From: Spirochaetia bacterium | GTDB taxonomy: Bacteria > Spirochaetota > Spirochaetia > SZUA-6 > Bin103 | Length of the DNA: 64,000 nt | Assembly: GCA_965203905.1 (NCBI GenBank) | Contig: CBDBDQ010000005.1 | Span: 6,592,001-6,656,000 of the forward strand | Reading direction: 5' to 3' | Shown: piece by piece, positions 1 through 64,000 of the stretch | How the letters are laid out: every line of letters begins with the position of its first letter | How positions within the stretch are numbered: position 1 is the first letter of the stretch | The notes under the pieces: generated by a model | What the model was told of the DNA's origin: nothing | Database searches by the model: none | Seen by the model: the letters and a program-made list of their open reading frames with translations, nothing else | Program-made: the position numbers and the translations under genes

Positions 1-11
1 GGAGGCCGGAA

Positions 12-1790
12 ATGACAACCCAGCGTATCCAGAGCGAGGATATCTCGGTCACGATATTGTTCCAGTCGTTTTATGCGGTGCCGGACTATCAGCGCGAATT
101 CGTTTGGGATACGGAGCAAGTAGAGCAATTGCTTAACGACATCCTCGGCGAGATGTCCGGCACGGCACCCGACCAGCGGCCCGAGTACTTCATTGGCAGT
201 ATCGTCGTCTGCCCGGAGCGTAGCGGTCTGCTTGACTTGATCGACGGTCAGCAGCGGCTGACGACACTCTATGTCACACTATGTACGATTCGAGACCGGC
301 TTCAGGCACTGGGCGATCACAGCCCTGTCCTAGACTCCCAGATCGCCGCTGCCTCGATCGACACGTCAGGAAAAGAGACCCCACGCTACCGGTTGAATCT
401 GCAATACGAGGACAGCGGCGACGCACTCGACAGCATCGCAGAGGGCCGAACGATTGAAAGCACGGTGACCCGATCGATGAAGAACATCGACAATGCGCGC
501 GACGTGGTTAAGAAGTTCCTGACAAGCGAGTTCGGCGAGGACGCTGACGCCGTACGTGGGTTCTACGGGTATCTTTCCAACAAGGTTAAGCTGATCCGAA
601 TCCAAACAGAGGATATCGCCAAGGCGCTCAAAATCTTCGAGACGATCAACGACCGTGGAGTCGGACTGAACTCGATGGATCTCCTGAAGAACCTGCTATT
701 TATGAAGGCGACGCCAGTGCAGTTCAACCAACTGAAGGACACGTGGAAGAGCCTGCAAGATACTATCTTCGAGATGAGCGAGAAGCCCTTGCGCTTCCTA
801 CGCTACTTCATCTTCAGTCGCTACGACGAAGATCAATTGCGTGAGGACGAAATCTACGGATGGTTCTCCCAAAACGAAGCAGACGCCGAATACGGGTCAG
901 ACCCGATCAGGTTCGCACGTGAGCTCGTGAGCGCCGCAAGCGCCTACAGCAATTTTCGACTCGGCAAGGACGAACGTGGCAACGCCAACCGATTTCTCGA
1001 CAACATGCGTCTCTTAGGCGGGCGGGCCGCGCGCCAGCACCTGATACTTCTACTTGCTGGGCGGCACCTGTCGTCCGGGCTGTTCGATCGACTCGCCCAG
1101 GAGGTCGAGAATCTGTTCTTCTGCTATGTCATCACGCGCGAACCGACGCGCGATTTCGAGCGTAGTTTTGCACGTTGGGCGACCGAGTTGCGGGGCGTCG
1201 AAGCTGCCGAGGAGTTCGATGACTTCGTCGCTCAGCGGTTTGCGAAGGAGAAGGCTGGGCTCTCGGCACGCTTCGATGATGCGATTGGTCGACTGACCTC
1301 CGGCTCAATACAGCAGTACCGCTTCCGCTATGTTTTGTCGAAGCTGACGCAGTATGTCGATGTACAAGCTTATGGCGAGACCGAAAGCACACGATGGCTA
1401 GCAAACTACACGAGTGGCGGATTTGAGATCGAGCACATATTCCCCCAACAGCCCTGCGCCAAAGCTGCCGATGAGTTCGGCCCGTATGATGACCCTGACG
1501 TCGGCACTAAGCTTGGCAATCTCGTCCTGGTGGAAAAGCAGATCAATGCTTCGCTCGGAAACCGTGCCTACAGCCAGAAACGGGCGGTGTATCAGCAGTC
1601 CAGACTCTTGTTGACGCGCGCGCTGGCGGAGCGGCCGAGGGTCGGTGCAAATACGCAGATCGATCGGACCGTCAGCGCAATTGAGCCGTTTGAAACGTGG
1701 GACGAAGCGGCTGTAAACGACCGTCAGCGGTCGCTCATAGCACTCTCAAGGGCCGTCTGGGGTATGCCTGAGATCGGCCTGTCGCCATGA
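12..1790 (+). CDS. gmrSD: GmrSD-type (DUF262 + DUF1524/HNH) modification-dependent restriction endonuclease
   Basis: DUF262 motifs VPDYQREFVW, IDGQQRLTTL, FETINDRG; C-terminal HNH-like EHIFPQ...LGNLVL...NASLGN. Confidence 0.9.
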   Translation: MTTQRIQSEDISVTILFQSFYAVPDYQREFVWDTEQVEQLLNDILGEMSGTAPDQRPEYFIGSIVVCPERSGLLDLIDGQQRLTTLYVTLCTIRDRLQALGDHSPVLDSQIAAASIDTSGKETPRYRLNLQYEDSGDALDSIAEGRTIESTVTRSMKNIDNARDVVKKFLTSEFGEDADAVRGFYGYLSNKVKLIRIQTEDIAKALKIFETINDRGVGLNSMDLLKNLLFMKATPVQFNQLKDTWKSLQDTIFEMSEKPLRFLRYFIFSRYDEDQLREDEIYGWFSQNEADAEYGSDPIRFARELVSAASAYSNFRLGKDERGNANRFLDNMRLLGGRAARQHLILLLAGRHLSSGLFDRLAQEVENLFFCYVITREPTRDFERSFARWATELRGVEAAEEFDDFVAQRFAKEKAGLSARFDDAIGRLTSGSIQQYRFRYVLSKLTQYVDVQAYGETESTRWLANYTSGGFEIEHIFPQQPCAKAADEFGPYDDPDVGTKLGNLVLVEKQINASLGNRAYSQKRAVYQQSRLLLTRALAERPRVGANTQIDRTVSAIEPFETWDEAAVNDRQRSLIALSRAVWGMPEIGLSP

Positions 1791-1821
1791 TACAGGTCCT
1801 CTCGTGGCCGCACCCCGATTG

Positions 1822-2199
1822 TCAGACCGGACTTGCCGCCAAGTCTTGGGGGGCCTTGCTGACCCACTCCGGTGCGTAGAGCAATACCGGCGCGACGCTA
1901 TCGTCGTCCCATAGTGGCGAATCCTGACCCCAGTAGAAGAAGTGCGCCGTATGATCGTCGGCTATCGCCTTCTGTCGATCGTTCCCCGACTTGGTGTAAA
2001 CGACCACTATATCACCGGCCACCACGCGTTTGTCGGGGAACCAGAATGTGTTGACGACTTCAGTAGTTACCTGATTGCCTTCAAAACGTGTGCGAATGAG
2101 CATGAAATCGCCGATATCGACATCTCGCAAGACATGAAGTACGAGCCGTTCATGGTGGGGGTCACCGTGGTCCAACACAAATCGAATCTCTACCTTCAT
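1822..2199 (-). CDS. small hypothetical protein, lamin-tail-domain-like
   Basis: Starts MKVEIRF at an ATGA overlap with the upstream gene's stop; FWFPD..V..GDIVVVYTKSG...FFYWG...LW pattern resembles LTD folds. Confidence 0.6.
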   Translation of the reverse strand: MKVEIRFVLDHGDPHHERLVLHVLRDVDIGDFMLIRTRFEGNQVTTEVVNTFWFPDKRVVAGDIVVVYTKSGNDRQKAIADDHTAHFFYWGQDSPLWDDDSVAPVLLYAPEWVSKAPQDLAASPV

Positions 2200-2643
2200 C
2201 TCAAACGCAGCCTTGCCACCACCGTCCCCACAACGAATGTCGCTCCAACCACCAGCGCAATCCACCCGGTGGGCTGGGTGGACCACAGCGATGGAAGGTG
2301 ACCCAGAATCAAGGATCCCGCCTACCAGTGCGGCACCGAGCACAATGTCTTGCGCAGTGGACCTATTGAGCCGTTCGCGGAGTACTGCGGCCTCCTTATC
2401 GCATAGGTGAAAGCGCTCGCTGACTCTTCGCAGCTCATCGTTTTCCTGCACTAATTCGTCATGTTGGTCAAGAATCATTCTCAGGGTTCCTGGGTGTGAA
2501 AGCTCTTCCTCGGACAGTTCGCGACGCAGCTTGTGAAAGGCCTTCCGTCCCTTTCCACTACGTCGCCCGCCTTCTTCGCCATCGGGCGGCTCCTTGTAGA
2601 GAGCGCTGCGTAGCGGATCGTCAACTGATTCGGGCTCCGTCAT
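2196..2643 (-). pseudogene. coiled-coil + 2-TM hypothetical protein with a +1 frameshift (real or sequencing error)
   Basis: Removing one base at the CCC run 2317-2319 restores ...ALVGGSLILGHLPSLWSTQPTGWIALVVGATFVVGTVVARLRLR* ending at TGA 2198-2196; the span is 3n+1. Confidence 0.6.
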
Positions 2644-2736
2644 CAGAATATGGAGATAGTACCTCACACTTCGCGTCCGTCAACCGGCAGGCCTGCCCCT
2701 GCAGGTCCTTGCGAGGGCGTATGGTAGGCTGACCGC

Positions 2737-4413
2737 GTGAGCGACCGCCCGAACATCCTGGTGTTGATGACCGATCAGCAGCGTGCCGACGCGATGGGCT
2801 GCGCAGGCAACCCGGTGCTTCGCACACCCGCCATGGACGCCATCGCGGCCTCCGGGGTGCGCTTTACCAATGCCTGCGCCTCCACCCCGGTGTGCGTGGC
2901 CTCGCGCATGAGCTTCATCACCGGCCACCGGGCGGCGCGCACGCACTGGATGGACAACAGCGCCCTGCCCGGCCCGGTGCCGGAGCTGCCCACCATGATG
3001 GGCCTGCTGCTGCGCGCCGGCTACTGGACCCACGGCGTCGGCAAGATGCACTTCCGCGGCCGCTCCTACGGCTTCCGCAACCTGCTCACCATGGAGGAGG
3101 GCGTCGAGCACCGCGTCGACGACGACTACCTGCGCTACCTGCGCGATGCCGGCGTGCAGGCGCGCTTCCCGAAGGGGATGCGCGACCTGCTCTACTTCCA
3201 GCCGCAGACCAGCGGCGTGCCGGTGGAGCACAGCGCCAGCAACTGGGTCGCCGACCGCTCCATCGAGTTCCTGCAGGAGCACGCCCGCTACCGGCCCGAT
3301 CAGCCGTTCTTCCTGTGGTCCTCCTGGATCGCGCCGCACCCGCCGTTCGCTCCCAGCGCACCCTACGACGAGCTGTACGAGCCGGGCGCCATGGCGTTGC
3401 CGGAGTACGCCGACCGCCCGGCGGTCGACCTGCCCTCGGCACTGTGGCCGCACCGCGCCCGCCTCGACGGCGCACACCGCGATCCCGACCGCATGCGCCG
3501 CATCCGCGCCCTCTACTACGGCCTGATCGGCCAGGTCGACGACGGCATCGCCCGCATCATGGCGGCGCTGCGCGAGCTGCGGCTAGACGAGAACACGGTG
3601 GTGTTGTTCACCGCCGACCACGGCGAGATGCTCGGCGACCACGGCCTGTCGCAGAAGAACTGTCCCTACGAGCCGTCGGTGCGCGTGCCGCTGCTGCTGC
3701 GCTGGCCGGGACGGACGCACCCCGGCGCCACCTGCGACCACCCCGTCGGCCTCACCGACGTGCTGCCCACCCTGGTGGCGGAGCTGGGCCTCGATTACCC
3801 CGCCGACCAGGGACCGCTGCCCGGCGAGAGTCTGCTCGGCGTGCCTGGCGGCGGGCTCGCCTCCGGGCGCGGCGACTACGTGATCGACTACGGCCAGGGC
3901 GCGCGCCGCTGGATTGCGGTACGCACACGGCGCCACAAGTACGCGCTGTTCGCCTGCGACGGCGGGCGCGAGGAGCTGTACGAATTGGAGGCCGACCCGC
4001 ACGAACGCCACAACCTGACCGCGGCCGAGCCGGAGCTTACCGCCGCGTTCCGCGAGCGCGCCCTCGAATGGGAGCGCACCTCCGGCCTAGCCCAGGCGCC
4101 TGGCGAGTCCGCCTCATTCGAGGGCGCCCGGTTCCGCACCTGGCCCGGGCCGGCGGAGGTTCCCTCCGAGGAGGAACTGCGCGACGTGTCGGTCAACGAA
4201 GGTGCCTGGCCGAAGCGGGTCCCCGCCGACGAGTCCGCCGCCTTGGAGAGCTTCGCGGCCGCCTTCACCCGCGCCATCAGCAAGGAGACCACCCTCAGCC
4301 CCGACAAGCTCTCCCTAGCCAGCTACAAGCGCAAGCTCAGCCGCCTCGGCCCCCGCGACCCCGGCGAATCCCTCGTCGGAACCCCTTGGGAGCAAGCCTG
4401 GCACGACGCCTGA
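2737..4413 (+). CDS. sulfatase (Cys-type, formylglycine-dependent)
   Basis: RPNILVLMTDQQR, CVASR (CxxxR), GKMH, PHPP, FTADHGEMLGDHG. Confidence 0.92.
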   Translation: MSDRPNILVLMTDQQRADAMGCAGNPVLRTPAMDAIAASGVRFTNACASTPVCVASRMSFITGHRAARTHWMDNSALPGPVPELPTMMGLLLRAGYWTHGVGKMHFRGRSYGFRNLLTMEEGVEHRVDDDYLRYLRDAGVQARFPKGMRDLLYFQPQTSGVPVEHSASNWVADRSIEFLQEHARYRPDQPFFLWSSWIAPHPPFAPSAPYDELYEPGAMALPEYADRPAVDLPSALWPHRARLDGAHRDPDRMRRIRALYYGLIGQVDDGIARIMAALRELRLDENTVVLFTADHGEMLGDHGLSQKNCPYEPSVRVPLLLRWPGRTHPGATCDHPVGLTDVLPTLVAELGLDYPADQGPLPGESLLGVPGGGLASGRGDYVIDYGQGARRWIAVRTRRHKYALFACDGGREELYELEADPHERHNLTAAEPELTAAFRERALEWERTSGLAQAPGESASFEGARFRTWPGPAEVPSEEELRDVSVNEGAWPKRVPADESAALESFAAAFTRAISKETTLSPDKLSLASYKRKLSRLGPRDPGESLVGTPWEQAWHDA

Positions 4414-4455
4414 TTCCTCGCTGCGCTCCCCCGCCCACCATTTCCGATCATGATC

Positions 4456-4484
4456 TTGACTTCATATGTATAGAAACACATAAT
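4456..4484 (+). promoter_or_regulatory. sigma70-like promoter with overlapping palindromic operator; probably leaderless TA mRNA
   Basis: TTGACT-17 bp-CATAAT, 7 nt before GTG 4492; TATGT...ACATA inverted repeat overlapping the spacer/-10. Confidence 0.65.
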
Positions 4485-4491
4485 CTCTAGG

Positions 4492-4857
4492 GTGAGTTGG
4501 GCTGTCGAGATTGCCGACGAGTTCAATCCGGAGTTCGACAGTCTACCCGTGGACGTGCAAACCGAGATCCTGGCCTTGTCGCGGCTCTTACGGCAATTCG
4601 GACCGCAGTTGGGACGGCCGCGGGTGGACACGCTGAACGGCTCCCGGCATGCGAATATGAAGGAGCTGCGGTTCAGCGCGGTGGACGGCGAGTGGCGCGT
4701 CGCCTTCGCCGTCGACCCCAAGCGTAGCGCCATCCTCCTGGTAGCAGGAGACAAGTCGGGCGGTAGTTCGAGGCGGTTCTACCGTACGCTGATCCGCAAG
4801 GCCGATGAGCGATTCGATCGGCACCTGAGCCGCGTGGCTCAAGAAGGAGATTCTTGA
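4492..4857 (+). CDS. type II TA toxin, RelE/HigB-like (Gp49/DUF891)
   Basis: GPQLGRPRVDTLNGSRHANMKELR...ILLVAGDKSG; toxin-first order. Confidence 0.88.
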   Translation: MSWAVEIADEFNPEFDSLPVDVQTEILALSRLLRQFGPQLGRPRVDTLNGSRHANMKELRFSAVDGEWRVAFAVDPKRSAILLVAGDKSGGSSRRFYRTLIRKADERFDRHLSRVAQEGDS

Positions 4858-5183
4858 TGGCTGTCAATGTAGACGACAAGATCGCGGGACTCGACCCCGT
4901 CCGGCGCCGCCAGGTCGAGGAGCGGGCCGAGGAGCTTATCGCCGAGGAGATGACGCTCCGGGAGCTGCGCAAGGCCCGGCAACTCACCCAGGTCAACGTG
5001 GCACGCAAGCTCGGCATATCGCAGGATGGCGTTTCCCGTCTCGAGCAACGGAGCGATCTGTTGCTCTCGACGCTGCGCAAGACCGTGGAAGCGATGGGAG
5101 GCAACCTGTCGCTGATCGCAAAGTTCCCGGACCGTCCGCCGGTCGAGCTCGCCGGCATCGCCGACAACGATCCCGGCGACTGA
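4854..5183 (+). CDS. XRE-family HTH antitoxin (HigA-like)
   Basis: LRELRKARQLTQVNVARKLGISQDGVSRLEQRSDLLLSTL; overlaps toxin stop. Confidence 0.88.
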   Translation: MMAVNVDDKIAGLDPVRRRQVEERAEELIAEEMTLRELRKARQLTQVNVARKLGISQDGVSRLEQRSDLLLSTLRKTVEAMGGNLSLIAKFPDRPPVELAGIADNDPGD

Positions 5184-5214
5184 CGCCTGAGCGTCCTCCT
5201 GAAATGAGGCGGAT

Positions 5215-6333
5215 CTACTTGTAGGGATCGGCGGCGTCGCGCAGGCCGTCGCCGACGGCGTTGTAGCACAGCACCGTCACCACCACGAAGATCCCCGGGA
5301 TCAGCAGCCACGGGTTCAGCGCAATCACGCTCACGTTGGAGGCCTGCTGGAGTGCCACCCCCCAGCTCACCGTCGGTGACGTCAGACCCAGGCCCAGGAA
5401 ACTGAGGCCGGTCTCGCCGAGGATCATCCCCGGGATCGACAGGGTGAGGTGGACGATCAGGTAGCCGACGAAATTCGGCAGCATGTGTCCGGTGATCACC
5501 CGGTAGTTGGTGGTGCCGGCCACCTTCGCGGCCGTGACGAAGTCCTCTTCCCTGAGTTGCAGGATCTTGCCGCGCACCGTACGCGCCAGCCCGGTCCAGC
5601 CGAGGATGGACAGGATCACCGACATCAGGAAGTACTTGGTCACCGGCGGCCACTCCAGCGGTATCGCCGCGGCCAGCGCCATCCACAGCGGCAGCCCGGG
5701 CATCGCCTCGACGAACTCCACGATGCGCTGGATGATCAGGTCCACACCGCCACCGAGCAGGCCGGAGGCGCCGCCGAGCAGGGCGCCGAGCACGAAGCTG
5801 ACCGCGATGCCGACCAGGCCGATGGAAAGCGAGATCCGCGCGCCGTGGATGACGCGGGTCAACACGTCGCGGCCCAGATCGTCGGCGCCGAACAGGTAGA
5901 CCACCCCCGGTTCGTCGACGCCGTACAGGCGGAGTCTGCCGTCGAACAGGCCCCACAGCTTGTAAGGGTCCCCCTTGACGAACAATCTGACCGGATACCG
6001 CGTCTCCTTGTCTTCCGAGAACACCAGCAGGAACGTCGCCGGGTCGCGCTCCTGCGCCAGGCCGTACACGAACGGACGCTGGAGTTGCCCCTCATGAAAC
6101 ACGTGGACTCGCGTCGGTGGCAGGAACGCCAGTTCCGTCCGGCTCTGAATCTTGTCGTAGGGGGAGAAGAAATCGGCAAAGATGGCGGTGAAGTACAACA
6201 CGGCCAGAATCACCGCCGCCACCACCGCCAGCTTGTGGCGCCCGAACTTGCGCCGCATCAGCACCCAGTGGGACGCGACGAAATACTGTTCCCGTTCGGC
6301 AGATGGCATCGGCGCCCGCGCTTCGGTGCTCAT
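5215..6333 (-). CDS. peptide/nickel-type ABC permease (OppC/DppC-like)
   Basis: LFGADDLGRD, EAA loop (AAKVAG), GDGLRDAADP; start MSTEARA overlaps upstream stop. Confidence 0.9.
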   Translation of the reverse strand: MSTEARAPMPSAEREQYFVASHWVLMRRKFGRHKLAVVAAVILAVLYFTAIFADFFSPYDKIQSRTELAFLPPTRVHVFHEGQLQRPFVYGLAQERDPATFLLVFSEDKETRYPVRLFVKGDPYKLWGLFDGRLRLYGVDEPGVVYLFGADDLGRDVLTRVIHGARISLSIGLVGIAVSFVLGALLGGASGLLGGGVDLIIQRIVEFVEAMPGLPLWMALAAAIPLEWPPVTKYFLMSVILSILGWTGLARTVRGKILQLREEDFVTAAKVAGTTNYRVITGHMLPNFVGYLIVHLTLSIPGMILGETGLSFLGLGLTSPTVSWGVALQQASNVSVIALNPWLLIPGIFVVVTVLCYNAVGDGLRDAADPYK

Positions 6334-7328
6334 GCCGTCTGCTTCTCGAACCGGATACGCGGATCCACCACCACCAGCAGGAGATCCGATATCAGCGTGC
6401 CGAACAGCCCGAGCGACCCCAGGAACAGTATCAGGCTGGCGGCAATCTGCAGGTCCTGCTCCAGGAGCGCGGTCAGCAGCAGCGGTCCCACCGTGGGCAG
6501 GCTGAGCACGATCGACACCAGCGCCTCGCCGGAGACCACTCCCGCCAGCAACCCTGCCAGTCCGGACACCATCGGATTGATCGCCAGCCGGATCGGGTAC
6601 TTGAACAACAGGCGGCCCTCGCCTACTCCCTTGGCGCGCGCGGTCACCACGTACTGCCTGCCGAGCTCGTCCATCAGCGTGGTGCGCAGCACGCGGATCA
6701 TGCCGGCCGTGCCTGCGGTGCCGATCACGATCAGCGGCACCGGCAGATGCTTCATCAGGTCGACCACCTTGGCGACACTCCACGGCGCGATCAGGTACTC
6801 GGGCGAGAACAGGCCGCCCGGGCTCCAGCCGAAGTAGCGCTGGAACAGGAACATCAGGATGAGCGCCAGCAGGAAGTTGGGCGTGGCCAGGCCCAAGAAC
6901 CCGAATACGGTGCCCGAGTAGTCACCGACCGAGTAAGGATGGGTTGCCGAGTAGATCCCGATCGGGATCGCGATGATGTAGGTGACCACCATCGTGGACA
7001 GCGACAGGATGATCGACAGCATGATGCGCTCGCCGATCAGGTCGGCGACCGGCCTGTTGTGGGTGGCCGACTCGCCGAAGTCGCCGCGGAAGATGATGTT
7101 GGTAATCCACTTCCAGTACTGGACGTGGAACGGATCCCTGAAGCCCCAGCGCCTGTTGAGCGCCTCGATGGCCGACTCGTCCAACTCTATCCCGAACCGC
7201 TCCATGTAGTAGAGGAAGTTGTCGATCCAGTCGCCCGGCGGAAGCTGGATCACCGCAAAGGCGACAAAGGACAGCATGATCAGCATCAGGAGCATGTAGA
7301 ACAGACGCCGCCCGATGTAGCTGGCCAT
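6330..7328 (-). CDS. peptide/nickel-type ABC permease (OppB/DppB-like)
   Basis: YIGRRL, LPPGD, TARAKG, DPRIR. Confidence 0.92.
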   Translation of the reverse strand: MASYIGRRLFYMLLMLIMLSFVAFAVIQLPPGDWIDNFLYYMERFGIELDESAIEALNRRWGFRDPFHVQYWKWITNIIFRGDFGESATHNRPVADLIGERIMLSIILSLSTMVVTYIIAIPIGIYSATHPYSVGDYSGTVFGFLGLATPNFLLALILMFLFQRYFGWSPGGLFSPEYLIAPWSVAKVVDLMKHLPVPLIVIGTAGTAGMIRVLRTTLMDELGRQYVVTARAKGVGEGRLLFKYPIRLAINPMVSGLAGLLAGVVSGEALVSIVLSLPTVGPLLLTALLEQDLQIAASLILFLGSLGLFGTLISDLLLVVVDPRIRFEKQTA

Positions 7329-7424
7329 CCTGCGAGCCTAAGGCGGCCATTGACCGCTGTCAAGTTCGTGCGCCCGCTTGCGCGGCCGGCCGCGGAGCGC
7401 CATCCTTGGACGCGGGGGCGCAGG

Positions 7425-8630
7425 ATGCAAAATAGGCCGTTTTTCGAGCGGATCCGGATGCCGGAGCCGGGCGGAACCTACTTCGAGGTGACCAATTCCG
7501 GAGCGGTGCTCGCGTTCGGGCAGAGGGCGCACGAGTCGCGCCTTCCGGGCGGTGTCGACCACGGCTTCCCGCGGCTCCACTCGCGCGCCCGCAGCCTGGA
7601 TCGGGGACGCACCTGGACCATCGAAGAGGAGAACTGGTGGGAGCCGGAGACCAGGGGCCGGGGCTGCAGCGTGGTCGATCGCACCAGCGGCGAGATCTTC
7701 CTGTTCAGCCAGGGCACCTGGCCGCTGCAGGACGACCGCGGCGAGCCGGTCAGCGAGAGCTGGATGATCATCAACCACGAGAAGGGCCGCGAGATGGGCG
7801 CGTGGATGTTCATGGAGAAAAGCGCCGACGAGGGCAGGACCTGGCAGCGGGTCGACCTCACAGAGCAGTTCTTCACCTACCCCGGCGCCGGGCTCGCCTG
7901 GTTCATCGGCGGCGGCATCCAGCTTCAGCGCGGGCCGCACGCGGGACGGCTGATCGTCCCGGCCCGCTACTTCGGCAAGGAGATCGCGGAGATCGACCCC
8001 GAGCAGCACAACATCCTGTGGCCGCACGCGTCCCTGGGACCGGTCTACGACGACGGCGACGGCCAGCGGACGCAGTGCCTCACCGAGGAGGCCCACAACG
8101 CGGTGGCCTACAGCGACGATCACGGCCGGACCTGGCAATGGGGCGGGAGTTCCCAGGGGTTTACCGGCGAGGCCTGCATCGTCGAGTTGGCGGACGGGTC
8201 GGTGTACCTGAACAACCGCAACCACGATCCCACGTCCATGGGCTATCGCTCGTGGTGCATCAGCCGCGACGGCGGCGAGACGTTCACCGAGTTTGGCGTC
8301 GACGAGACGCTCATCGAGAGCCGCTGCCACGCTTCCCTGGCGCGCTACGTCGACCCTGACGGGAGCCGACCTGACTGCATCCTGTTCTCCAACCCACCGG
8401 TGTTCGAGGGGGTGAACCAGTCGCCGTCCCGCGGCTGCGGGAAGCTGTGCCGCATCAACCAGACCGTGCGCGTGAGCTACGACGACGGCAAGACCTGGCC
8501 GGTGGCGCGCCGGGTCAGCGAGGACGGCGCTTACTCGTCGCTGGTGGTGCTCGACGACGGCACCATCCTGTGCGGATTGGGGACCACCGTCAGCCGTTTC
8601 AACATGGCATGGCTGGAGCAGGGCGACTAA
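7425..8630 (+). CDS. BNR/Asp-box beta-propeller, sialidase-like
   Basis: Four Asp boxes (SADEGRTW, SDDHGRTW, SRDGGETF, SYDDGKTW) and AYSSL; start at ATG 7425 inferred. Confidence 0.82.
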   Translation: MQNRPFFERIRMPEPGGTYFEVTNSGAVLAFGQRAHESRLPGGVDHGFPRLHSRARSLDRGRTWTIEEENWWEPETRGRGCSVVDRTSGEIFLFSQGTWPLQDDRGEPVSESWMIINHEKGREMGAWMFMEKSADEGRTWQRVDLTEQFFTYPGAGLAWFIGGGIQLQRGPHAGRLIVPARYFGKEIAEIDPEQHNILWPHASLGPVYDDGDGQRTQCLTEEAHNAVAYSDDHGRTWQWGGSSQGFTGEACIVELADGSVYLNNRNHDPTSMGYRSWCISRDGGETFTEFGVDETLIESRCHASLARYVDPDGSRPDCILFSNPPVFEGVNQSPSRGCGKLCRINQTVRVSYDDGKTWPVARRVSEDGAYSSLVVLDDGTILCGLGTTVSRFNMAWLEQGD

Positions 8631-8662
8631 AGAAAGCGGCCGCCCCGCGAGAGGACGGCCGC
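8629..8662 (-). terminator. intrinsic terminator of the SBP gene
   Basis: GCGGCCG...CGGCCGC stem followed on the - strand by TTTCTTT. Confidence 0.65.
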
Positions 8663-8685
8663 CGTGATTGTGAGCTACCTAACGG

Positions 8686-10590
8686 TCAGTTCTTGAAGAA
8701 CATCTGGTCGGCGTAGTAGTTGAAGCCGATGTCGCCCTCGAAAAACGGGGGCACCTTGTTCGGCACGTTGGTCAAGTTCGAGCGGTACACCATCACCACC
8801 GGTGCGGCCTGGGAGATGCCGATGTTCCACAGCCACTCGGCCTGCAGCTCCCACGCCATGGAACTGAGCCGCTTCTGTTCCGCGCTGCCGAAGGGGTGCT
8901 TCTTGCTCTGCACGATCTGCACCTCGAAGTATTCCTTCAGCTCCGGAGGCGGCTCCTCGCCCGGCAGGGCGCCGGTCTCGTTGGACACCCCGGTTCGCCG
9001 CTTGTTCATCTCCTGCCACCAGTCCCAGTACTGGCGCGCCATGTGGGACAGCGACTGGGTGTGGCCGCCGCCGCTGCTCAGGTAGTCCTGCATCTCGCCG
9101 ATGGTCTCGTTCCATTGCACGAAGTCGATCGTACCGCCCGACATGCCCTGGTCGATCACCGATCCATCCGCGGGGCGCAGCTCCAGGTCGATACCGATCG
9201 CTTTGAAGTCCTCCTTGACCAGCTCGTAGGCGCGTGTCGGCTTTGTGCCGTGGAACGCGTTGATGACGACGAACGGTTCGCCGTTGGGCAGCAACCGGAT
9301 GCCGTCGTCGTTGCGCTTGTCCAGGCCGAGCGCGTCGAGCATGCGGTTGGCCTCGTCCGGGTCATGCCGCGCGTAAGGGTGGTCCTCGCCCCACTCCGGC
9401 CGGTAGATGCTGGCCAGCTTGGTGATGGTCATCTGCGACGGTGTGCCCTGCCCCAGGAACTGCGCCTCGTTGATCCGATCGCGGTCGAACGCCAGCGAAA
9501 TCGCGCGCCGGAACTCGACGTTCTCGAAGAACGGCCGCTTCGCCTCGTCCTTGATGTTGAGGTTGAACGCGAACGCCATGCCGACGCCCTCGAACCACGA
9601 TTCGATCAGGTTGAGCTTGTAGTTGCCGGCCTTCTGCCCCTGCACCAGCAACGGGTAGTTGACCAGCTGCGTCATCGCGTAGTCCGCCTCGCCACCGATT
9701 ATCTTCAGGTTCATCGCCTCGCGGTCGGACACGATCTGAATCAGGCCCGAGTCGATGTAGGGAAGCTGCTGGCCCGCGCTGTCGACCGCGAAGTAGTAGG
9801 GGTTGCGCTCCTTGAGGCGGAAGGTGGGCTGCACGTCGGCGAGCATGAACGGCGCCATGGTGGGCCGCTCGATGTCGCGCTGCGGGCAACAGAAGACCGA
9901 GTGATCGTTGAACGCCTCCTGCCAGTTGTCGAAGCCCTCTTCCTTGGCCTTGGCGTTGGCATCCGGGTTGTACTCCGCGTGCCACTGCTTCAACCAGGTG
10001 CTCGGCTGGTAGAGCGTCCAGTCGGTGCCCTTGTAGGTCACCAGGTCGTTCATCACCTTGGGGTAGGGCTCGCTGTACTCGATCACCACCGTAACGTCGT
10101 CCACGGCGGTAACGGTGGCGACCTGCGACGGATACCCCCACACGTAGCCCAGCTCCGCCTTCTGCATGTCGTTGAAGTGGAACGAAAAATCCTCGGCCGT
10201 GAAGGGATCGCCATTGGACCACTTTGTCCCTTCGCGCAGGGTCAGGGTGAAGGTCTGGTAGTCGTCGGAGATATTGAAGTCCAGGGCCATGTCCGGCTCC
10301 AGCGATCCGTCGTAGTCCATCCGGATCGGGGTCGGCGTTCCCTCGGGGTTCTCCCCGATCAGGTGCGCCCACGGATTCGGACTATTGCCGAACACGATCA
10401 CCTGCCCGCCGTAGGTGCCTATCTCGTCGAACACCGCGCGCACCTTGGGCTCCAGCGGCAGCCGTTCCTCGACGGGTGGCAGCTCGCCGGCGGCCACCAG
10501 TGCCGCAAGCATGGGCGCTTCCTTGTAGTCGGCCCAGGCAGAGGCGACAATCAGCGGCACGGCCGCTGCCATCAGCAGGACTTTTTTCAT
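8686..10590 (-). CDS. ABC substrate-binding protein, family 5
   Basis: Signal peptide; EAPML..LV.AGELPPVEERLP, IGTYGG, KWSNGDPFTAED, GQQLPYID. Confidence 0.92.
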   Translation of the reverse strand: MKKVLLMAAAVPLIVASAWADYKEAPMLAALVAAGELPPVEERLPLEPKVRAVFDEIGTYGGQVIVFGNSPNPWAHLIGENPEGTPTPIRMDYDGSLEPDMALDFNISDDYQTFTLTLREGTKWSNGDPFTAEDFSFHFNDMQKAELGYVWGYPSQVATVTAVDDVTVVIEYSEPYPKVMNDLVTYKGTDWTLYQPSTWLKQWHAEYNPDANAKAKEEGFDNWQEAFNDHSVFCCPQRDIERPTMAPFMLADVQPTFRLKERNPYYFAVDSAGQQLPYIDSGLIQIVSDREAMNLKIIGGEADYAMTQLVNYPLLVQGQKAGNYKLNLIESWFEGVGMAFAFNLNIKDEAKRPFFENVEFRRAISLAFDRDRINEAQFLGQGTPSQMTITKLASIYRPEWGEDHPYARHDPDEANRMLDALGLDKRNDDGIRLLPNGEPFVVINAFHGTKPTRAYELVKEDFKAIGIDLELRPADGSVIDQGMSGGTIDFVQWNETIGEMQDYLSSGGGHTQSLSHMARQYWDWWQEMNKRRTGVSNETGALPGEEPPPELKEYFEVQIVQSKKHPFGSAEQKRLSSMAWELQAEWLWNIGISQAAPVVMVYRSNLTNVPNKVPPFFEGDIGFNYYADQMFFKN

Positions 10591-10782
10591 CTGTCCTCCT
10601 CCTGTGAACGGTCACGGTAGGGGATGGGCTGGCCCCTGTCAAACAACGCGCCCCGCCCACCCCGCCCACCGGCGGCGCAACGCGCCCGCCAGCGGGGTGC
10701 GGCACGGCTGCTGACGGCCGCCACCCTCACACACCAGCCTCCGCGCCGCCAATCCCTGCGGCGTGATGGCGCAACGCCGTCC

Positions 10783-11925
10783 TCACTCCAGGACAACCGT
10801 AGGGGGGTGCCGGGGCCAACCGGCGGCCAGCCGCTGCTCGATCCGCGGCCACGGGGGCACGGCGCTGGTGGCGTCCACCGCCTCGGTCGAGCACGCACCG
10901 GTGGCCAGGGCGGCGGTTACCGCGGCCTCCGGATCGGCGCCGCGGCACACCGCGGCGAGGAACCCCGACACGGTGCTGTCGCCAGCGCCGGTGGTGCCGC
11001 TGACCGCCGCCCGGAAACAGGGACGGTACAGCTCGCGGCCGGTCCAGGCGGCAGGGTCGATCGGCAGCCGGCCGGCCGCCCGTTGCAGCCGTTCGGGGGC
11101 GGCCGCGGTACGCAGGTAGAGGCCGTGGCGGCCCAGCTTGAGCGCCACCACCGCCGCCCCCTGCCCGAGGTGGTGCTCAGCCAGCCGCCGCAACAGGCGC
11201 CCGCGCACCACGGGGTCAAGCGCCTCGAAGTCACGGATCGGGGCGGCATCCCCGGTGGTCCGCTCCAGCACCGCGACCAAGTCGTCGAGACTGGGCAGGA
11301 ACAGGTCCACCAGCGGCAGCACGCGGCCGAACAGCCGGTTCCAGTCCACCTCGCGCCGGCCGTCAGCGTCCACGTTGCTGGAGTCGAGCGAGGTGGTGAC
11401 GCCGCGAGCGCGGGCGCGCTGCAGCAGCAGGCGCAGCTCGGCGCCTTCGTCGCGGTAGATGCGGCGCATGCCCGGCGGGTAGCCGAAGTGCAGCAGGTCG
11501 TGGCCGTCGAGGTCGGTGTCGCTCACGAAGTCGGCGCCGAACAGGTCGTTGGCGCCGGAGTGGCCCAGCAGCGTGCGGTCGCGGTCGGGGGCGCTGACCA
11601 CGATCGTATAGGAGGTGTCGCTCGCCTCCAGCCGGTGCGCCACGAAGCGGGCGTCCGCGCCGGTGTTGTCGCGCAGCAGGCGTTCCACCAGGGCGCCGAA
11701 GTGGTCCGCGCCGACGGCGAACACGAAGCTGGTGGGGATCCCCAGCCGGTGCAGCACCGTGCCGCTGTTGGCGACGCAGCCGCCGATGGCCACGGCGACC
11801 GGCCCGATGCGCGTGATGCTGCCCGGCGCCAGCAGCGCGCCCGAGTCCAGCGCCGCGGCCGGGAAGGAAGGAAACAGGTCGATGCCGATGTTGCCGGCGA
11901 TCAGCACCCGCGACGGTCGCGCCAT
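10783..11925 (-). CDS. PfkB-family carbohydrate kinase
   Basis: GGCVAN, VGADHFG, GTTGAGD. Confidence 0.88.
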   Translation of the reverse strand: MARPSRVLIAGNIGIDLFPSFPAAALDSGALLAPGSITRIGPVAVAIGGCVANSGTVLHRLGIPTSFVFAVGADHFGALVERLLRDNTGADARFVAHRLEASDTSYTIVVSAPDRDRTLLGHSGANDLFGADFVSDTDLDGHDLLHFGYPPGMRRIYRDEGAELRLLLQRARARGVTTSLDSSNVDADGRREVDWNRLFGRVLPLVDLFLPSLDDLVAVLERTTGDAAPIRDFEALDPVVRGRLLRRLAEHHLGQGAAVVALKLGRHGLYLRTAAAPERLQRAAGRLPIDPAAWTGRELYRPCFRAAVSGTTGAGDSTVSGFLAAVCRGADPEAAVTAALATGACSTEAVDATSAVPPWPRIEQRLAAGWPRHPPTVVLE

Positions 11926-11964
11926 GATTGTTGAGCAGCCTCCGAGGGGATGCTACGGTAAAGC

Positions 11965-12771
11965 ATGGACGCGCGCCAGAAGTACCTGTTCGACACCCTC
12001 GGCTACCTGGTTCTCGACGACGTGTTGTCGGCCGAGCAATGCCGCCGCCTCATCGCCGCGATGAAGGCGCTGATCGACGTGCCCGACGACGAGCTGCCGG
12101 AAGGGGTGCGCAGCGCCAACGATCCCGCCATGGCCCGACTCGGCGACCTCACCAGCGCCGGCCCCGAGTTCTGCGAGCTGATCGACATCCCGCGGGTGAT
12201 CGACCTGCTCAAGGTGATCATCCACCACGAGCTGCGGCTGGAGAACACCTACGGCTACATCCGCCGCAAGGGGTTCCCCGGCCTGCAGATGCACGGCGGC
12301 GGATCGTTCGACAGCAACGGCCAGGACATGACGCTGATGTACCGCCACTTCAATGGCCGCATCTTCAGCGGCCACACCGTGGTGGCGTTCAATCTCACCG
12401 ACGTCAGCGAAGAGGAGGGCGGCTTCGCCTGCGTCCCCGGCAGCCACAAGGCCAACTTCCCGATTCCCGTGGAGATGAAGACCTTCGAGAACGGCGTCGA
12501 CCACTCCCTGATCCATACCGTTCCCTGCCGCGCCGGATCGGCGGTGATCTTCACCGAGGCGCTGTGCCACGGCGCCACCCCGTGGACCAGCGACCGGGAG
12601 CGCATCACCCTGTTCTACAAGTACCACCACGCCGGCATGAAGTTTCACAGCTTCTTCCCCAGCCGCGCCGCCCTGGAGCGAATGACCCCCAGCCAGCGCT
12701 CCTTCTACATCGAGGTCTCCTCCGACTCCCGCGACCCGCGGGTGCTCTACCCCGCCCCCAGCCGCGGCTGA
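11965..12771 (+). CDS. phytanoyl-CoA dioxygenase (PhyH) family Fe(II)/2OG oxygenase
   Basis: YLFDTLGYLVL, LTDV..EEGGFACVPGSHK, AGSAVIFTEALCHG. Confidence 0.85.
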   Translation: MDARQKYLFDTLGYLVLDDVLSAEQCRRLIAAMKALIDVPDDELPEGVRSANDPAMARLGDLTSAGPEFCELIDIPRVIDLLKVIIHHELRLENTYGYIRRKGFPGLQMHGGGSFDSNGQDMTLMYRHFNGRIFSGHTVVAFNLTDVSEEEGGFACVPGSHKANFPIPVEMKTFENGVDHSLIHTVPCRAGSAVIFTEALCHGATPWTSDRERITLFYKYHHAGMKFHSFFPSRAALERMTPSQRSFYIEVSSDSRDPRVLYPAPSRG

Positions 12772-12805
12772 CGCCAGGCTACCCACGCACCGTAAGGAGG
12801 GCGGG

Positions 12806-13999
12806 ATGAACGGCGAACCGTATCGGGCGGCGCTCATCGGGTTGGGCCGGATCGCGGACACGATCGACGACGAGACCGTGGGCAGCGGCTGGCTTGCGCC
12901 CTTCAGCCACATGGGCAGCTACCGGGACGTGCCCGAGGTGCAGGTGGTCGGCGCCGCCGATCGCTACCCCGAACAGCGGGCGGCATTCGGGCGGCGCTGG
13001 GGCGTCCCTGAAGAGAAGCTCTACGAGAACTACCGGGAGATGCTGGAGCATGAGCGCCCCGACATCGTCAGCATCTGCACCCACGTCGCGCCGCGCGCGG
13101 AAATCACGCTGGACATCGTGCGCATGGTGGGCGAAGGACGCACGGGCGTGAAGTGCATCTGGGTGGAGAAGCCGATGGCGGTCTCCCTGCAGGAAGCCGA
13201 CTCGATGGTCGAGGCCTGCCGCGAGGCGGGCGTGATCCTGATGCTGAACGCCATGCGCGCATCCGACGTGTACTACCGCCGGGCGCGCGCACTCATCGAC
13301 GCAGGGGCGCTGGGCAGGATGCTGCAGATTACCGCGCACGGGTCCGGGCCGCTGGCACACATGGGCGTCCACTGGCTCGGCGCGATGTGCGTGCTGGCGG
13401 GCGGCAGCGAGCGGGTGTCATGGCTGGTGGGCGAGGCGGAGAGCGACGAGAAGGCGAACAGCGGCGGCGATCTTGCCGGCAACGCCTACCTTGCGTTCGA
13501 AAACGGTGCGCGGGGTTTCTGTCGGATGATGCCGAGCGGCGCGTCCACGTGGACGCTCGACGCCATCGGCGAGACGGGGACCATATCCATTCGCAACGGC
13601 AACAACGGCTACGAGTTCGAGCTGTGGCGGATGGGGCAGGTCGTCGAGGGCGCCCGGCCGACCCCGGTGCGGCACGTCTTCCCGCGACCGCAGCGCATCT
13701 GGAGCGCGGGTGTCGGGCAGGTCAAGGACGCCCTCGACTGCATCGAGTCGGGCAAGACGCCCAATTGCTCGGGCGACATGGGGCGGCACCTGCTGGAGAT
13801 CGCCATCGCGATTCGGGAGTCGCACCGGCTCGGCAACGTCCGGATCGACCTGCCGCTCGCCGACCGCAGCCTGGCGCTGCGCAGAGTGTGGGACGATACG
13901 CCGGCCGCGCTCAGGAGTCCCGACCGGCCGCAGCCCGCGCACCTCCTCGCCACCATCTCCAGGCGCGAGGGCATCGGGAAACGGCGCTCCGTCTCCTGA
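12806..13999 (+). CDS. Gfo/Idh/MocA oxidoreductase
   Basis: IGLGRIA Rossmann motif, PDIVSICT, EKPMA. Confidence 0.9.
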   Translation: MNGEPYRAALIGLGRIADTIDDETVGSGWLAPFSHMGSYRDVPEVQVVGAADRYPEQRAAFGRRWGVPEEKLYENYREMLEHERPDIVSICTHVAPRAEITLDIVRMVGEGRTGVKCIWVEKPMAVSLQEADSMVEACREAGVILMLNAMRASDVYYRRARALIDAGALGRMLQITAHGSGPLAHMGVHWLGAMCVLAGGSERVSWLVGEAESDEKANSGGDLAGNAYLAFENGARGFCRMMPSGASTWTLDAIGETGTISIRNGNNGYEFELWRMGQVVEGARPTPVRHVFPRPQRIWSAGVGQVKDALDCIESGKTPNCSGDMGRHLLEIAIAIRESHRLGNVRIDLPLADRSLALRRVWDDTPAALRSPDRPQPAHLLATISRREGIGKRRSVS

Positions 14000-14099
14000 C
14001 ACGACGGCCCGTACTGGCCCAGCCTTTGTGCATGTCCATCACTTGACAACAGATCACAGAAAATTTTAGCTATGATCAAAACTTTAGCAGCCACCGGAC

Positions 14100-15319
14100 A
14101 TGCCAAACATCGACATCCCGAGCTACATAAGCAGACCGATCTACCTCAGGCGCCTCGATCCACTGGTCGGGAAGGATGTCATCAAGGTGCTCGTCGGCCA
14201 GCGACGGGTCGGCAAGAGCTACCTGCTGTATCACGTCGTAGACCTGATCAGGTAGCGCGATCCGGCGTGCCCGATCCTGTACGTAAACAAGGAATCGGCC
14301 GCGTTCGACGACATCCAGACCCATACCGACCTGCTCGACCACACGACGCAGCGACTCGGATCGGCACGGCGCGGCTGCATCCTGATCGACGAGGTACAGG
14401 AGATCCAGGACTGGCCGCGCGCGTTGCGCAGCCTCGCGGCAGAGAAGCGGTTCGATGTCTATTGCACCGGCAGCAACGCCGAGATGCTGTCCGCCGACAT
14501 CGCCACCCTGCTGGCCGGCCGCGCCGTCGAAGTGCCGGTACGCGGTCTGTCCTACAAGGAGTTCCTCGCATTCCATCGGCTCGAGGAGAGCGATGAGGCG
14601 TTACGCCGTTATATACGCTACGGCGGCCTCCCCCACCTGGTGGACCTGGAGCTGACGGACCGGGTCGTCTACGAGTATCTCGGCAACCTCTACCACGTGA
14701 TCCTGTTCAAGGACGTGGTGGCCCGGTACCGCATCCGCAACCTCGACTTCCTGCAGCGGCTGGTGAGGTTCGTGGCCGACAGCGTCGGCAGCGTGGTAAC
14801 CGCCAAGCGAATCAGCGACTACCTGAAGTCGCAGCGGGTGCGAACATCGCCCAACGCCGTGCTGGAATACCTCGCCCACCTGTGCCATGCTTGCTTCCTC
14901 GCCAAGGTGCAGCGGGCGGACGTGGTGGGACGGCGCATCTTCGAAATCGGCGAGAAGTACTACTTCGAGGATCTGGGCCTGCGCCACGCGGTGAAGCCGT
15001 TCGTGCAGCAGGACATCGGCAAGGTGCTGGAGAACCTCGTCTACCATCATCTCCGCGTGTGCGGCTGGCAAGTCGCCACCGGCCGCCTGGACCGCCGCGA
15101 GATCGACTTCGTCGCGACCCGTCACGACGAGACCCTGTACGTGCAGGTCGCCTACCTGCTGGCGGACGCGGCGACCCGCACGCCCGCGAGTTCGGCAACC
15201 TGCTCGACATCCCGGACAACTACCCGAAGCTCGTGGTGTCGATGGATCCCATCACCGGCGCCGACCACAAGGGCATCCGCCACCTCCACATCCGCGAGTT
15301 CCTGCTCACCGAGTGGTAA
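14100..15319 (+). pseudogene. AAA+ ATPase (AAA_14 + DUF4143), disrupted
   Basis: Walker A GQRRVGKS, IDEVQE, TGSN, EIDFV, REFGNL..IPDNYPK; in-frame TAG at 14253-14255 and a frameshift near 15180. Confidence 0.85.
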
Positions 15320-15326
15320 CAATGAG

Positions 15327-15452
15327 ATGTTACTGGTCGACTCGGACGTGTTTCTGGTCGACCTGCGCGAACGCCGCGACAAGCGCTTCGCGGCCAACCG
15401 GGCCTTCCCGGATTGGCTGACGACCTCCGGTCAGGACGCCACCACCATCTAC
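15327..15452 (+). pseudogene. PIN-domain protein N-terminal fragment
   Basis: MLLVDSDVFLVDLR...; sequence runs into the convergent Uma2 gene after ~42 codons. Confidence 0.5.
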
Positions 15453-16192
15453 CGGCTTTGCTGGCGCAGCAGCGCCGCCTCGAGTTCCGCTATGCGCGCC
15501 TGCGCCGTTTGGGATGCGCGTTCCGCCTCGACGCGCTTCTGTTCGGCCTGCTGCCACTTCTGTTCGGCTTCCTGCCGCTCCCGTTGCAACGCCTCGTTCG
15601 CTTCCGTAAGCGACAGCACGTCTTGTCCCGTCGCCACGTCGCGCACCCGCAACTCGCCGCGCTCCAGCCGCAACTCCACGCCAGCCAGCGTCCGACTTCG
15701 TAGCGCCAGTGCCCCGCCGCCAAGCTCCCGTGGCGCCATCGTCACATACTTCCCGCCGATCAGCTCCTCGCCGCGCAGCCGCGGCTCCAGGTAGTCTCCC
15801 GTCGGGTCATAGCGCCAGTACTCCGCCACTCCTAACTCCCGGTACAACGCCCGTTTCTCTCCCCGGTCCTTGTGCTCTGTACCGTGCGACGTCACCTCCA
15901 GCACCCAGTCCGGCGCCTTCGGCTCGTCCCACAGCAGGTACGACGAACGATCATGGCTCGGTGCCCCGATCACCACGAATACGTCTGGCGCTACCTTTGC
16001 CCCAGGGTTGCCCTCCTCATAGTACAGTAGCAGGTTGCCGGACACGTATACGTCGCGCCGATTGCGATAGTAGTGCCGTAACGCATTGCGCACGTAGGTC
16101 AATGGAGTGAACTGAAAGTCGCTTTCCGCCAACGGCTCGCCGTCCGAACTGGGGTATTCGACCACGACGGGATCAAGCACCGGGTCTGCCAT
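15449..16192 (-). CDS. Uma2-family (DUF820) endonuclease
   Basis: YPSSDGEPLAESD, APDVFVV, LEVTS, YRELGVAEYWRYDP, coiled-coil tail. Confidence 0.92.
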   Translation of the reverse strand: MADPVLDPVVVEYPSSDGEPLAESDFQFTPLTYVRNALRHYYRNRRDVYVSGNLLLYYEEGNPGAKVAPDVFVVIGAPSHDRSSYLLWDEPKAPDWVLEVTSHGTEHKDRGEKRALYRELGVAEYWRYDPTGDYLEPRLRGEELIGGKYVTMAPRELGGGALALRSRTLAGVELRLERGELRVRDVATGQDVLSLTEANEALQRERQEAEQKWQQAEQKRVEAERASQTAQARIAELEAALLRQQSR

Positions 16193-16338
16193 GGACCATC
16201 CTCCGTGCCGTCACACCATACCATGCACGCCCCGGTTCTGCTACTTCACGAGGCCGCCGTTGGGAGCCGTCTCGACGCCGCCTCAGAGATCGACGTTTCA
16301 GTTCAGCCTCTACCGACTCCGCGTTCGGGCCAGGTCGA

Positions 16339-17187
16339 CTACCCGCGCACCGCGCCGCCGGTGAGGCCGCTGACGACGTAGCGCTGCAGCAGCATGTACA
16401 GCAGGATCACCGGCAGCGTGACCACCACCGCGGCGGCCATGATGTTCTCCCAGCGCATCGACATGATGCCGAAGTAGTAGACGTGGATGCCGGGCCCGAG
16501 CGGCCGCGCCCGCGGCGTCGTCGTCAGGGCGAGTGCGAACAGGAACTCCCGCCACGACATCAGGAAGGTCACCACGCCGGCGGTCACCAGGCCGGGCGCG
16601 ATCATCGGACTGACGATGCGCACCAGGATCCCGAGCCGGCTGCTGCCGTCGATCGCCGCCGCCTCCTCGATCTCGCGCGGCACGGTGTCGATGTAGCCCT
16701 TCAGCAGCCAGGCGCTGAACGGCAGCGCGATGGCCGCGTGCGCCAGAATCACCGCCGCGTGCGTATCGAGCAGGCGCATGCGCACGAAGTAGATGTAAAT
16801 CGGAATCAGCAGCAGCGCCATCGGGAACATCTGGCTCATCAGGATGAACACCATCACCGAACGCCGCGCCGGCACCGGAAAGCGCGCCAGGGAATACCCG
16901 GCCAGCGCCCCGGCGGCGATGCACAGCGCCACCGTGCCGGTTCCCACGATCATGCTGTTGAGGAAAAAGCGCATCACCGCGAGGTCCTCGTTCAACAGGC
17001 GCCCGTAGTTGACCAGCGTGGGCCGGTGCGGCACGAACTGCGGCGGCGTCTGGTAGGCGTCCTGCTTCGCCTTGAGCGAGGTATTGAGCATCCAGTAGAA
17101 GGGAAACAGGCTGAACAGCAGGTAGGCCAGCAGGAACAGGGCCACCAGCACCACCGCCACCCGGCTGCGCCGCTGCACTACGCTCAT
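16339..17187 (-). CDS. carbohydrate ABC permease (MalG-like)
   Basis: EIEEAAAIDG EAA motif, GLTGGAVRG end. Confidence 0.92.
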   Translation of the reverse strand: MSVVQRRSRVAVVLVALFLLAYLLFSLFPFYWMLNTSLKAKQDAYQTPPQFVPHRPTLVNYGRLLNEDLAVMRFFLNSMIVGTGTVALCIAAGALAGYSLARFPVPARRSVMVFILMSQMFPMALLLIPIYIYFVRMRLLDTHAAVILAHAAIALPFSAWLLKGYIDTVPREIEEAAAIDGSSRLGILVRIVSPMIAPGLVTAGVVTFLMSWREFLFALALTTTPRARPLGPGIHVYYFGIMSMRWENIMAAAVVVTLPVILLYMLLQRYVVSGLTGGAVRG

Positions 17188-17221
17188 GTGCCGCGCTCCG
17201 GCGCGTTGCCGCCGGCCTGGC

Positions 17222-18121
17222 TCATGCGCGCCGCTCCTCGCGGTCGACCAGCTTCAGGTACAGCACCACGAACACCAGCGTATAGAAGAACCAGGTCACC
17301 CCGATCGCCGAGGCCTTGCCGAGCCGCGCCGAGTTGAACGCCGTCTCGTACACGTAGAGAGCCAGCGTCTCGGTGGCGTAGCCGGGCCCGCCCTGGGTGA
17401 GCATGTAGACGATGACGAAGTTCTGGATGGTGTAGATCACCCGCAGGATGGTGGCGATGGTGACGATCGGCAGCAGCAGCGGCAGCACCACCATGCGGAA
17501 CCGCTGCCCGAAGGTGGCACCGTCGACAATCGCCGCCTCCACCAGCTCCGACGGGATCGCCTGCAGCCCGCCGAGCAGGGTCACCATGATGAACGGCACC
17601 GACGACCACACGAACACGCCGTTGACGGCGGCCATCGACAGAGTGCCGTCGGCCAGCCACGGCAGGTTCTCGGAGGCGATGCCCAGGGTGCGTATGAGGT
17701 AGTTCACCACCCCGGTCTCGGTGCTGAGCATCCAGTTCCAGGTCACCCCGATCACCACCCCCGGCACCAGCCAGGGCACGATGAACAGCGCGCGCAGCAA
17801 CCCGCGCACCGTCACCATGGCATTCAGGGCCAGCGCCAGTGCCATGCCGATCACCACGCTGGCCGCGACCGACGCGCCGGTGATGAAGAAGGTGTTCCCC
17901 ACCACCTGCCAGTAGGTAGGATCGGTGAGGATCTGCTGGTAGTTGCGCAGGCCGACGAGCGGCTGCTTGCGGATGTTGATCAGGTTGGTGGAGGTGATGC
18001 TCAGACGCGCCGCGTCGAGCAACGGAAACAGGATGATGCCGACGATGATGGCGAACGCCGGGATCAGCAGCACGATCCCGAACGCCCGGTCGCCGAGAAG
18101 CTGCCGTCCGCCTACGATCAT
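17222..18121 (-). CDS. carbohydrate ABC permease (MalF-like)
   Basis: VGLRNY, LQAIPSELVEAAIVDGA, TQGGPG. Confidence 0.92.
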   Translation of the reverse strand: MIVGGRQLLGDRAFGIVLLIPAFAIIVGIILFPLLDAARLSITSTNLINIRKQPLVGLRNYQQILTDPTYWQVVGNTFFITGASVAASVVIGMALALALNAMVTVRGLLRALFIVPWLVPGVVIGVTWNWMLSTETGVVNYLIRTLGIASENLPWLADGTLSMAAVNGVFVWSSVPFIMVTLLGGLQAIPSELVEAAIVDGATFGQRFRMVVLPLLLPIVTIATILRVIYTIQNFVIVYMLTQGGPGYATETLALYVYETAFNSARLGKASAIGVTWFFYTLVFVVLYLKLVDREERRA

Positions 18122-18173
18122 TGCGGGGTGGCGGTTCGCTCAGGCAGGCCGGGACCTGCCTGAGCGAGTCCGT

Positions 18174-19478
18174 CTACTCGGCCAGAAGCTCTTCGAATTC
18201 GCGCTGCGCCTGCGCCGAGATCGATGCGAAGTCGCCGTTGCGCTCGATCCCCTCGGTGATCGCCTTGGCCAGGATGTCCTGCAGCCCCGGCCAGCGCGAG
18301 TCCTTCCACGGCGCGCCGCGGCTCATCGGCATCTGCTCGGCGAACGTCTGCGCAAAGTCATCCTGCAGCAGCGGGTCGTTCTCCAGCATGTCGTTGACCG
18401 TGGGCAGCAGGCCCATGTTGCTGTAGAGACCGCTGAGGACGTTGGTGTTCGCCGAGGCGAACTTGGCGAACTCGAACGCCCGTTCCTTATTCTTCGAACT
18501 TTCGAACACCACCAGCACCGTCGGGTTGGCGATGGTCCAGTTCTCGCCGGTCACGCCCCTGGGCATGGGGATCACCTGGTAGGCGTCGTCGATGGTGGGA
18601 TCCTCGGTGAGCGTGCGCAGCATGCCGCGCAGCCACGGCCCGTCGAACACGAACCCGGCGCGGCGCTCGCCGAACACGATGCGCGTGTTGTAGGGATCCA
18701 TGCCCTTGGCGCTGTAGCCGCTGTTGGTCATCCAGGCGTAGAACTCCAGCGCCTGGCGGAACTCGTCGGTGTCCAGGGTAGCGTTGTTGTCGGCGTCGAC
18801 CAGCTCGCCGCCCCACGCCCACAGCCACGGCGTGAACCAGAACGCGGCGTTGGCGCTCTTCACGTTGCGCAGCGAGAAGCCGATGATGTTGCGGCCCTCG
18901 CTGTCGGTGCCGAGCGAGCCGATCTTGGCGATCTGATCGCGGTAGGCGTGGATGTCCTCCACCGCGCCCGGGGCTAGGCCGGCCTGCTCCTGCAGGGTGG
19001 TGTTGGCGTAGGGCAGGATCGGCCCGTGCCAGAACGGCACGCCGTAGGCCACGCCTTCATAGGAGGCATCCGCCACCGGCGACGACACATAGCTGGCAAT
19101 CTCCGCCTCGCTGAGGAAGTTGCTCACCGGCTCCAGGATCCCCGCCCCGGCGAGCTGCGGGACCCACGACACCACCGGCTCGGTGATATCGGGCGCGGTG
19201 CCCGCCTGGGCCATGATCAGCGCCTGCTCGCGCATCCGCTGGTAGGTGATGTCGATGAACTCGATGGTGACGTTGGGGTTGTTCTCCATGAACGTCGCCG
19301 CCAGGTTGTTGAACGACTCGCGCCCGAACTCCTCGGCGCGCATCCGGGTCATGTAGGTCAGCGTCACCGGACCTTCGTCGCCGGCCGCCTCCTGCTCGCC
19401 GGCACCGAACACCAGCCCGGTCCCCGACCACAGCAGCAGCGCCGCGGCCGCCAGAATGAACAAACGTCTCATGTGCAT
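18174..19478 (-). CDS. carbohydrate ABC substrate-binding protein (family 1)
   Basis: GGAG RBS before ATG 19478; signal peptide; FMENNPNVTIE, AGTAPDI, YGVP, AWGG, DGPW. Confidence 0.9.
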   Translation of the reverse strand: MHMRRLFILAAAALLLWSGTGLVFGAGEQEAAGDEGPVTLTYMTRMRAEEFGRESFNNLAATFMENNPNVTIEFIDITYQRMREQALIMAQAGTAPDITEPVVSWVPQLAGAGILEPVSNFLSEAEIASYVSSPVADASYEGVAYGVPFWHGPILPYANTTLQEQAGLAPGAVEDIHAYRDQIAKIGSLGTDSEGRNIIGFSLRNVKSANAAFWFTPWLWAWGGELVDADNNATLDTDEFRQALEFYAWMTNSGYSAKGMDPYNTRIVFGERRAGFVFDGPWLRGMLRTLTEDPTIDDAYQVIPMPRGVTGENWTIANPTVLVVFESSKNKERAFEFAKFASANTNVLSGLYSNMGLLPTVNDMLENDPLLQDDFAQTFAEQMPMSRGAPWKDSRWPGLQDILAKAITEGIERNGDFASISAQAQREFEELLAE

Positions 19479-19627
19479 AGCGGCTCCAAGTATGGGACGG
19501 CTCCCCGTGGTCGTCAAATGGCGGAATGGTGGGGCGCGGTGTGGAAAGATCGTGAGGGACGTCGACGGCCTAGCGCGGACCGCAGCCCGGACGCTTACCC
19601 GCGCCACCGGTCGGGTCGCGTGTGGCA

Positions 19628-21679
19628 CTACTCACGCTCCACCCGGTCATCCGCCGCGCCCGCCCGGATCCGCAGCGCCTCGTCCAGATCCCCGCGCGCC
19701 TCCAGAACCTCCGCGATCTTGTCTCGGGTGAGGGCAAGAGATCGCACATCACCAAGGCGCTCGTAGACGGGCATCTCGTCTTCCCGCCGGATGCGCAACG
19801 CCTCGTCCAGGTCCCCGCGCGCTACCAGTACGTCGGCGATCTTGCCCCGGGCGATGGCACGCGAACGCACGTCACCAAGGCGCTCATACGCCGGGACCTC
19901 CTCTTCCCGCCGGATGCGCAACGCCTCGTCCAAGTCCCCGCGCGTTACCAGCATGTCGGCGATCCTGCCCCGGGCGATGGCCAGCTCCCACACGTCACCA
20001 AGGCGTTCGTACACCGGGATCTCCTCTTCCCGTCGGATGCGCAACGCCTCGTCCAGACCCCCGCGCGCGACCAGTATGTCGGCGATCTTGCCCCGGGCGA
20101 TGGCACGCGAACGCACGTCACCAAGGCGCTCGTACATCGGGATCTCCTCTTCCCGTCGGATGCGCAACGCCTCGTCCAGGTCCCCGCGTGCCTCCAGAAT
20201 GTCGGCGATCCTACCCCGGACGATGGCAAGCTCCCGCACGTCACCAAGGCGTTCAAACACCGGGATCTGCTCTTCCCTCCGGATGCGCAGCGCCTCATCC
20301 AGTTCCCCGCGCGCGACCAGTATGTCGGCGATCCTACCCCGGGTGATGGCAAGCTCCCGCACATCTCCAAGGCGTTCAAACACCGGGATCTCCTCTTCCC
20401 TACGGATGCGCAACGCCTCGTCCAGGTTCCCGCGCGCTGCCAGTACGTCGGCGATCCGCGCCCGGGCAATGGCAAGCGAACGCACATCCCCAAGGCGCTC
20501 GTACAACGGGATCTGTTCTTCTCTCTGGATGCGCAGCGCCTCGTCCAGGTCCCCGCGCACTACCAGCACGTCGGAGATCCGCCCCCGGGTAATAGCAAGC
20601 TCCCTCACATCTCCAAGGCGCTCGTACAACGGGATCTCCTCTTCCCTACGGATGCGCAACGCCTCATCCAGTTCCCCGCGCGCTATCAGTATGTCGGCGA
20701 TCTTGCTCCAGGCGATGGCAAGCTCCCGCACGTCACCAAGGCGCTCGTAGACCGGGATCTGTTCAATCCTCCAGATGCGCAGCGCTGCTTCGAGGTCCCC
20801 GTTTGCCTGCAGAATGTCGGCGATCTGCCCCCGGGTAATGGCAAGCTCGCGCACATCTCCAAGGCGCTCATAGACCGGGATCTGCTCTTCCCTCCGGATA
20901 CGTAGCGCCTCATCGAGTGCCCCGCGCGTTACCAGTATGTCGGCAATCCGACCCTGCACGAGCGCCCGGCGCCAGCGATCGTCTGTCGCTGACACTGTGA
21001 TCAACGCCTGCGCATAAGACTGCTCTGCTTCCTCCGGGTACCCGAGACAAGCCTGTAAGTCACCAAGCTCAACCAGCAAGTCGAGGTCTGCCGCCTTCAA
21101 CGACGACCGACGAGCGCGAAAATACCGCTGCAAGTCCGCCAAACGCTGCTGGCGTGCGGGCCTGTCCGCGGCGATGGGAACCGTTCGAACGTACTGCGGG
21201 TTCGCTCGAACGGACACTTTCGGTAGCGAGAAGTCGAATACACCGGAGCGCCACGCCCACAGGTCGGCAGCGCCCGTTGCCACCGTTTGCAGGTCACGTT
21301 CCCGGATCCATATCAGCAAGGGCCGCTGACATCGTGCGGCGAACGCTTCCCGGCGGTAGTTCAGGCGTGTCAGCAGATCATCCAACCCATCCGGCCACGA
21401 CTCCAGTCCGCTGAGCTGCGCCGGTCCCGCGCAAGTGGGATCACTCAGTCGCCCGAACAACTCCTCGGTACCGACTCGGACCTTACAGTCGATAGCAACG
21501 CGAAGCCGAGCGTCCAACAGTTCCGCGAGGAAGCCGGCCACGGTCGCGCGATAGGCGCTGTCGGAATAGGTGAGGAAGCAAAGGACAAACGACTGCCTGT
21601 TCTCAACCAGCCGACGGAGCCGAAGCAATGCCCCGGAGTGTTCCGAGCGGAGCGGCCACGACGCGCGGACTCTACTCAT
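19628..21679 (-). CDS. TPR-repeat protein with N-terminal degenerate NTPase-like domain; C-terminus apparently truncated
   Basis: LNYRREAF...LLIW...ADLWAWRSGVFDF N-domain; ten full and one partial 41-aa repeats. Confidence 0.85.
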   Translation of the reverse strand: MSRVRASWPLRSEHSGALLRLRRLVENRQSFVLCFLTYSDSAYRATVAGFLAELLDARLRVAIDCKVRVGTEELFGRLSDPTCAGPAQLSGLESWPDGLDDLLTRLNYRREAFAARCQRPLLIWIRERDLQTVATGAADLWAWRSGVFDFSLPKVSVRANPQYVRTVPIAADRPARQQRLADLQRYFRARRSSLKAADLDLLVELGDLQACLGYPEEAEQSYAQALITVSATDDRWRRALVQGRIADILVTRGALDEALRIRREEQIPVYERLGDVRELAITRGQIADILQANGDLEAALRIWRIEQIPVYERLGDVRELAIAWSKIADILIARGELDEALRIRREEEIPLYERLGDVRELAITRGRISDVLVVRGDLDEALRIQREEQIPLYERLGDVRSLAIARARIADVLAARGNLDEALRIRREEEIPVFERLGDVRELAITRGRIADILVARGELDEALRIRREEQIPVFERLGDVRELAIVRGRIADILEARGDLDEALRIRREEEIPMYERLGDVRSRAIARGKIADILVARGGLDEALRIRREEEIPVYERLGDVWELAIARGRIADMLVTRGDLDEALRIRREEEVPAYERLGDVRSRAIARGKIADVLVARGDLDEALRIRREDEMPVYERLGDVRSLALTRDKIAEVLEARGDLDEALRIRAGAADDRVERE
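19665..20965 (-). repeat. 123-bp coding tandem repeat (41-aa TPR-like unit), ~10.6 copies
   Basis: Unit LAIxRGxIADILxARGxLDEALRIRREExIPxYERLGDVRx; CCAAGGCG recurs every 123 bp. Confidence 0.92.
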
Positions 21680-23006
21680 CAGATCCGGAGAGAGAATCCT
21701 TGGCTGCCATGTACTCCTCGGTGGAACGAATCACGGGATGGCTACGCCAGAAGTACTCGTTGTACTCCAGTAAGGCGAGGTTGTAGAGCAAATTCCGACT
21801 GCGCTCCGAACCGGCCGGAGGCGGCTGACCGGCGTCTATCGCTGCCAGCAGTCGGTAGTCGTCGAGGTTGAGAGTGCGCCGATAGTCGGCCGCCATTTCC
21901 CGCACCGCCCGATGCGCCGATGCATCATCGAAACGATCGTGTTCGGCATGCTTGAACGCGTTCAGAAGGAGTCGCAGCAGATCACGCGGATGGCCACCGC
22001 TGTGCTCGATCAGACGGTCGGCGACACCGGCATCGAACAACTCGGCCGCGGCGCGTCGATGCAGCATTCTCTCCATCGCAGTGCGTCCTTCCTCATGCAG
22101 CGAGCCGTCGCTGTTCAGCAGCTTGATCATTGGCAACCGGAAGATGGAAGAAAAGTTCTGTCCTACGTTGGCGCCTTCGTAAGCCAGGTGAACCGGCGCA
22201 CAATACACGAACAAGGCCCGGACCTGTTGCAACTGATGGACATCCGCTGCGAAGAACGCGTGCGCGTCGTCGCCACCCAGACGGTCGGTACCGTCGATCA
22301 CGAAGAGTATTCGGACCCCTTTCCCGGTACCCGGAAGGGTGTCTTCGGTCACCGTTATGAGGTGATTGAACCCGTCCGCAAAGTCGCTGAAGTGGTTCCG
22401 AAGCGTAGTTCTCAGCTCTTCCTTGTAGGTGGTGTTGGTCTTGAAGGCGGTGCTTATTTGTGCAAACAGCTTGGCCAGAAAGGGGAGTCCCACGCTGCCG
22501 CCGACGCCGGCCTTGGCTTCCACAGCGAAGTCTCGGGTACTCGTGGTTTTCTCGACCCTCTCGGTAAACCACTCCTGCAGTCTGCCCAGGTGAACCTCGT
22601 CAACGTGGATGCCGTCATCCACGAGCTGTCTCATGAGCGTGCTGGCGAGATGCAGCAGAACATCCTGGTATCGGAGATTGTTGACGTCGAGATCCTGAGC
22701 CGCATCGGCGAACACCACGTAGTAGAAATCGCGATCATGAAGTTCGTGGGCGATGCGTCTGAGCTCGGTGCTCTTTCCGGAGCCTCGGTGGCCGCAAAAG
22801 AGGTAGTAGCCGTGAGCGGGAGCCGCCAATCTGCGCCGGGTACGGTCGACGCCAAGAGCACGACAGAGCTGGGCCAAGCTGTATTCGCCACGCGCCCGCT
22901 CGGTATCCACCCATCGCGGGTCGCGATCGCCATCGAGGTGCTCATCGAGCTGCAGGCTCCGATTGACCTCCCAGATGTCGCGCGGCGGCTGCCAAGGCGC
23001 AGTCAT
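21672..23006 (-). CDS. P-loop ATPase coupled to the TPR gene
   Basis: GHRGSGKSTEL, FVIDGTDR, SGGHPRDLLRL, LLYNLALLEYN; overlaps TPR start. Confidence 0.88.
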   Translation of the reverse strand: MTAPWQPPRDIWEVNRSLQLDEHLDGDRDPRWVDTERARGEYSLAQLCRALGVDRTRRRLAAPAHGYYLFCGHRGSGKSTELRRIAHELHDRDFYYVVFADAAQDLDVNNLRYQDVLLHLASTLMRQLVDDGIHVDEVHLGRLQEWFTERVEKTTSTRDFAVEAKAGVGGSVGLPFLAKLFAQISTAFKTNTTYKEELRTTLRNHFSDFADGFNHLITVTEDTLPGTGKGVRILFVIDGTDRLGGDDAHAFFAADVHQLQQVRALFVYCAPVHLAYEGANVGQNFSSIFRLPMIKLLNSDGSLHEEGRTAMERMLHRRAAAELFDAGVADRLIEHSGGHPRDLLRLLLNAFKHAEHDRFDDASAHRAVREMAADYRRTLNLDDYRLLAAIDAGQPPPAGSERSRNLLYNLALLEYNEYFWRSHPVIRSTEEYMAAKDSLSGSDE

Positions 23007-23183
23007 TCCAACTCCTGACGTTCGGCCCCTCTTCTCCCAGTGTTCACAGGCAGCGTAGTGGCGTCAATGAGTCGCAAACCGAGACCGCCCTCAGATTCCG
23101 GTGGGCTTCCCAGGGTGTTGTCCACCGCGTGTTCGAGCGGTTCCGCCTGCCAGAATGGTCGCCACGTCCCCGTCGCGCTGGAA

Positions 23184-24278
23184 TTACCGGTCCGGCCAGA
23201 CGAGCGAAACCTTGCCGAGGGTGTCCGGCGACTCGGCCACGGCGAAGGCGCGGGGCGCGTCGTCGATCGTGAATCTGCCCGCGTCCAGCGGCGCAAAGCT
23301 GGTGCCGGTGGCCACCATCAGGTCCACCAGGTCGTAGTAGTAGTGGATCGGCAGCACCCAGGAGCCCATCACCTGCGCCTGCTTGCGGATCAGGTCGGCC
23401 ACGTTGACCTGCGGCGCGAAGCGCAGCGGCCACATGCCGCGCCCCACGGTCACCACCCGCCCGCCACGGCCCACCACCTCCAGCGCCGCCGCCAGGCCGC
23501 CCTCGCTGCCGGAGGCATCGAACACGCGCCCCGGATCGGCCCCGCCGGTGACGCCGCGCACCGCCTCGGTCAGCGGACCGGCCGCCCGCTCCACCCGCCC
23601 CGGCGCCGCCGCCGGGGCGCCCTCGCCATCCGCGGGCGGGACCACGGTGGCCACGCCCCGCGCTTCGGCGTAGGAACGGCGCGCGGCCACGCGGTCGAGG
23701 CCGATCACCCGCCAGCCCATGGCGCGCGCCAACAGCGCCGCCGCCAGGCCGACCGGCCCCAGCCCCACCACGGCGCACACCGGCGCCCCGGGCACCGCCT
23801 CCAGCTTGCGCAGCGCCGCGTAGGCGGTGCCCGCCGCGCAGGCCAGGAACGACCCGTCGAGGTGGGTCAACTCCTCCGGCAACGGGCAGCAGTTGCGGGC
23901 GTCGGAGAGCAGATAATCGGCGTCGGCGCCGTGCACGTGCCAGCCGTAGCCGCGCTTGCCGGTGCAGTACACGATCTCCCCGGCCAGGCAGTGCCGGCAC
24001 ACGCCGCAGCCGCGGTAGTGGTACACGGACACCCTGGTGCCGACCAGCGCGGGGGAGACCCCGGCCCCCACCTCCGCCACCACGCCGCTCGCCTCGTGCC
24101 CGATCACCAGGTTCTGCCGCTCGCCGATCTCCTCCCAGCTCCTGTGCGCCGTGTGCAGGTCGCTGCCGCAGATCCCGGCGTTGCGCAACGCCACCACCGC
24201 CTCCCCCGGCCCCGGATGCGGATCCGGCACCTCGCACACCTCGACCCTCCCCTCGCCCAGCGGCACCACTCCTCGCAT
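23184..24278 (-). CDS. zinc-binding alcohol dehydrogenase family
   Basis: GICGSDLH, GHEASG, CGVCRHC...C, GLGPVG. Confidence 0.92.
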   Translation of the reverse strand: MRGVVPLGEGRVEVCEVPDPHPGPGEAVVALRNAGICGSDLHTAHRSWEEIGERQNLVIGHEASGVVAEVGAGVSPALVGTRVSVYHYRGCGVCRHCLAGEIVYCTGKRGYGWHVHGADADYLLSDARNCCPLPEELTHLDGSFLACAAGTAYAALRKLEAVPGAPVCAVVGLGPVGLAAALLARAMGWRVIGLDRVAARRSYAEARGVATVVPPADGEGAPAAAPGRVERAAGPLTEAVRGVTGGADPGRVFDASGSEGGLAAALEVVGRGGRVVTVGRGMWPLRFAPQVNVADLIRKQAQVMGSWVLPIHYYYDLVDLMVATGTSFAPLDAGRFTIDDAPRAFAVAESPDTLGKVSLVWPDR

Positions 24279-24435
24279 TCGTCCTCCATTTGCGCCCCGT
24301 GTCGCAAAGCCTATTCTACGCCACCCGGCACGCCACCATCCGATACGTGCCACCGCGCCCGCCAGCTCTCTTTATGCCTAAATTACAGGTTTTATCGGTC
24401 TACAATAACAAGGATAACTACGGTATGGTTGTGCC

Positions 24436-25623
24436 GTGAGTCCGTTGGAGAATCCGTTTGCTCCCGGGGCGGGTGTGCGGCCGCCGGAGCTCGCCGGGCG
24501 GGATGAGCTGCTCGATTCCATCCACGTCGCCGCCGAGCGGACGCGCCGCGGGTTGGCGGCGAGAAGCGTGGTGCTGGTCGGCCTGCGAGGTGTCGGCAAG
24601 ACGGTTGTGCTCGATAGCGCGCAGGAACGGGCCGCGGAGGCCGGGCTCACCACGGTGATGGTCGAGGCAGGCGACCGCAGTCCCCTTCCGGCGATGCTCG
24701 CCGCCGCGCTGCACGGCGCGCTTCTGCGGTTGTCCCGGCAGCGCCGGGCGCGCGCCCCGGCCACCCGCGCCCTCGGAGTGCTTGCCGGTTTCGCCGCTGC
24801 GCTCAAGGTGAAATACGGCGACGTCGAGCTGGGAATCGGTGCGCCGGTCGAACCAGGGGTGGCCGACAGCGGCGATCTGGAGCTGGATCTGGTGGCTCTG
24901 TTCGAGACCCTCGGCGCGGCAGCGTCCGCCTCGGACACGGCGCTGTTCGTGATTGTCGACGAACTGCAGTATGTCCCGAAGGCGGAGCTGGCCGCGCTCT
25001 GCGCCGCGCTGCACCGCGCCGCGCAACGACGGCTGCCGCTGCTCCTGGCCGGGGCCGGGCTGCCGCAGCTACGGGCACAAGTAGCGGAGGCCAAGACCTA
25101 CGCCGAACGCCTCTTCGAATTCCGCGAGGTCGGCCCGCTCGACGAGCGCGCGTCCGAAGATGCGGTTGCCAAGCCGATCCGGGCGCAGCAGGCAGATGTC
25201 GCCCACGACGCCCTGGCCATGATCGTCGCGGAGACCCGAGGCTATCCCTACTTCTTGCAGGAGTGGGGCAAGCATGTCTGGGACGTCGCGGAACGTTCGC
25301 CGATCGCGGCCGGCGATGTCACGCGCGCCTCACGCGAGGTGACGGCCGCCCTCGACGCGGGGTTCTTTCGGGCCCGCTTCGACCGCCTGACCCCGGCCCA
25401 GAAGCGCTACCTGCGTGCCATGGCCGAACTTGGCCCCGGTCCGCACCGCTCCGGTGAGATCGCCCGTATGCTCGGCCGCAAGGTCACCGCCCTCGGCCCA
25501 ACGCGCGCGCAGTTGATTGCCAAGGGCATGGTATGGAGCGCCGCCCGCGGCGACACGGCCTTCACCGTTCCCCTGTTCGACCGCTTCATGCGCCGCATCA
25601 TGTCTCAGGACGACTGGCGCTGA
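24436..25623 (+). CDS. AAA ATPase with C-terminal winged helix
   Basis: NPFAPGAG.RPPELAGRD, GLRGVGKT, VDELQ, GYPYFLQ, FTVPLFD. Confidence 0.88.
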   Translation: MSPLENPFAPGAGVRPPELAGRDELLDSIHVAAERTRRGLAARSVVLVGLRGVGKTVVLDSAQERAAEAGLTTVMVEAGDRSPLPAMLAAALHGALLRLSRQRRARAPATRALGVLAGFAAALKVKYGDVELGIGAPVEPGVADSGDLELDLVALFETLGAAASASDTALFVIVDELQYVPKAELAALCAALHRAAQRRLPLLLAGAGLPQLRAQVAEAKTYAERLFEFREVGPLDERASEDAVAKPIRAQQADVAHDALAMIVAETRGYPYFLQEWGKHVWDVAERSPIAAGDVTRASREVTAALDAGFFRARFDRLTPAQKRYLRAMAELGPGPHRSGEIARMLGRKVTALGPTRAQLIAKGMVWSAARGDTAFTVPLFDRFMRRIMSQDDWR

Positions 25624-25626
25624 CAG

Positions 25627-26544
25627 TCAGGCGAAGGCGGCGACGATCTCATCTTCGACGCGCCGCACGTAGGCGGCGTCGGGCAGCGGCTGGAAGATGA
25701 TCTCGTCCACTCCCGCCCGCTCGAACTCGCCGATGCGGTCGACGATGAAGCTGGCCGGTGCCGGCGTCAGTCCCGGACCGAGCCGCCACTCCGAGCCGCC
25801 CTCGGGCGGCCGGTCGCCTGCACCCGCGAGCCGCAGCGGCATGTGGATCGTATGCCTGATCTCGCCCGGATCGCGCCCGACCGCCGCGCAGTGGCGCTCG
25901 ATCACCTCCGCCTTGTGCCGGTATGCCGCCAGTGACATCTCGATCTCCCAGCCGTTCAGGTTGAACACGTCGCCGTAGCGCGCCAGTGTACGCAAGGTGC
26001 GGCGCTCGCCGATGCCCCCGACCAGAATCGGAATGTGCGGCTTGCGACAGCATCCCGGCGCCAGCGGCGCCTGCTGCAGGCGGTAGTAGCGGCCCTGAAA
26101 GTCGACCGGTCCCTGCGCCGTAAACAGCGTGCGGATCAGCCTGCACGCTTCCTCCAGCCGGTCCGACCGTTCCCGCAGGTCCGGGAAGTCCCAGCCGTAG
26201 GCGGCGTGCTCGCGCTCGAACCAGGCGGCGCCGATGCCCAGCACCAGCCGCCCTCGCGACGCCTGGTCGAGCGTGGCCGCCATCTTCGCCACCAGGGCCG
26301 GGTTGCGGTAGGTGTTGCCCAGCACCAGCGTGCCGAGCTCGACCCGCTGGGTCATGCCGGCGGCCACCGACAGCAGGGTGAACGCCTCGAAGGCGTTCTT
26401 GCGCTCGTCCCGGTCACCGATCGGCGGCAGGAAGTGGTCCGCGATCCACAGACTGTTCCAGCGCCCGCCCTCCAGCGCGCCGATATACGCGCCGATCGCC
26501 TCCCAGTCAGCCCCGAAACTGTTGACCTGCGTCCCGAACTTCAT
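25627..26544 (-). CDS. LLM-class flavin/F420-dependent oxidoreductase
   Basis: WIADHF, YRNPALVAKMAATLD..SRGRLVLGIGAAW, ILVGG. Confidence 0.92.
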   Translation of the reverse strand: MKFGTQVNSFGADWEAIGAYIGALEGGRWNSLWIADHFLPPIGDRDERKNAFEAFTLLSVAAGMTQRVELGTLVLGNTYRNPALVAKMAATLDQASRGRLVLGIGAAWFEREHAAYGWDFPDLRERSDRLEEACRLIRTLFTAQGPVDFQGRYYRLQQAPLAPGCCRKPHIPILVGGIGERRTLRTLARYGDVFNLNGWEIEMSLAAYRHKAEVIERHCAAVGRDPGEIRHTIHMPLRLAGAGDRPPEGGSEWRLGPGLTPAPASFIVDRIGEFERAGVDEIIFQPLPDAAYVRRVEDEIVAAFA

Positions 26545-26560
26545 GCCTTCCCTCTGCGCT

Positions 26561-27403
26561 TCAGCCGCCGCGCAGGAGTTGCTCCCGTTCCTTGCCGCCC
26601 TTCACCAGGTCCGATTGCGAGGCCAAACGAACGGTGATGCCGCCATCGATCATCAGGTTGTGCCCGGTGGTGTGACGGCTCTCGTCGCCGGCCAGGTACA
26701 GGGCAGCGTACGCGATGTCTTCCGAGGTTCCCGCACGCCGCAGCGGTAACTGCGCCGCAAAGTGCTCCGTCAGCCGCTGCGACCGCCGGTCGTTTTCCTC
26801 ATCCGACTGGGTATGGTGGCCGCCCCAGAAAATGGGGGTGACGATGGCGCCGGGCGAGATGCAGTTGACACGAATCCCAAACTCCGCCAACTGCGTCGCC
26901 CAGATCCTGGTCATGTGGATGACGCCGGCCTTGCTCGCGGCATAGACCGGCCCCGAGCCATCGGTCGTGATCCCGGCGGTGCTGCCGTTGTTGATGATGC
27001 TGCCGCCGCCCTGCTGCTTCATGATCGGCGTCACGTACTTGATGCCGAGAAAACAGGAGCCGAGATTGGTCATCATCACGCGATTGAAAGCGTCGAGCGT
27101 GAACTCTTCCGGAGGCACGATGCCCTGCCCGATGCCGGCGTTGTTGAACAGCACGTCCACCCGCCCCCAGCGCGCCACGGCGGCATCGACCAGCGCCTGC
27201 ACGTCGGCTTCCACCGCAACGTCGGCGCGGACGAAGACCGCATTCTCGCCGAGCCGCTCGGCCAGCGCCTGCCCGGCTTCCTCGCCCCGGGCGGCAATCA
27301 CCACCCGCGCCCCTTCGGCCACGAACAGCTCCACCGTGCCGGCCCCCATGCCGCTGTTGCCCCCGGTGACGATCGCCACCTTGCCTGCCAGTCTTTCTGC
27401 CAT
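26561..27403 (-). CDS. short-chain dehydrogenase/reductase
   Basis: TGGNSGMG, NNAG, YAASK. Confidence 0.94.
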   Translation of the reverse strand: MAERLAGKVAIVTGGNSGMGAGTVELFVAEGARVVIAARGEEAGQALAERLGENAVFVRADVAVEADVQALVDAAVARWGRVDVLFNNAGIGQGIVPPEEFTLDAFNRVMMTNLGSCFLGIKYVTPIMKQQGGGSIINNGSTAGITTDGSGPVYAASKAGVIHMTRIWATQLAEFGIRVNCISPGAIVTPIFWGGHHTQSDEENDRRSQRLTEHFAAQLPLRRAGTSEDIAYAALYLAGDESRHTTGHNLMIDGGITVRLASQSDLVKGGKEREQLLRGG

Positions 27404-27464
27404 CGTCGTCTCCTCGGATCATGGTCGGGCCGCCACTCGTCACCGGCAGATGGCGCCGCCGCGG

Positions 27465-27750
27465 TCACAGCCCCCTGACCGCTCTACCGTATGGGAGTCG
27501 GGACGTACCGACAAGGGTCGGCGCTGGCCCAGTTGCGGGAGCGGGACTACGCGGCGAAGTACAGATACGCCCCCGATATGGATCGATGTTGAACGACCGA
27601 GGACTTGCCGGGACCGGAAAGTGCCCGAACGGGCTGAGCGCTCCATCGGCAGCGATCGTGAATCCCACGATGCTGTCGTGGCCACGATTGGACGCATACG
27701 CCCAGCGGCCGTTCGGATGCACCTCCACGTGGGCGGTAGCCCCGCCTTGT
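27465..27750 (-). pseudogene. 6-phosphogluconolactonase-like beta-propeller fragment
   Basis: VHPNGRWAYASNRGHDSI...PRSFNIDP; no intact start, degenerate end. Confidence 0.7.
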
Positions 27751-27959
27751 GCATAGTCCGAAGGCAGGGTCGAGACATTCTGGAAGATCGAGTTGGCGAA
27801 GTCAGCCTGCGGGAAGCCGCCGAGCTACTCGGTCTGGCCCCGGTGCGACGCCTCGACCGACTTGCCATACTGGGCACGGCCCCTGCTTTCCGGTCGGGGC
27901 CAAGGTGACGCCCCGCGAGGGTCTGTGCTAACCTGACTACACAGTCGGGACCGCATGCT

Positions 27960-29381
27960 ATGCTAACTCGCCTTGAAGCGGACGGATTCAAGAATCTCAT
28001 CGACTTTGCGGTCGATTTCGGCCCTTATACCTGTATCGCCGGGCCGAACGGGGTCGGCAAGTCCAATGTCTTCGACGCAATTCACTTTCTTTCCCTGCTA
28101 GCAGATCTTTCCATTCTCGAAGCTGCGCTGCAAGTGCGTTCTCGAACGGGCAGCACCGCTCGCCTGGACGATCTGTTTTTTCGCAGCGATGCGGTGCATC
28201 ACGATAAGTTCAAGATCGCTGCCGAAATGCTGGTGGACCAGCGGGTGATCGATGACTTCGGACGTCCGGGCCAAGCCACCTCCACGTTCTTGCGGTACGA
28301 GATCGAAATTGGCCGAAGAACGGGAGCCGCCAGCGCCGACGGTCTCACTTCCGACTTGGAACTCCGTTCGGAATCGCTTCAGTTGGTGCGCCAGGGAGAT
28401 GCCGGAAAGAGACTACGATTCCCTCACTCCAAGTCCAGATTTCGAGACTCGGCGGTCAGGAATCGGCGGTTCGCCAGGACTGGTTACATCTCTACGGAGT
28501 GGTCGGATAGCGGCACGCCCGAGATCATCGTTCACCAGGACGGTGGTGCAAGGGGCCCCGGGCAGCGAGCACCGGCACTTACCGCGCCCAGAACGATCGT
28601 AAGCACTACCAGCACGATAGCGACTCCGACCATCCTGGCCGCCCGCCGCGAAATGCAGAAGTGGAGGTTGCTTGCCCTCGAGCCAAGTGCAATGCGACGC
28701 CCGGATCGTCTCGGAAGAGATCCCACCTCGGTGTCTGACAACGGCGCTCATCTTGCGGGAGCACTTAATCGATTGAAGCGGCTGGATGGGGAACATGGCG
28801 ACGTAGCCGGGCGTATCTCGGCGAGACTGGCAGAATTCGTGCCCGTAACCAGCGTCGATGTGGTACGAGACGAGGTCCGTGAGCTACTCAGTTTGTCGAT
28901 CACCGAGACGACCGGTCAGCGCTTCTCGGCGAGCGCCGTGTCCGACGGTACCCTACGCTTCCTTGCCCTCGCCATCCTGGCGGAAGATCCCGAGGCCGGG
29001 GGCGTGCTGTGCATCGAAGAACCGGAGAACGGCATCCATCCTGAGCGATTACCGTCCATGGAAGGACTCATGCGGGACTTGGCCGTCGATACCGACAGCC
29101 CGATCGGAGACGGCAACGTCATGCGCCAGCTCATTCTCGCAACTCACTCCCCCTATCTACTTCAGCTTCAGGAGCCCGCTGACATATTGATTGCGAAAGA
29201 GACGATGCTGCGATACGGCGAAGCCACGGTACCCTGTTTTCGATGCTACCCTCTGGCAAAGACGTGGCGTGCGGACGAGAGCAGAGGGGCAGTGCTTGGT
29301 CTTTCGATGATGTACGACTACCTGCAACCTCCCGAGGGAGCGAAACTACGAATGCCATTTGAACTGTCTTCCGCTCCGTGA
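27960..29381 (+). CDS. ABC/AAA_21-type ATPase
   Basis: GFKNL, GPNGVGKSN, signature SDGTLRFL, IEEPENGIHP, ATHSP. Confidence 0.9.
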   Translation: MLTRLEADGFKNLIDFAVDFGPYTCIAGPNGVGKSNVFDAIHFLSLLADLSILEAALQVRSRTGSTARLDDLFFRSDAVHHDKFKIAAEMLVDQRVIDDFGRPGQATSTFLRYEIEIGRRTGAASADGLTSDLELRSESLQLVRQGDAGKRLRFPHSKSRFRDSAVRNRRFARTGYISTEWSDSGTPEIIVHQDGGARGPGQRAPALTAPRTIVSTTSTIATPTILAARREMQKWRLLALEPSAMRRPDRLGRDPTSVSDNGAHLAGALNRLKRLDGEHGDVAGRISARLAEFVPVTSVDVVRDEVRELLSLSITETTGQRFSASAVSDGTLRFLALAILAEDPEAGGVLCIEEPENGIHPERLPSMEGLMRDLAVDTDSPIGDGNVMRQLILATHSPYLLQLQEPADILIAKETMLRYGEATVPCFRCYPLAKTWRADESRGAVLGLSMMYDYLQPPEGAKLRMPFELSSAP

Positions 29382-29760
29382 CTTATCGAATCGTCCGTTT
29401 CGCGCTGCTGTGCGAAGGTACTTCAGACCGTCCTCTCGTAGCGCATCTTCGACGCCTGCTGTCCTCATGCGGCGCGACTGAAGCTGTAGGATCCGCCATC
29501 CCACTTAGCTCGATACGAAGGCCTAGGGATCATCGCGGTTCGGCGCTTTCTCGAAAGATCCAGATCGCACTAACGACGGAATCTGAACTCGATCTGTTGT
29601 TCGTTCATCGCGACGCAAATTCTGCCGGATATGAAGCCAGAGTCGGAGAAATCAGGGAAGCCATTGGTAATGTTGGCCGATCGATCGACTGGATCCCTAT
29701 CGTTCCCGGTAGAGCGACCGAGGCATGGCTCCTGCTCGACGAAGACGCGATTCGAAGAGC
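29378..29760 (+). pseudogene. DUF4276/TOPRIM-like partner of the ATPase, 3'-truncated
   Basis: CEGTSD, LFVHRDAN, TEAWLLLDEDAIRRA; family-like sequence stops at ~29760. Confidence 0.7.
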
Positions 29761-29761
29761 C

Positions 29762-30062
29762 CGTTGCCCGGCGGCTGGCCACCCCAGGACGAGAAGGTCG
29801 CGTGGCGCGTCTGCGTCCCGACGGTCAGCGCCACCCGCGGACTGCCGGTTGCCCTCACCGCCCGGTCGAACCGCACCTCTACCTGGACTCGCTCCCCCGT
29901 TCGTTACGTGCCACCCCGGGCCGGGTAGTCGTGGAACGTGACCGCTGAGATCGCGGGCGCGACATCTTCGGCATAGGCGGCGGTTGCCATCGCTACGAAC
30001 ACCGGCAGGCAGGAGATGCCGATCTGGTTGCTTTCAGCCCGGAGTATGCGCTTCGCACTCAT
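29762..30062 (-). pseudogene. 5' fragment of a secreted surface protein (Ig-like repeat)
   Basis: Signal peptide ...AMATAAYA then APAISAVTFHDYPARGGT*RTGERVQVEVRFDRAVRATGSPRVALTVGTQTRHA; TAA at 29906-29904; absent from the ORF track. Confidence 0.6.
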
Positions 30063-30560
30063 ATTCCCAGCTTACCGGATGGTCGCGCCGCGGCAAGCGC
30101 TGTCTGAAGATCATCAGGACGCCAGATCAGTCGGCCCGTTCGCTTCCTCGGATTGCGGCTACCCGGATGCGGGAGGCGAAGCCCGCGGGGACGGGGCGAT
30201 CAGCCCGAGCGGTTAGTGATCCGAGTGATCCATGGGAAGTATGAAAGTGCTTGGGGGGGATGTAAGCAACTGCGTCAACTGGTGACGGCGTTGAACGCCA
30301 TGTTTCGACTGTCGTCGGCATGAGCCAAGAATCCTTTAACGCCCCATCGTGTACCGCCCGCCGCACACTGTCAAACTCACGTTTTCTTCTTCGACGTCTT
30401 CGGTCCTGGCGGTTCTGGAACGGCCGGGCGGCTGACCTCGCGCGCAGCCGGACAAAGCGTTACTCCGTGCCCCCGTGGACCCGGCATGCTCGCCGTGGCA
30501 GCGAAACTGGCGGGCTCCGCGTAAGCGTCGGAGTTCGGGTCAGATCGCTCGGGTCGCAGC

Positions 30561-31475
30561 TCAGTAGGTGGCGGAATCGGCGCCGAGACGCGCACCACTA
30601 CCCCTGAGCCTGGGGTCGAGCAGGTCGCGCATGGCATCGCCGAACATGTTGAGCACGTACACGACCACTGTCAGGCACAGACCGGGCCACAGCGCCAGCC
30701 ATGGGGCCACCTCCATGTGGGTACGCCCGTCTCGGCTGAGCATCCCTCCCCAGCTCGGAATCTGGGCGGGCAGACCGAAGCCCAGGAAGCTCAGGGACGC
30801 CTCAGCCATGATCACCCCGCCGACGTTGATACTGAAGATGACGATGACCGGGGCGGCAATGTTGGGCAGGACATGCCGGATGAGTGTTCTCCACCTGGTG
30901 CTGCCACTCGCCTCCGCCGCCTGAAAATACACCCCCTCCTTCACACCGATCACCGCGCTGCGCAGCACCCGCGAGCCGGCGATGCCACCCGATACCCCCA
31001 GAACGAGGATGATCTGCGGCAACCCCGGGCCGGTTATGGACATTACGGTGAGGAGGATGAGCAGTCCGGGGAAAGCCATCCAGGCATCGACGAACCTCTG
31101 CATCACCAGGTCGAACTTGCCACCAAGAAATCCTGAAGTGCCGCCCACCAGGAACGCGACCACGACGTTGACCGTGGTCGCCGCCAGCCCGACTCCCAAC
31201 GAGAGACGAGCCGCGAAGATGAGGCGACTCAAGAAGTCTCGGCCGAGCTGGTCGGTACCCAGCAGATACTTGGCCGATGGGGCCTGCAGCCGGTCTACCA
31301 GGTGTTGTTCATCCATGGGATAGGGGGCCAGCACGTCGGCAAAGATGCTGACGAGAATCAACAGCAATACCACGATCCCGCTGGCAGTACCCAACGGCTT
31401 CTCCCTGACCAGCCTGACGAAGAAATCGGCCAGCCCGGCATGTCGCGTGCGGTCACGCACGGTGGAACGCCTCAT
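30561..31475 (-). CDS. ABC permease OppC-like (cassette 1)
   Basis: LLGTDQLGRD, SWGGML, FGDAMRDLLDPRLRG. Confidence 0.92.
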   Translation of the reverse strand: MRRSTVRDRTRHAGLADFFVRLVREKPLGTASGIVVLLLILVSIFADVLAPYPMDEQHLVDRLQAPSAKYLLGTDQLGRDFLSRLIFAARLSLGVGLAATTVNVVVAFLVGGTSGFLGGKFDLVMQRFVDAWMAFPGLLILLTVMSITGPGLPQIILVLGVSGGIAGSRVLRSAVIGVKEGVYFQAAEASGSTRWRTLIRHVLPNIAAPVIVIFSINVGGVIMAEASLSFLGFGLPAQIPSWGGMLSRDGRTHMEVAPWLALWPGLCLTVVVYVLNMFGDAMRDLLDPRLRGSGARLGADSATY

Positions 31476-32485
31476 CGATACCGCACCCGCGGGTCCAGAT
31501 AGGGATAGAGCAGGTCGATGAACAGATTGCTCAACAGAACGACAGTGGCGAACACCAGATTGACTCCCGAGACCATCGGGTAGTCTCGCTCGGTGAGTGC
31601 ACTCACCAGGAGACCTCCCAACCCCGGCAGGTTGAAGATGCTCTCCATGATGACCGAGCCACCGACCAGGATGGGCAACTGCATGCCGACCAGCGTAACC
31701 ATCGGGATGAGGGCATTCTTGACCGCGTGGCGCATGATGACCACCCCGTCCTTGAGGCCTTTCGACCGGGCAGTCCTGATATAGTCCTGCCTGAGCACCT
31801 CCAGCATCATGGTGCGCGTCATCCGCATCATGCCGGCGGACAGGGCCGTCCCGAGAATGACGCTGGGAATGATGAGAATCCCGAGATTCCGCAGCGGGTC
31901 TTCGGCGAGAGAAATGAATTGCAGCGGGGGCGCCCAGCCCCACCAGATTGCGGGAAAGATCATGACCATGATGCCGAGCCAGAAGTTGGGCGTTGCCATG
32001 CCGATGACGGCGATGGTGCGCCCGGCGTAGTCGGCGGGCGTATCCTGGCGAACCGCCGAGTAGATGCCGACCGGCAGCGCTATCAGCTGCCCGAGCACGA
32101 GTGCTATGAGGCCGAGCTGTATCGTTACCGGCAGGCTGGCGATGATTCTCTGCCGCACGGTAAGACCGCCAAACAGTGAATCGCCGAGGGAGCCCTGCAG
32201 CAGCCCGTTGAAGCGACGCTCACCGGTCATCCAGTCAGGGGTCGGCAACACTCCCATCCAGCGTCCATATTGAACGTAGACCGGCACGTCTAGTCCCATC
32301 ATACGCTCCACAGCTTCACGGTCTATGCGGTCCCCCGTGCCAGCGCCGCCTTCGTAGAACATGCGACCTTCTATGATGTCTATGACATCGCCTGGGATGA
32401 AGCGCACCAACAGAAAGACCAGGATGGTCAGTATGAAGAGGGTGGGGATGACAAGGAGTAACCGCCTGATGACATAGGCTCTCAC
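31472..32485 (-). CDS. ABC permease OppB-like (cassette 1)
   Basis: GTG start after GAGGT; RAYVIRRLL, TARSKGL, LDPRVRY. Confidence 0.92.
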   Translation of the reverse strand: MRAYVIRRLLLVIPTLFILTILVFLLVRFIPGDVIDIIEGRMFYEGGAGTGDRIDREAVERMMGLDVPVYVQYGRWMGVLPTPDWMTGERRFNGLLQGSLGDSLFGGLTVRQRIIASLPVTIQLGLIALVLGQLIALPVGIYSAVRQDTPADYAGRTIAVIGMATPNFWLGIMVMIFPAIWWGWAPPLQFISLAEDPLRNLGILIIPSVILGTALSAGMMRMTRTMMLEVLRQDYIRTARSKGLKDGVVIMRHAVKNALIPMVTLVGMQLPILVGGSVIMESIFNLPGLGGLLVSALTERDYPMVSGVNLVFATVVLLSNLFIDLLYPYLDPRVRYR

Positions 32486-32597
32486 CGCGAACACCTCATG
32501 ACGATTTCTCCATCAATGCAGCCGGGAGAACAGGGGAGCTGGAAAGCGCGACGCCTCCCAGCTCCCTCTTCCTGAGGTCCGCCGGATGCGGCGAATC

Positions 32598-34445
32598 CTA
32601 GCGACCCATTTCTGCCTTGAGCTGACTGTCGACCCAGAGACGGGCCCATACATTCAAGTACTGTTGTGATCCGAAGCCGCCTTCGCCGCCATAACCCATC
32701 ACCCACGGCTGGTGCACGGCAAAATCTGGGGCCGTGGGCCCCCAGATCATCCAGTGCTGCTCCAGGTGGCGCATGTCCATCTCTCTAATCGGCCTGGTCT
32801 GCTCCTCTACGGTGGTAGCGGCTACCATTTCCTCATACAGGGCGTCATATTGCGCGTCGTGCTGTGGTATGTGGTGCCACCCAGTAGAACCGCCGTAAGA
32901 CATGGACATCTGCGACCACGGCTCACCTTTGGCGCCTGTAGAACCGACCCACATGTCCCAGTCACCAATACCCCCGGCAGCGCGAACGGGGCGTGCCGCT
33001 GTTAATCGGGGGATTATTTCACCGATGGGAATCGGCTGAATATTGAGCTTGATGCCGACGGCCCCCCAGTATCCGCCCAATAATTCCGGCCAGCTCACAT
33101 CGCCACCCTCGATGAACAGGTAGGTGGTCTCGAATCTAATGCCGTCCGCGCCACGGGGAAGCCCGGCCTCATCGAGCAGCTTATTGGCCCCGTCCAGGTC
33201 ATACCTGTAGTATTGCTTGATCTCTTCGGGCCAGTCTTCGAACGCGACGCAATACCCGGTGGCGCAGAAACTGTTGTTCACCAGCCCCATAGGTGTCGTA
33301 TCCGCAAATCCCTTGAAGTAGGTAGCGTTGATGGTCTCGAGGTCCAGTGCCATCTGCATCGCCCGTCGCACCCGGATGTCGTCAAAGGGTGGCTTGGCCG
33401 TGTTGAGCTTGGTCGCATGATTCGTCCGCTGTGCAAACTGGATCACCACGAGCTCTGGGTTGGTCCGCATGAGGCTCTCTGCCTGGTCTATGGAGGCTAT
33501 TTGAGAGTTGCCCTGCCAACCTGCGTAATCGGCCTGACCCGAGCGCAGTGCCGCCATGATGGTCGCCGGCTCGCTCATATACAGGGCCTTTAGCTCGTCG
33601 ACATAGGGTAAGCGGTTCTCCGGGTACTTCTCGTCGAAGCCCCAGTAGTTGGGATGCTTGGTGTAGGTGAGGGAGCTGTCCGGGACGAAGTCGGTCATCA
33701 TGAAGGGCCCGGTGCCGACGACATTCCTCCAATCCTGCATATCCCCGTATTGCTCGATTACCTCGGGGGGCTGTATGAAGATGTAACGCTGGTCCAACAT
33801 GTGCTGCTCTGCACGGAGTCTTGGCTCCTGCAGCTTCATAACAACCGTCCAATCGTCGGTGGCCGTTACCGATTCCCAGGGCAGAGTACCGAGGGGGCCT
33901 GCTGCCGGGGAAGGTTCGGCTTCGCTGAACCGGGTCCCGGTCAACTTGTTTCCCAACATGCGGTGAAAGTTGAACTCGACATCCTGGGCAGTGAGCTCCC
34001 GCCCGTTCATAGGCGGCTTGTCATGCCAGTGAACGCCCTGGCGGATGTGGAAGACATAAGTGGTGGCGTCGGGCTGTTCCCAGCTCTCCGCCAGGGCCCC
34101 GGTAAGGGCGGACAGAGGCGGGGAATAGCCGCCGACGAAATGATACGCGTCCCTGTCTATGGCCCAGTCCACCGTGCCCAGTTTCTCTAGCACGCCGCTC
34201 ATGACTTGCCCCGCTCCACTGCCAAACCAGGGGTCGCGAGGCTCAACAGTGCTTTTGAATACGTAGATAAGTGTTCCGCCATACTCTGGCGCGGTGAACA
34301 CCTTGCCGGTGACCGGGTCGGTCACGTACCTCTTGTCAGCGGCGGCTGCCGGCTGCTCTTCTTCGCCGGCGGCCCAGAGGCCGGTTGCGGCAAGAACGAG
34401 ACCGACCAGTACGGCCAAGCACGTTCTGCAGGTTGCGAATCTCAT
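32598..34445 (-). CDS. ABC substrate-binding protein family 5 (cassette 1)
   Basis: AAGGAG RBS; MRFATC signal peptide; APEYGG, WHDKPPMNGRELTA, GTGPF, NRLPYVD. Confidence 0.92.
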   Translation of the reverse strand: MRFATCRTCLAVLVGLVLAATGLWAAGEEEQPAAAADKRYVTDPVTGKVFTAPEYGGTLIYVFKSTVEPRDPWFGSGAGQVMSGVLEKLGTVDWAIDRDAYHFVGGYSPPLSALTGALAESWEQPDATTYVFHIRQGVHWHDKPPMNGRELTAQDVEFNFHRMLGNKLTGTRFSEAEPSPAAGPLGTLPWESVTATDDWTVVMKLQEPRLRAEQHMLDQRYIFIQPPEVIEQYGDMQDWRNVVGTGPFMMTDFVPDSSLTYTKHPNYWGFDEKYPENRLPYVDELKALYMSEPATIMAALRSGQADYAGWQGNSQIASIDQAESLMRTNPELVVIQFAQRTNHATKLNTAKPPFDDIRVRRAMQMALDLETINATYFKGFADTTPMGLVNNSFCATGYCVAFEDWPEEIKQYYRYDLDGANKLLDEAGLPRGADGIRFETTYLFIEGGDVSWPELLGGYWGAVGIKLNIQPIPIGEIIPRLTAARPVRAAGGIGDWDMWVGSTGAKGEPWSQMSMSYGGSTGWHHIPQHDAQYDALYEEMVAATTVEEQTRPIREMDMRHLEQHWMIWGPTAPDFAVHQPWVMGYGGEGGFGSQQYLNVWARLWVDSQLKAEMGR

Positions 34446-34762
34446 GGGAAATCTCCTTCTTCGAGAGCACTCGACGACTGCTCCCCTCGTCCGCTCTCGA
34501 AGTCCGGCTTCAGGGCCGGTTACTGGCAGGGAGAGAGGGCACTTGGCATCAGCTACCTCCGCACCTCCTGTCGCCTGCCATGGTACACACCCCGAATGGG
34601 CCGTCAAGCACGTACCACGGCAGACCGCGCGCTACCCAGGATGTCGACGTGGTCGTGGAGACCAACGGCGCGACGCGGCCTGCGCGAAGGAATGAGTAAG
34701 CTCATCGCGTGTCCGTGCGCGGCGGATCCATGGCCCAGTGCTTTGGGCACGGCGATGTTGGC

Positions 34763-34797
34763 TTGACACACTATCATCGTTGGTGAATGATACCAAC
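34763..34797 (+). promoter_or_regulatory. promoter/operator of the RHH-MazF operon; probably leaderless
   Basis: TTGACA-17 bp-AATGAT, 6 nt before ATG 34798; GTTGGT...ACCAAC and TATCAT...ATGATA inverted repeats. Confidence 0.6.
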
Positions 34798-35040
34798 ATG
34801 GCAACCAGACCCGTCCAGATCTCGATCGACGAAGAGCTCTTGCGCCGCCTGGACGCGGATTCGGACGCCCGGCGGCAGGGTCGGTCGGCTTTCGTGCGCA
34901 CGGCGGTACGGTTCTACCTGGAGGCGAAGCAGCGCCGCGAGGTAGAAGCTCAGCTTCAACGAGCGTACCAGGGCCGCGCGGACGAATTGCTTGGTGAGGT
35001 GGCGGATATGATCACCGATCAGGAATGGCCCGCGAGCTGA
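34798..35040 (+). CDS. ribbon-helix-helix antitoxin
   Basis: VQISIDEELLRRLD...RSAFVRTAV; overlaps toxin. Confidence 0.82.
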   Translation: MATRPVQISIDEELLRRLDADSDARRQGRSAFVRTAVRFYLEAKQRREVEAQLQRAYQGRADELLGEVADMITDQEWPAS

Positions 35041-35351
35041 ACCGCGGGGAGATCTGGCTGCTCGACCTCCCGCGCCCGGACAAGCGGCGTCCGGTTCTGA
35101 TCCTGACGCGGCGCGGGCTGATCGGCCTCCTGCACACCGTTACGGTGGTCGCTCTGACCTCCACCCTTCGCGGCGCCCCCACGGAGGTGGAGTTGGGCAC
35201 TGCCGAGGGGCTCAAAGGACTCTCGTGCGCCAACCTGTGCAATGTTTTCACGGTGGAACAGCACCGGCTGCGAACCTTTGTGGGGAGTGTTGGTCCGGAC
35301 AAGATGCGCCAGGTGTGCCGAGCACTGATCATCGCCACCGGGTGCGACTGA
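35025..35351 (+). CDS. mazF: PemK/MazF-family toxin
   Basis: RGEIWL...DKRRPVLILTR...VVALTS. Confidence 0.88.
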   Translation: MARELNRGEIWLLDLPRPDKRRPVLILTRRGLIGLLHTVTVVALTSTLRGAPTEVELGTAEGLKGLSCANLCNVFTVEQHRLRTFVGSVGPDKMRQVCRALIIATGCD

Positions 35352-35716
35352 GCGGGGACGGTCGTACTCGGACCTACCTGACCGACCTCGCGGCATCGGC
35401 ATAGAGCGCCGTTCGACAGCGCTCAGTCACATCTTGGGCAGTGAGTTCCTGCCAGCGCCCTATCTGGTCCGATACGCGTCCTGCCTGCTTCGGAGGTGCA
35501 TCGCCGCTCGGCTGATCGCACTCGACGTCGTGCCGCTTGGCCGACCACGCCAGGTAGCGCTCTCCGCCCCCGCGATGACGCGCTGCTGCGCTCGCGACCG
35601 CGCCAGGGGTTTGAGCATGGTCGGGCGCTGATGGTCCGGCAGCGATGGTAGTCACCGTGGTGCGATCGCGGTGTCGCCGACGTCCCCGCGCTGACCTGAT
35701 AGTGCGAACTTACCTT

Positions 35717-35815
35717 CTACTCCGACACAGCCTTGCCGACAGGCTTGCTGCCGGCGGAGAAGCGGGCGGCGCCGCGCAGGCGGGGGTCCAGGAGGTCACG
35801 CAGGGCGTCGCCGAA
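35717..35815 (-). pseudogene. 3'-end remnant of an additional OppC-like permease
   Basis: FGDALRDLLDPRLRGAARFSAGSKPVGKAVSE* with no upstream coding part. Confidence 0.75.
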
Positions 35816-35914
35816 ATCGAGCGCCCCACCTGACCACCCCTTTCGATGCGGATTCGGCAGCGCCCGGCACTCGCGCCGCTGGTCTCCGGGCGGGAATAGT
35901 GGTATAGGGGTGAT

Positions 35915-36169
35915 ATGGACGAGCCGGCAAGCAGGCGCGAACCGCAGGACCGGGCGGATTTCCAGGACCGGCTGCGCGTTCTGGTCGCACGCTACAAGGC
36001 GGAGTGCCTGTGGGACCTCAAGGAAGATCCGGACCTGGAACAGGAGGCGGTGGCTGGTATGGTACTGCGCCGCATCGTGTCCTGCGCTGACCGCGCCGGA
36101 TTCGTCGAAGCGCAGCTACTCCTGAGATGGCTGTCACCGAGTTCCAGCGTTCCATCTGCCGGCTCATAG
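35915..36169 (+). CDS. small hypothetical protein, putative partner of the nucleotidyltransferase
   Basis: 84 aa, YKAECLW motif, overlaps the downstream start. Confidence 0.6.
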   Translation: MDEPASRREPQDRADFQDRLRVLVARYKAECLWDLKEDPDLEQEAVAGMVLRRIVSCADRAGFVEAQLLLRWLSPSSSVPSAGS

Positions 36170-36939
36170 CCGACCACCGCAAGCGCTCCGGAGTGAGCTA
36201 CGTCGCCGGCGGTGTAGCCCTCAATCTGCTCCTCGAAGCAACGCGCCTGTCGCGCGATATCGACATCTTCCACGATGCGGAAGAAGCGGTGCACTCCTCG
36301 TTTGCAACTGATCGCCGGCTGTTGGAGCGCGCCGGCTACAAGGTGTCTGCGCTGCGTGAGCTACCCGGTTTCGTGGCTGCCGCCGTCGCCAAGTCCGGTG
36401 ACGGCGTACGCATGGAGTGGGTTCGGGACAGTGCGTTCCGCTTCTTTCCGCTCATGGAGCATGAACAACTCGGGCTGACGCTGCACCCCTTCGACCTGGC
36501 CACCAACAAGGTTCTGGCGATGGTCGGACGGCTTGAGGTCCGCGATTGGGTGGACGCAATCAACGCTGGTCGCCGCTTGCAGCCGCTCGGCTACCTGCTG
36601 TGGGCCGCGTGCGGCAAGGACCCGGGGTACAGTCCCGGCTCGTTGCTCGCGCATGCTCGCCGGACGACCCACTATTCGGCCGTCGAAGTGGCGCAGCTCG
36701 AATTCGAGGGCGCGTCGCCGGATGCCCGCGCGCTTGCCTCCGATTGGCACGGCATGCTGGCCGAGGCCGCTGCGATCATCGATCTGCTGCCACCGGAGCA
36801 GGCTGGAAACTGCGTATTGGACGCCGAGAACAGTCTGTTCACGAGTGGCAGTGGTCGGCTGCCCCGCGCGCTCGCACAGCGTCGAATCCGTTTCCACGCG
36901 GGGTCGCTCGGCGGTGCCTACCCGCGGCTCGTGACCTGA
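36127..36939 (+). CDS. AbiEii-like nucleotidyltransferase
   Basis: YVAGGVALN...RLSRDIDIF, DLATNKVLA..GR.EVRDWVD. Confidence 0.8.
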   Translation: MAVTEFQRSICRLIADHRKRSGVSYVAGGVALNLLLEATRLSRDIDIFHDAEEAVHSSFATDRRLLERAGYKVSALRELPGFVAAAVAKSGDGVRMEWVRDSAFRFFPLMEHEQLGLTLHPFDLATNKVLAMVGRLEVRDWVDAINAGRRLQPLGYLLWAACGKDPGYSPGSLLAHARRTTHYSAVEVAQLEFEGASPDARALASDWHGMLAEAAAIIDLLPPEQAGNCVLDAENSLFTSGSGRLPRALAQRRIRFHAGSLGGAYPRLVT

Positions 36940-37055
36940 GCGGCGCCGCCGGACGCGAATGGATGACCACACCAGCGAGTGCGTTCGTGACAACCGGCTT
37001 GCGGGGCGTGCAACCGCTTGACAGCCCGGCGCGGGAGTTATAAACGCTTGTTATT

Positions 37056-38237
37056 GTGAGCAGCACGCGTCCTTCCCTCGCCGACGTGCGCCGTACGCTG
37101 CGCGTCAAGTGGTATCGGAGTCCCATCGACCCCGGGCTGCTGCGGCAGCTCATGAAGCGCAGCGATCTGCAGGGCTGGTGGCAGGCGCTGGGCGTGATCG
37201 GCTACCTGACCGGCACCGCCCTGCTGACTTGGCACTTCTTCGCCCAGCAGCAATGGGCACTGTTCGCCGTCGCGCTGTTCGCGTACGGCACCTACTCCTG
37301 CTTTCTCGGCGCGGCGTCGCACGAGCTGGATCACGGCACGGTGTTCCGCACCAAGGCGCTGAATCGGTTCTTCCTGCGCCTGTTCTCGCTGATCACCTTC
37401 TTCAATCCCGACGACTACGCGCTCAGCCACACCTACCATCACCGCTACACGCTGCACCCGGAGGGCGACCGCGAGGTGGTGCTGCCGCAGTCGGCGGCGA
37501 TGCGCATCCTGTTCATCGTCCAGTTGTTCTGCGTCAACCTGACCGGCGGGCCGGGCTGCGACGGACTGATTCCACGCGTCCGTGACACGGTGAACGCCGC
37601 GCTCGGCAAACCGCGGGCCAAGGACGCCGCCGGCGACACCGAGCCGCTGGCGCCGGGCGCTCAGGAGTGGATAGCGGCGCTGTACGAGGCCCATCCCGAG
37701 GAACGGATCAAGTCGGTGCGCTGGGCGCGCAAGATCCTGCTGTTCCACGCCGCAGTGATCGCGGTCGCGATCGTGTTTCAGCTCTGGCTGCTGCCGGTGT
37801 TCATTACGCTGTCCCGGTTCCTCATGAACTGGTGGCGTCTGTTCGTGTTCCTGCCGATGCACTGCGGCCTGCGCGACAACGTGGCCGACTTCCGCAAGTG
37901 CACGCGCAGCATCCGGCTCGACCCGGTCTCATCGTTCATGTACTGGCGCATGAACTGGCACCTGGAGCATCACATGTACGCCGGCGTGCCGTGCTACCAC
38001 CTGCGCAAGCTGCGCCAGGCGATCGAGTTCGACCTGCCGGTGGCCAACAACGCGATCGCGGCGTTCCGGGAGATGCGCGCCACCTGGAAGCGGCAGCAGA
38101 CGGAGCCCGGCTACCAGTACGACACGCCGCTGCCGCCGACCGCCAACCCGGGCCACGTCGACGCCCACGCTTCGAAGCAAGACGACGACCTCAGCACCTC
38201 GATCGGCGACCTGGCCCCGGCTGTGCTGAGCCATTGA
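37056..38237 (+). CDS. membrane fatty-acid-desaturase family di-iron enzyme
   Basis: His boxes HELDH, HTYHH, HLEHH; TM segments. Confidence 0.88.
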   Translation: MSSTRPSLADVRRTLRVKWYRSPIDPGLLRQLMKRSDLQGWWQALGVIGYLTGTALLTWHFFAQQQWALFAVALFAYGTYSCFLGAASHELDHGTVFRTKALNRFFLRLFSLITFFNPDDYALSHTYHHRYTLHPEGDREVVLPQSAAMRILFIVQLFCVNLTGGPGCDGLIPRVRDTVNAALGKPRAKDAAGDTEPLAPGAQEWIAALYEAHPEERIKSVRWARKILLFHAAVIAVAIVFQLWLLPVFITLSRFLMNWWRLFVFLPMHCGLRDNVADFRKCTRSIRLDPVSSFMYWRMNWHLEHHMYAGVPCYHLRKLRQAIEFDLPVANNAIAAFREMRATWKRQQTEPGYQYDTPLPPTANPGHVDAHASKQDDDLSTSIGDLAPAVLSH

Positions 38238-38276
38238 CCGGCCTCCCCGGCACTCCTATCCTTTGAAGCTGCCGCC

Positions 38277-38660
38277 ATGGGAGCCACCTACGTCGATGTG
38301 ACGATCCGCAACCCCGCCGCGCCGGCGAGGAGTTGGACGGGACGGTTCCTGGTGGATACCGGAGCGTTCAACTCACTGGCGCCGCGCCGGCATCTGGAAG
38401 CGATCGGCCTGGAGCCCAAGTCGCACGAGCAGTACGTGCTCGCGGACGGCACGGCGATCACGATGGACACCACGGTCGCGGAGATCGAGTTCGAAGGCAA
38501 AACGGTTGGCGGCACGGTGATCTTCGGGGACGCGGAGGCCGAGCCACTGCTTGGGGTTACGGCCCTTGAGTCCGGCGGTTTCGAGGTGGACCCCCGCTCG
38601 CAGCAACTGAAGCGCTTGCCGGCGATCTTGCTGAAAGGGATGCGCAGGAGCGCTCGGTAG
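38277..38660 (+). CDS. clan AA aspartic protease (AF_0612-like)
   Basis: FLVDTGA, LADG, LLGVTALE. Confidence 0.85.
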   Translation: MGATYVDVTIRNPAAPARSWTGRFLVDTGAFNSLAPRRHLEAIGLEPKSHEQYVLADGTAITMDTTVAEIEFEGKTVGGTVIFGDAEAEPLLGVTALESGGFEVDPRSQQLKRLPAILLKGMRRSAR

Positions 38661-38771
38661 GCGACAGCCTTCCCGCGGGTCGCAGCCGCCCGGTCGAACT
38701 CCCGGCCGATGCGCCACCGGTAGCAAGCTCCAAGAGTCCGGCGGAATCCCACCGCCGGTCAGCGGGCTGCT

Positions 38772-39646
38772 CTACAGCGACGCACCGCGATCGGCGCCGA
38801 GACGGCCGCCACCGCCGCGCAGCCGCGGGTCGAGCAGGTCCCGCACCGCGTCGCCGAACATGTTCAGGCAGTACACGACAACGGTCAGGCACAGCCCCGG
38901 CCACAGCGCCAGCCGCGGCGCCACCTCCATGAACTCGCGCCCTTCCCGGCTCAGCATCCCGCCCCAGCTCGGCACCGAGATCGGCAGTCCGAACCCCAGA
39001 AAGCTCAGCGCAGCCTCGCTGATGATCACGCCCCCGACGTTGATCGTGAAAATGACGATCACCGGAGCGGCGATGTTGGGCAGGACGTGATGGATGAGGG
39101 TTCTCCACCGGGTGCCGCCGATCGCCTCGGCTGCCTGAAAGTAGGCATTCTCCTTTACCCCGATCACCGCGCCTCGGACCACTCGCGAACCGCCGATGCC
39201 GCCGGTCACCCCAGCACCACGATGATCTGCGGCAACCCCCGCCCCACCAGCGACATGATGGTGAGCAACAGCAGCAGCCCCGGAAACGCCATCCAGGCGT
39301 CGACGAAGCGCTGCATCGCCAGGTCGAGTCGACCGCCGAAGAACCCCGAGATGCCGCCGATCAGCACCGCCACCACGACGTTGACGGTGGTCGCCGCCAG
39401 ACCGACGGTCAGCGATATCCGGGCCCCGAACACGAGGCGGCTCAGCAGGTCGCGCCCCAGTTGGTCGGTCCCCAACAAGTACCGGTTGGACGGGGCCTGC
39501 ATCCGATCGACGATGTTGACTTCATCATGCGGGTAAGGCGCCAGCACATCGGCAAAGATCGCCACCAGGATCAACAGCAGGATGACCACCCCGGCGACGA
39601 TGCTTAGTGGCTTCTCCTTGACCAGCCTGCGCAAGAACTCAGTCAT
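38772..39646 (-). pseudogene. OppC-like permease (cassette 2) with a 1-nt deletion
   Basis: Near-identical to 46972-47847 but has 4 C at 39209-39212 where the paralog has 5 C. Confidence 0.85.
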
Positions 39647-40595
39647 AGCGAACCCTGGGGTCCAGGACCGCGTAGACCAGGTCGATGAACAGGTTGATCA
39701 GCACCACCCCGGTGGCGAAGAACAGGTTGATGCCGGAGACCATCGGGTAGTCTCTGTCGTTGAGGGCATTCAGCAGGAGGCGCCCGAGCCCCGGCAGGTT
39801 GAAGATGTTCTCCATGATCACGGCGCCCCCGACCAGAATCGGCAACTGCAGGCCGATCAGGGACACCACCGGGATGAGGGCGTTCTTGACGGCGTGCCGG
39901 ACCACCACCGCCCGCTCCCGCAAGCCCTTGGACCAGGCGGTCCTGATGAAATCCTGCCGCAGCACCTCCAGCATCATGGTGCGGGTCATCCGCATGGTGG
40001 CGGCCGCCGCGGCCGTGCCCAGAATCAGGCTGGGGATCAGGAACCCCGAGAGATTTCGCAGCGGGTCTTCGGTGAAGGAAACCAGTTGCAGCGGCGGCAC
40101 CCAGCCCCACCAGGTGGCCGGGTAGATCATGACCATGATGCCGAGCCAGAAGTTGGGCGTGGCCAAGCCGATGATGGCGACCGAGCGCCCCACGAAGTCG
40201 GCGACGGTATCCTGGCGAATCGCGGAGTAGATGCCCACCGGCAGCGCAATCACCAGCCCGATGACGATTGCCAGGAGGCCAAGCTCAATGGTTACCGGCA
40301 GTCTACGAATTATCTTCTCCTCGACCGTCCCCTGGCCCAACAATGAACTGCCAAGGGTCCCGCGCAGAAAGATACCTCCGATCCAGCGTCCGTATTGCAC
40401 ATACACCGGCACGTCCAAGCCCAGCATCCGCTCATAGGCTTCTCGGTCGATGGCACCGGTCAGGTATTCATTGTTGGCCACCATCGTATCTATTACATCG
40501 CCCGGGATGAAGCGGACCGAGAGAAAGACCAGGATGCTCAATATGAACAGCGTAGGGATGATGAGCAGTAATCTCCTGATGATGTAGGCTCTCAT
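39639..40595 (-). CDS. ABC permease OppB-like (cassette 2)
   Basis: MRAYIIRRLL...LDPRVRYD. Confidence 0.93.
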   Translation of the reverse strand: MRAYIIRRLLLIIPTLFILSILVFLSVRFIPGDVIDTMVANNEYLTGAIDREAYERMLGLDVPVYVQYGRWIGGIFLRGTLGSSLLGQGTVEEKIIRRLPVTIELGLLAIVIGLVIALPVGIYSAIRQDTVADFVGRSVAIIGLATPNFWLGIMVMIYPATWWGWVPPLQLVSFTEDPLRNLSGFLIPSLILGTAAAAATMRMTRTMMLEVLRQDFIRTAWSKGLRERAVVVRHAVKNALIPVVSLIGLQLPILVGGAVIMENIFNLPGLGRLLLNALNDRDYPMVSGINLFFATGVVLINLFIDLVYAVLDPRVRYD

Positions 40596-40617
40596 GGGGC
40601 AAATCTGCTTGCGGCTT

Positions 40618-40653
40618 AAAAAATCCCTCCCACCCTATCGAGGGTGAGAGGGA
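40618..40653 (-). terminator. hairpin + U tract between SBP and permease
   Basis: TCCCTC.CACCCT/AGGGTG.GAGGGA stem, then a T run on the - strand. Confidence 0.6.
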
Positions 40654-40681
40654 CCTGCAAAGCGAGTTTCCAAACCCGTGC

Positions 40682-42475
40682 TCAATGCCCCATTTCTTGC
40701 TTCAGATCATGGTCAACCCAGAGACGGGCGAAGATCGGAAATTTCAGCGCTCCTATTCCGGCTTCGCCGTTATATCCTTTGATCCACGGCTGCGTGACAT
40801 GAAATAATGGGGTGTCGGGACCCCATATTACCCAGTGATTCCTGATCAGGTGCATGTCCATCTCTATAAGAATCTGTTTCTGTTCCTCATAGGTGCCAGC
40901 GGCCAAGGCTCTTTCGTACAAGCCGTCGTAAACCGGGTCGTTGCTCGCAACTGCGTTCCACGGACTCTCGGAGGAAAAAACGCCCACTGACAGTATTGGG
41001 TCAGCTACACCTGCAGCTCTCGTACCGGTCATGTCAAAATCTCTGGCTCCTATAGCCGCCACAGCTACCGGGCGGTCAACCACCTCGATCTCCATATCGA
41101 CTCCAATCTCACGCCAGTATGCAGCGACCAACTGGTCATAGCTTAGATCCGACTGCGCGGCGCTGCGCAGTAACGCGAACTTGAATCTGACGCCGTCGTC
41201 GCCACGAGGGTATCCGGCCTCATCAAGCAGCTCCTCTGCTCCCTCAGGATCATAGGTGTAGGCATCCTTGACCTCCTGAGGCCACTCTTCGAACGGGACG
41301 TAGAACCCGAGCACCGATGTCATCCCCATAGGTGTGGTACTTCCATAACCCTGAAAGTAGCTGTCGTTGATCGTCTCCAGGTCCATTGCCATCTGCATGG
41401 CGCGGCGCACCCGGATGTCGTCAAAGGGCGGCTTGCTTATGTGCGGGGTAAAGACGTTTTCGTTACCTTCCGAGAACGGCCAAATAATGAGTTCTGGACT
41501 TGTCTCCTTGAGCTTTTCGATCAGGTCGATAGACCGAACTTGGGAAGTTCCCGCCCAGCCTACGAAGTCAACCTGACCTGCGCGTAGTGCCGCCAGAAAT
41601 GTCGCTTCCTCCGGCATGATCGTCCACCTCAACTCATCAATGTAGGGCAAACGGTTCTCCGGGAACTTCTCGTCGTAGCCCCAGTAATCAGGATTCTTGC
41701 TATAGGCAAGTAAGCTACCCTCGACATAGTCATCCAGCACAAAGGGACCGGTACCTACCAGGTTCCTCCAATCCTCCATGTTGCCGTGTTCATCGATTAC
41801 CTCGGGGGGGTAGATAACCATACTATACCAGTCCGTGACAACGTTCACCGTACGGAGGTACGGTTGCTTCAGCCTGAACACAACGGTGTACTTGTCTGTG
41901 GCCGTTATCGACTCCCATTGGGGACTCCCGAGCTCACCTATTCCCGGGCTCGGTTCCGTGAAGCCGCTTCCCATACCCAACATGCGATGAAAATTATATT
42001 CGACATCCGCGGCGGTGAACTCCCTTCCGTTCATCGGGGGCTTGTCGTGCCACCGAACGCCTTGGCGGATATGGAAGGTATAGGCGAGGCCGTCGGTTGA
42101 AATCTCCCAGCTTTCGGCCAGCGAACCCTGTATCACGTGAATAGGCATCACGTAGCCGCCCTGAAAATGATACTCGTCCCTTGGCTTTGCCCAGTCCAAC
42201 TTGCCCAGCTTCTCTACCACGCCACCGACGGGTATATGCGCTATACCTGCAGTGTAGGTGTCAAACTGCCATGTCCAATCGAGCTTCATCACCCCGGTTA
42301 TGGTCCCGCCGTACTCCGGCGCGGTCACCATCTTGCCGGTGCTTGGGTCCAGCACCATTTCCTTTTCCGAGGCGGCTGCCGGCTGCTCTTCCGCGGCAGC
42401 GGCCCAGAGGCCGGTGGCGGCCAGAACCAGGACCAACGCAACCGCGAAGGTGGTGCCAATCTTTACCAGTGTCAT
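40682..42475 (-). CDS. ABC substrate-binding protein family 5 (cassette 2)
   Basis: Same conserved blocks as the cassette 1 SBP. Confidence 0.93.
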   Translation of the reverse strand: MTLVKIGTTFAVALVLVLAATGLWAAAAEEQPAAASEKEMVLDPSTGKMVTAPEYGGTITGVMKLDWTWQFDTYTAGIAHIPVGGVVEKLGKLDWAKPRDEYHFQGGYVMPIHVIQGSLAESWEISTDGLAYTFHIRQGVRWHDKPPMNGREFTAADVEYNFHRMLGMGSGFTEPSPGIGELGSPQWESITATDKYTVVFRLKQPYLRTVNVVTDWYSMVIYPPEVIDEHGNMEDWRNLVGTGPFVLDDYVEGSLLAYSKNPDYWGYDEKFPENRLPYIDELRWTIMPEEATFLAALRAGQVDFVGWAGTSQVRSIDLIEKLKETSPELIIWPFSEGNENVFTPHISKPPFDDIRVRRAMQMAMDLETINDSYFQGYGSTTPMGMTSVLGFYVPFEEWPQEVKDAYTYDPEGAEELLDEAGYPRGDDGVRFKFALLRSAAQSDLSYDQLVAAYWREIGVDMEIEVVDRPVAVAAIGARDFDMTGTRAAGVADPILSVGVFSSESPWNAVASNDPVYDGLYERALAAGTYEEQKQILIEMDMHLIRNHWVIWGPDTPLFHVTQPWIKGYNGEAGIGALKFPIFARLWVDHDLKQEMGH

Positions 42476-43165
42476 ACGTAACTCCGTATGTGGATTATCG
42501 AGAGTATTGCGCAGCGGACGCCCGCTCCCTGGCTACTCTCGCGCCCGCAACGCGGGTGGCCAGAAAGAGTCAATGGCCTGAAGCGCGCGACGTGCGACTC
42601 ACCGGGTTCACGTCGCGCGTGCGAGCGGTTCTTTGAGTATTACTTGCACCTCGTGTGGGCCGCGAACACCCGCAGGGGGGCCGCCGGCGACCCGCGATGC
42701 CCCGAAGTCATGCACCGTGGCGTGCGACGACACGGCAAAGCGTAGAAGGGGGAATGCGCGGCCAAGCGGTCCGGGAGTCACCGGACCGCGGAAATACGCG
42801 CCCTCCCGGGTGCGCCCCGGACGCTGCGTCGGGAGGGCGCGTCCAGTGCGTTTCAACGCACAGATCAACCAGTGCGACAGGACCGGACGCCGCGGTTCAG
42901 GCGGCGGGGATCCAGGACCGTTGCAGCGGCCACCGAACGAACGTGCCTTGAGCCGACGCCGAAGGTAGTCGGCCGCAATCCGGATGCGCAACGCGAAGGC
43001 CGCCGGGCGCTCCGCCGAAGCGGTTAAAGAATTATCATATAAAGAGTTGACTCGTGATGCGTGGGCCCGGGGGGGGGGGGGATGCACCGGCCGCATCGCT
43101 GCCATCCGGTTACTGGGCGGACGGTCCTGATGGCGTATGATCCTCATCCGTTTGCCCCTTGGGGT
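42476..43165 (-). ncRNA. candidate long structured 5' leader RNA (copy A, intact)
   Basis: Homologous to 55629-55763 + 60085-60535; many hairpins with compensatory changes; two c(UUCG)g loops on the - strand. Confidence 0.55.
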
Positions 43166-43169
43166 TTTC

Positions 43170-43198
43170 ACTGTTTCACGCGCGCTTTGAGATGTCAA
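43170..43198 (-). promoter_or_regulatory. putative sigma70 promoter of leader copy A
   Basis: TTGACA-17 bp ending TGA-AACAGT; spacing conserved in copy B (60567-60539). Confidence 0.55.
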
Positions 43199-43295
43199 GC
43201 TCGCGAACTCAACGGACTCAATCCGACTATCGTCCCCACGTGCACGGAGTGACCGTGAGTCGTGAGTCGGGAAATCGTAGTCGGCGGCAACGAGG

Positions 43296-44224
43296 TCAGA
43301 CCGGCATGGTTCGCTTGGTGTAGGCGCGTCCCGCGGCGGCGAAGTCCGGGCTCGGACAGGTGAACACTTGGCCGCCACGGTCGATCATGGTGGGGAGGTC
43401 GTCGATCACGTGGGTCTTATGGAAGGCGACGCCGTGCTCGCGGCACGCCGCCTCCACGCGCCGGTCGAGTTCTACCATCTCGTCCGACCAGGGGTTGGGC
43501 AGGCTGCGGTAGCCGAGCGAGAGGCTCATGTCGCCCGGTCCCATCTCCGCGTATCCGATACCCGGCACGGCCAGGATCTCTTCGATGTGCGGAATTGCGG
43601 CCTGCGACTCGATCTTGACCCCGAGCAGGAGTTCGCCGTCGGGGTTCAGCGGCCACGGGTCCGCCTTGGCGAGGTAGGTGTCGCGATCAACGCCCCAGAT
43701 GTGGGCGGCGCTGCGCTCCGACCCGACGCCGCGCATGCCCACCCCGAGCCCGGCGCCGAGCCGGTTGACCGGGTAGCGGCACGCCTCCACGAATGCCCGT
43801 ACCGCGTCCGCGGTGGTGGCCTGACACAGCATGATGCCGTGCGCGCCACGCCCCAGGATCTGCTGAAACTGCCACAGGTTGGCCCACACCACCTCGCGCG
43901 AGTAGCCGCCCACCGGCGCCTCCACGATGATCGGCGGCGTGCGGTGGCCGCTGGGCGTCGGGCCGCCGTCTACCAGGCCGCCCAGGTAGCGCTGCAGCCC
44001 GGCCAGGTCGTACGCCCCATGCTCGAACCCGACGTTGATGTAGTCGGCCCAGGTGGCGGCGTCGACGGTGCCCTGTTCGTGGGTCAGGACCGGGCTGTCG
44101 TGCGCGGTCAGGGTGCCGGAAGGCCGGCTGTCGGCGGTCCAGGGTGAGCCGGTGTGACCGCCGGTGTAGTAGATCGGTTGCCCTTGAGCCAGGAGTTCGA
44201 TGGCTCGGTGATGCGCTGTGCCAT
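43296..44224 (-). pseudogene. HpcH/HpaI aldolase-like protein with a 5' frameshift (possibly a sequencing error)
   Basis: MAQRI then a 1-nt gap into RAIELLAQGQPIYY; FEHG, VKIES, MGPGDM. Confidence 0.75.
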
Positions 44225-44310
44225 GCCGCGTCAAGTGTATCAGGTCGGCGGTGCCGGCGGGAGCGAATTCAGGCCGGCGCCCTCCGCACCGGCGGGCGCC
44301 GGCAGCAGGG

Positions 44311-44964
44311 CTACCGCCAGCGGTCGATGTGGACGATTTCCGTGGCCGGGGGCCGCGCGGCCGGGCGCCACTCGCCGCCGGTGGTATAGGCAACCGGCAG
44401 CAGGCACACCTGCAGCACGTCGTCGGGCAGGCCCAGCAATTCGGCAGCCTCGCGTTCGCCGCCCAGGTGCACGGTGGTCAGCACGGAGCCGAGGCCGCGC
44501 GCCCGCAGCGCGAGCTGAAACGACCACACCGCCGGCAAGATGGAGCCGTAGCGACCGGCGAGGTTGGCGTTGGTGGGGTGTTCCGGCCAGCGTCCGGTGA
44601 TGCAGGGGATGACGTGCACCGGCACGCGCGCGAGCCGCTCCATCAGGAACAGCGCCGAGGCGTACACGCGGCGCGTCTGTGCGGTGCCGGCGTTCGCCAA
44701 GCCCTGACGCAAAGCGCGCTCCCCGGCGCGGCGGTAGATACCGGCGAGCGCGGCTCGGGTGGCGGCGTCCTCCACCACGATCCAGCGCCAGCCCTGGGCG
44801 TTGCCGCCGGTCGGCGCCTGCTGCGCCTGTCGAATGCAGTCGAGAATCACGTCCCGCTGGACCGGCCGGTCGTAGTCGAGCCGGCGGCGTACGGCGCGTG
44901 TGGTGGTCAGCAGGTCCTCCACGACCTGGAGATCGAGTGTGTTGGGCGCAGCAGCCACGGTCAC
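44311..44964 (-). CDS. nitroreductase family protein
   Basis: LLTTTRAVRRRLD, APTGGNAQGW, LRARGLGS. Confidence 0.9.
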   Translation of the reverse strand: MTVAAAPNTLDLQVVEDLLTTTRAVRRRLDYDRPVQRDVILDCIRQAQQAPTGGNAQGWRWIVVEDAATRAALAGIYRRAGERALRQGLANAGTAQTRRVYASALFLMERLARVPVHVIPCITGRWPEHPTNANLAGRYGSILPAVWSFQLALRARGLGSVLTTVHLGGEREAAELLGLPDDVLQVCLLPVAYTTGGEWRPAARPPATEIVHIDRWR

Positions 44965-45169
44965 TTCCGATAGCCGCAGCCCAATTCGCTGTTGGGGTAG
45001 CTTGCCATAGGAGGCAGTCTACGGACTCCGGGCGGCACGCGCCACGCCACGGCCCGCGCCGTGCAGCCTGCCGCCGGCGCGTTGAAGCGCCAGCGCCCAG
45101 CGGCCCCTTCGGCGGCCTGCTCCACGCTCAACCCCAGGGGCGCGGCCAGCCGCCCTGGTGCGCGCCAGC

Positions 45170-46090
45170 CATTCCACCAAAGTCAAGGACCGCCGCGACT
45201 GTTCGGCGGCGCTGGCGATGCCGGGCGGCGAGATCGGAGGTGGGGACGCCATTGCACCTGGGCGTGATGCCGGGGGTGATCCGCGCCATTCTCGCGAGCT
45301 ACCCGGTGGCGCAGATGCAGCCTGGCGACGTGTACGGCACGAATCTGCCCTACCCGGAGGGGCCGGGCCATCTGCCCGACCTGTCGCTGGTGTCTCCCAT
45401 CTTTCACGACGAACAGCCGATCGCGCTGGCCGCCTCCACCGCCCACCACGTCGACATGGGCGCTACGCACCCGGCAGCATGCCGTGCGTTGCCGGACGGC
45501 ACCTACCAGTTCGAGAACTGTCTGGACGACGACGGCGTGACCGACGAGCCGGTCAAGATCGCGGTGGCGATCCGCGTCGCCGGCGACGAGCTGACCGCGG
45601 ACTTTGCCGGCAGCAGCCGCCAGGTGCTCGGCCCACTCAACGCGCGGATCAGCGCCGCCCAGGCCGCGGTGTACTACACCTGCAAGGCGGTGATCGACCC
45701 CGACCTGCCCACCTGCGCCGGATCCTACCGTCCGATTCACGTGCACGCCCCCGAGGGCAGCATCCTGCAGGCGTCCTACCCGGCCGCGATCGGCCAGGCC
45801 AACATCCTCACCGATCAGCGCGTGCTGGACGTGCTGGTGGGCGCGCTGGCGCAGTGCGTGCCGGAGCGGGTGTGCGCCGCCTGCAGCGGCGAGATGAACC
45901 TGATCAACATCGGCGGCATCGACAGCCGCCCGGCCCGACCGAGGGGATCTACTACAACTACGTGGAGACCTATGCCGGGGGCCAGGGTGCCTCCCGCGAC
46001 CTGGACGGCGACGACGGCGTGCACACCCACTTGACCAACACGCGCAACGCCGCCGTGGAGGTGATCGAGAGCACCTACCCGCTTTACTCG
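45170..46090 (+). pseudogene. hydantoinase B/oxoprolinase remnant with internal deletions
   Basis: KDRRDCS, PLHLG, GHLPD, HHVDMG, LPDGTY, ETYAGGQGA, TNTRN..VEVIE spread over several frames. Confidence 0.85.
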
Positions 46091-46392
46091 CTGCTTTTTG
46101 GCAGCTTGAGCAGTCGCTCGCTGCGCCACACGCGGACCACTTGGACGTGGGCCTCGGCCCGCCGAGAGACAATGCGAAACGGTGGATGGATGAGTTCCCG
46201 AAGGGAGGGCTGATCGAACTCGGGCACGACTCGTCCGCTGTCGGGAAGATCGCCAAGCGTTTCGACTCGGGCCAGGATCTCCGCTACGATCCGGCTTCCG
46301 ACGTGCGGGATATCCTGGCTCTCATACCAGCCCACCAGATCCTGGAGATCGGCAAGGGCGGATTCCGAGAAGCGGATCAGTGTGTCAGGCAC
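46084..46392 (-). CDS. RelE/ParE-family toxin
   Basis: IRFSESALADL, PDSGRVVPEF, LRELI.PPFRIV. Confidence 0.85.
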   Translation of the reverse strand: MPDTLIRFSESALADLQDLVGWYESQDIPHVGSRIVAEILARVETLGDLPDSGRVVPEFDQPSLRELIHPPFRIVSRRAEAHVQVVRVWRSERLLKLPKSSE

Positions 46393-46396
46393 CCGG

Positions 46397-46666
46397 TTAC
46401 CCGAGTCCGAGGCGCTCCTTCACCTCTGCCAGGGACCACTGTCGGCCGGCTTCCAGATCTGCAAGCCCGGCTACCACGGCCCGCATGAAATCTCGCTCAT
46501 CCTCGGCTGCCTCGAAGTCGGCCACCGACTGAACGACGGCTACGCCGCGGCCGCGGCTGGTCAGCAACACCGGCCGGTGCGCCTCTGACGCATGCCTGAC
46601 CACCCGCCCCGGATTCACCTTCAAGTCGGTGAGGGGGACGACATCTTCCGAGAACTTGATGCCCAT
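46397..46666 (-). CDS. Phd/YefM-family antitoxin
   Basis: EDVVPLTDLK.NPG...RPVLLTSRGRGVAVV. Confidence 0.87.
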   Translation of the reverse strand: MGIKFSEDVVPLTDLKVNPGRVVRHASEAHRPVLLTSRGRGVAVVQSVADFEAAEDERDFMRAVVAGLADLEAGRQWSLAEVKERLGLG

Positions 46667-46971
46667 GACCGTCGATCCTTGTAGTCCATCCTCCAAAGAT
46701 GGTCCGACAATAGCACCACATAAGAGGTCCTGTCGACGTCCTCGTCGGCAAGGACGTGCGGCGGGGGCTCCGCAGACGCGCGCGTGGCGCATGTGGGGGG
46801 GCAGGCTGACGCTGTGGCGCGGCGAGGCCGAACGGAGCTACACCAGAACGAGACGGGACCGTCGAACAGTGCGCGGAGTGAGCATCGCCACCCGCACCGT
46901 CTCGTTCACGCCCAGCGCGGCTGCCCAGCGCGCGGCTGCCCGCCTCACAACCGCCCGGTCAGCGGGCTGCT

Positions 46972-47847
46972 CTACAGCGACGCACCGCGATCGGCGCCAA
47001 GACGGCCGCCACCGCCGCGCAGCCGCGGGTCGAGCAGGTCGCGCACCGCGTCGCCGAACATGTTCAGGCAGTATACGACAACCGTCAGGCACAACCCCGG
47101 CCACAGCGCCAGCCGCGGCGCCACCTCCATGAACTCGCGCCCTTCCCGGCTCAGCATCCCGCCCCAGCTCGGCACCGAGATCGGCAGTCCGAACCCCAGG
47201 AAGCTCAGCGCAGCCTCGCTGATGATCACGCCGCCCACGTTGATCGTGAAAATGATGATCACCGGGGCGGCGATGTTGGGCAGGACGTGGTGGATGAGGG
47301 TTCTCCACCGGGTGCCGCCGATCGCCTCGGCCGCCTGAAAGTAGGCATTCTCCTTGACGCCAATCACCGCGCCGCGGACCACTCGCGAACCGCCGATGCC
47401 GCCCGTCACCCCCAGCACCACGATGATCTGCGGCAACCCCCGCCCCACCAGCGACATGATGGTGAGCAACAGCAGCAACCCCGGGAACGCCATCCAGGCG
47501 TCGACGAAGCGCTGCATCGCCAGGTCGAGTCGACCGCCGAAGAACCCCGAGATGCCGCCGATCAGCACCGCCACCACGACGTTGACGGTGGTCGCCGCCA
47601 GACCGACGGTCAGCGAAATCCGGGCCCCAAAAAGAAGGCGGCTCAGCAGGTCGCGCCCCAGTTGGTCGGTCCCCAACAAGTACCGGTTGGACGGGGCCTG
47701 CATCCGATCGACGATGTTGACTTCATCATGCGGGTAAGGCGCCAGCACATCGGCAAAGATCGCCACCAGCATCAACAGCAGGATGACCACCCCGGCGATG
47801 ATGCTCAGTGGCTTCTCCTTGACCAGCCTGCGAAAGAACTCAGTCAT
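46972..47847 (-). CDS. ABC permease OppC-like (cassette 3)
   Basis: Intact near-identical paralog of 38772-39646. Confidence 0.93.
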   Translation of the reverse strand: MTEFFRRLVKEKPLSIIAGVVILLLMLVAIFADVLAPYPHDEVNIVDRMQAPSNRYLLGTDQLGRDLLSRLLFGARISLTVGLAATTVNVVVAVLIGGISGFFGGRLDLAMQRFVDAWMAFPGLLLLLTIMSLVGRGLPQIIVVLGVTGGIGGSRVVRGAVIGVKENAYFQAAEAIGGTRWRTLIHHVLPNIAAPVIIIFTINVGGVIISEAALSFLGFGLPISVPSWGGMLSREGREFMEVAPRLALWPGLCLTVVVYCLNMFGDAVRDLLDPRLRGGGGRLGADRGASL

Positions 47848-48841
47848 AGCGGACCCTGGGGTCCAGGACCGCGTAGACCAGGTCGATGAACAGGTTGATC
47901 AGCACCACCCGGGTGGCGAAGAACAGGTTGATGCCGGAGACCATCGGATAATCCCGGTCATTGAGGGCATTCAGCAGGAGGCGCCCGAGCCCCGGCAGGT
48001 TGAAGATGTTCTCCATGATCACGGCGCCCCCGACCAGAATCGGCAACTGCAGGCCGATCAGGGACACCACCGGGATGAGGGCGTTCTTGACGGCGTGCCG
48101 GACCACCACCGCCCGCTCCCGCAAGCCCTTCGACCAGGCCGTCCTGATGAAATCCTGCCGCAGCACCTCCAGCATCATGGTGCGGGTCATCCGCATGGTG
48201 GCGGCCGCCGCGGCCGTGCCCAGGATCAGGCTGGGGACGAGGAACACCGCCAGATTCCCCAGCGGGTCTTTCGTGAACGAAATCAGCTCCAGCGGCGGTG
48301 CCCAGCCCCACCAGATGGCCGGGTAGATCATCACCATGATTCCCAGCCAGAAGTTCGGCGTGGCCAGGCCGACGATGGCGACCGAGCGCCCCAGGAAGTC
48401 GGCGACGGTATCCTGGCGAATCGCCGAGTAGATGCCCACCGGCAACGCGATCACCATCCCGATGAGGATTGCCATCAAACCAAGCTCGATGGTTACCGGC
48501 AGTCTATCTACTATCTTCTGCTCTACCGCCAAACCGCCATACAGTGATTCGCCCAGGGTGCCCTGGAGGAGACCCTTGAAGTGGGACTCATCGGTAACCC
48601 GGTCAGGGGTCGGCAACACTCCAATCCAGCGTCCGTACTGCACCCAGACAGGCACATCCAATCCCAGCCGACGCTCGAGCGCCGCACGGTCAATCCCCCC
48701 CGTTACGTAGATCTGCACCCGAGCCTCCAATACGTCTATGACATCGCCGGGGATGAAGCGGACCGAGAGAAAGACCAGGATGCTCAAGATAAACAGGGTG
48801 GGGACGACCAGCAGCAGCCGCCGGATGATGTAGGCTCTCAT
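47840..48841 (-). CDS. ABC permease OppB-like (cassette 3)
   Basis: MRAYIIRRLL...LDPRVRYD. Confidence 0.93.
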   Translation of the reverse strand: MRAYIIRRLLLVVPTLFILSILVFLSVRFIPGDVIDVLEARVQIYVTGGIDRAALERRLGLDVPVWVQYGRWIGVLPTPDRVTDESHFKGLLQGTLGESLYGGLAVEQKIVDRLPVTIELGLMAILIGMVIALPVGIYSAIRQDTVADFLGRSVAIVGLATPNFWLGIMVMIYPAIWWGWAPPLELISFTKDPLGNLAVFLVPSLILGTAAAAATMRMTRTMMLEVLRQDFIRTAWSKGLRERAVVVRHAVKNALIPVVSLIGLQLPILVGGAVIMENIFNLPGLGRLLLNALNDRDYPMVSGINLFFATRVVLINLFIDLVYAVLDPRVRYD

Positions 48842-48960
48842 GTCTTCGTAGTAAATGGGCGCCGGGAAGATCGAGGCTCCCGGCACCCTTCTCTGCAGGC
48901 AGAACGAGCGCGAAACGCCCGCGGACCCCGCTGCCAGGCGTGGTCCGCGAACCCGTTGGC

Positions 48961-50741
48961 TCAGAATCCCATTTCTTTCTTCAGCGCACTATCAATCCAG
49001 AGGCGGGAGAAGATCACTTCCTCCCCCCCGCTTAATATCATTTCACCGTTGTAGCCTATGAGCCATGGCTGGTTCACCGAAAACTGTGGAAGCAACGGAC
49101 CATATATCGTCCAATATTGCTCCAATGCGTACATGACCAAGTCTGGCACCAGCCTGTCCCGCTCCTCGATGGTGGTCGCGGCTGCGGCTGCGGCATGCAT
49201 GGCGTCATAAGTCGGGTCGCTGACGTTGCTATTTACACCATCCGTGGTAAACCCACCCATGATTGACACCGCCCACTGCATGGAAACAGCATACGCCGTA
49301 TCGTTACTGGTCATTTCGTATTCCTGAGCTGTTCTTCTGGGGCCCCATGCAGCTGCTGGCGTTACTTCAATCTCCACGTCTACGCCAATCTTATCCCAGT
49401 ATGAAGCGGCTAATTCCGCATAGTTTAGATCGAAGCGCTCGAGATGCATCAACTTAGTCTTGAATCTAGTTCCGTCCGCGCCGCGAGGATACCCAGCCGC
49501 ATCAAGCAACGCTTCGGCCCCTTCCGGGTTATACGTGCGGGCCTTCCGGAGCTCTTCGGGCCACTCTTCGAATGGGATGGACCCACCTTTCATGAAACGG
49601 CCCAGTCGCCCTTGAGGTATCGGGTCTCCAAAACCCTTGAAGTACGAATTGTTGATTGTCTCGAAGTCCAGTGCCATGTTCATTGCCTTGCGCACCCTGA
49701 TGTCGTCAAAGGGTTCTATCTGAGTGTTCATGGCAAAACCATTATCCGACCGAAACCGTACCGGCCATAATTCGACTTCGGGATTGGTCCGCTGGATGCT
49801 CTCTACCTGCTCGACAGTCCTGAGTTGAGCTACCCCGGCCACACCGACGTAATCAACCTTGCCCGTGCGCATTGCCGCCAGTTGTGTTGCCACTTCGGGC
49901 ATAATCAGAGCCCTTAACGTGTCAACATACGGCAAGCGGTTCTCCGGGTATTTTTCGTCGTAGCCCCAGTAGCCAGGATTCTTGCTATAGGTGATAGAGC
50001 TGCCCTCGGTCCAGTCAGTCAGCTCAAAAGGACCGGTGCCGACTAGGTTCCTCCAATCCGTTACATCCCCGTGTTCCTCGATCACCTCGGGGGGGTACAT
50101 GACAGCAAGGGAGTCGTCGAGGATAACCATCAGCGTAAGGAGATTTGGCTCCTTCAGCTTGAAAACAACGGTCGATTTGTCGGTGGCCGTTATGGATTCG
50201 AATGACACCCTGGTCAAGAGACTATAAGCGGCGCTGGGTTCGGTGAAGCCGCTGCCCAGACCCAGAGTACGGTGAAAGTTGTATACGATATCGTCGGCAG
50301 TCAGCTCCCGACCGTTCATTGGTGCCTTTTCGTGCCAGTGAACGCCCTGGCGGACTTTGACGATAACGGTTTTGTCGTCGGGCATTTCCCAGCTTTCCGC
50401 CAGAGCCCCCCTCGTGTAATTTGGAGCGGCCATAGTCGGGAAGCTATATTCGTCCCTGGGCGTTGCCCAGTCGCCGATGCCTAACTTCTCTACGACCAGG
50501 CCCGCGGCCACCACACCCCCACTCAAATGTTTGTCAGTATGCGAAGGCGATTCTTTCTTGACGTAGGTTATGGTCCCGCCATACTCCGGCGCGGTCACCA
50601 TCTTGCCGGTGGTCGGGTCGGTCACCATTTCCTTCTCCATCGCCGCGGCCGGCTCCTCCTCCGAGGCAGCCGCCCAGAGGCCGGTGGCGGTCAGTGCGAG
50701 GCCACACAGCACGGCGAGCGAATGCGCATTACGAAATGCAT
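48961..50741 (-). CDS. ABC substrate-binding protein family 5 (cassette 3), probable frameshift in the signal peptide
   Basis: AGGAG RBS precedes ATG 50741 (MHFVMR), out of frame with LAVLCGLALTATGLWAA; body intact. Confidence 0.85.
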
Positions 50742-51283
50742 CAGATAACTCCTGTTGCTCAAGAGTACTGAATCGACTGCCGGCCCCTCGCCTACTCTCG
50801 AGTTATGCCTGCTTCAACGCCGGCGAGCACAAGCGAGGGCGACAGCGCGGGTCCCCAGGCGGTACGGCGCTTGGAGACGAGCCGGGTTTAGTCGTAACCG
50901 GTCTTGGGTGCCATCCCATCCTCCTTTGACGTGCGCGCACCACCGGCCGTTCGGATCGCGTCGGGACCTGCGTCCCAGCGTCCACGCGGCTGGCGAGGCG
51001 AGTTGGATTGGCCGGCGACGCCGACGGTGGAGTTGACGAGTGGTTGATGAGGCCCGTGCGCCGGTCTCGGCGCTGGGCGGACACCGCGCGAGGCGTCGGG
51101 TCGGTTAGCCGTGTTGGGGGGAGGAGGGGGGGTACGGCTATGGACGGGACGTTCGTGACGTACATAGCACTCTCGGAAACAGGAGAGCACGGAACGAGGA
51201 TAATGTCAACAAGCATTCTTGCCGCCGTGTCGGCGGCGTTTGCAATACAATGTGCTCGACCAACGGACAGGAGGCTACGTCAC

Positions 51284-51428
51284 GTGCCCAAATTTGTGTT
51301 CATGCCGCCGCAGGACGATGATCGACGGCTGTTTGCCGCCCGCCTGGCGGAGACCGTTCCCGAGTACGACGTAGCCTCGCCCGAGACGGACGATGAGGCG
51401 CTTGAGGCGGTCCGCGACGCCGACGCGG
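51284..51428 (+). pseudogene. N-terminal fragment of a D-2-hydroxyacid dehydrogenase-like gene
   Basis: AGGAGG RBS; VPKFVFMPPQD...EALEAVRDADA, then similarity stops. Confidence 0.5.
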
Positions 51429-51485
51429 GCCGTCGACATGCAGCGCGGCCTCACCTACAACCCCGCCCACGACGAACGTCTTTCT

Positions 51486-52235
51486 TTAAAGCTGTCCTAT
51501 TCGGCGTACCACGTCGCGGAGGGTGGTTATAGAACTGTAAGAAAGGTGGAGATCAAGTGCTTTCAAAAGCGCCTTTTGGAACGCGGTTATCTTGCTGAAT
51601 ACCGTGGCCGTGGAGACGCCAAAGTCAACCGCAAAGCCGCATGCATCCCGTTCAAGCTTGGTACTGCCGATGCTGTAGACGAGGGTTTCACCGTTCACTC
51701 CGCCGTCGACTTTCTGTCCTAGTTCAATCAGTTCCGAGAGTTCTCTGTCGGGATAGGCATTGAACAGCCAAAGAAGATCATAGAGGTCCTTTTCGCCACA
51801 CCTGGAAACGAGAGTAGCCGCCTTCATGGCAAACAGGGTCGGCAAACCGGCTACGACGACATCCCCGGTGGCGTTGGTCTCGGCAACGCTGACGATATGC
51901 TCATCGAGAACCACGTCCACCGTAAACCCAAGCTCTTTGTGGTAGCAGACGGCTCTATAGTACTGGTTGCTGCGACCCATCTCCTGCAGCTCGACGCCGA
52001 TGTTGCTCAGCGAGCGCACGGCCAGCACCGCTTCCTTGAACCCAATCGTATCGCCCGCGAACAGGTCGAGGTCATCCGACCGCCGGTGGCCTGCGTAGAA
52101 GCCGGCCAACGCAGTACCGCCGACGAGAATACAGTCGCCTATCCCCTGCGCGAAGACGTGTCTCAGGGACTCGAGCAATGGAGCCGGCAGGACACGATCG
52201 GCTAGCGATCGGTCAAATCGTGATGAATCTTCCAT
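51486..52235 (-). CDS. AbiEii-like nucleotidyltransferase toxin
   Basis: LVGGTALAGFYAGHRRSDDLDLF, MKAATLVSR..EKDLYDL; start inferred. Confidence 0.85.
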   Translation of the reverse strand: MEDSSRFDRSLADRVLPAPLLESLRHVFAQGIGDCILVGGTALAGFYAGHRRSDDLDLFAGDTIGFKEAVLAVRSLSNIGVELQEMGRSNQYYRAVCYHKELGFTVDVVLDEHIVSVAETNATGDVVVAGLPTLFAMKAATLVSRCGEKDLYDLLWLFNAYPDRELSELIELGQKVDGGVNGETLVYSIGSTKLERDACGFAVDFGVSTATVFSKITAFQKALLKALDLHLSYSSITTLRDVVRRIGQL

Positions 52236-52681
52236 ACGGTATCGACCTCCGTGCGTCGTGCCGCAGGCAGAAGCTGGCGCAGTCCAGGGTAGGTGCGCCA
52301 CACCCGTGCGCCCAATACCGCCGCCGCCTCGTATATTCCTCGACTGGCGATAAGGCGCGCCACCGCCCGCGGCTCCGATCCGGCCAGTGCAACCAGGAAG
52401 CGATAGATATCGGGATAGGATCGATCCCAGCAGAACTCCGCGTACCAGCGCCGTACGGTCGCACGATCCGTCAATACCGGGAACGGTTTGAGGAGCTCGG
52501 CCGGGTCTATTCCAAGGCCGGCACTCAAGTTCATGAGAGTGGCAACGTGCACGTTCCGGAAGTCATCATCGGCGGCAAACCAGAGCGAGACCGCCTGCCG
52601 GCTCACCCCCGCGGCCTTGGCCACATCCGACTGTTGATATCCCTTCTTTGCCATCGCGGCCTTGAGTACGCTGAGATACAC
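52202..52681 (-). CDS. Cro/CI HTH protein, putative antitoxin
   Basis: QSDVAKAAGVSRQAVSLW HTH, FCWDRSYP; GTG 52681 follows a TTGACG-17-TATATC promoter. Confidence 0.78.
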   Translation of the reverse strand: MYLSVLKAAMAKKGYQQSDVAKAAGVSRQAVSLWFAADDDFRNVHVATLMNLSAGLGIDPAELLKPFPVLTDRATVRRWYAEFCWDRSYPDIYRFLVALAGSEPRAVARLIASRGIYEAAAVLGARVWRTYPGLRQLLPAARRTEVDTVWKIHHDLTDR

Positions 52682-52765
52682 AATTCCGATATAGCACCAT
52701 TTGCGCGCTACGTCAAGTACACTTGTCACTCACACTCACTCAGCCCCGGCGATGATGCTCAGAAA

Positions 52766-53725
52766 TCAGTCATAGCGGACCCGGGGGTCCAGGACTGCGT
52801 AGACCAGGTCGATGAGCAGATTGATCCCCACCACCCCGGTGGCGAAGAACAGGTTGATTCCGGAGACCATCGGGTAGTCTCTGTCGTTGAGGGCATTCAG
52901 CAGGAGGCGCCCGAGCCCCGGCAGGTTGAAGATGTTCTCCATGATCACGGCGCCCCCGACCAGGATCGGCAACTGCAGGCCGATCAGGGACACCACCGGG
53001 ATGAGGGCGTTCTTGACGGCGTGTCGGACCACCACGGCCCGCTCCTTCAACCCCTTGGACCAGGCCGTCCGGATATAGTCCTGCCGGAGCACCTCCAACA
53101 TCATGGTGCGGGTCATCCGCATGGTGGCGGCCGCCGCGGCCGTTCCCAGAATCAGGCTGGGAATGAGGAACACCGCAAGATTCCCCAGCGGGTCTTTGGT
53201 GAAGGAAACCAGCTCCAGCGGCGGCGCCCAGCCCCACCAGATGGCCGGGTAGATCATTACCATTATTCCCAGCCAGAAGTTGGGCGTTGCCAGGCCGATG
53301 ATGGCGACCGATCGCCCCAGGTAGTCGGCGGCGGTATCCTGGCGAATCGCCGAGTAGATGCCGACCGGCAGCGCGATCACCAGGCCGATGAGGATTGCCA
53401 TCAAACCAAGCTCAATGGTTACCGGCAGTCTATCTATTATCTTCTCCTCCACGGCCCCACGGCCCATCAGTGATTCACCAAGGGTACCGCGCAGAACAAT
53501 GCCTCCTATCCAGCGTTCGTACTGCACGTGGACGGGCACGTCTAATCCCAGCCGGCGCTCAACGGCTGCACGGTCAAGCACCGCCATTGTTTGGGATTCC
53601 ATCCTAATTTGCATTACGTCTATGATATCGCCGGGGATGAAGCGCACCGAGAGAAAGACCAGGATCGTCAATATGAACAGCGTGGGGATGATGAGCAATA
53701 ACCGCCTGATGATATAGGCTCTCAT
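52766..53725 (-). CDS. ABC permease OppB-like (cassette 4; no OppC follows)
   Basis: Ends with the same RVRYD/ATGACTGA overlap as cassettes 2 and 3, but the OppC sequence breaks off after a few codons. Confidence 0.92.
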   Translation of the reverse strand: MRAYIIRRLLLIIPTLFILTILVFLSVRFIPGDIIDVMQIRMESQTMAVLDRAAVERRLGLDVPVHVQYERWIGGIVLRGTLGESLMGRGAVEEKIIDRLPVTIELGLMAILIGLVIALPVGIYSAIRQDTAADYLGRSVAIIGLATPNFWLGIMVMIYPAIWWGWAPPLELVSFTKDPLGNLAVFLIPSLILGTAAAAATMRMTRTMMLEVLRQDYIRTAWSKGLKERAVVVRHAVKNALIPVVSLIGLQLPILVGGAVIMENIFNLPGLGRLLLNALNDRDYPMVSGINLFFATGVVGINLLIDLVYAVLDPRVRYD

Positions 53726-53840
53726 GTCACACCCATCATGCAATGAGTAAGGGAGCCGGGAAGCGCGCTCGCAAGCGAAACGCGCTCGGAAGCGCGCGCC
53801 TCCCGGCCCCTTTTCCCTGAGGTCAGTAGGGGTGCACTCC

Positions 53841-55628
53841 CTAGTGACCCATAGCTTCCTTCAGCTCACTATCAATCCAGAGGCGGGCGAAGATGGCGGT
53901 ATATTGACCGTTTCCCAACGCCCCTTCATTGTTAAACCCTTTGATCCACGGCTGGATCGCCACATACAGTGGGGCCCCAGGACCCCAAATCGTCCAGAAC
54001 TTCTCTATCCCATACTGATTCAACTCTCCGGCTATCCTGTTTTGCTCCTCGAGGGTGGTAGCGGCTCCGCCGGCTTCAAACTTGGCTGTATAAACCGGAT
54101 CGTTGACATTGGAGGTATTCCAAGGTGCGGCCGGCACATAGCGAAACATTACTGGCAATGGGTACCAAATACTGGCCCCCTCCGCGTTGATCATTTCGAA
54201 ATCCCTCTCATTTCTTCTAGGGCCATATGTAGCTGCTTCCTGTACATCAATCTCTACATTAACGCCAATCTTATTCCAGTATGAGGCGACTAATTCATCA
54301 TAGTTCAAATCGTACCGGACGAAATGCATCAACTCGGTCTTAAATCTAATGCCGTCCGCGCCGCGAGGATACCCGGCCTCATCAAGCAGCGCTTCGGCGC
54401 CTTCCGGGTCGTAGTCAAAGACCTTCTTGACATCTTCGGGCCAATCTTCAAATTGGGTGGCAACCTCTGTAAACATACGGTTTAGCAGCCCCTGAGGTAT
54501 TGCATCTGCATTACCCTTATAGTAGGCATTGTTAATTTCTTCGAGGTTTATTGCCATCTGCATTGCCTTGCGCACCCTGATGTCGTCGAAGGGCTCTATC
54601 TGAACGTTCATGCCAAACATAGTCCCCCCACTCCCGACGGAAAACGACGATATCACGACTTCAGGGTTGGTCCGCTGGAGGCTCTCTACCTGGTCGAGAC
54701 TCCTCATTGCGGCTTGGCCGTTCCGACCTAGGTAATCAACCCGACCCGTGCGCAGTGCCGCCAGCTGTGTTGCCGGTTCCGGCATAGTCAGGGCCCTTAA
54801 CCGGTCAACATAGGGCAAGCGGTTCTCCGGGTATTTTTCGTCGTAGCCCCAGTAGTCAGGATTCTTGTCCCAGGTGATAGAGCTGCCCTCGGTCCAGTCA
54901 GTCAGCATAAAGGGCCCGGTGCCGACCAGGTTCCTCCAATCCGTAACGTCCCCATGTTCCTTGATTACCTCGGGGGGGTATATCCGAGCCATGTTGCCGT
55001 CGAGCATAGCAACCAGCGCAAAGAGGTGTGGCTCCTTCAGCTTGAAAACTACCGTCCATTTGTCGGTGGCCGTTACCGATTCCACTTGCACATCGCGCCA
55101 GCTAGTAGCAAATTCGCTACGTTCGGTGAAACCGCTGCCAAGTCCCAAGATACGGTGAAAGTTGTACTCGATATCTTGGGCAGTCAGTTCCCGACCGTTC
55201 ATCGGCGGCTTATCATGCCAGCGAACGCCCTGGCGGACTTTGACGATATACGTCAGTGAGTCGGGCTGCGACCAGCTTTCCGCCAACTGCCCTTTCGTGT
55301 TAGCTGGTACGTTGAGAAACTGGAAGTTCCATTTGACCCTGGGCGTTGCCCAGTCGCCCCAGGCCAGCTTCTCTAAAACGCCATCGATGCCTCCCACCGA
55401 ACCAGAGACCACCAAGTCAGTACCCGGCGGCTCTTCTTTTTGGGCGAAGGTCAGTGTCCCGCCATACTCCGGCGCGGTCACCACCTTGCCGGTGGAGGGG
55501 TCGGTCACATACTTCTTGTCAGCCGCGGCTGCCGGCTCCTCTTCTGTGCCACCCGCCCAAAGGCCGGTTGCGGTCAGGGCGAGGACCAACGCAATCGCGA
55601 AGGTCATTCTGATTTTTACAATGTTCAT
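53841..55628 (-). CDS. ABC substrate-binding protein family 5 (cassette 4)
   Basis: Same conserved blocks as the other three SBPs. Confidence 0.93.
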   Translation of the reverse strand: MNIVKIRMTFAIALVLALTATGLWAGGTEEEPAAAADKKYVTDPSTGKVVTAPEYGGTLTFAQKEEPPGTDLVVSGSVGGIDGVLEKLAWGDWATPRVKWNFQFLNVPANTKGQLAESWSQPDSLTYIVKVRQGVRWHDKPPMNGRELTAQDIEYNFHRILGLGSGFTERSEFATSWRDVQVESVTATDKWTVVFKLKEPHLFALVAMLDGNMARIYPPEVIKEHGDVTDWRNLVGTGPFMLTDWTEGSSITWDKNPDYWGYDEKYPENRLPYVDRLRALTMPEPATQLAALRTGRVDYLGRNGQAAMRSLDQVESLQRTNPEVVISSFSVGSGGTMFGMNVQIEPFDDIRVRKAMQMAINLEEINNAYYKGNADAIPQGLLNRMFTEVATQFEDWPEDVKKVFDYDPEGAEALLDEAGYPRGADGIRFKTELMHFVRYDLNYDELVASYWNKIGVNVEIDVQEAATYGPRRNERDFEMINAEGASIWYPLPVMFRYVPAAPWNTSNVNDPVYTAKFEAGGAATTLEEQNRIAGELNQYGIEKFWTIWGPGAPLYVAIQPWIKGFNNEGALGNGQYTAIFARLWIDSELKEAMGH

Positions 55629-55944
55629 ACGTTTCTCCGTATGTGGATTTTTCGAGAGTATTGCGAAGCGGATTGCCGCTTCCTGGCTACTCTCGCGCCC
55701 GCAACGCAGGCGACCAGCCAGATAGAGTCAACTTCCTGAAGCGCGCGGCGTGTGACTCACCGTTATTGCGTTGCGCGCCCAAGGGCGGGGTGAGGGCGTA
55801 CCGGTTGCAGTGACGATGACGTAGGCGGAGGAGCGACAGGGGCGTAAAGTGTGAAGCCCGCAGCAGGTAAATGCTGCGGGCTTCACTTTTAGGCGGCCTC
55901 GGCGAGCGGAAGACAACCGCCCGCCGAGGCCCGAGAGGCAGCGA

Positions 55945-56769
55945 GTGTCCGAGGGTGCAACCGAGGCACACGCGCTCCCGTTCGCGACGACGAACTACCA
56001 GGCGGATCAGGACGGAACCTTGCGCGCCGTGCTGCCGTCGCGGTGTGTCTACGCCACGGGGGAGCAGACGTGTGCCATCTTCGTCGATCATTACCGCGAG
56101 CGCAAGACCGGGCCCCGCTATCCGCTAGCGGTGGTGGGGTGCGGGGTGCATGGGGGCCGGCGCTACACCCTGTATCCGCCCGGACACTACCCCTACGGAC
56201 GGGTGGCGGTGGTGCCCTACAGCGCAGGCGGAGACGTGCTGTTGGACGCAACCGGCAAACGACCGCAGTGGCAGGTGACGCTGTTCGGGGCCGCGCAGGA
56301 TGCGAAGCAGGGGAAGCTGTGGCCAGCCGAGCAGCACTGGTGGCAAGCGTTGAGTACGCCCTGCCGGCGCATCCAGGGACGGCGCCTGGAGCTGGCCGGT
56401 CGGTTGACCGGGGTCAGCCCGGAGTTGGACCAGCGGCAGCGGGAGCAGATCGCGACGCGCTTGGGAGTGGCGACCATGACCGTGCTCTGGGGAGCGCGCT
56501 GCTGGGGGCGCAGCTGGCGCAGCCGCGGCGTAGCGATCATGGCGGTGTTGCTGGCGCTGGCGGTCAGCGCGACGCTGGGGGAGCGCATGGGTGCGGCTGG
56601 TGCGGTCAGCGACCTGTGGGGGCCACCGCGCCCGCGGCTGGTGGCGCGCTGGGAGCAGGCCGGCCAGAGCTGGGTGGTGGCCGCGAGCGGTCGTTCAGCA
56701 GCGCGGGAACAGGGGGTTGTCGACCACCTTCGGGGACGGGCGCCCCCGGCCACGAAAGCGCTTATTTGA
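55945..56769 (+). CDS. transposon ORF1, hypothetical Cys/His-rich (putative Zn-binding) protein
   Basis: C..C...H.RERKTGP....CGVH...TLYPPG.PYGR; first gene of a co-oriented run inside the IRs. Confidence 0.65.
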   Translation: MSEGATEAHALPFATTNYQADQDGTLRAVLPSRCVYATGEQTCAIFVDHYRERKTGPRYPLAVVGCGVHGGRRYTLYPPGHYPYGRVAVVPYSAGGDVLLDATGKRPQWQVTLFGAAQDAKQGKLWPAEQHWWQALSTPCRRIQGRRLELAGRLTGVSPELDQRQREQIATRLGVATMTVLWGARCWGRSWRSRGVAIMAVLLALAVSATLGERMGAAGAVSDLWGPPRPRLVARWEQAGQSWVVAASGRSAAREQGVVDHLRGRAPPATKALI

Positions 56770-56798
56770 AGCCTCCCGTACGGCGCTACGGTAGGCGC

Positions 56799-58205
56799 AT
56801 GAATGATTCGTCACGTCCCCCGTTACCGATCTCGGCTACCGCGCTGCTGCGCTACCTGGTGATCGCCGAGATGGAGGCCCTGGTGTTGCGCGGGTGGCCT
56901 GCGGGCGCCGCGGTACGCAAGGTTGCCCGCGCACCGCGGATCGACCTGGACGGTCGTCCGGTGCGGATCAGCGTGCGTACCCTGCAACGCTGGCGCGCGG
57001 CCTGGGCGAGCGGTCGGCTCGCCGCCCTGGAGCCGCAGCCGCGCACCCGCACCGAGACCTCACTGGCGCTGAGTCCGCAACTGGTCACCTTTCTGCGCAC
57101 CGAGAAGCAACGTGATGTGCGCGCCTCGGTGCCGGAACTGGTGCGGCGGGCGCGCGAGCGCGGCATCATCCCGGTCGACGCCAAGATCGATCGCACCACG
57201 GTGTGGCGCGCCTGTCGGCGAATGGGCCTGCCGACGCGTCAGCGACCACACAAACACGAAGCGGACACGCGTCGCTGGCGCTATGCCGAGCGCATGCAGT
57301 GCGTGCTTGCCGACGGCAAGCACTTCCGCGCCGGCGCAGCGCGGCTGCGGCGGGTGGCGCTGTTCTTCCTCGACGATGCCACCCGCTACGGCCTGGAGGT
57401 GGTGGTGGGCACCGCGGAGTCCAGCGAGCTGTTCCTGCGCGGCCTCTACGAGGTGGTCATGCACCACGGCACTGCGGATCTGTACTACCTGGACAAAGGC
57501 CCGGGCTTCATCTCCAAGGACACCCTGGCCGTGGTCCAGGGCGGCCTGGGCACCTTGCTGATTCACGGCGCCACCAGGTATCCCGAGGGCCACGGCGCCA
57601 TCGAGCGCTTCCATCGCACCGCTTACGATCAGGTGCTGCGTTCCTTCGACGGTGCCGCCGACGTGGACCCCGCTTGCCAGGCACTCACGCTGCGCCTGCG
57701 CCACTTCCTGAACCGCTACAACGACACCCCGCACGAGACGCTCGGCAAGGACACCCCGCGCCAGCGCTGGGAGCAGGGACGGGAGTTGCGCTTTCCCACC
57801 GACGAGGCCGATCTGTATCGCCGCTTCGTGGTGCGCGCCATGCACAAGGTCTCCAACGATCACGTCATCAAGGCCGCCGGTCGGTTGTGGGAAGCGCCGC
57901 GCCGCAGCGCCCGCTGTTGGGTCGAGGTGGCGCGCCACGTGCTCGACGGGCGGCTGTGGGTTCAGCACCAAGGGCGCATGATCGAGCTGGCCGAGCTGGA
58001 TCCCCACGCCAACGCGACCTCACCGCGCGGCTCCGGCAGCGCGCCACAACCGACCGCCGACGAGGACGGCGAGGAACTCCCCGCCACCGCGGCCGGCATC
58101 GCCTACGCCAACGACACCCGCCCGCTGGTCGACCCCGACGGCGGCTACCGCGACCCGCAGGACGACCAACAGGACGACCAACACGTCCAGGAGCAGCAGC
58201 CATGA
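56799..58205 (+). CDS. DDE transposase (rve/Mu-like)
   Basis: N-terminal HTH SVRTLQRW; ADGKH, FLDDATRY, YLDKGPGF, GAIERFHRT, YNDTPHETL. Confidence 0.9.
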   Translation: MNDSSRPPLPISATALLRYLVIAEMEALVLRGWPAGAAVRKVARAPRIDLDGRPVRISVRTLQRWRAAWASGRLAALEPQPRTRTETSLALSPQLVTFLRTEKQRDVRASVPELVRRARERGIIPVDAKIDRTTVWRACRRMGLPTRQRPHKHEADTRRWRYAERMQCVLADGKHFRAGAARLRRVALFFLDDATRYGLEVVVGTAESSELFLRGLYEVVMHHGTADLYYLDKGPGFISKDTLAVVQGGLGTLLIHGATRYPEGHGAIERFHRTAYDQVLRSFDGAADVDPACQALTLRLRHFLNRYNDTPHETLGKDTPRQRWEQGRELRFPTDEADLYRRFVVRAMHKVSNDHVIKAAGRLWEAPRRSARCWVEVARHVLDGRLWVQHQGRMIELAELDPHANATSPRGSGSAPQPTADEDGEELPATAAGIAYANDTRPLVDPDGGYRDPQDDQQDDQHVQEQQP

Positions 58206-59005
58206 GCCACGACCTCAGCCCACTGGGCTTCCGCAAGACCCCCTTTACTCGCGAGTTGACCGTGCGCGAGTGCTTCCCGCTCGAACCTCAGGCCCAGGTC
58301 GCCGCCGCACTCACCGCGGCGGTGCAGGAGCGCATGAGCGCCGCCCTCATCGCTCCCGCCGGCACCGGCAAGACCGTCGCCTTGCGCATGCTCGTCGCCA
58401 CCCTGCCGGAGGTGCGCTTCCAGGTCCACTACGTCAAGGTGACCGGCCTCTCCAAGCGTGACCTGTGCAAGGAAATCGCGGTCGCCTGCGGCCTCTCTCC
58501 CACCGGGATCTATCCCGCTCTGGTGCGCAAGCTGCAGGACGCGTTCGAACATACCGTCAGCGACGGCATGCGCCCCGTCATCCTGCTCGACGAAGCCCAT
58601 GATCTGCGCCCCGAAGCGTTGGCCATGTTGCGCGTCCTCACCAACTTCACAATGGACAGTCGCCTCGTCGTGTCCCTCGTGCTCGCCGGCCAGCCACTCC
58701 TGAAACTGCTGCTCCGGCGCCCTGAACAAGCCGCCATCGCGCAGCGCCTGGCGCACTACGCCGAACTGCGCCTGCTGTCCCGCGATGAGACCCGCGCCTA
58801 CCTCGAACATCGCTGCACCCTCGCCGGCGCTCGCACCAATCCCTTCGACGACGACGCTCAGGAAACCATCTTCGAAATGAGCCGCGGCAACCTGCGTGCC
58901 ATCGACCGCTTGGCCCTGGCGGCGCTGCACCACGCCGCCAAGTCTTCTCACACCACCGTCAGTGCCGGCGACGTGATCGCCGCGCGCAAGTACCTGTGGC
59001 CATGA
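58202..59005 (+). CDS. ExeA-like AAA ATPase (transposition helper)
   Basis: LGFRKTPF, APAGTGKT, LLDEAHDL, LAGQP, SRGNLRAID; ATGA overlap with transposase. Confidence 0.88.
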   Translation: MSHDLSPLGFRKTPFTRELTVRECFPLEPQAQVAAALTAAVQERMSAALIAPAGTGKTVALRMLVATLPEVRFQVHYVKVTGLSKRDLCKEIAVACGLSPTGIYPALVRKLQDAFEHTVSDGMRPVILLDEAHDLRPEALAMLRVLTNFTMDSRLVVSLVLAGQPLLKLLLRRPEQAAIAQRLAHYAELRLLSRDETRAYLEHRCTLAGARTNPFDDDAQETIFEMSRGNLRAIDRLALAALHHAAKSSHTTVSAGDVIAARKYLWP

Positions 59006-59940
59006 CCACACCGCTGCCCACCGTTCCGGTGCATGCCATCGATCCCCAGCCCGACGCTCCCCAGTGGCTGGTGCGCGACCTCTGGACCACCGCGGCTGTC
59101 GGCGTGATCGGGGGCAGCCCCAAGGTTGGCAAGTCCTGGCTCGGCCTTGACCTCGCCGTCTCGGTCGCGTCCAGCACCCCGGCCCTCGGGCGGTTCCCGG
59201 TCGAGGCCACCGGCCCCGCCCTGGTCTATCTCGCCGAGGATGCTCTGCCACGCGTCCGCGACCGTGTCGCCCACTTGTGCCGCCACCGCGGTTTGGATCT
59301 GGCACGCCTCGATCTGCACGTCGTCACTGCTGACCGCTTGCGCCTCGATACCGAGCGCGACCAGCTCGCTCTCGACCAGACCGTGCAACGGATCCGCCCG
59401 GCACTACTGCTGTTGGACCCTCTGGTCCGACTTCATTCCCTCGATGAGAACAGCGCTTCAGACATCTCTTCTCTGCTCGGCTTTCTGCGCGCACTCAACC
59501 GCCGCTATCAACTCGCTGTGGTCCTCGTCCACCACCTGGCCAAGCGCTCGCGCCGCAATCTCGGCCAGTCCCTGCGCGGCTCCTCCGATCTGCATGCCTG
59601 GACCGACTCCGCCTGCTATCTGGTGCGGCGTCCCGACGACCGTCTGCAACTCACCGTCGAGCATCGCTCCGCTCCCGCTCCAGACCCCCTGCTGTTGCGC
59701 CTCTCAGGCGGCGCCGACCAGCCCCTCTCGCTGCTCGTCGACAACGCTGCCGCCGCCCCGCCTCCCCCGCTCGCCGAGGCGGTGCGCGCCACGCTCCGCA
59801 GCGCCGGCCAGCCGCTCTCCAGGACCGCTCTGCGGCAACGCTTGCGCGTCAACAACGCCCGTCTCGGTCTCGCCCTCCAAACTCTCCAACAGCACGGCCT
59901 CGCCGTCCGCGGCCCCAACGGCTGGCACCTGCCGGCCTGA
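59002..59940 (+). CDS. AAA_25 / RepA-like RecA-fold helicase with C-terminal wHTH
   Basis: WLVRDLW, GSPKVGKS, YLAED, LLDPLVRLH.LDEN, VHH, LRGSS; ATGA overlap with the ATPase. Confidence 0.85.
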   Translation: MTTPLPTVPVHAIDPQPDAPQWLVRDLWTTAAVGVIGGSPKVGKSWLGLDLAVSVASSTPALGRFPVEATGPALVYLAEDALPRVRDRVAHLCRHRGLDLARLDLHVVTADRLRLDTERDQLALDQTVQRIRPALLLLDPLVRLHSLDENSASDISSLLGFLRALNRRYQLAVVLVHHLAKRSRRNLGQSLRGSSDLHAWTDSACYLVRRPDDRLQLTVEHRSAPAPDPLLLRLSGGADQPLSLLVDNAAAAPPPPLAEAVRATLRSAGQPLSRTALRQRLRVNNARLGLALQTLQQHGLAVRGPNGWHLPA

Positions 59941-60084
59941 CCGGCACCGTCGCCTGCCTACTCGCTCTCGTTCCGCCATTCCCGCGTTCCGCACCAGGGA
60001 CGCGCTCGGAACGGAACGACCACCGTACACACTCCGTGCCAACTATCGTGCAACTCGCCTCGGCTCAGGGCGCGCAACGCAACA

Positions 60085-60535
60085 ACCGGGTTCACCCGGG
60101 CTCACGCCGCGCGCGCGAGCGGCTCTTTGAGTACTACTTGCACCTCGTCGTGGGGGCAGGGAGTAACCCGGCCGCGGAGAACCCACGGCACCAAGACGCG
60201 CCCCGGACGCTGCGCCGGGAGGACGCGCATAGTGCGTCGGAGCGCGCATTTCAAGCAGCGCGACAGGATAGCACGCCGCGATTCAGGAGCCGGGGATCCA
60301 GGACCGTTGCAGCGGCCAGTGAACGAACCTGCATTGGACCGGCGCCGGAGGTAGCCGGCCGCAACCCGGATGCTGAAGTCGAAGGCCGCGGTGCGATCAG
60401 CCGGAGCGGTCAGTTTCTCGGTTCGAATAGCTGCCGGGGGGGACGATTGGATGCACCGGTTGCGTCATCGCCATCCGGTTACTCTGCAGACGGCCGTGAT
60501 GGTGCATTATCCGCATCCGTTCGATCCTGAAGTTT
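60085..60535 (-). ncRNA. candidate structured leader RNA copy B, distal part (proximal part at 55629-55763)
   Basis: Collinear homology to ~42601-43165 with an internal gap; c(UCCG)g loops in place of c(UUCG)g. Confidence 0.5.
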
Positions 60536-60609
60536 CGTAGCATTTCACGCTCGCTTGGAAGTGTCAAGCTCACCCCCCGGGCCGGGACGGACCGGAGTTG
60601 GCATGGGAG

Positions 60610-62258
60610 AAACAGGGCTGCAAGCCTATACTGGGGGTTAGTCTTCGAGGGAGCGCGAAGTAGGCCGGCGATGCACTGGTGTAGCGCCCTGCGGCGAACC
60701 CGTTGTCAAGCTTGGTCCCGAGGCCCGTGGCGTTGTCATTGGTGAGGCTCAGCCCGCGACCGGTTGCGGTGGTGATCCATCCCGATAAGGAGAATGCGCA
60801 GTTGCTTCACGCCTTGGCCGCTCCACTCATTCCCAGGAGGAGTCATGGCACGACGCAAACGCAGAAGCAAACGCAGCGGCAAGGGCAATCGCTCGGCGCA
60901 GCCGCAGGTGGTGCACCCCGAGGCGGCAGGCCTGGATGTGGGCGCCACCATGATCTACGCGGCGGTACGCGCTGAGCGCGCCGAGCAGCCGATCCAATCG
61001 TTCCCGACCTTTACCCGCGATCTGCATGCCTTGGCCGATTGGCTGAGTACCTGCCAGGTAACCACGGTGGCCATGGAGTCGACCGGCGTGTACTGGATCC
61101 CGGTGCACCAGATCCTGGAAGCACGCGGCTTCGAGGTGGTGCTGGTCAACGCTCGCCACGTGCGCTCGGTGCCCGGTCGCAAGAGCGACGTCGAGGACTG
61201 CGAATGGCTGCGTTGCCTGCACTCGGTAGGGTTTCTGCGCGGCTCGTTCCGACCGGCTGACGAGGTATGTGCGGTGCGCTCCTTGTTGCGCCATCGCGAC
61301 AGCGTGATCAAGACCGCCTCCCGCAGCGTACTGCACATGCAGAAGGCGTTCGATCAGATGAACGTCCATCTGCACCACGCGATCTCCGATCTGACCGGGC
61401 TCAGCGGCCTGGCCATCACCGACGCCATCCTGGACGGAGAGCGCGACCCGACGCGCTTGGCGAAGCTGGCGCACCCGCGGATCAAGGCCAGCCGTGCCAC
61501 CCTGATCAAGGCTCTGGAGGGTGATTGGCGCAGCGAACATCTGTTCACCTTGCGCCACGCACGCCAGACCTATGCGCACTACCAGCAGCTCATCAGTGAG
61601 TGTGACCAGGAGATCATGGCCCGCATCCGCGCGTTCGAGCAGACCCAGGAGCCGCCCGCCGCGACCGCTACCGACCAGCAACCGCCGGAATCCCCTGAAC
61701 CGGGCCCGGAACCGCCTGCGTCGCCTCCGCAAGCGTGCAACATGAAAGCCCACCTGACGCGGTTGTTCGGCACCGACCTGACCCTCATTCCCGGTATCGG
61801 CGACACTACCGCGCTGGTGCTGTTCAGCGAACTCGGCCCCGATCTGTCACGCTTTCCGAGCGCCGCGCAGTTCGCATCCTGGTTGAACCTCTGTCCGCAG
61901 AACAAGATCACCGGCGGCAAGGTGATCAGCTCTCAGACGGGGCCCGGCGCCAACCGTGCGGCACAGGCGCTGCGCATGGCAACCCAGACCCTGTACCGCA
62001 GCCACTCCGCGCTCGGTGACTTCTTCCGCCGCAAGCGGGCCCGCGTCGGCTCCCCGCAGGCGATTACCGACACCGCCCACAAGCTGGCGCGCATCATCTA
62101 CCACCTGGTGACCCGCCACGTCCTCTACGATGACAACGTTCTGCTCCAGCAACAGCGCCAGGACCGTAAACGCCATGAACGGCGACTTCGAAATCAGGCC
62201 CGCGCTCTCGGCTTCAAACTCGTTCCGGAGGCTGCCTGAATGCTTGGTTTCTAAGGAG
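60610..62258 (+). mobile_element. IS110-family insertion sequence (left end uncertain by a few bp)
   Basis: DEDD transposase, ~230-bp non-coding left end with TATACT -10, short right end GTTTCTAAGGAG. Confidence 0.75.
60845..62239 (+). CDS. IS110-family transposase/recombinase
   Basis: AGGAGG RBS; GLDVG, AMESTGVYW, KSDVEDC, IPGIG, WLNLCP...TGGK, AHKLARIIY. Confidence 0.95.
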   Translation: MARRKRRSKRSGKGNRSAQPQVVHPEAAGLDVGATMIYAAVRAERAEQPIQSFPTFTRDLHALADWLSTCQVTTVAMESTGVYWIPVHQILEARGFEVVLVNARHVRSVPGRKSDVEDCEWLRCLHSVGFLRGSFRPADEVCAVRSLLRHRDSVIKTASRSVLHMQKAFDQMNVHLHHAISDLTGLSGLAITDAILDGERDPTRLAKLAHPRIKASRATLIKALEGDWRSEHLFTLRHARQTYAHYQQLISECDQEIMARIRAFEQTQEPPAATATDQQPPESPEPGPEPPASPPQACNMKAHLTRLFGTDLTLIPGIGDTTALVLFSELGPDLSRFPSAAQFASWLNLCPQNKITGGKVISSQTGPGANRAAQALRMATQTLYRSHSALGDFFRRKRARVGSPQAITDTAHKLARIIYHLVTRHVLYDDNVLLQQQRQDRKRHERRLRNQARALGFKLVPEAA

Positions 62259-62385
62259 CGTGCGCAGACTCGACTGACTCGACGACTGGACTCGACTTGA
62301 ACATCGTCTTCCAAGTCACGGACTGACCGTGCCGAATCCGTTGCGCCTCGCACCTTGGAGACGATAGATTTCAGTGCGGAACGTA

Positions 62386-62980
62386 ATGAGCACGCCACCC
62401 ACGCACCCGCGCATTCCTACGGCGAGGCCGACTTCAGCGCATCCGCCTCAACCGGTGGCGGTACGTCGACAAGACCCGCTTCCTGCGGCGTCTGGAGGAG
62501 GAGCGCTACGCCTTTCTCATCCGTCCGCGCCGCTTCGGCAAGTCGCTCGGGGCGTCGGTCTTGGAGAACTACCACGACCGCTTCTGGGCGGACGGCTTCG
62601 ACGCCACCTTCGCCGGTACCGACATCGGGCAGCACCCGACCGGGGAACAGAGCCGCTATGTCACCCTCGCTTCGACTGTTCAAACGTCAACGACGCGCTC
62701 GACACCCTGGAGCGGGAGTTCACTCCTTCACCCACGGCGGCGGCTTCTACCGCAACTTCTTCGCCACCCTGAAGTCCGGGGCGGGGCGCACCGGCGGCGG
62801 TCTGGAACGGCTGTTCATCACCGGGGTGTCACCGGTCACCATGGACGACGTGACCAGCGGCTGCAACATCGGCTACAACGTCAGCCTGGAACCCGACCTC
62901 AATGAGATGGTCGGCTTCACCGAGGCGGAGGTGCGGCACCTGGTGGAGACGGTACCGGGAGCTGGGCGTGCTCAATGAGG
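62386..62980 (+). pseudogene. AAA-ATPase-like (PF09820-type) gene remnant
   Basis: IPYGEADF, YVDKT, RPRRFGKS, LFITGVSPVTMDD across frames, with deletions. Confidence 0.82.
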
Positions 62981-63364
62981 ACGCTGCGACCGCCATGGGC
63001 ATCATGGGCGCAACATAGCGCGCCATAGGGCGTCATTGGGCGCGCTTCCGCCAGGCCCGGATTTGCCGGGCCGCTATGGCCTGTTCCACGTCTGCGAGGA
63101 GAATCACGGCCAACACGGTACGGATGGGAACGGTCTCACCCGCGCCTACCAGGATTGTGAGCTACGACGCCCGAGGCGTTGGACTCCAACTCCGTCTCGA
63201 TCCTGGCAGTCTCTTTCGCTACCAGGGCGTCGCCCTCCTGGATGGGATCGCCTTCGTTCTTCCCCTGACGCTCGTTCCCCCCTCCGGGGCCGCGTGGGCC
63301 GCGCACGTTGACTTCTTTTCCCGACCGCCGACAATGGGGCCGGCGGGACAACGCGAGGAACGCG

Positions 63365-63760
63365 GTGACAAAGATACGCGTGGCAACATTGGACGGCCCG
63401 AATACGCTGCCGAGGATCCGTAGCGTACGGCGACCGACGGTACCGGACCGTGCCGGGCTCATTCGCATCGTTGCCTGTGGCGTCTGCGGCCCGGATCTTC
63501 ACATTCTGCGCGGACGTTGGCCCAAGCCTCTTCCCGGGCCGCTGACTCTGGGTCACGAACTGGCCGGACTCATCGACGAGAAGGGCCCGGACTGGAGGCC
63601 GACTTCATGGGCCGGGCCCTCGCCGCCGGCGACAAGGTCAGGTTGCCACCGCTCATGCCGTGCGGCGAATGCTACTATTGCGTGCATTACCCGACGCGGA
63701 CCGACAGGTGCCTCAACCCGACCTGTTACGGTCGCTACATTCCCTTCGAGCAACCACCGC
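63365..63760 (+). pseudogene. Zn-dependent alcohol dehydrogenase N-terminal fragment
   Basis: CGVCGPDLH, LGHELAG, PCGECYYC; frameshift near 63590; no Rossmann domain. Confidence 0.8.
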
Positions 63761-63800
63761 GAGGCGCGCAGCGCGCCGACCATCGCGGTAGGATGAGGCG

Positions 63801-64000
63801 ATGACCCGGCGCCGACTGCCTATCGGCATGCAGACGTTCCGCACGCTCCGAGAGCAGGACTGCTACTACGTGGACAAGACGGCCTACGTGGAGCCGCTGC
63901 TTCGCGGCGGCACGCACTACTTCCTGTCGCGACCGCGGCGGTTCGGCAAGAGTCTGTTCCTGGACACGCTGAAGGAGCTGTTCGAGGGCAGCGAGGCGCT
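63801..64000 (+). CDS. AAA-ATPase-like (PF09820-type) protein, partial at window edge
   Basis: MTRRRLPIGMQTF...YYVDKT...FLSRPRRFGKSLFLDTLKELFEG. Confidence 0.85.
   Translation, partial: MTRRRLPIGMQTFRTLREQDCYYVDKTAYVEPLLRGGTHYFLSRPRRFGKSLFLDTLKELFEGSEA

What the first reader, a model, noticed from the sequence alone, without database searches (positions are those of the whole stretch)
42476..43198. Candidate ~690-nt structured leader RNA upstream of family-5 SBP genes, in two diverged copies with covariation
Seen: this intergenic region is collinear with 55629-55763 + 60085-60567, which is the same region split by a transposon. Both copies start at an equally spaced - strand promoter-like motif (TTGACA-17-TGA|AACAGT versus |AATGCT), and homology stops just beyond it. 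Substitutions preserve pairing: GCGCGCGACGTG/CACGTCGCGCG becomes GCGCGCGGCGTG/CACGCCGCGCG; CCGAC/GTCGG becomes CCGGC/GCCGG; the AGCGG/CCGCT and GCCATC/GATGG stems are kept while their loops vary. Two - strand c(UUCG)g loops (42960-42963, 43016-43019) are both c(UCCG)g in copy B (60346-60349, 60402-60405), staying within the stable UNCG tetraloop family. Copy B lacks a ~100-nt hairpin-containing block. I recognise no known riboswitch, T-box, RNase P or tmRNA signature. Inference: a large undescribed cis-regulatory RNA or ncRNA linked to an expanded SBP family. Caveat: some G-T pairs fit the + strand better, and two copies give little statistical power.
Basis: partly seen in the sequence, partly recalled or inferred. 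Interest (0 to 1): 0.85.

Follow-up and report, generated by a model that had tools for sequence, protein, structure and literature searches.

The report
Multi-copy uORF leader of transporter genes
This stretch is the promoter and long 5' leader of a transporter binding-protein gene, one of dozens of copies per genome that share a tiny upstream reading frame and a conserved RNA fold, probably an undescribed gene-control device of one uncultured bacterial lineage.

Summary
42476-43198 (- strand) is collinear with 55629-55763 + 60085-60571, which a 4.3-kb transposon splits, and the listed compensatory changes are there.

It is not a two-copy 690-nt RNA. It is one member of a modular leader family.
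- The proximal ~190 nt occurs 33 times in this genome, and 27 of those lie directly before ~600-aa SBP_bac_5 paralogs. Congeners carry 1-103 copies.
- This part holds a Shine-Dalgarno site and an 11-codon uORF (MILKEPHARAA*). The start is NTG in 58/63 copies, and third codon positions vary 3-4 times more than the others.
- The uORF stop lies inside a 12-bp GC hairpin. A small hairpin follows, then a probable pseudoknot next to the SBP ribosome-binding site, then a hairpin over the start codon.
- A sister leader type, present in the window before the third SBP, keeps the pseudoknot with real covariation. Its uORF differs: an 8-codon one, or a bare start-stop.
- The distal part is a conserved TTGACA promoter unit with a mini-ORF, a hairpin and a poly-C tract, often in tandem, followed by C-rich, G-poor modules.

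Rfam has no match.

Most likely it is a ribosome-occupancy, possibly Rho-linked, cis-regulatory leader. The mechanism is inferred, not shown.

The parts
43170..43198 (-). Sigma-70-like promoter: -35 TTGACA at 43198-43193, a 17-nt spacer, and -10-like AACAGT at 43175-43170. The predicted start is near 43163.
   Evidence: Sequence. In 30 family units the -35 is exact in 18 and matches at 5 of 6 or better in 27, always 43-48 nt before module M1. The -10 has A2 and T6 in 23 of 30. The strict consensus scan does not call it in copy A, where the -10 matches at 3 of 6.
43075..43151 (-). Module M1: a 5' mini-ORF (first ATG 43147-43145; the family peptide begins M-K/T-R-H-D-D-S-Q-R-S-D-R) followed by a conserved hairpin (ACCGG.../...CCGGU).
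   Evidence: 36 nhmmer hits in this genome, often in tandem about 125 nt apart. The start is ATG in 26 of 30 and GTG in 2 of 30. Non-consensus counts by codon position are 55/59/98. The hairpin is kept in 23 sequences with only 1 covarying pair. Copy A has ATC at the usual start, but an in-frame ATG lies two codons upstream.
43070..43082 (-). Poly-C tract of 13 C on the - strand.
   Evidence: Sequence. 18 of 21 full M1 copies carry a C run of 6-16. One copy carries a 7-nt repeat six times instead.
42903..43033 (-). Module M2: a C-rich, G-poor stretch with short local hairpins.
   Evidence: 24 nhmmer hits, all on the gene strand. 18 of the 24 lie 171-511 nt before a proximal-element (SBP) start, 2 lie about 2.0-2.4 kb before one, and 4 have none within 70 kb. 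No consensus fold was found and there is no 3-base periodicity. The C-minus-G excess averages +0.05 to +0.12 from -640 to -240 over 33 leaders.
42773..42900 (-). Module M3, a rarer module.
   Evidence: 4 hits in the genome, counting copies A and B.
42659..42760 (-). Module M4, the block that copy B lacks.
   Evidence: 6 hits in the genome. It appears as a gap in B in the alignment.
42608..42651 (-). Shine-Dalgarno site (AGGTG, 42651-42647) and the 11-codon uORF, 42643-42608, with stop TGA at 42610-42608. In copy A the start position reads GTA; an in-frame GTG lies at 42649-42647.
   Evidence: Start column in 63 sequences: ATG 42, GTG 9, CTG 4, TTG 3, GTA 3, AGG 2. For codons 2-6 the non-consensus counts by codon position are 10/12/39. 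Each of the three letters of the aligned TGA stop is kept in 58-60 of the 63 rows.
42583..42619 (-). P1: an 11-12-bp GC hairpin whose 5' arm holds the last uORF codons and the stop. The loop varies in size.
   Evidence: 96% of cells are paired in 63 sequences, and 3 of 12 pairs change on both sides. The loop length varies widely between copies, including long inserts. In copy B the transposon sits in the loop.
42559..42563 (-). Pseudoknot arm a (CUGGC).
   Evidence: It pairs with arm a' at 42533-42529. Both arms are intact in 43 of 63 type-I copies, with no covariation there. The equivalent helix in type II/III leaders is 7 bp and covaries.
42543..42557 (-). P2: a small hairpin (CCCGC-GUU-GCGGG).
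   Evidence: 95% of cells are paired. The cell counts are 39 G-U and 7 A-C, with 5 U-A double changes.
42500..42540 (-). P3a (GAGAGUA/UACUCUC) encloses pseudoknot arm a' (GCCAG, 42533-42529) and hairpin P3b.
   Evidence: 94% of P3a cells and 87% of P3b cells are paired. The same P3a helix in type II/III leaders changes on both sides in 6 of 10 pairs.
42473..42490 (-). P4: a 6-bp hairpin with the SBP Shine-Dalgarno site in its loop and the SBP start codon (42475-42473) in its 3' arm.
   Evidence: It is predicted in all 5 single-sequence folds. 68% of cells are paired, and 3 of 6 pairs change on both sides.
40682..42475 (-). The SBP_bac_5 gene served by leader copy A, followed by a permease gene.
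   Evidence: Pfam PF00496, E 7e-76. The next ORF matches BPD_transp_1.
60085..60571 (-). Copy B, distal part: promoter, M1, M2, M3, the uORF and the 5' arm of P1.
55629..55763 (-). Copy B, proximal part: the 3' arm of P1 through P4, directly before SBP 53841-55628.
55764..60084 (+). Transposon-like insertion that splits copy B inside the P1 loop.
   Evidence: Terminal inverted repeats and a 3-bp duplication were read. Its ORFs match HTH_32 weakly (E 4e-4, below the curated cut-off) and AAA_25 (E 4e-33).
50713..51209 (-). Sister ('type II') leader of the third SBP in the window (48961-50712). It has TTGACA at 51209-51204, a poly-C tract, a Shine-Dalgarno site plus an 8-codon uORF (MAPKTGYD*, 50914-50888), and the pseudoknot domain.
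   Evidence: Sequence. There are 17 hits in the genome. The same profile also matches type-I copy A at E 5e-10.

Best explanation
The interval is the promoter and the ~690-nt 5' leader of an SBP/ABC-transporter operon. It is one member of a lineage-specific, highly multi-copy leader family.

Shown:
- A conserved -35/-10 unit starts the leader.
- The transcript region begins with a mini-ORF, a hairpin and a poly-C tract (M1).
- It continues through C-rich, G-poor modules (M2-M4).
- It ends in a ~190-nt conserved domain. That domain holds a strong Shine-Dalgarno site, an 11-codon uORF whose stop lies in the 5' arm of a 12-bp GC hairpin (P1), a small hairpin (P2), a probable H-type pseudoknot (a/a' crossing P3a), and a hairpin over the SBP start codon (P4).

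Inferred mechanism: expression is set by ribosome occupancy of the leader.
- The long untranslated C-rich stretch with its poly-C tract is a loading site for Rho. The genome has a rho gene.
- Ribosomes on the first mini-ORF cover the poly-C tract.
- A ribosome on the Shine-Dalgarno-led uORF melts P1. It also restores ribosome cover just before the pseudoknot and ribosome-binding-site domain, so the polymerase reaches the SBP gene.
- The pseudoknot and P4 then set how well the SBP start is used.

Sister leaders keep the Shine-Dalgarno site and a uORF at the same place but with another peptide, or with only start-stop. So the parked or translating ribosome probably matters more than the peptide.
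For: Family and linkage:
- nhmmer finds 33 copies of the proximal part. 27 of the 33 are followed by a 574-660-aa ORF with the shared SBP N-terminus.
- Model R1 finds 34 copies in this genome and 1-103 in seven congeners. 6 of 6 sampled loci have the SBP 167-182 nt after the uORF start.

Constraint:
- The leader is 78-82% identical where the SBPs are 50-53% identical in protein and 47-55% at third codon positions.

uORF:
- The start is NTG in 58 of 63 copies, with the first letter free (A 44, G 12, C 4, T 3). A GGAGG-type site lies 5-8 nt upstream.
- For codons 2-6 the non-consensus counts by codon position are 10/12/39, mostly synonymous (GAA>GAG 14, CCG>CCN 9).
- Type II leaders carry an 8-codon uORF with synonymous changes and a TAA/TAG stop change. 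Type III leaders carry a Shine-Dalgarno site plus ATG TAG.

Structure:
- 88.5% of cells pair, against 25-59% when the partners are slid. 16 pairs change on both sides, against 9.9±1.8 in shuffles (2 of 500 reach it).
- G-U outnumbers A-C in P2 (39:7) and P3b (30:14), as expected for folding of the gene strand.
- Pseudoknot in type II/III: 8 of 17 pairs change on both sides, against 3.9±1.3 in shuffles (0 of 500). The covariation score is 0.223, against 0.152 shuffled and 0.05-0.10 slid.
- Single-sequence folds give P1-P4 as separate hairpins. Blocking the uORF end melts only P1.

Promoter.

Rho:
- C exceeds G from -640 to -240, and C runs of 6-16 occur in 18 of 21 full M1 copies.
- The genome has a Rho_RNA_bind match, E 4e-33, in a 573-aa frame.

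RNA library:
- Contigs of two runs from one study lie on the SBP gene and on the proximal leader. The summed depth is 2100-4040 in bins 42378-42631, against 0-63 over the neighbouring gene, which DNA runs do cover.
- These are contigs at 90% likeness or more, so paralogs are pooled.
Against: - No step of the mechanism is shown.
- Copy A has non-canonical letters at both mini-ORF starts (GTA and ATC), although in-frame GTG and ATG lie two codons upstream of each. It may be a weak or decaying member.
- P1 is not followed by a U run, and no terminator-like site is found on the - strand.
- No alternative pairing links the uORF to the SBP ribosome-binding site.
- P1 shows no strand preference: G-U 15 cells, A-C 14.
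- In type I the pseudoknot arm is only 5 bp and does not covary.
- Covariation counts are cells, not independent events, and the copies are related.
- The C excess is a crude proxy for a Rho site. Rho's role in this phylum is unknown to me.
- The uORF peptide is conserved within each type, which fits a peptide role as well as mere occupancy.
- Raised third-position identity in the signal-peptide codons (0.71 against 0.48) suggests that gene conversion of a 5' cassette adds to the conservation.
Confidence: 0.4

Rival explanations
1. A constitutive high-expression leader with no switch. Tandem promoters, 5' hairpins and a translated mini-uORF serve only to make very abundant, stable and well-translated SBP mRNAs, for example by protecting against RNases and keeping the leader open.
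For: - Up to four promoter-bearing M1 units stand in tandem before some paralogs.
- The folds are independent stable hairpins with no alternative pairing.
- The same leader serves 30-100 paralogs that probably bind different substrates.
- RNA-library contigs over the SBP and proximal leader are far deeper than over the neighbouring gene.
Against: - A stabiliser does not explain the amino-acid-level conservation of the uORF.
- It does not explain the stop codon placed inside P1, or the pseudoknot kept next to the ribosome-binding site across leader types.
- A 0.5-kb C-rich untranslated stretch is a liability for high expression unless it is used.
Confidence: 0.22
2. The proximal pseudoknot domain is an aptamer or a protein-binding site. 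It would be a riboswitch or an autoregulatory operator that senses one common signal and gates the SBP ribosome-binding site. The uORF would be accessory.
For: - The helices a/a' and P3a cross, and the arrangement is kept in leader types with different sequences.
- Covariation exceeds the shuffles and the slid controls.
- The domain ends 4-13 nt before the SBP Shine-Dalgarno site.
- Unpaired stretches are highly conserved.
Against: - There is no Rfam match, even at E<=1.
- The loop between a' and the 3' arm of P3a differs wholly between types: a hairpin in type I and a single strand in type II. That is unlike a fixed ligand pocket.
- In type I the a/a' arm is 5 bp with no covariation.
- No ligand or protein is suggested by the gene context.
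Confidence: 0.17
3. A contingency (phase-variable) switch. Slippage of the poly-C tract, or of the 7-nt repeat, changes the frame of the first mini-ORF and hence how far ribosomes run into the leader. Individual SBP paralogs would turn on or off in subpopulations. The conserved 5' cassette (leader plus signal peptide) would also allow recombination between paralogs.
For: - C runs of 6-16 occur in 18 of 21 full M1 copies, with lengths differing between copies. One copy has a 7-nt repeat six times at the same place.
- The mini-ORF length ranges from 18 to 209 codons. 5 of the ~41 mini-ORFs scored by the script run in frame to the uORF stop; in copy A the 256-aa ORF from the ORF listing likewise ends at that stop.
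- The conserved start of M2 carries stops in two frames (TAA and TGA), read.
- Leader similarity is decoupled from SBP similarity, and synonymous sites of the signal peptide are unusually conserved.
- Contigs of two DNA-type runs break at the tract, at 43066-43105 (table 8).
Against: - No length heterogeneity was measured. Contig breaks at homopolymers are expected from sequencing error alone.
- Poly-C is equally explained as a Rho-binding tract.
- Open frames are common in 66% G+C DNA.
Confidence: 0.1
4. No function of its own. The similarity would reflect recent duplication or gene conversion of the 5' ends of paralogs, a selfish dispersed repeat, or a decayed protein gene.
For: - The family is multi-copy.
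- Third-position identity is raised in the adjoining signal-peptide codons.
- Distal modules are shared patchily, as deletional decay would give.
- A 256-aa ORF (42608-43378) spans copy A.
Against: - Position and orientation before SBP genes are fixed in 27 of 33 copies.
- The NTG start and the third-position pattern of the uORF, the G-U over A-C bias in P2 and P3b and the covariation are signs of selection.
- The nearest relatives of copy A are in other species, at 85% and 83%.
- The long ORF has no Pfam match. It is broken in copy B by 17-nt and ~108-nt indels. It is not kept in other copies, and M2 has no codon periodicity.
Confidence: 0.06

Closest known systems
Rho-dependent leaders with a short ORF: the Salmonella mgtA leader with mgtL, corA, and E. 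coli tnaC-tnaA (recalled from the literature, not read here)
   Same: A long 5' leader, a short Shine-Dalgarno-led ORF whose translation state decides read-through, a C-rich stretch available to Rho, and structured RNA elsewhere in the leader. In mgtL/mgtP proline codons matter; here the first mini-ORF runs into a CCC run.
   Different: No homology. Here there are two mini-ORFs, a stop codon buried in a GC hairpin, a pseudoknot at the ribosome-binding site, and tandem promoters. The same leader is reused before 30-100 paralogs. Rho dependence is untested.
Leader-peptide attenuators of the trp/his/pyrBI type (recalled)
   Same: A short leader ORF overlaps the 5' arm of a strong hairpin, so a ribosome prevents the hairpin from forming. 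This is the pyrBI logic.
   Different: There is no U tract after P1, no antiterminator alternative and no run of regulatory codons.
Bacterial upstream ribosome-binding sites and uORFs, and start-stop elements. Sources: PMC13285730 on Sinorhizobium (search listing and start of abstract only); PMC7815308 on E. coli 5' UTR 3' ends (listing and start of abstract only); the plant NIP5;1 AUG-stop (recalled).
   Same: A Shine-Dalgarno site plus a start codon upstream of the main gene acts through ribosome occupancy. Type III relatives here have a bare ATG TAG.
   Different: Those are single-gene cases. Here the element is part of a conserved structured module multiplied across a gene family.
Phase-variable multigene families with a conserved 5' cassette, such as the Mycoplasma vlp/vsp genes (recalled)
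   Same: The 5' untranslated region and signal peptide are much better conserved than the mature protein, and a homopolymer tract lies near the promoter.
   Different: The tract lies after the promoter, inside a mini-ORF, not in the promoter spacer. The proteins are solute-binding proteins, not surface antigens. Variation is not shown.
Corynebacterium ilvB-II motif, a candidate RNA motif re-read as a uORF (PMC10272879; search listing and start of abstract only)
   Same: A conserved 'RNA motif' upstream of a gene whose conservation is largely explained by a short translated ORF.
   Different: It is a single-locus amino-acid attenuator. It is not multi-copy, and as far as I saw it has no pseudoknot.

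Membership tests
Any Rfam 15 family (riboswitches, T-box, leaders, sRNAs) | A covariance-model match at the gathering score | tested here: not met
   0 matches in the whole window at gathering score. At E<=1 over 42400-43300 the only match is a chance-level group-II fragment on the + strand, 11.8 bits against a cut-off of 49.
Leader-peptide transcription attenuator (trp/his/pyrBI type) | A short ORF with its own Shine-Dalgarno site in the leader | tested here: met
   The start is NTG in 58 of 63 copies, a GGAGG-type site lies 5-8 nt upstream, and third positions vary most.
Leader-peptide transcription attenuator (trp/his/pyrBI type) | An intrinsic terminator (hairpin plus U run) controlled by the ORF | tested here: not met
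   P1 is followed by UUCA-type sequence. The scan finds no terminator-like site on the - strand.
Leader-peptide transcription attenuator (trp/his/pyrBI type) | Mutually exclusive terminator and antiterminator pairings, and a run of regulatory codons | tested here: not met
   Folds with the uORF end blocked change only P1. The peptide MILKEPHARAA has no codon run.
Rho-dependent leader attenuation with a uORF (tnaC, mgtL, corA type) | A C-rich, G-poor stretch of untranslated leader RNA | tested here: met
   The mean C-minus-G excess is +0.05 to +0.12 from -640 to -240 over 33 leaders. C runs of 6-16 occur in 18 of 21 full M1 copies. This is a composition measure only.
Rho-dependent leader attenuation with a uORF (tnaC, mgtL, corA type) | A rho gene in the genome | tested here: met
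   PF07497 match, E 3.7e-33, within a 573-aa open frame.
Rho-dependent leader attenuation with a uORF (tnaC, mgtL, corA type) | Rho-dependent 3' ends in the leader that respond to uORF translation | not testable with these tools
   Only assembled contigs of RNA runs were available.
Riboswitch (new class) | A conserved multi-helix core supported by covariation | tested here: inconclusive
   The pseudoknot (a/a' with P3a) is supported in type II/III. In type I it is only conserved. The third loop is not conserved between types.
Riboswitch (new class) | Specific ligand binding | not testable with these tools
Translation attenuation (ermC/cat type) | The leader ORF overlaps a hairpin whose other arm sequesters the downstream ribosome-binding site | tested here: not met
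   The 3' arm of P1 lies about 110 nt before the SBP Shine-Dalgarno site. The start codon is held by a separate local hairpin, P4.
REP/MITE-type dispersed palindromic repeats | Copies scattered without fixed relation to one gene family or strand | tested here: not met
   27 of 33 copies are directly 5' of an SBP paralog, on the gene's strand. 6 of 6 sampled copies in relatives are the same.
Simple-sequence contingency locus | A slippage-prone repeat between the promoter and the gene | tested here: met
   Copy A has C13. The family shows runs of 6-16, and one copy has a 7-nt repeat six times.
Simple-sequence contingency locus | Tract-length heterogeneity within a population | not tested

The most novel reading that the evidence does not exclude
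A lineage-specific 'leader cassette' places 30-100 solute-binding-protein paralogs per genome under one ribosome-sensing, Rho-linked switch. The cassette consists of tandem promoters, a poly-C mini-ORF, a C-rich tract, a mini-uORF or start-stop, and a pseudoknot. Each copy can in addition be toggled on its own by slippage of its poly-C tract. This would be a combined regulon-wide and stochastic control of nutrient-uptake repertoire, of a kind not described in bacteria.
Probability: 0.1. Interest if true: 0.85.

Novelty: new variant of a known kind. Interest (0 to 1): 0.62.

Why it matters
Solute-binding proteins are often reported among the most expressed proteins of nutrient-scavenging bacteria (recalled, not checked here). 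Almost nothing is known about gene control in this uncultured lineage. MAG labels of relatives point to Chloroflexota, but they are inconsistent.

A single reusable leader placed before up to ~100 paralogs in a 4.9-Mb genome would be a large post-initiation regulon built from cis elements instead of many regulators. It offers several things:
- a new RNA motif (uORF plus pseudoknot) for Rfam-type libraries;
- a natural series of uORF types (11 codons, 8 codons, bare start-stop) that tests whether ribosome parking or the peptide matters;
- a warning for gene callers, which will call long false ORFs across these high-G+C leaders.

It is not a new principle. uORF- and Rho-linked leaders are known.

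Tried and rejected
- **Decayed or real protein gene across the leader: rejected.** The 256-aa ORF 42608-43378 has no Pfam match. The A/B indels of 17 and ~108 nt break the frame. The open frame upstream of the uORF ranges from 12 to 1308 nt among copies, and only 5 of ~41 mini-ORFs reach the uORF stop. M2 shows no codon periodicity. I ran no protein-database search with this ORF.
- **Sigma-54 promoter at CTGGC-N8-TTGC inside the proximal domain: rejected.** The spacing is one base longer than the consensus I recall, and the letters are better explained as pseudoknot arm a plus P2.
- **Rare-codon sensing at ATA: rejected.** ATA makes up 20% of Ile codons in 29 SBP genes.
- **A switch between the ATACTC repeat in the uORF and the 3' arm of P3a: rejected.** Only 5 bp are possible, and it is not predicted.
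- **UNCG tetraloops as a conserved feature: rejected.** See the observation check.
- **A consensus fold of M2:** RNAalifold returned almost nothing.
- **M1 hairpin:** it is conserved, but only 1 pair covaries.
- **RNA evidence for the distal leader.** The two RNA-library runs (one study, contigs only) have no cover over 42759-43393, while DNA-type runs do.
- **Habitat.** Runs labelled sponge or coral metagenome hold 0.21-0.31 of the sampled words. I did not lay them, so I make no habitat claim.
- **Distribution outside the genus (not found in those searched).** BLAST found the element in 0 of 13 sister-genus genomes and 0 of 17 genomes from other families of the order. Model R1 gave one marginal hit (E 4e-4) in 13 sister-genus genomes. 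Model R2 matched 4 of 151 class-wide genomes, all in the own genus (1 of 87 genera), under stricter filters with only 18 candidates scored per genome.
- **Literature.** Four full-text searches listed nothing on such a leader in Chloroflexi or before SBP genes. I saw listings and abstract starts only and read no paper. Supplements were not consulted.
Full report
**1. The observation**

The window is G000:C5:6592001-6656000, from a 7.99-Mb genome with about 66% G+C.

- The interval 42476-43198 lies between an SBP_bac_5 gene (40682-42475, - strand; Pfam E 7e-76) and an HpcH-type aldolase gene (43296-44393).
- Read on the - strand, it is collinear with 60571-60085 and then 55763-55629. Identity is 72.5% over 433 nt (E 2e-61) and 84.3% over 134 nt (E 3e-34).
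- A ~4.3-kb insertion separates the two pieces. It has terminal inverted repeats and a 3-bp duplication.
- The two SBPs are only 51% identical (309 of 601), although their first ~60 residues are nearly the same.

**2. It is a family, not a pair**

- An iterated nhmmer search with the last ~200 nt of copy A finds 33 places in this genome.
- 27 of the 33 are followed, within a few bases, by a 574-660-aa ORF with the shared N-terminus.
- Of the other six, two have frames that are off, two have no long ORF, and two are fragments.
- BLAST finds the element in 7 of 10 other species of the genus. It finds none in 13 sister-genus genomes or in 17 genomes from other families of the order.
- A covariance model of the uORF+P1 part (R1) counts 34 copies here. 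In seven congeners it counts 50, 62, 103, 33, 8, 1 and 1. Three congeners have none, and the sister genus gives one marginal hit.
- All 6 of 6 sampled hits precede an SBP paralog.
- The closest leaders in other species sit before SBPs that are only 50-53% identical to SBP A, with 47-55% identity at third codon positions. Those leaders are 78-82% identical to copy A proximally and 74-77% in the shared distal modules.
- So the non-coding DNA is under much stronger constraint than synonymous sites, or it is homogenised.
- Third-position identity is also raised in the signal-peptide codons (0.71, against 0.48 a few codons later). Some cassette-like exchange is therefore likely in addition to selection.

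**3. Anatomy of the proximal ~190 nt (63-sequence alignment A2)**

(i) A GGAGG-type Shine-Dalgarno site lies 5-8 nt before the uORF start.

(ii) The uORF has 11 codons, with consensus peptide MILKEPHARAA*.
- The start column reads ATG 42, GTG 9, CTG 4, TTG 3, GTA 3 and AGG 2. The first letter is free and the second and third are nearly fixed.
- In codons 2-6, which lie outside any helix, non-consensus letters by codon position number 10, 12 and 39. Most are synonymous (GAA>GAG 14, CCG>CCN 9, ATA>ATT 4, AAA>AAG 3).
- This is the signature of a translated frame.

(iii) The last four codons and the TGA stop form the 5' arm of P1, a 12-bp GC hairpin.
- Its loop varies widely in length between copies.
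- The transposon in copy B and the long inserts in three other copies sit in that loop.
- Such variable arm spacing argues for a hairpin and against a protein operator on double-stranded DNA.

(iv) P2 is a 6-bp hairpin.

(v) P3a encloses P3b.

(vi) P4 is a 6-bp hairpin with the SBP Shine-Dalgarno site in its loop and the AUG in its 3' arm.

On my hand-drawn structure, 88.5% of cells pair, against 25-59% when the partners are slid. 16 of 44 pairs change on both sides, against 9.9±1.8 in shuffles (2 of 500 reach it). The covariation score is 0.102 against 0.083 (0 of 500).

G-U against A-C cells are 39:7 in P2 and 30:14 in P3b, which fits folding of the gene strand. They are 15:14 in P1 and 10:10 in P3a.

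Single-sequence folds of five copies return P1-P4 as independent hairpins. Forbidding pairing around the uORF stop removes only P1, at a cost of about 20-31 kcal/mol.

**4. A sister leader shows what is deeply conserved**

The third SBP in the window (48961-50712) has its own long leader. It has TTGACA at 51209-51204, a poly-C tract, a C-rich stretch, and then a Shine-Dalgarno site with an 8-codon uORF (MAPKTGYD*, 50914-50888).

- A profile built from its 17 relatives in this genome also matches type-I leaders, including copy A at E 5e-10. The two types are therefore homologous.
- In 24 aligned type II/III leaders (A5) the uORF takes one of two forms:
  - the 8-codon form, with synonymous changes and a TAA/TAG stop change;
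  - a bare start-stop, read by eye. It is a Shine-Dalgarno site plus ATG TAG in five rows, TTG TAG in one row, and ATG plus two codons plus TAA in one row.
- The domain next to the ribosome-binding site is the same in all of them. Arm a comes first, then a P2-like hairpin, then the 5' arm of P3a, then arm a' 0-2 nt later, then a loop, then the 3' arm of P3a. Helices a/a' and P3a cross, so this is an H-type pseudoknot.
- On A5, 87.6% of cells pair, against 38-56% slid. 8 of 17 pairs change on both sides, against 3.9±1.3 in shuffles (0 of 500). The covariation score is 0.223, against 0.152 shuffled (0 of 500) and 0.05-0.10 slid.
- In type I the arms are CUGGC (42563-42559) and GCCAG (42533-42529). 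Both are intact in 43 of 63 copies, but they do not covary.
- That two leader types keep complementarity at the same two places with different letters is the best argument for the pseudoknot.
- A model of this domain (R2) matched 4 of 151 genomes sampled across the class, all of them in the own genus (1 of 87 genera). Filters were strict.

**5. The distal ~500 nt is modular**

M1 has 36 hits, often two to four in tandem about 125 nt apart. It begins with a promoter.
- TTGACA is exact in 18 of 30 units and matches at 5 of 6 or better in 27 of 30.
- It always lies 43-48 nt before the M1 core, with a -10-like hexamer (A2 and T6 in 23 of 30) after 16-18 nt.

The M1 core holds three things.
- A mini-ORF. 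Its start is ATG in 26 of 30 and GTG in 2 of 30. Variation by codon position is 55/59/98.
- A conserved hairpin with little covariation.
- A C run of 6-16 in 18 of 21 full copies. Copy A has 13.

M2 has 24 hits and is C-rich, with no consensus fold and no codon periodicity. M3 and M4 are rare.

Over 33 leaders, C exceeds G from -640 to -240 relative to the SBP start.

The frame of the mini-ORF is not kept through the leader. A protein gene spanning the leader is therefore excluded.

**6. Expression**

- Contigs from two RNA-library runs of one study lie on the SBP gene and on the proximal leader. Depth there is far above that over the neighbouring aldolase gene, which DNA-type runs cover evenly.
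- One 72-nt RNA contig bridges the SBP start and P3/P4 (42472-42542).
- These are contigs laid at 90% likeness or more, so paralogs and strains are pooled. They cannot give a transcript start.
- The lack of cover over the distal leader is not evidence (see Tried and rejected).

**7. Mechanism**

Shown:
- a conserved promoter unit;
- a translated-looking uORF whose stop is buried in a hairpin;
- conserved helices, including a probable pseudoknot next to the ribosome-binding site;
- a C-rich, poly-C-bearing spacer;
- a rho gene.

Inferred: ribosome occupancy of the leader decides whether the polymerase and ribosomes reach the SBP gene.
- Rho is the likely executor on the naked C-rich RNA.
- The uORF ribosome melts P1 and restores cover just ahead of the pseudoknot domain.
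- The start-stop variants argue that occupancy is the common denominator, not the peptide.
- The peptide conservation within types I and II leaves room for a nascent-peptide effect.

I put this at about 0.4. The rivals are a plain high-expression or stability leader (0.22), an aptamer or protein-binding pseudoknot (0.17), poly-C phase variation (0.10), and no function or gene conversion only (0.06).

**8. Comparison and novelty**

- No Rfam family matches.
- Four literature searches listed nothing on such a leader (listings and abstract starts only).
- In logic it is closest to the Rho-linked uORF leaders (mgtL-mgtA, tnaC) and to pyrBI-type hairpin occlusion by a ribosome. These comparisons are recalled, not read here.
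- It fails the defining tests for a classical attenuator: no U-tract terminator, no alternative pairing and no regulatory codon run.
- What is new is the combination and the scale. One cassette is multiplied before tens to a hundred paralogs. It has three interchangeable uORF forms, a pseudoknot at the ribosome-binding site, tandem promoter units and a slippage-prone tract.
- I file it as a new variant of a known kind.

**9. Taxon**

Public MAG records that encode related SBPs are labelled Dehalococcoidia, Aggregatilineales, 'Spirochaetia' or just 'bacterium'. Chloroflexota is therefore a reasonable but unverified placement.

Noticed in passing
window 55764-60084: A ~4.3-kb transposon-like insertion with terminal inverted repeats matching at about 17 of 18 positions and a 3-bp target duplication. 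It encodes a 720-aa ORF with a weak HTH_32 match (E 4e-4, below the cut-off) and a 314-aa AAA_25 ATPase. It lies exactly in the loop of hairpin P1 of leader copy B and cuts that SBP gene off from its promoter and uORF.
   Followed up: partly
window 60574-62255 (transposase ORF 60794-62239): An IS110-family transposase gene (DEDD_Tnp_IS110 plus Transposase_20) lies a few bases upstream of the -35 box of copy B. A piece resembling the region upstream of other copies' promoters reappears at 62331-62256. The element probably interrupts the upstream region of copy B and explains why A/B homology stops there.
   Followed up: partly
window 48961-51209 and 34424-34583: There are two more leaders of the sister types in the window. 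The third SBP has a type II leader with the uORF MAPKTGYD*. A type III-like copy at 34583-34424 reads AGG TAG at the start-stop position.
   Followed up: partly
G000:C5:3636071 onward (locus L086): In one leader the usual poly-C tract is replaced by a 7-nt unit repeated six times at the same position after M1. It is another slippage-prone repeat.
   Followed up: no
loci L033 and L035 (public MAG records, lower G+C): Upstream of related SBP genes in other MAGs lie tandem ~165-nt AT-rich repeats, each with promoter-like motifs. Promoter arrays before these SBP genes may be a wider habit of the group, with unrelated sequence.
   Followed up: no
SBP paralogs, first ~60 codons (for example window 42475-42296): The signal peptide and the Ala/Glu-rich linker are much better conserved among paralogs than the mature domain, also at synonymous sites. 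This suggests a shared 5' cassette that extends into the coding region.
   Followed up: partly
upstream of the -35 boxes of M1 units (for example window 43199-43260): Short GAGTC / GTGAC(G/C)TC-like words recur just upstream of many TTGACA boxes. They may be a binding site for a transcription factor.
   Followed up: no
window 42608-43378 (- strand): A 256-aa ORF with no family match spans the whole of leader A and ends at the uORF stop. Gene callers are likely to annotate such false ORFs across these high-G+C leaders.
   Followed up: yes

What the first reader, a model, noticed from the sequence alone, without database searches (positions are those of the whole stretch)
55764..60084. Four-gene Mu-like transposon carrying its own RepA/AAA_25 helicase-like gene and a putative Zn-binding ORF
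Seen: terminal IRs, an imperfect 5-bp target duplication (ACCGT/ACCGG), and a paralogous empty site in this window (~42601) that fixes the boundaries. Inside are four co-oriented genes, the last three coupled by ATGA overlaps: Cys/His ORF1, DDE transposase, ExeA-like ATPase and an AAA_25 RecA-fold ATPase with wHTH. Established: IS21 and Mu/Tn7-type elements pair a transposase with one AAA+ ATPase, and Tn7-like elements add TniQ; AAA_25/RepA proteins are normally plasmid or phage replication helicases. There is no TniQ, resolvase or cargo here. Inference: a compact, poorly described transposon class whose helicase assists replicative transposition, replicates an excised intermediate or selects targets. 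The left end reads TAT rather than TGT, so this copy may be immobilised.
Basis: partly seen in the sequence, partly recalled or inferred. Interest (0 to 1): 0.8.

Follow-up and report, generated by a model that had tools for sequence, protein, structure and literature searches.

The report
Transposon carrying its own helicase module
This is an intact copy of a small jumping-gene family, common in uncultured bacteria, that adds a replication-type helicase gene and a conserved DNA site beside it to a Mu/Tn7-like transposase pair, hinting that the element helps to copy itself.

Summary
Window 55764-60084 is a 4321-bp transposon with 17-nt terminal inverted repeats, a 5-bp target duplication and four intact co-oriented genes. 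The genome holds four copies, two of them 100% identical at different sites. All copies start TAT, so the "immobilised" idea is wrong.

The genes are a Zn-ribbon ORF1, a TnsB/MuA-like DDE transposase, a TnsC/MuB-like AAA_22 ATPase, and an AAA_25 RepA-like ATPase with a C-terminal winged-helix region.

The AAA_25 clade is found in MAGs of more than 12 phyla. In 65 of 71 loci it sits directly behind the AAA_22 gene. Complete, multi-copy three-gene relatives lack it, and the transposase tree interleaves both kinds. AAA_25 is therefore a portable accessory module, not the ancestral core.

New here: the module includes a conserved palindrome of NTTCC pentamers (window 59970-60017). The pentamer variant tracks one residue of the winged-helix region. 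Some relatives add a DnaG-like primase.

Best reading, inferred only: an initiator-helicase and its loading site that serve the replication step of transposition. No description was found in print.

The parts
55759..55763 (.). left copy of the 5-bp target-site duplication (ACCGT; last base differs from the right copy)
   Evidence: the empty paralogous site has ACCGG
55764..55780 (+). left terminal inverted repeat TATTGCGTTGCGCGCCC (tandem TTGCG); a possible second GTTGCA site lies 41 nt inside
55851..55886 (+). perfect 15-bp stem-loop followed by TTTT, terminator-like, upstream of ORF1; a related IS110-like element is inserted here in the 88% copy
   Evidence: I12; -20.5 kcal/mol, z -7.86
55945..56769 (+). 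ORF1, 274 aa, Cys/His Zn-ribbon-like protein (invariant C43, C66, H69 and RxRKTGP); divergent relative of the DUF6431-like ORF1 of sister families
   Evidence: A4; hhalign 68.5%, E 4.6e-5; weak DUF6431 hits in sister ORF1s
56799..58205 (+). DDE transposase, 468 aa, HTH + rve core (D172, D232, E269), TnsB/MuA-like
   Evidence: A3; ShCAST TnsB 1e-13; phrog_310 7.7e-25
58202..59005 (+). AAA_22 AAA+ ATPase, 267 aa, TnsC/MuB-like (Walker A G54/G56/K57, Walker B D130/E131); ATGA overlap with the transposase gene
   Evidence: A2; ShTnsC 3e-8, MuB 1.3e-7; phrog_296 5.8e-33
59002..59940 (+). AAA_25 RepA-like RecA-fold ATPase, 312 aa, with a C-terminal winged-helix-like region (about residues 240-312; putative recognition helix RVNNARL, N285); ATGA overlap with the AAA_22 gene
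   Evidence: (A1)
59970..60017 (.). conserved palindrome of tandem pentamers (GTTCC..ATTCC..GTTCC / GGAACGGAAC), 30 nt after the AAA_25 stop and 67 nt inside the right end; forms one module with AAA_25
60068..60084 (-). right terminal inverted repeat (reverse complement TGTTGCGTTGCGCGCCC)
60085..60089 (.). right copy of the target-site duplication (ACCGG)
42601..42605 (.). paralogous empty site (ACCGG within gactcaccgggttcac) in a duplicated intergenic region

Best explanation
Shown. Window 55764-60084 is an intact, recently active copy of a widespread, unnamed family of 4.1-4.9-kb bacterial DDE transposons.

Its core is a Zn-ribbon protein (ORF1), a TnsB/MuA-like transposase and a TnsC/MuB-like AAA+ ATPase. 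Complete three-gene elements share this core; NCBI annotation labels them 'DUF6431 / IS481-family or DDE-type integrase / AAA family ATPase'. These proteins should make 5-bp staggered, Mu/Tn7-type insertions. No TnsA or resolvase is present.

The fourth gene and a pentamer palindrome just downstream of it form one portable module. It has been gained, lost and swapped among such transposons.

Inferred. The AAA_25 protein is a RepA/DnaB-type ring helicase. Its C-terminal winged helix recognises the NTTCC/GGAAN palindrome near the right end. It loads there and unwinds the element, so that the 3'-OH ends left by strand transfer (a Shapiro or figure-eight intermediate) can be extended through the element. 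In some relatives a DnaG-like primase of the element's own would help.

My odds:
- Real mobile family: 0.97.
- AAA_25 works for the element rather than being a passenger: 0.85.
- AAA_25 binds the palindrome: 0.6.
- AAA_25 has a helicase role in the replication step: 0.45.
For: Mobility
- 4 copies in the genome, two of them 100% identical at different sites, with 5-bp duplications.
- Three further families (B, C, D) were delimited from 3-4 copies each.

Core proteins
- DDE triad conserved.
- Profile matches to solved structures: ShCAST TnsB 1e-13; ShTnsC 3e-8; MuB 1.3e-7.
- Mu-transpos_C above its cut-off in family C.
- PHROG Mu-type transposase and transposition protein.

Linkage
- 509 of 546 pattern matches in GTDB species genomes encode relatives. 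The best 80 loci are all MAGs, from more than 12 phyla.
- AAA_22 lies directly upstream in 65 of 71 loci with room.
- A transposase lies upstream in 53 of 54.

Helicase identity
- AAA_25 at 115 bits.
- The RSF1010 RepA helicase is the only strong solved relative (8.7e-13). The alignment spans GxxGKS, AED, LDP/T, HHxxK and QxxRGSS.
- Invariant K44, E79/D80, D139, H177/H178, Q189, R192.
- PHROG hits fall on the helicase parts of phage primase-helicases.

Module
- DNA similarity between families A and C is confined to element positions 3251-4255. That is the AAA_25 ORF plus 78 nt, ending 1 nt after the palindrome. The transposases are 28% and the AAA_22 proteins 30% identical.
- An E-type three-gene backbone carries AAA_25 plus the palindrome in L030.

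Palindrome
- Regex: 38 of 70 loci, against 3 hits in 571,633 other bases.
- Covariance model: 57 of 80 loci at E<=0.01. Of these, 23 were not in the training set. No hit at E<=0.1 in the 14 loci that hold three-gene elements, and a single hit in the 64-kb window (hand count).
- Own genome: 7 regex hits in 7.99 Mb, 4 of them in the 4 copies.
- It is the invariant block of the right-end alignment.

Protein-site covariation
- Residue 285 is N in 25 of 27 GTTCC-class loci. It is T in 4 of 4 TTTCC-class and 4 of 5 CTTCC-class loci. These fall in two separate clades.

Replication association
- In L090, AAA_25 is in frame with a CHC2 zinc finger (41.3 bits) and Toprim_2 (43 bits).
- A frameshifted remnant lies inside the repeats of L055.
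- Small CHC2 ORFs follow AAA_25 in L072, L086, L087 and L088.

Cointegrates
- Passages of PMC11406308 say that elements without TnsA form cointegrates.
Against: - No biochemical or genetic test exists. Helicase activity, ring formation and binding to the palindrome are all inferred.
- Three-gene relatives without AAA_25 are complete and multi-copy: 99.9-100% identical copies, up to 8 per genome. The module is therefore dispensable for this transposition chemistry.
- The winged-helix assignment rests on sub-threshold Pfam and PDB hits only.
- The N/T-pentamer covariation amounts to about two independent events. Kin share labels.
- The palindrome can also fold as a single-strand hairpin: -16.7 to -23.1 kcal/mol, z -3.2 to -8.0. 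A terminator or a single-strand signal is not excluded.
- 17 of the 70 loci with sequence after AAA_25 gave no model hit at E<=0.01 (hand count).
- The primase-like fifth gene occurs in only 6 of the 80 loci.
- The high conservation of AAA_25 could partly reflect recent module exchange rather than constraint.
- The sample is biased: the 80 loci were chosen by AAA_25.
Confidence: 0.5

Rival explanations
1. AAA_25-wHTH is a regulatory or architectural factor of the transpososome, not a replication protein. It would mark the right end, control orientation, immunity or target choice, as TnsD/TnsE/TniQ-type selectors or IHF/HU-type accessory factors do. It would bind the palindrome or the AAA_22 filament.
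For: - Translational coupling to AAA_22 by an ATGA overlap.
- Three singleton AAA_22-AAA_25 fusion proteins among longer homologues.
- The palindrome lies 57-134 nt from the right terminus, next to the presumed transposase sites.
Against: - The module swaps between elements whose transposase and AAA_22 proteins are only 28-30% identical and whose ends differ. That argues against an intimate co-evolved interface.
- A binding site inside the element does not fit a target selector.
- The full set of RepA helicase motifs is conserved.
- There is a primase association.
- The fusion proteins are single-member clusters and may be frameshift errors.
Confidence: 0.2
2. The AAA_25 + palindrome unit is a selfish replication module of plasmid or phage origin (an initiator-helicase plus a mini-origin). 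It either hitch-hikes in these transposons or lets a circular or excised form replicate for a time. It would not take part in transposition itself.
For: - It has been gained and lost repeatedly across the transposase tree.
- It is dispensable in three-gene elements.
- Its nearest relatives outside the clade are plasmid RepA helicases and phage primase-helicases.
- One contig (L066, 4577 nt) is exactly one element from end to end.
Against: - It always occupies the same slot, between AAA_22 and the right repeat, and is translationally coupled.
- No member of the clade was found on 72,556 plasmids or in 50,697 phage records. Only 25-37% identical, partial hits appeared.
- No circle junction was seen. 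Only assembled contigs could be laid, which is weak evidence.
- Transposons with a TnsB-type enzyme and no TnsA are not known to excise (general knowledge, plus the passages read).
Confidence: 0.15
3. The palindrome is merely the operon's terminator or an RNA/ssDNA hairpin unrelated to AAA_25. AAA_25 acts elsewhere, for example on host DNA.
For: - Individual palindromes fold well as single strands.
- The position is right after the last gene.
- The outer stem base covaries symmetrically.
Against: - No T-run follows it in the window.
- The terminator scan did not call it.
- In the window the two arms have different pentamer spacing.
- The TTCC/GGAA letters are invariant across phyla while the flanks diverge.
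- It is absent after the last gene of the three-gene elements.
- In family B and in L090 it lies inside coding sequence.
- The consensus fold is weak, -4.58 kcal/mol.
Confidence: 0.1
4. One reading: this copy is immobilised because its left end reads TAT instead of TGT.
For: TGT/ACA ends are the rule in Tn7-like and IS481 elements (passage of PMC11406308). More distant A-type relatives have TGT.
Against: - All four copies in this genome carry TAT.
- So do the copies in G001 (L032, L043, L046), in G018 (L026) and in a MAG titled Gemmatimonadales (L045), the last with a perfect GCCTC duplication.
- Two TAT copies are 100% identical over 4321 nt at different sites.
Confidence: 0.03

Closest known systems
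Three-gene 'DUF6431 protein / DDE (IS481-family-labelled) transposase / AAA family ATPase' elements. Examples: Geobacillus stearothermophilus pGS18 (NC_010420.1), Cupriavidus necator N-1 pBB2 (NC_015724.1), and E1-E5 in relatives of this genome.
   Same: Same gene order and the same three protein families. TGT-type ends with subterminal repeats, 5-bp duplications, multi-copy. ORF1 is related by profile comparison. The transposase tree interleaves them with the four-gene elements.
   Different: They end about 140 nt after the AAA_22 gene. They have no AAA_25, no pentamer palindrome and no primase. I found no paper that characterises this group either: the search for 'DUF6431' gave 2 unrelated papers.
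Phage Mu (MuA/MuB) and Tn7-like elements without TnsA, especially the type V-K CAST core (TnsB, small TnsC, Zn-finger TniQ)
   Same: rve-type DDE transposase with N-terminal HTH domains and, in sister families, Mu-transpos_C. A small AAA+ partner. 5-bp duplication. TGT/ACA-type ends. A small Zn-binding third protein. Best solved relatives are ShCAST TnsB and TnsC and MuB.
   Different: No TniQ domain was detected in ORF1, and ORF1 lies upstream of the transposase gene. There is no Cas12k or guide RNA, no phage genes and no cargo. There is an extra RepA-like helicase with its own cis site.
Tn5053/Tn402 (TniA, TniB, TniQ, TniR + res)
   Same: A DDE + AAA+ pair without TnsA. 5-bp duplication (recalled).
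   Different: No TniQ, no serine resolvase and no res site. How cointegrates would be resolved here is open.
RSF1010 RepA hexameric replicative helicase (PDB 1g8y; Pfam AAA_25)
   Same: Same Pfam family. All conserved ATPase and DNA-coupling motifs align over residues 29-197.
   Different: RSF1010 RepA has no winged-helix tail. It is loaded by a separate initiator at plasmid iterons (recalled). Here a DNA-binding tail is fused, and the gene sits in a transposon.
Initiator-helicases that read short repeats arranged as a palindrome or iterons: phage P4 alpha (primase-helicase with a C-terminal winged-helix origin-binding domain), and SV40 large T antigen with GAGGC pentamers. Functional analogy, recalled from memory and not tested.
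   Same: A ring helicase fused to a DNA-binding domain. A nearby array of 5-6-nt repeats in inverted arrangement. An optional primase fused in one protein (L090).
   Different: No sequence relationship was shown. The setting is a transposon end, not a plasmid or viral origin.
IS21 (IstA/IstB) and single-gene IS481
   Same: A DDE transposase. For IS21, also an AAA+ helper. The NCBIfam IS481 model gives the best named hit to the transposase (95.2 bits).
   Different: The IS481 hit is far below its cut-off of 224. Pfam listed no IstB_IS21 family among the 9 hits to the AAA_22 protein at E<=0.01. There are four genes, not one or two.

Membership tests
Mu/Tn7-superfamily DDE + AAA+ transposons (TnsB/MuA with TnsC/MuB) | rve-fold DDE transposase of the TnsB/MuA type | tested here: met
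   D172/D232/E269 are invariant in A3. The profile matches ShCAST TnsB at 1e-13 over positions 36-372. phrog_310 at 7.7e-25. Mu-transpos_C at 27 bits, above the 21.7 cut-off, in family C. The window's own protein gives only sub-threshold rve_3, 18.5 against 26.5.
Mu/Tn7-superfamily DDE + AAA+ transposons (TnsB/MuA with TnsC/MuB) | adjacent AAA+ target/regulator ATPase of the TnsC/MuB type | tested here: met
   AAA_22 at 75.9 bits. ShTnsC 3e-8 and MuB 1.3e-7. phrog_296 'DNA transposition protein' at 5.8e-33.
Mu/Tn7-superfamily DDE + AAA+ transposons (TnsB/MuA with TnsC/MuB) | 5-bp target-site duplication | tested here: met
   ACCGT, ACCGC and CCAGG are perfect; the window copy matches at 4 of 5. 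Seven more A-type copies elsewhere have perfect 5-bp duplications. Families B and D seem to make 4 bp.
Mu/Tn7-superfamily DDE + AAA+ transposons (TnsB/MuA with TnsC/MuB) | TGT...ACA termini with several subterminal transposase sites | tested here: inconclusive
   The right end ends in ACA. The left end starts TAT in this lineage and TGT in more distant A-type copies. Only one candidate subterminal GTTGCA site per end was seen. Repeated subterminal sites are clear in families C and E.
Tn7-like sensu stricto | TnsA endonuclease and a TniQ/TnsD-family target selector | tested here: not met
   No TnsA or TniQ hit appeared in Pfam or NCBIfam for any of the four proteins or for 11 sister ORF1s. ORF1 profiles find no TniQ or TnsD chain in the PDB.
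Tn5053/Tn402 | TniQ plus TniR resolvase and a res site | tested here: not met
   There are only four ORFs, and none has a resolvase or TniQ domain.
IS481 family | single-transposase IS that passes the family model | tested here: not met
   NF033577 scores 95.2 bits against a cut-off of 224. There are four genes in 4.3 kb.
DUF6431-DDE-AAA three-gene elements (uncharacterised group) | upstream Zn-ribbon (DUF6431-like) gene, then the transposase, then an AAA_22 ATPase, inside inverted repeats | tested here: met
   Gene order is identical. ORF1 A-type against other types: hhalign 68.5%, E 4.6e-5. The DUF6431 hits in sister ORF1s are all below the cut-off, the best 25.5 against 26.6 bits. The window's own ORF1 has no Pfam hit.
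RepA/DnaB-type hexameric helicases (Pfam AAA_25) | AAA_25 domain with intact Walker A, catalytic Glu, Walker B, His sensor and the Arg/RGSS motif | tested here: met
   115.2 bits against a cut-off of 27. Alignment to 1g8y across all motifs. The columns are invariant in A1.
RepA/DnaB-type hexameric helicases (Pfam AAA_25) | ring assembly and DNA unwinding | not testable with these tools
Biochemistry is needed.

The most novel reading that the evidence does not exclude
A widespread family of bacterial DDE transposons carries a portable 'mini-replication' module. The module is an initiator-helicase (a RepA-like ring ATPase fused to a winged helix), in some members a DnaG-like primase, and an origin-like palindrome of pentamer repeats near the right end. 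The element would recruit and load its own helicase for the replication step of transposition. The module moves between unrelated transposon backbones. This would be a DDE-transposon counterpart to self-synthesising elements such as casposons.
Probability: 0.4. Interest if true: 0.85.

Novelty: new variant of a known kind. Interest (0 to 1): 0.75.

Why it matters
- How replicative DDE transposons hand the strand-transfer intermediate over to a replisome is known in detail only for Mu, which relies on host restart proteins (recalled). An element that brings its own helicase and loading site, and sometimes a primase, would be a second and simpler solution. It would make that hand-over directly testable with four small proteins and one 48-nt site.
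- The family is large and unannotated. At least 5090 protein clusters at E<=1e-20 are named only 'AAA family ATPase', 'RecA-family ATPase' or 'hypothetical'. It sits in MAGs of many phyla, often as 4-5-kb stand-alone contigs, so recognising it improves annotation and explains assembly breaks.
- The compact TnsB/TnsC-like core, with a Zn-ribbon partner that is not TniQ, is of interest for comparison with the type V-K CAST machinery.

Tried and rejected
**Fold and complex tests.** No fold of ORF1 or AAA_25, no fold search and no test of AAA_22-AAA_25 binding could be done.

The search of earlier findings. The protein atlas for ORF1.

**ORF1 as TniQ.** Pfam and NCBIfam give no hit for the window's ORF1, and Pfam gives none for TniQ in sister ORF1s. 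Two ORF1 profiles against the PDB gave nothing or only generic zinc ribbons at E>=0.006. Not supported, though not excluded for a fold-level relationship.

**Target-sequence preference.** ACCGN occurs in 3 of 4 sites in this genome. A-type copies elsewhere have CGTGC, GCCTC, AGGGC, ACATC, GCTCT, CCAGC and CTGCC, so there is no consensus. Four copies showed no clean duplication there: L032, L043, L046 and L056.

**Excision or circles.** Only assembled contigs were available.
- Joints that skip about 4326 nt have short sides (20-41 nt) in a region with paralogues. They most likely come from paralogous empty sites. I draw nothing from them.
- Contigs of a 90-95% relative in a metatranscriptome library (X17) cover about 56821-60064. 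DNA carry-over cannot be excluded.

**Palindrome as a conserved RNA.** The RNAalifold consensus is weak, -4.58 kcal/mol with 6 pairs. Pair counts show symmetry but only one covarying column pair. Rfam gave no hit for four loci that carry a different conserved stretch after AAA_25.

**Promoters.** The sigma-70 scan found none in 55600-60300. The terminator scan did not call either hairpin.

**Plasmids and phages.** No member of the AAA_25 clade was found: 2, 5 and 142 distant partial hits.

**Defence systems.** PADLOC gave no hit for AAA_25 or ORF1.

**Literature.** Nine searches found no description.
- I read passages only of PMC11406308 and PMC10293859. For the other papers I saw only search listings.
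- ISfinder and TnCentral could not be queried.

**Not done.**
- Orientation of copies relative to replication.
- A transposase-selected survey outside the 61 related genomes.
- A search of metagenome or viral contigs.

**Counts made by hand.**
- With versus without AAA_25.
- Loci with model hits, using the denominators.

The trees are FastTree LG trees with midpoint roots. I did not inspect support values.

Full report
**1. The observation**

The element runs from 55764 to 60084 (4321 nt). Its ends are TATTGCGTTGCGCGCCC and, on the other strand, TGTTGCGTTGCGCGCCC. They match at 16 of 17 positions. Together they form the longest inverted repeat of the region.

It is flanked by ACCGT and ACCGG. 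A paralogous intergenic region in the same window carries the uninterrupted sequence gactcACCGGgttcac at 42601-42605.

A DNA search of the window's own assembly (7.99 Mb, 5 contigs) finds four copies with the same ends:
- the window copy;
- a 100% identical copy 123 kb away;
- a 95% copy;
- an 88% copy whose first 92 nt are separated from the rest by a 1.68-kb insertion.

The other three copies have perfect 5-bp duplications: ACCGT, ACCGC and CCAGG. All four begin with TAT. The element is mobile and was active recently. The TAT end is its normal state, not a lesion.

**2. The four genes**

All four frames are open, and the last three overlap by ATGA.
- **ORF1** (274 aa) has no Pfam or NCBIfam hit. 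An alignment of 16 A-type homologues shows invariant C43, C66 and H69, an RxRKTGP motif and a TxYPP..P..R motif. This fits a Zn-binding domain.
- **The transposase** (468 aa) gives only sub-threshold HTH and rve_3 hits, and an IS481-model score of 95 against a cut-off of 224. D172, D232 and E269 are invariant across four families. The profile matches the type V-K CAST TnsB at 1e-13 over most of its length.
- **The third protein** is a clear AAA_22 ATPase at 75.9 bits. Its best solved relatives are ShCAST TnsC (3e-8) and MuB (1.3e-7). PHROGs places the pair with the transposase and 'DNA transposition protein' of transposable phages.
- **The fourth protein** is a clear AAA_25 protein at 115 bits. 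Its only strong solved relative is the RSF1010 RepA helicase. Alone it scores 4.6e-5; as a six-sequence profile it scores 8.7e-13. The alignment runs through the Walker A, AED, Walker B, HHxxK and QxxRGSS motifs. These residues are invariant in the alignment.
- **The last 75 or so residues of AAA_25** give only sub-threshold hits, all to winged-helix families: GntR, MarR, HTH_20, DprA_WH.

**3. Relatives and linkage**

In 61 related genomes the AAA_25 protein has matches in 17, often in many copies. By comparing copies I delimited three more families:
- B: 4167 nt, 4-bp duplications.
- C: 4161 nt, TGTCAG ends, 5-bp duplications GCAGG, CGTGT and CCATG.
- D: 4273 nt.

Each has the same four-gene order. 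A Cys-rich ORF1 comes first. In families B, C and D it shows the pattern CPxC ... RRxxCxxxC.

Of these, 509 were confirmed as relatives. The best 80 loci are all MAGs. Their titles name Gemmatimonadota, Chloroflexota, Acidobacteriota, Actinomycetota, Myxococcota, Planctomycetota, Alpha- and Gammaproteobacteria, Verrucomicrobiota, Elusimicrobia, Nitrospirae, Deinococcota and others.

Among these loci:
- An AAA_22 gene lies directly upstream on the same strand in 65 of 71 with at least 850 nt of room.
- A transposase lies upstream of that in 53 of 54 with room.
- ORF1 is detectable by BLAST in 35 of 51.
- I looked at 13 of the other 16. All 13 have an upstream ORF of 176-240 aa with CxxC motifs.

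Several of these ORF1s give weak DUF6431 hits. The best is 25.5 bits against a cut-off of 26.6. A profile comparison links the A-type ORF1 to them at 68.5% probability, E 4.6e-5.

The wider protein collection holds at least 5090 clusters at E<=1e-20. Where a source names them, they are 'AAA family ATPase', 'RecA-family ATPase', 'AAA domain' or 'hypothetical protein'. Many sit on contigs of 4-5 kb.

No member was found on 72,556 plasmids or in 50,697 phage records. Only distant helicase-domain hits appeared.

**4. The gene is an accessory module, not the core**

A search of the same 61 genomes with the AAA_22 profile finds matches in 28. Besides the four-gene elements there are multi-copy elements of 3.2-3.6 kb. 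They have these features:
- TGT ends with subterminal repeats;
- 5-bp duplications, for example CCGAC and ACCGT;
- only three genes: a Zn-ribbon ORF1, the transposase and the AAA_22 ATPase;
- an end about 140 nt after the AAA_22 gene.

Copies are 99.9-100% identical, up to eight per genome. The own genome has one such relative, at C5:5300450-5302289.

My hand tally of near-full-length AAA_22 matches, is about 36 followed by AAA_25 and about 46 not. These are copies, not independent events.

Cultured bacteria carry the three-gene form on plasmids. It is annotated 'DUF6431 domain-containing protein', 'IS481 family transposase' or 'DDE-type integrase', and 'AAA family ATPase' or 'ATP-binding protein'.

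I built a tree of 91 distinct transposases. It held 70 four-gene elements, 17 three-gene elements with room for a fourth gene, and 4 undecided. The loci were chosen partly by AAA_25. The tree interleaves the two kinds:
- One four-gene element (L030) is nested among three-gene E-type elements. It keeps their terminal repeat, with AAA_25 inserted before it.
- Family C is sister to three-gene elements.

Family C also shows a swap. Its AAA_25 is 78% identical to the window's, while its transposase is 28% and its AAA_22 protein 30% identical, and its ends differ. At the DNA level the similarity covers only element positions 3251-4255. It starts 12 nt into the AAA_25 ORF and ends 78 nt beyond its stop.

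**5. A conserved cis site belongs to the module**

That shared stretch ends 1 nt after a palindrome (window 59970-60017):

GTTCCGCCATTCCCGCGTTCCGCACCAGGGACGCGCTCGGAACGGAAC

It consists of two or three NTTCC pentamers, a spacer of roughly 8-20 nt that often holds CTAYAG, and two or three GGAAN pentamers.

Evidence that it is real and tied to AAA_25:
- A strict pattern finds it at the 3' end of AAA_25 in 38 of 70 loci that have at least 150 nt there. The remaining 571,633 bases of those loci give 3 hits.
- A covariance model built from 35 instances hits 57 of the 80 loci at E<=0.01. Of these, 23 were not used for training. By my hand count this is 53 of the 70 loci with room.
- The same model hits families A, B, C and D and L030. 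It hits nothing at E<=0.1 in the 14 loci that hold three-gene elements. It hits a single place in the 64-kb window.
- In the own genome the pattern occurs 7 times in 7.99 Mb, and 4 of these are in the four copies.
- In an alignment of right ends from three phyla it is the only invariant block.

Pentamer variants change on both arms together: GTTCC/GGAAC, CTTCC/GGAAG and TTTCC/GGAAA.

The variant follows one residue of the putative recognition helix of the AAA_25 tail, window position 285 in RVNNARL:
- N in 25 of 27 G-class loci, K in the other 2;
- T in 4 of 4 T-class loci;
- T in 4 of 5 C-class loci.

The T- and C-classes are separate clades of the AAA_25 tree. This amounts to about two independent changes. 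It is suggestive, not proof.

The palindromes can also fold as single strands: -16.7 kcal/mol (z -3.2) in the window, and down to -23.1 (z -8.0) elsewhere. A hairpin form is therefore possible. However, no T-run follows it, the arms are spaced unequally in the window, and in family B and in L090 it lies inside coding sequence.

**6. Link to replication**

- In L090 the AAA_25 frame runs on into a CHC2 zinc finger (41.3 bits) and a Toprim_2 domain (43 bits), giving a 651-aa helicase-primase.
- L055 has a frameshifted remnant of the same gene inside its inverted repeats, which lie at 3651-8399.
- Four Planctomycetia loci (L072, L086, L087, L088) have a small CHC2 ORF after AAA_25.
- That makes 6 of the 80 loci.
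- PHROG hits of AAA_25 fall on the helicase parts of phage primase-helicases.

**7. How it most likely works**

Shown:
- The element is mobile.
- It has a TnsB/MuA-like transposase and a TnsC/MuB-like ATPase.
- It makes 5-bp duplications.
- It lacks TnsA and a resolvase.
- It carries a RepA-like ATPase with intact motifs, plus a conserved site that travels with that gene.

From established knowledge: elements of this kind without TnsA join their 3' ends to the target and leave a branched intermediate that has to be replicated. Passages of PMC11406308 say this for Tn7-like elements. The dependence of Mu on host restart proteins is recalled, not checked here.

Inferred: the AAA_25 protein binds the palindrome through its winged helix, assembles there as a ring helicase 67 nt inside the right end, and unwinds the element so that replication can complete transposition. 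Relatives with a primase also prime it.

Three-gene elements manage without the module, so it would be an enhancer or a way to be independent of the host, not a requirement.

Rivals:
- an architectural or regulatory role at the right end;
- a selfish mini-replicon that hitch-hikes;
- a palindrome that is only a terminator.

The swap between unrelated backbones and the site inside the element argue against a target selector. The fixed slot and the translational coupling argue against a mere passenger.

**8. Known or new**

The core belongs, by its mode of action, with Mu, Tn5053 and the TnsA-less Tn7-like elements. It fails the tests for Tn7-like sensu stricto, Tn5053, IS481 and IS21. Its nearest kin are the three-gene DUF6431/DDE/AAA elements, which themselves seem uncharacterised.

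I found no paper that describes either form. Neither of the two reviews or surveys of which I read passages mentions a helicase-bearing relative. ISfinder, TnCentral and paper supplements could not be consulted.

I rate it a new variant of a known kind. The module (helicase, site, sometimes primase) is the new part.

**9. Limits**

- Only assembled contigs could be laid on the region. They gave nothing decisive.
- The 80 loci were chosen by AAA_25.
- Several counts were made by hand from tool tables, as stated above.

Noticed in passing
window about 60562-62259 (transposase ORF 60794-62239): An IS110-family-like element about 1.7 kb long lies about 480 nt downstream of the transposon. The genome has 5 copies at 100% identity, counting this one. 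It is not part of the finding.
   Followed up: partly
G000:C5:7727933-7729614 (L004/L005): The 88% copy of the transposon is split after element position 92 or so, inside its left-end hairpin. The insert is 1.68 kb and encodes a 461-aa transposase. Over about 1 kb it is 78% identical at the DNA level to the IS110-like element of the window. Insertion into a hairpin is typical of that IS family (recalled).
   Followed up: partly
window 55400-55760 and 42450-42600: The insertion site lies in a duplicated intergenic region upstream of paralogous ABC-transporter substrate-binding-protein genes. One such gene is the 595-aa ORF at 53841-55628 on the minus strand. This duplication is why an 'empty site' exists in the same window.
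   Followed up: no
L068, L070, L104, L122, just after the AAA_25 stop: A different conserved stretch of about 60 nt (GCCTGGCGAAACGGAAGC...GGGATAGCCAGG) follows AAA_25 in four loci from different taxa. Rfam has no match at gathering thresholds. It is unexplained.
   Followed up: partly
proteins P0121, P0122, P0124: Three single-member clusters of 609-737 aa carry AAA_22 and AAA_25 in one protein. They are either real fusions, which would hint that the two proteins work together, or frameshift artefacts at the ATGA overlap.
   Followed up: no
L022:2320-3937: One family-B copy in G020 is interrupted by a 1.6-kb insertion. The insertion has its own inverted ends and an 8-bp duplication, CCGAGAGC.
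   Followed up: no
L066 (4577-nt contig): The contig is exactly one A-type element from terminal repeat to terminal repeat. Many other hits sit on 4-5-kb contigs. This is probably repeat collapse in assembly. A free form cannot be excluded.
   Followed up: no
G000:C5:4575048-4576284 and C5:5300450-5302289: The own genome also holds a truncated C-type fragment (ORF1 plus the transposase N-terminus). It holds one three-gene relative as well: a Zn-ribbon ORF, the transposase and the AAA_22 ATPase. That relative lies next to an ORF that looks like a tyrosine recombinase (my reading, no domain search).
   Followed up: partly
L075:4060-4201; L048:7977-8190; L111: Some elements carry two or three palindrome copies in tandem. 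L111 has further copies elsewhere in the locus.
   Followed up: no
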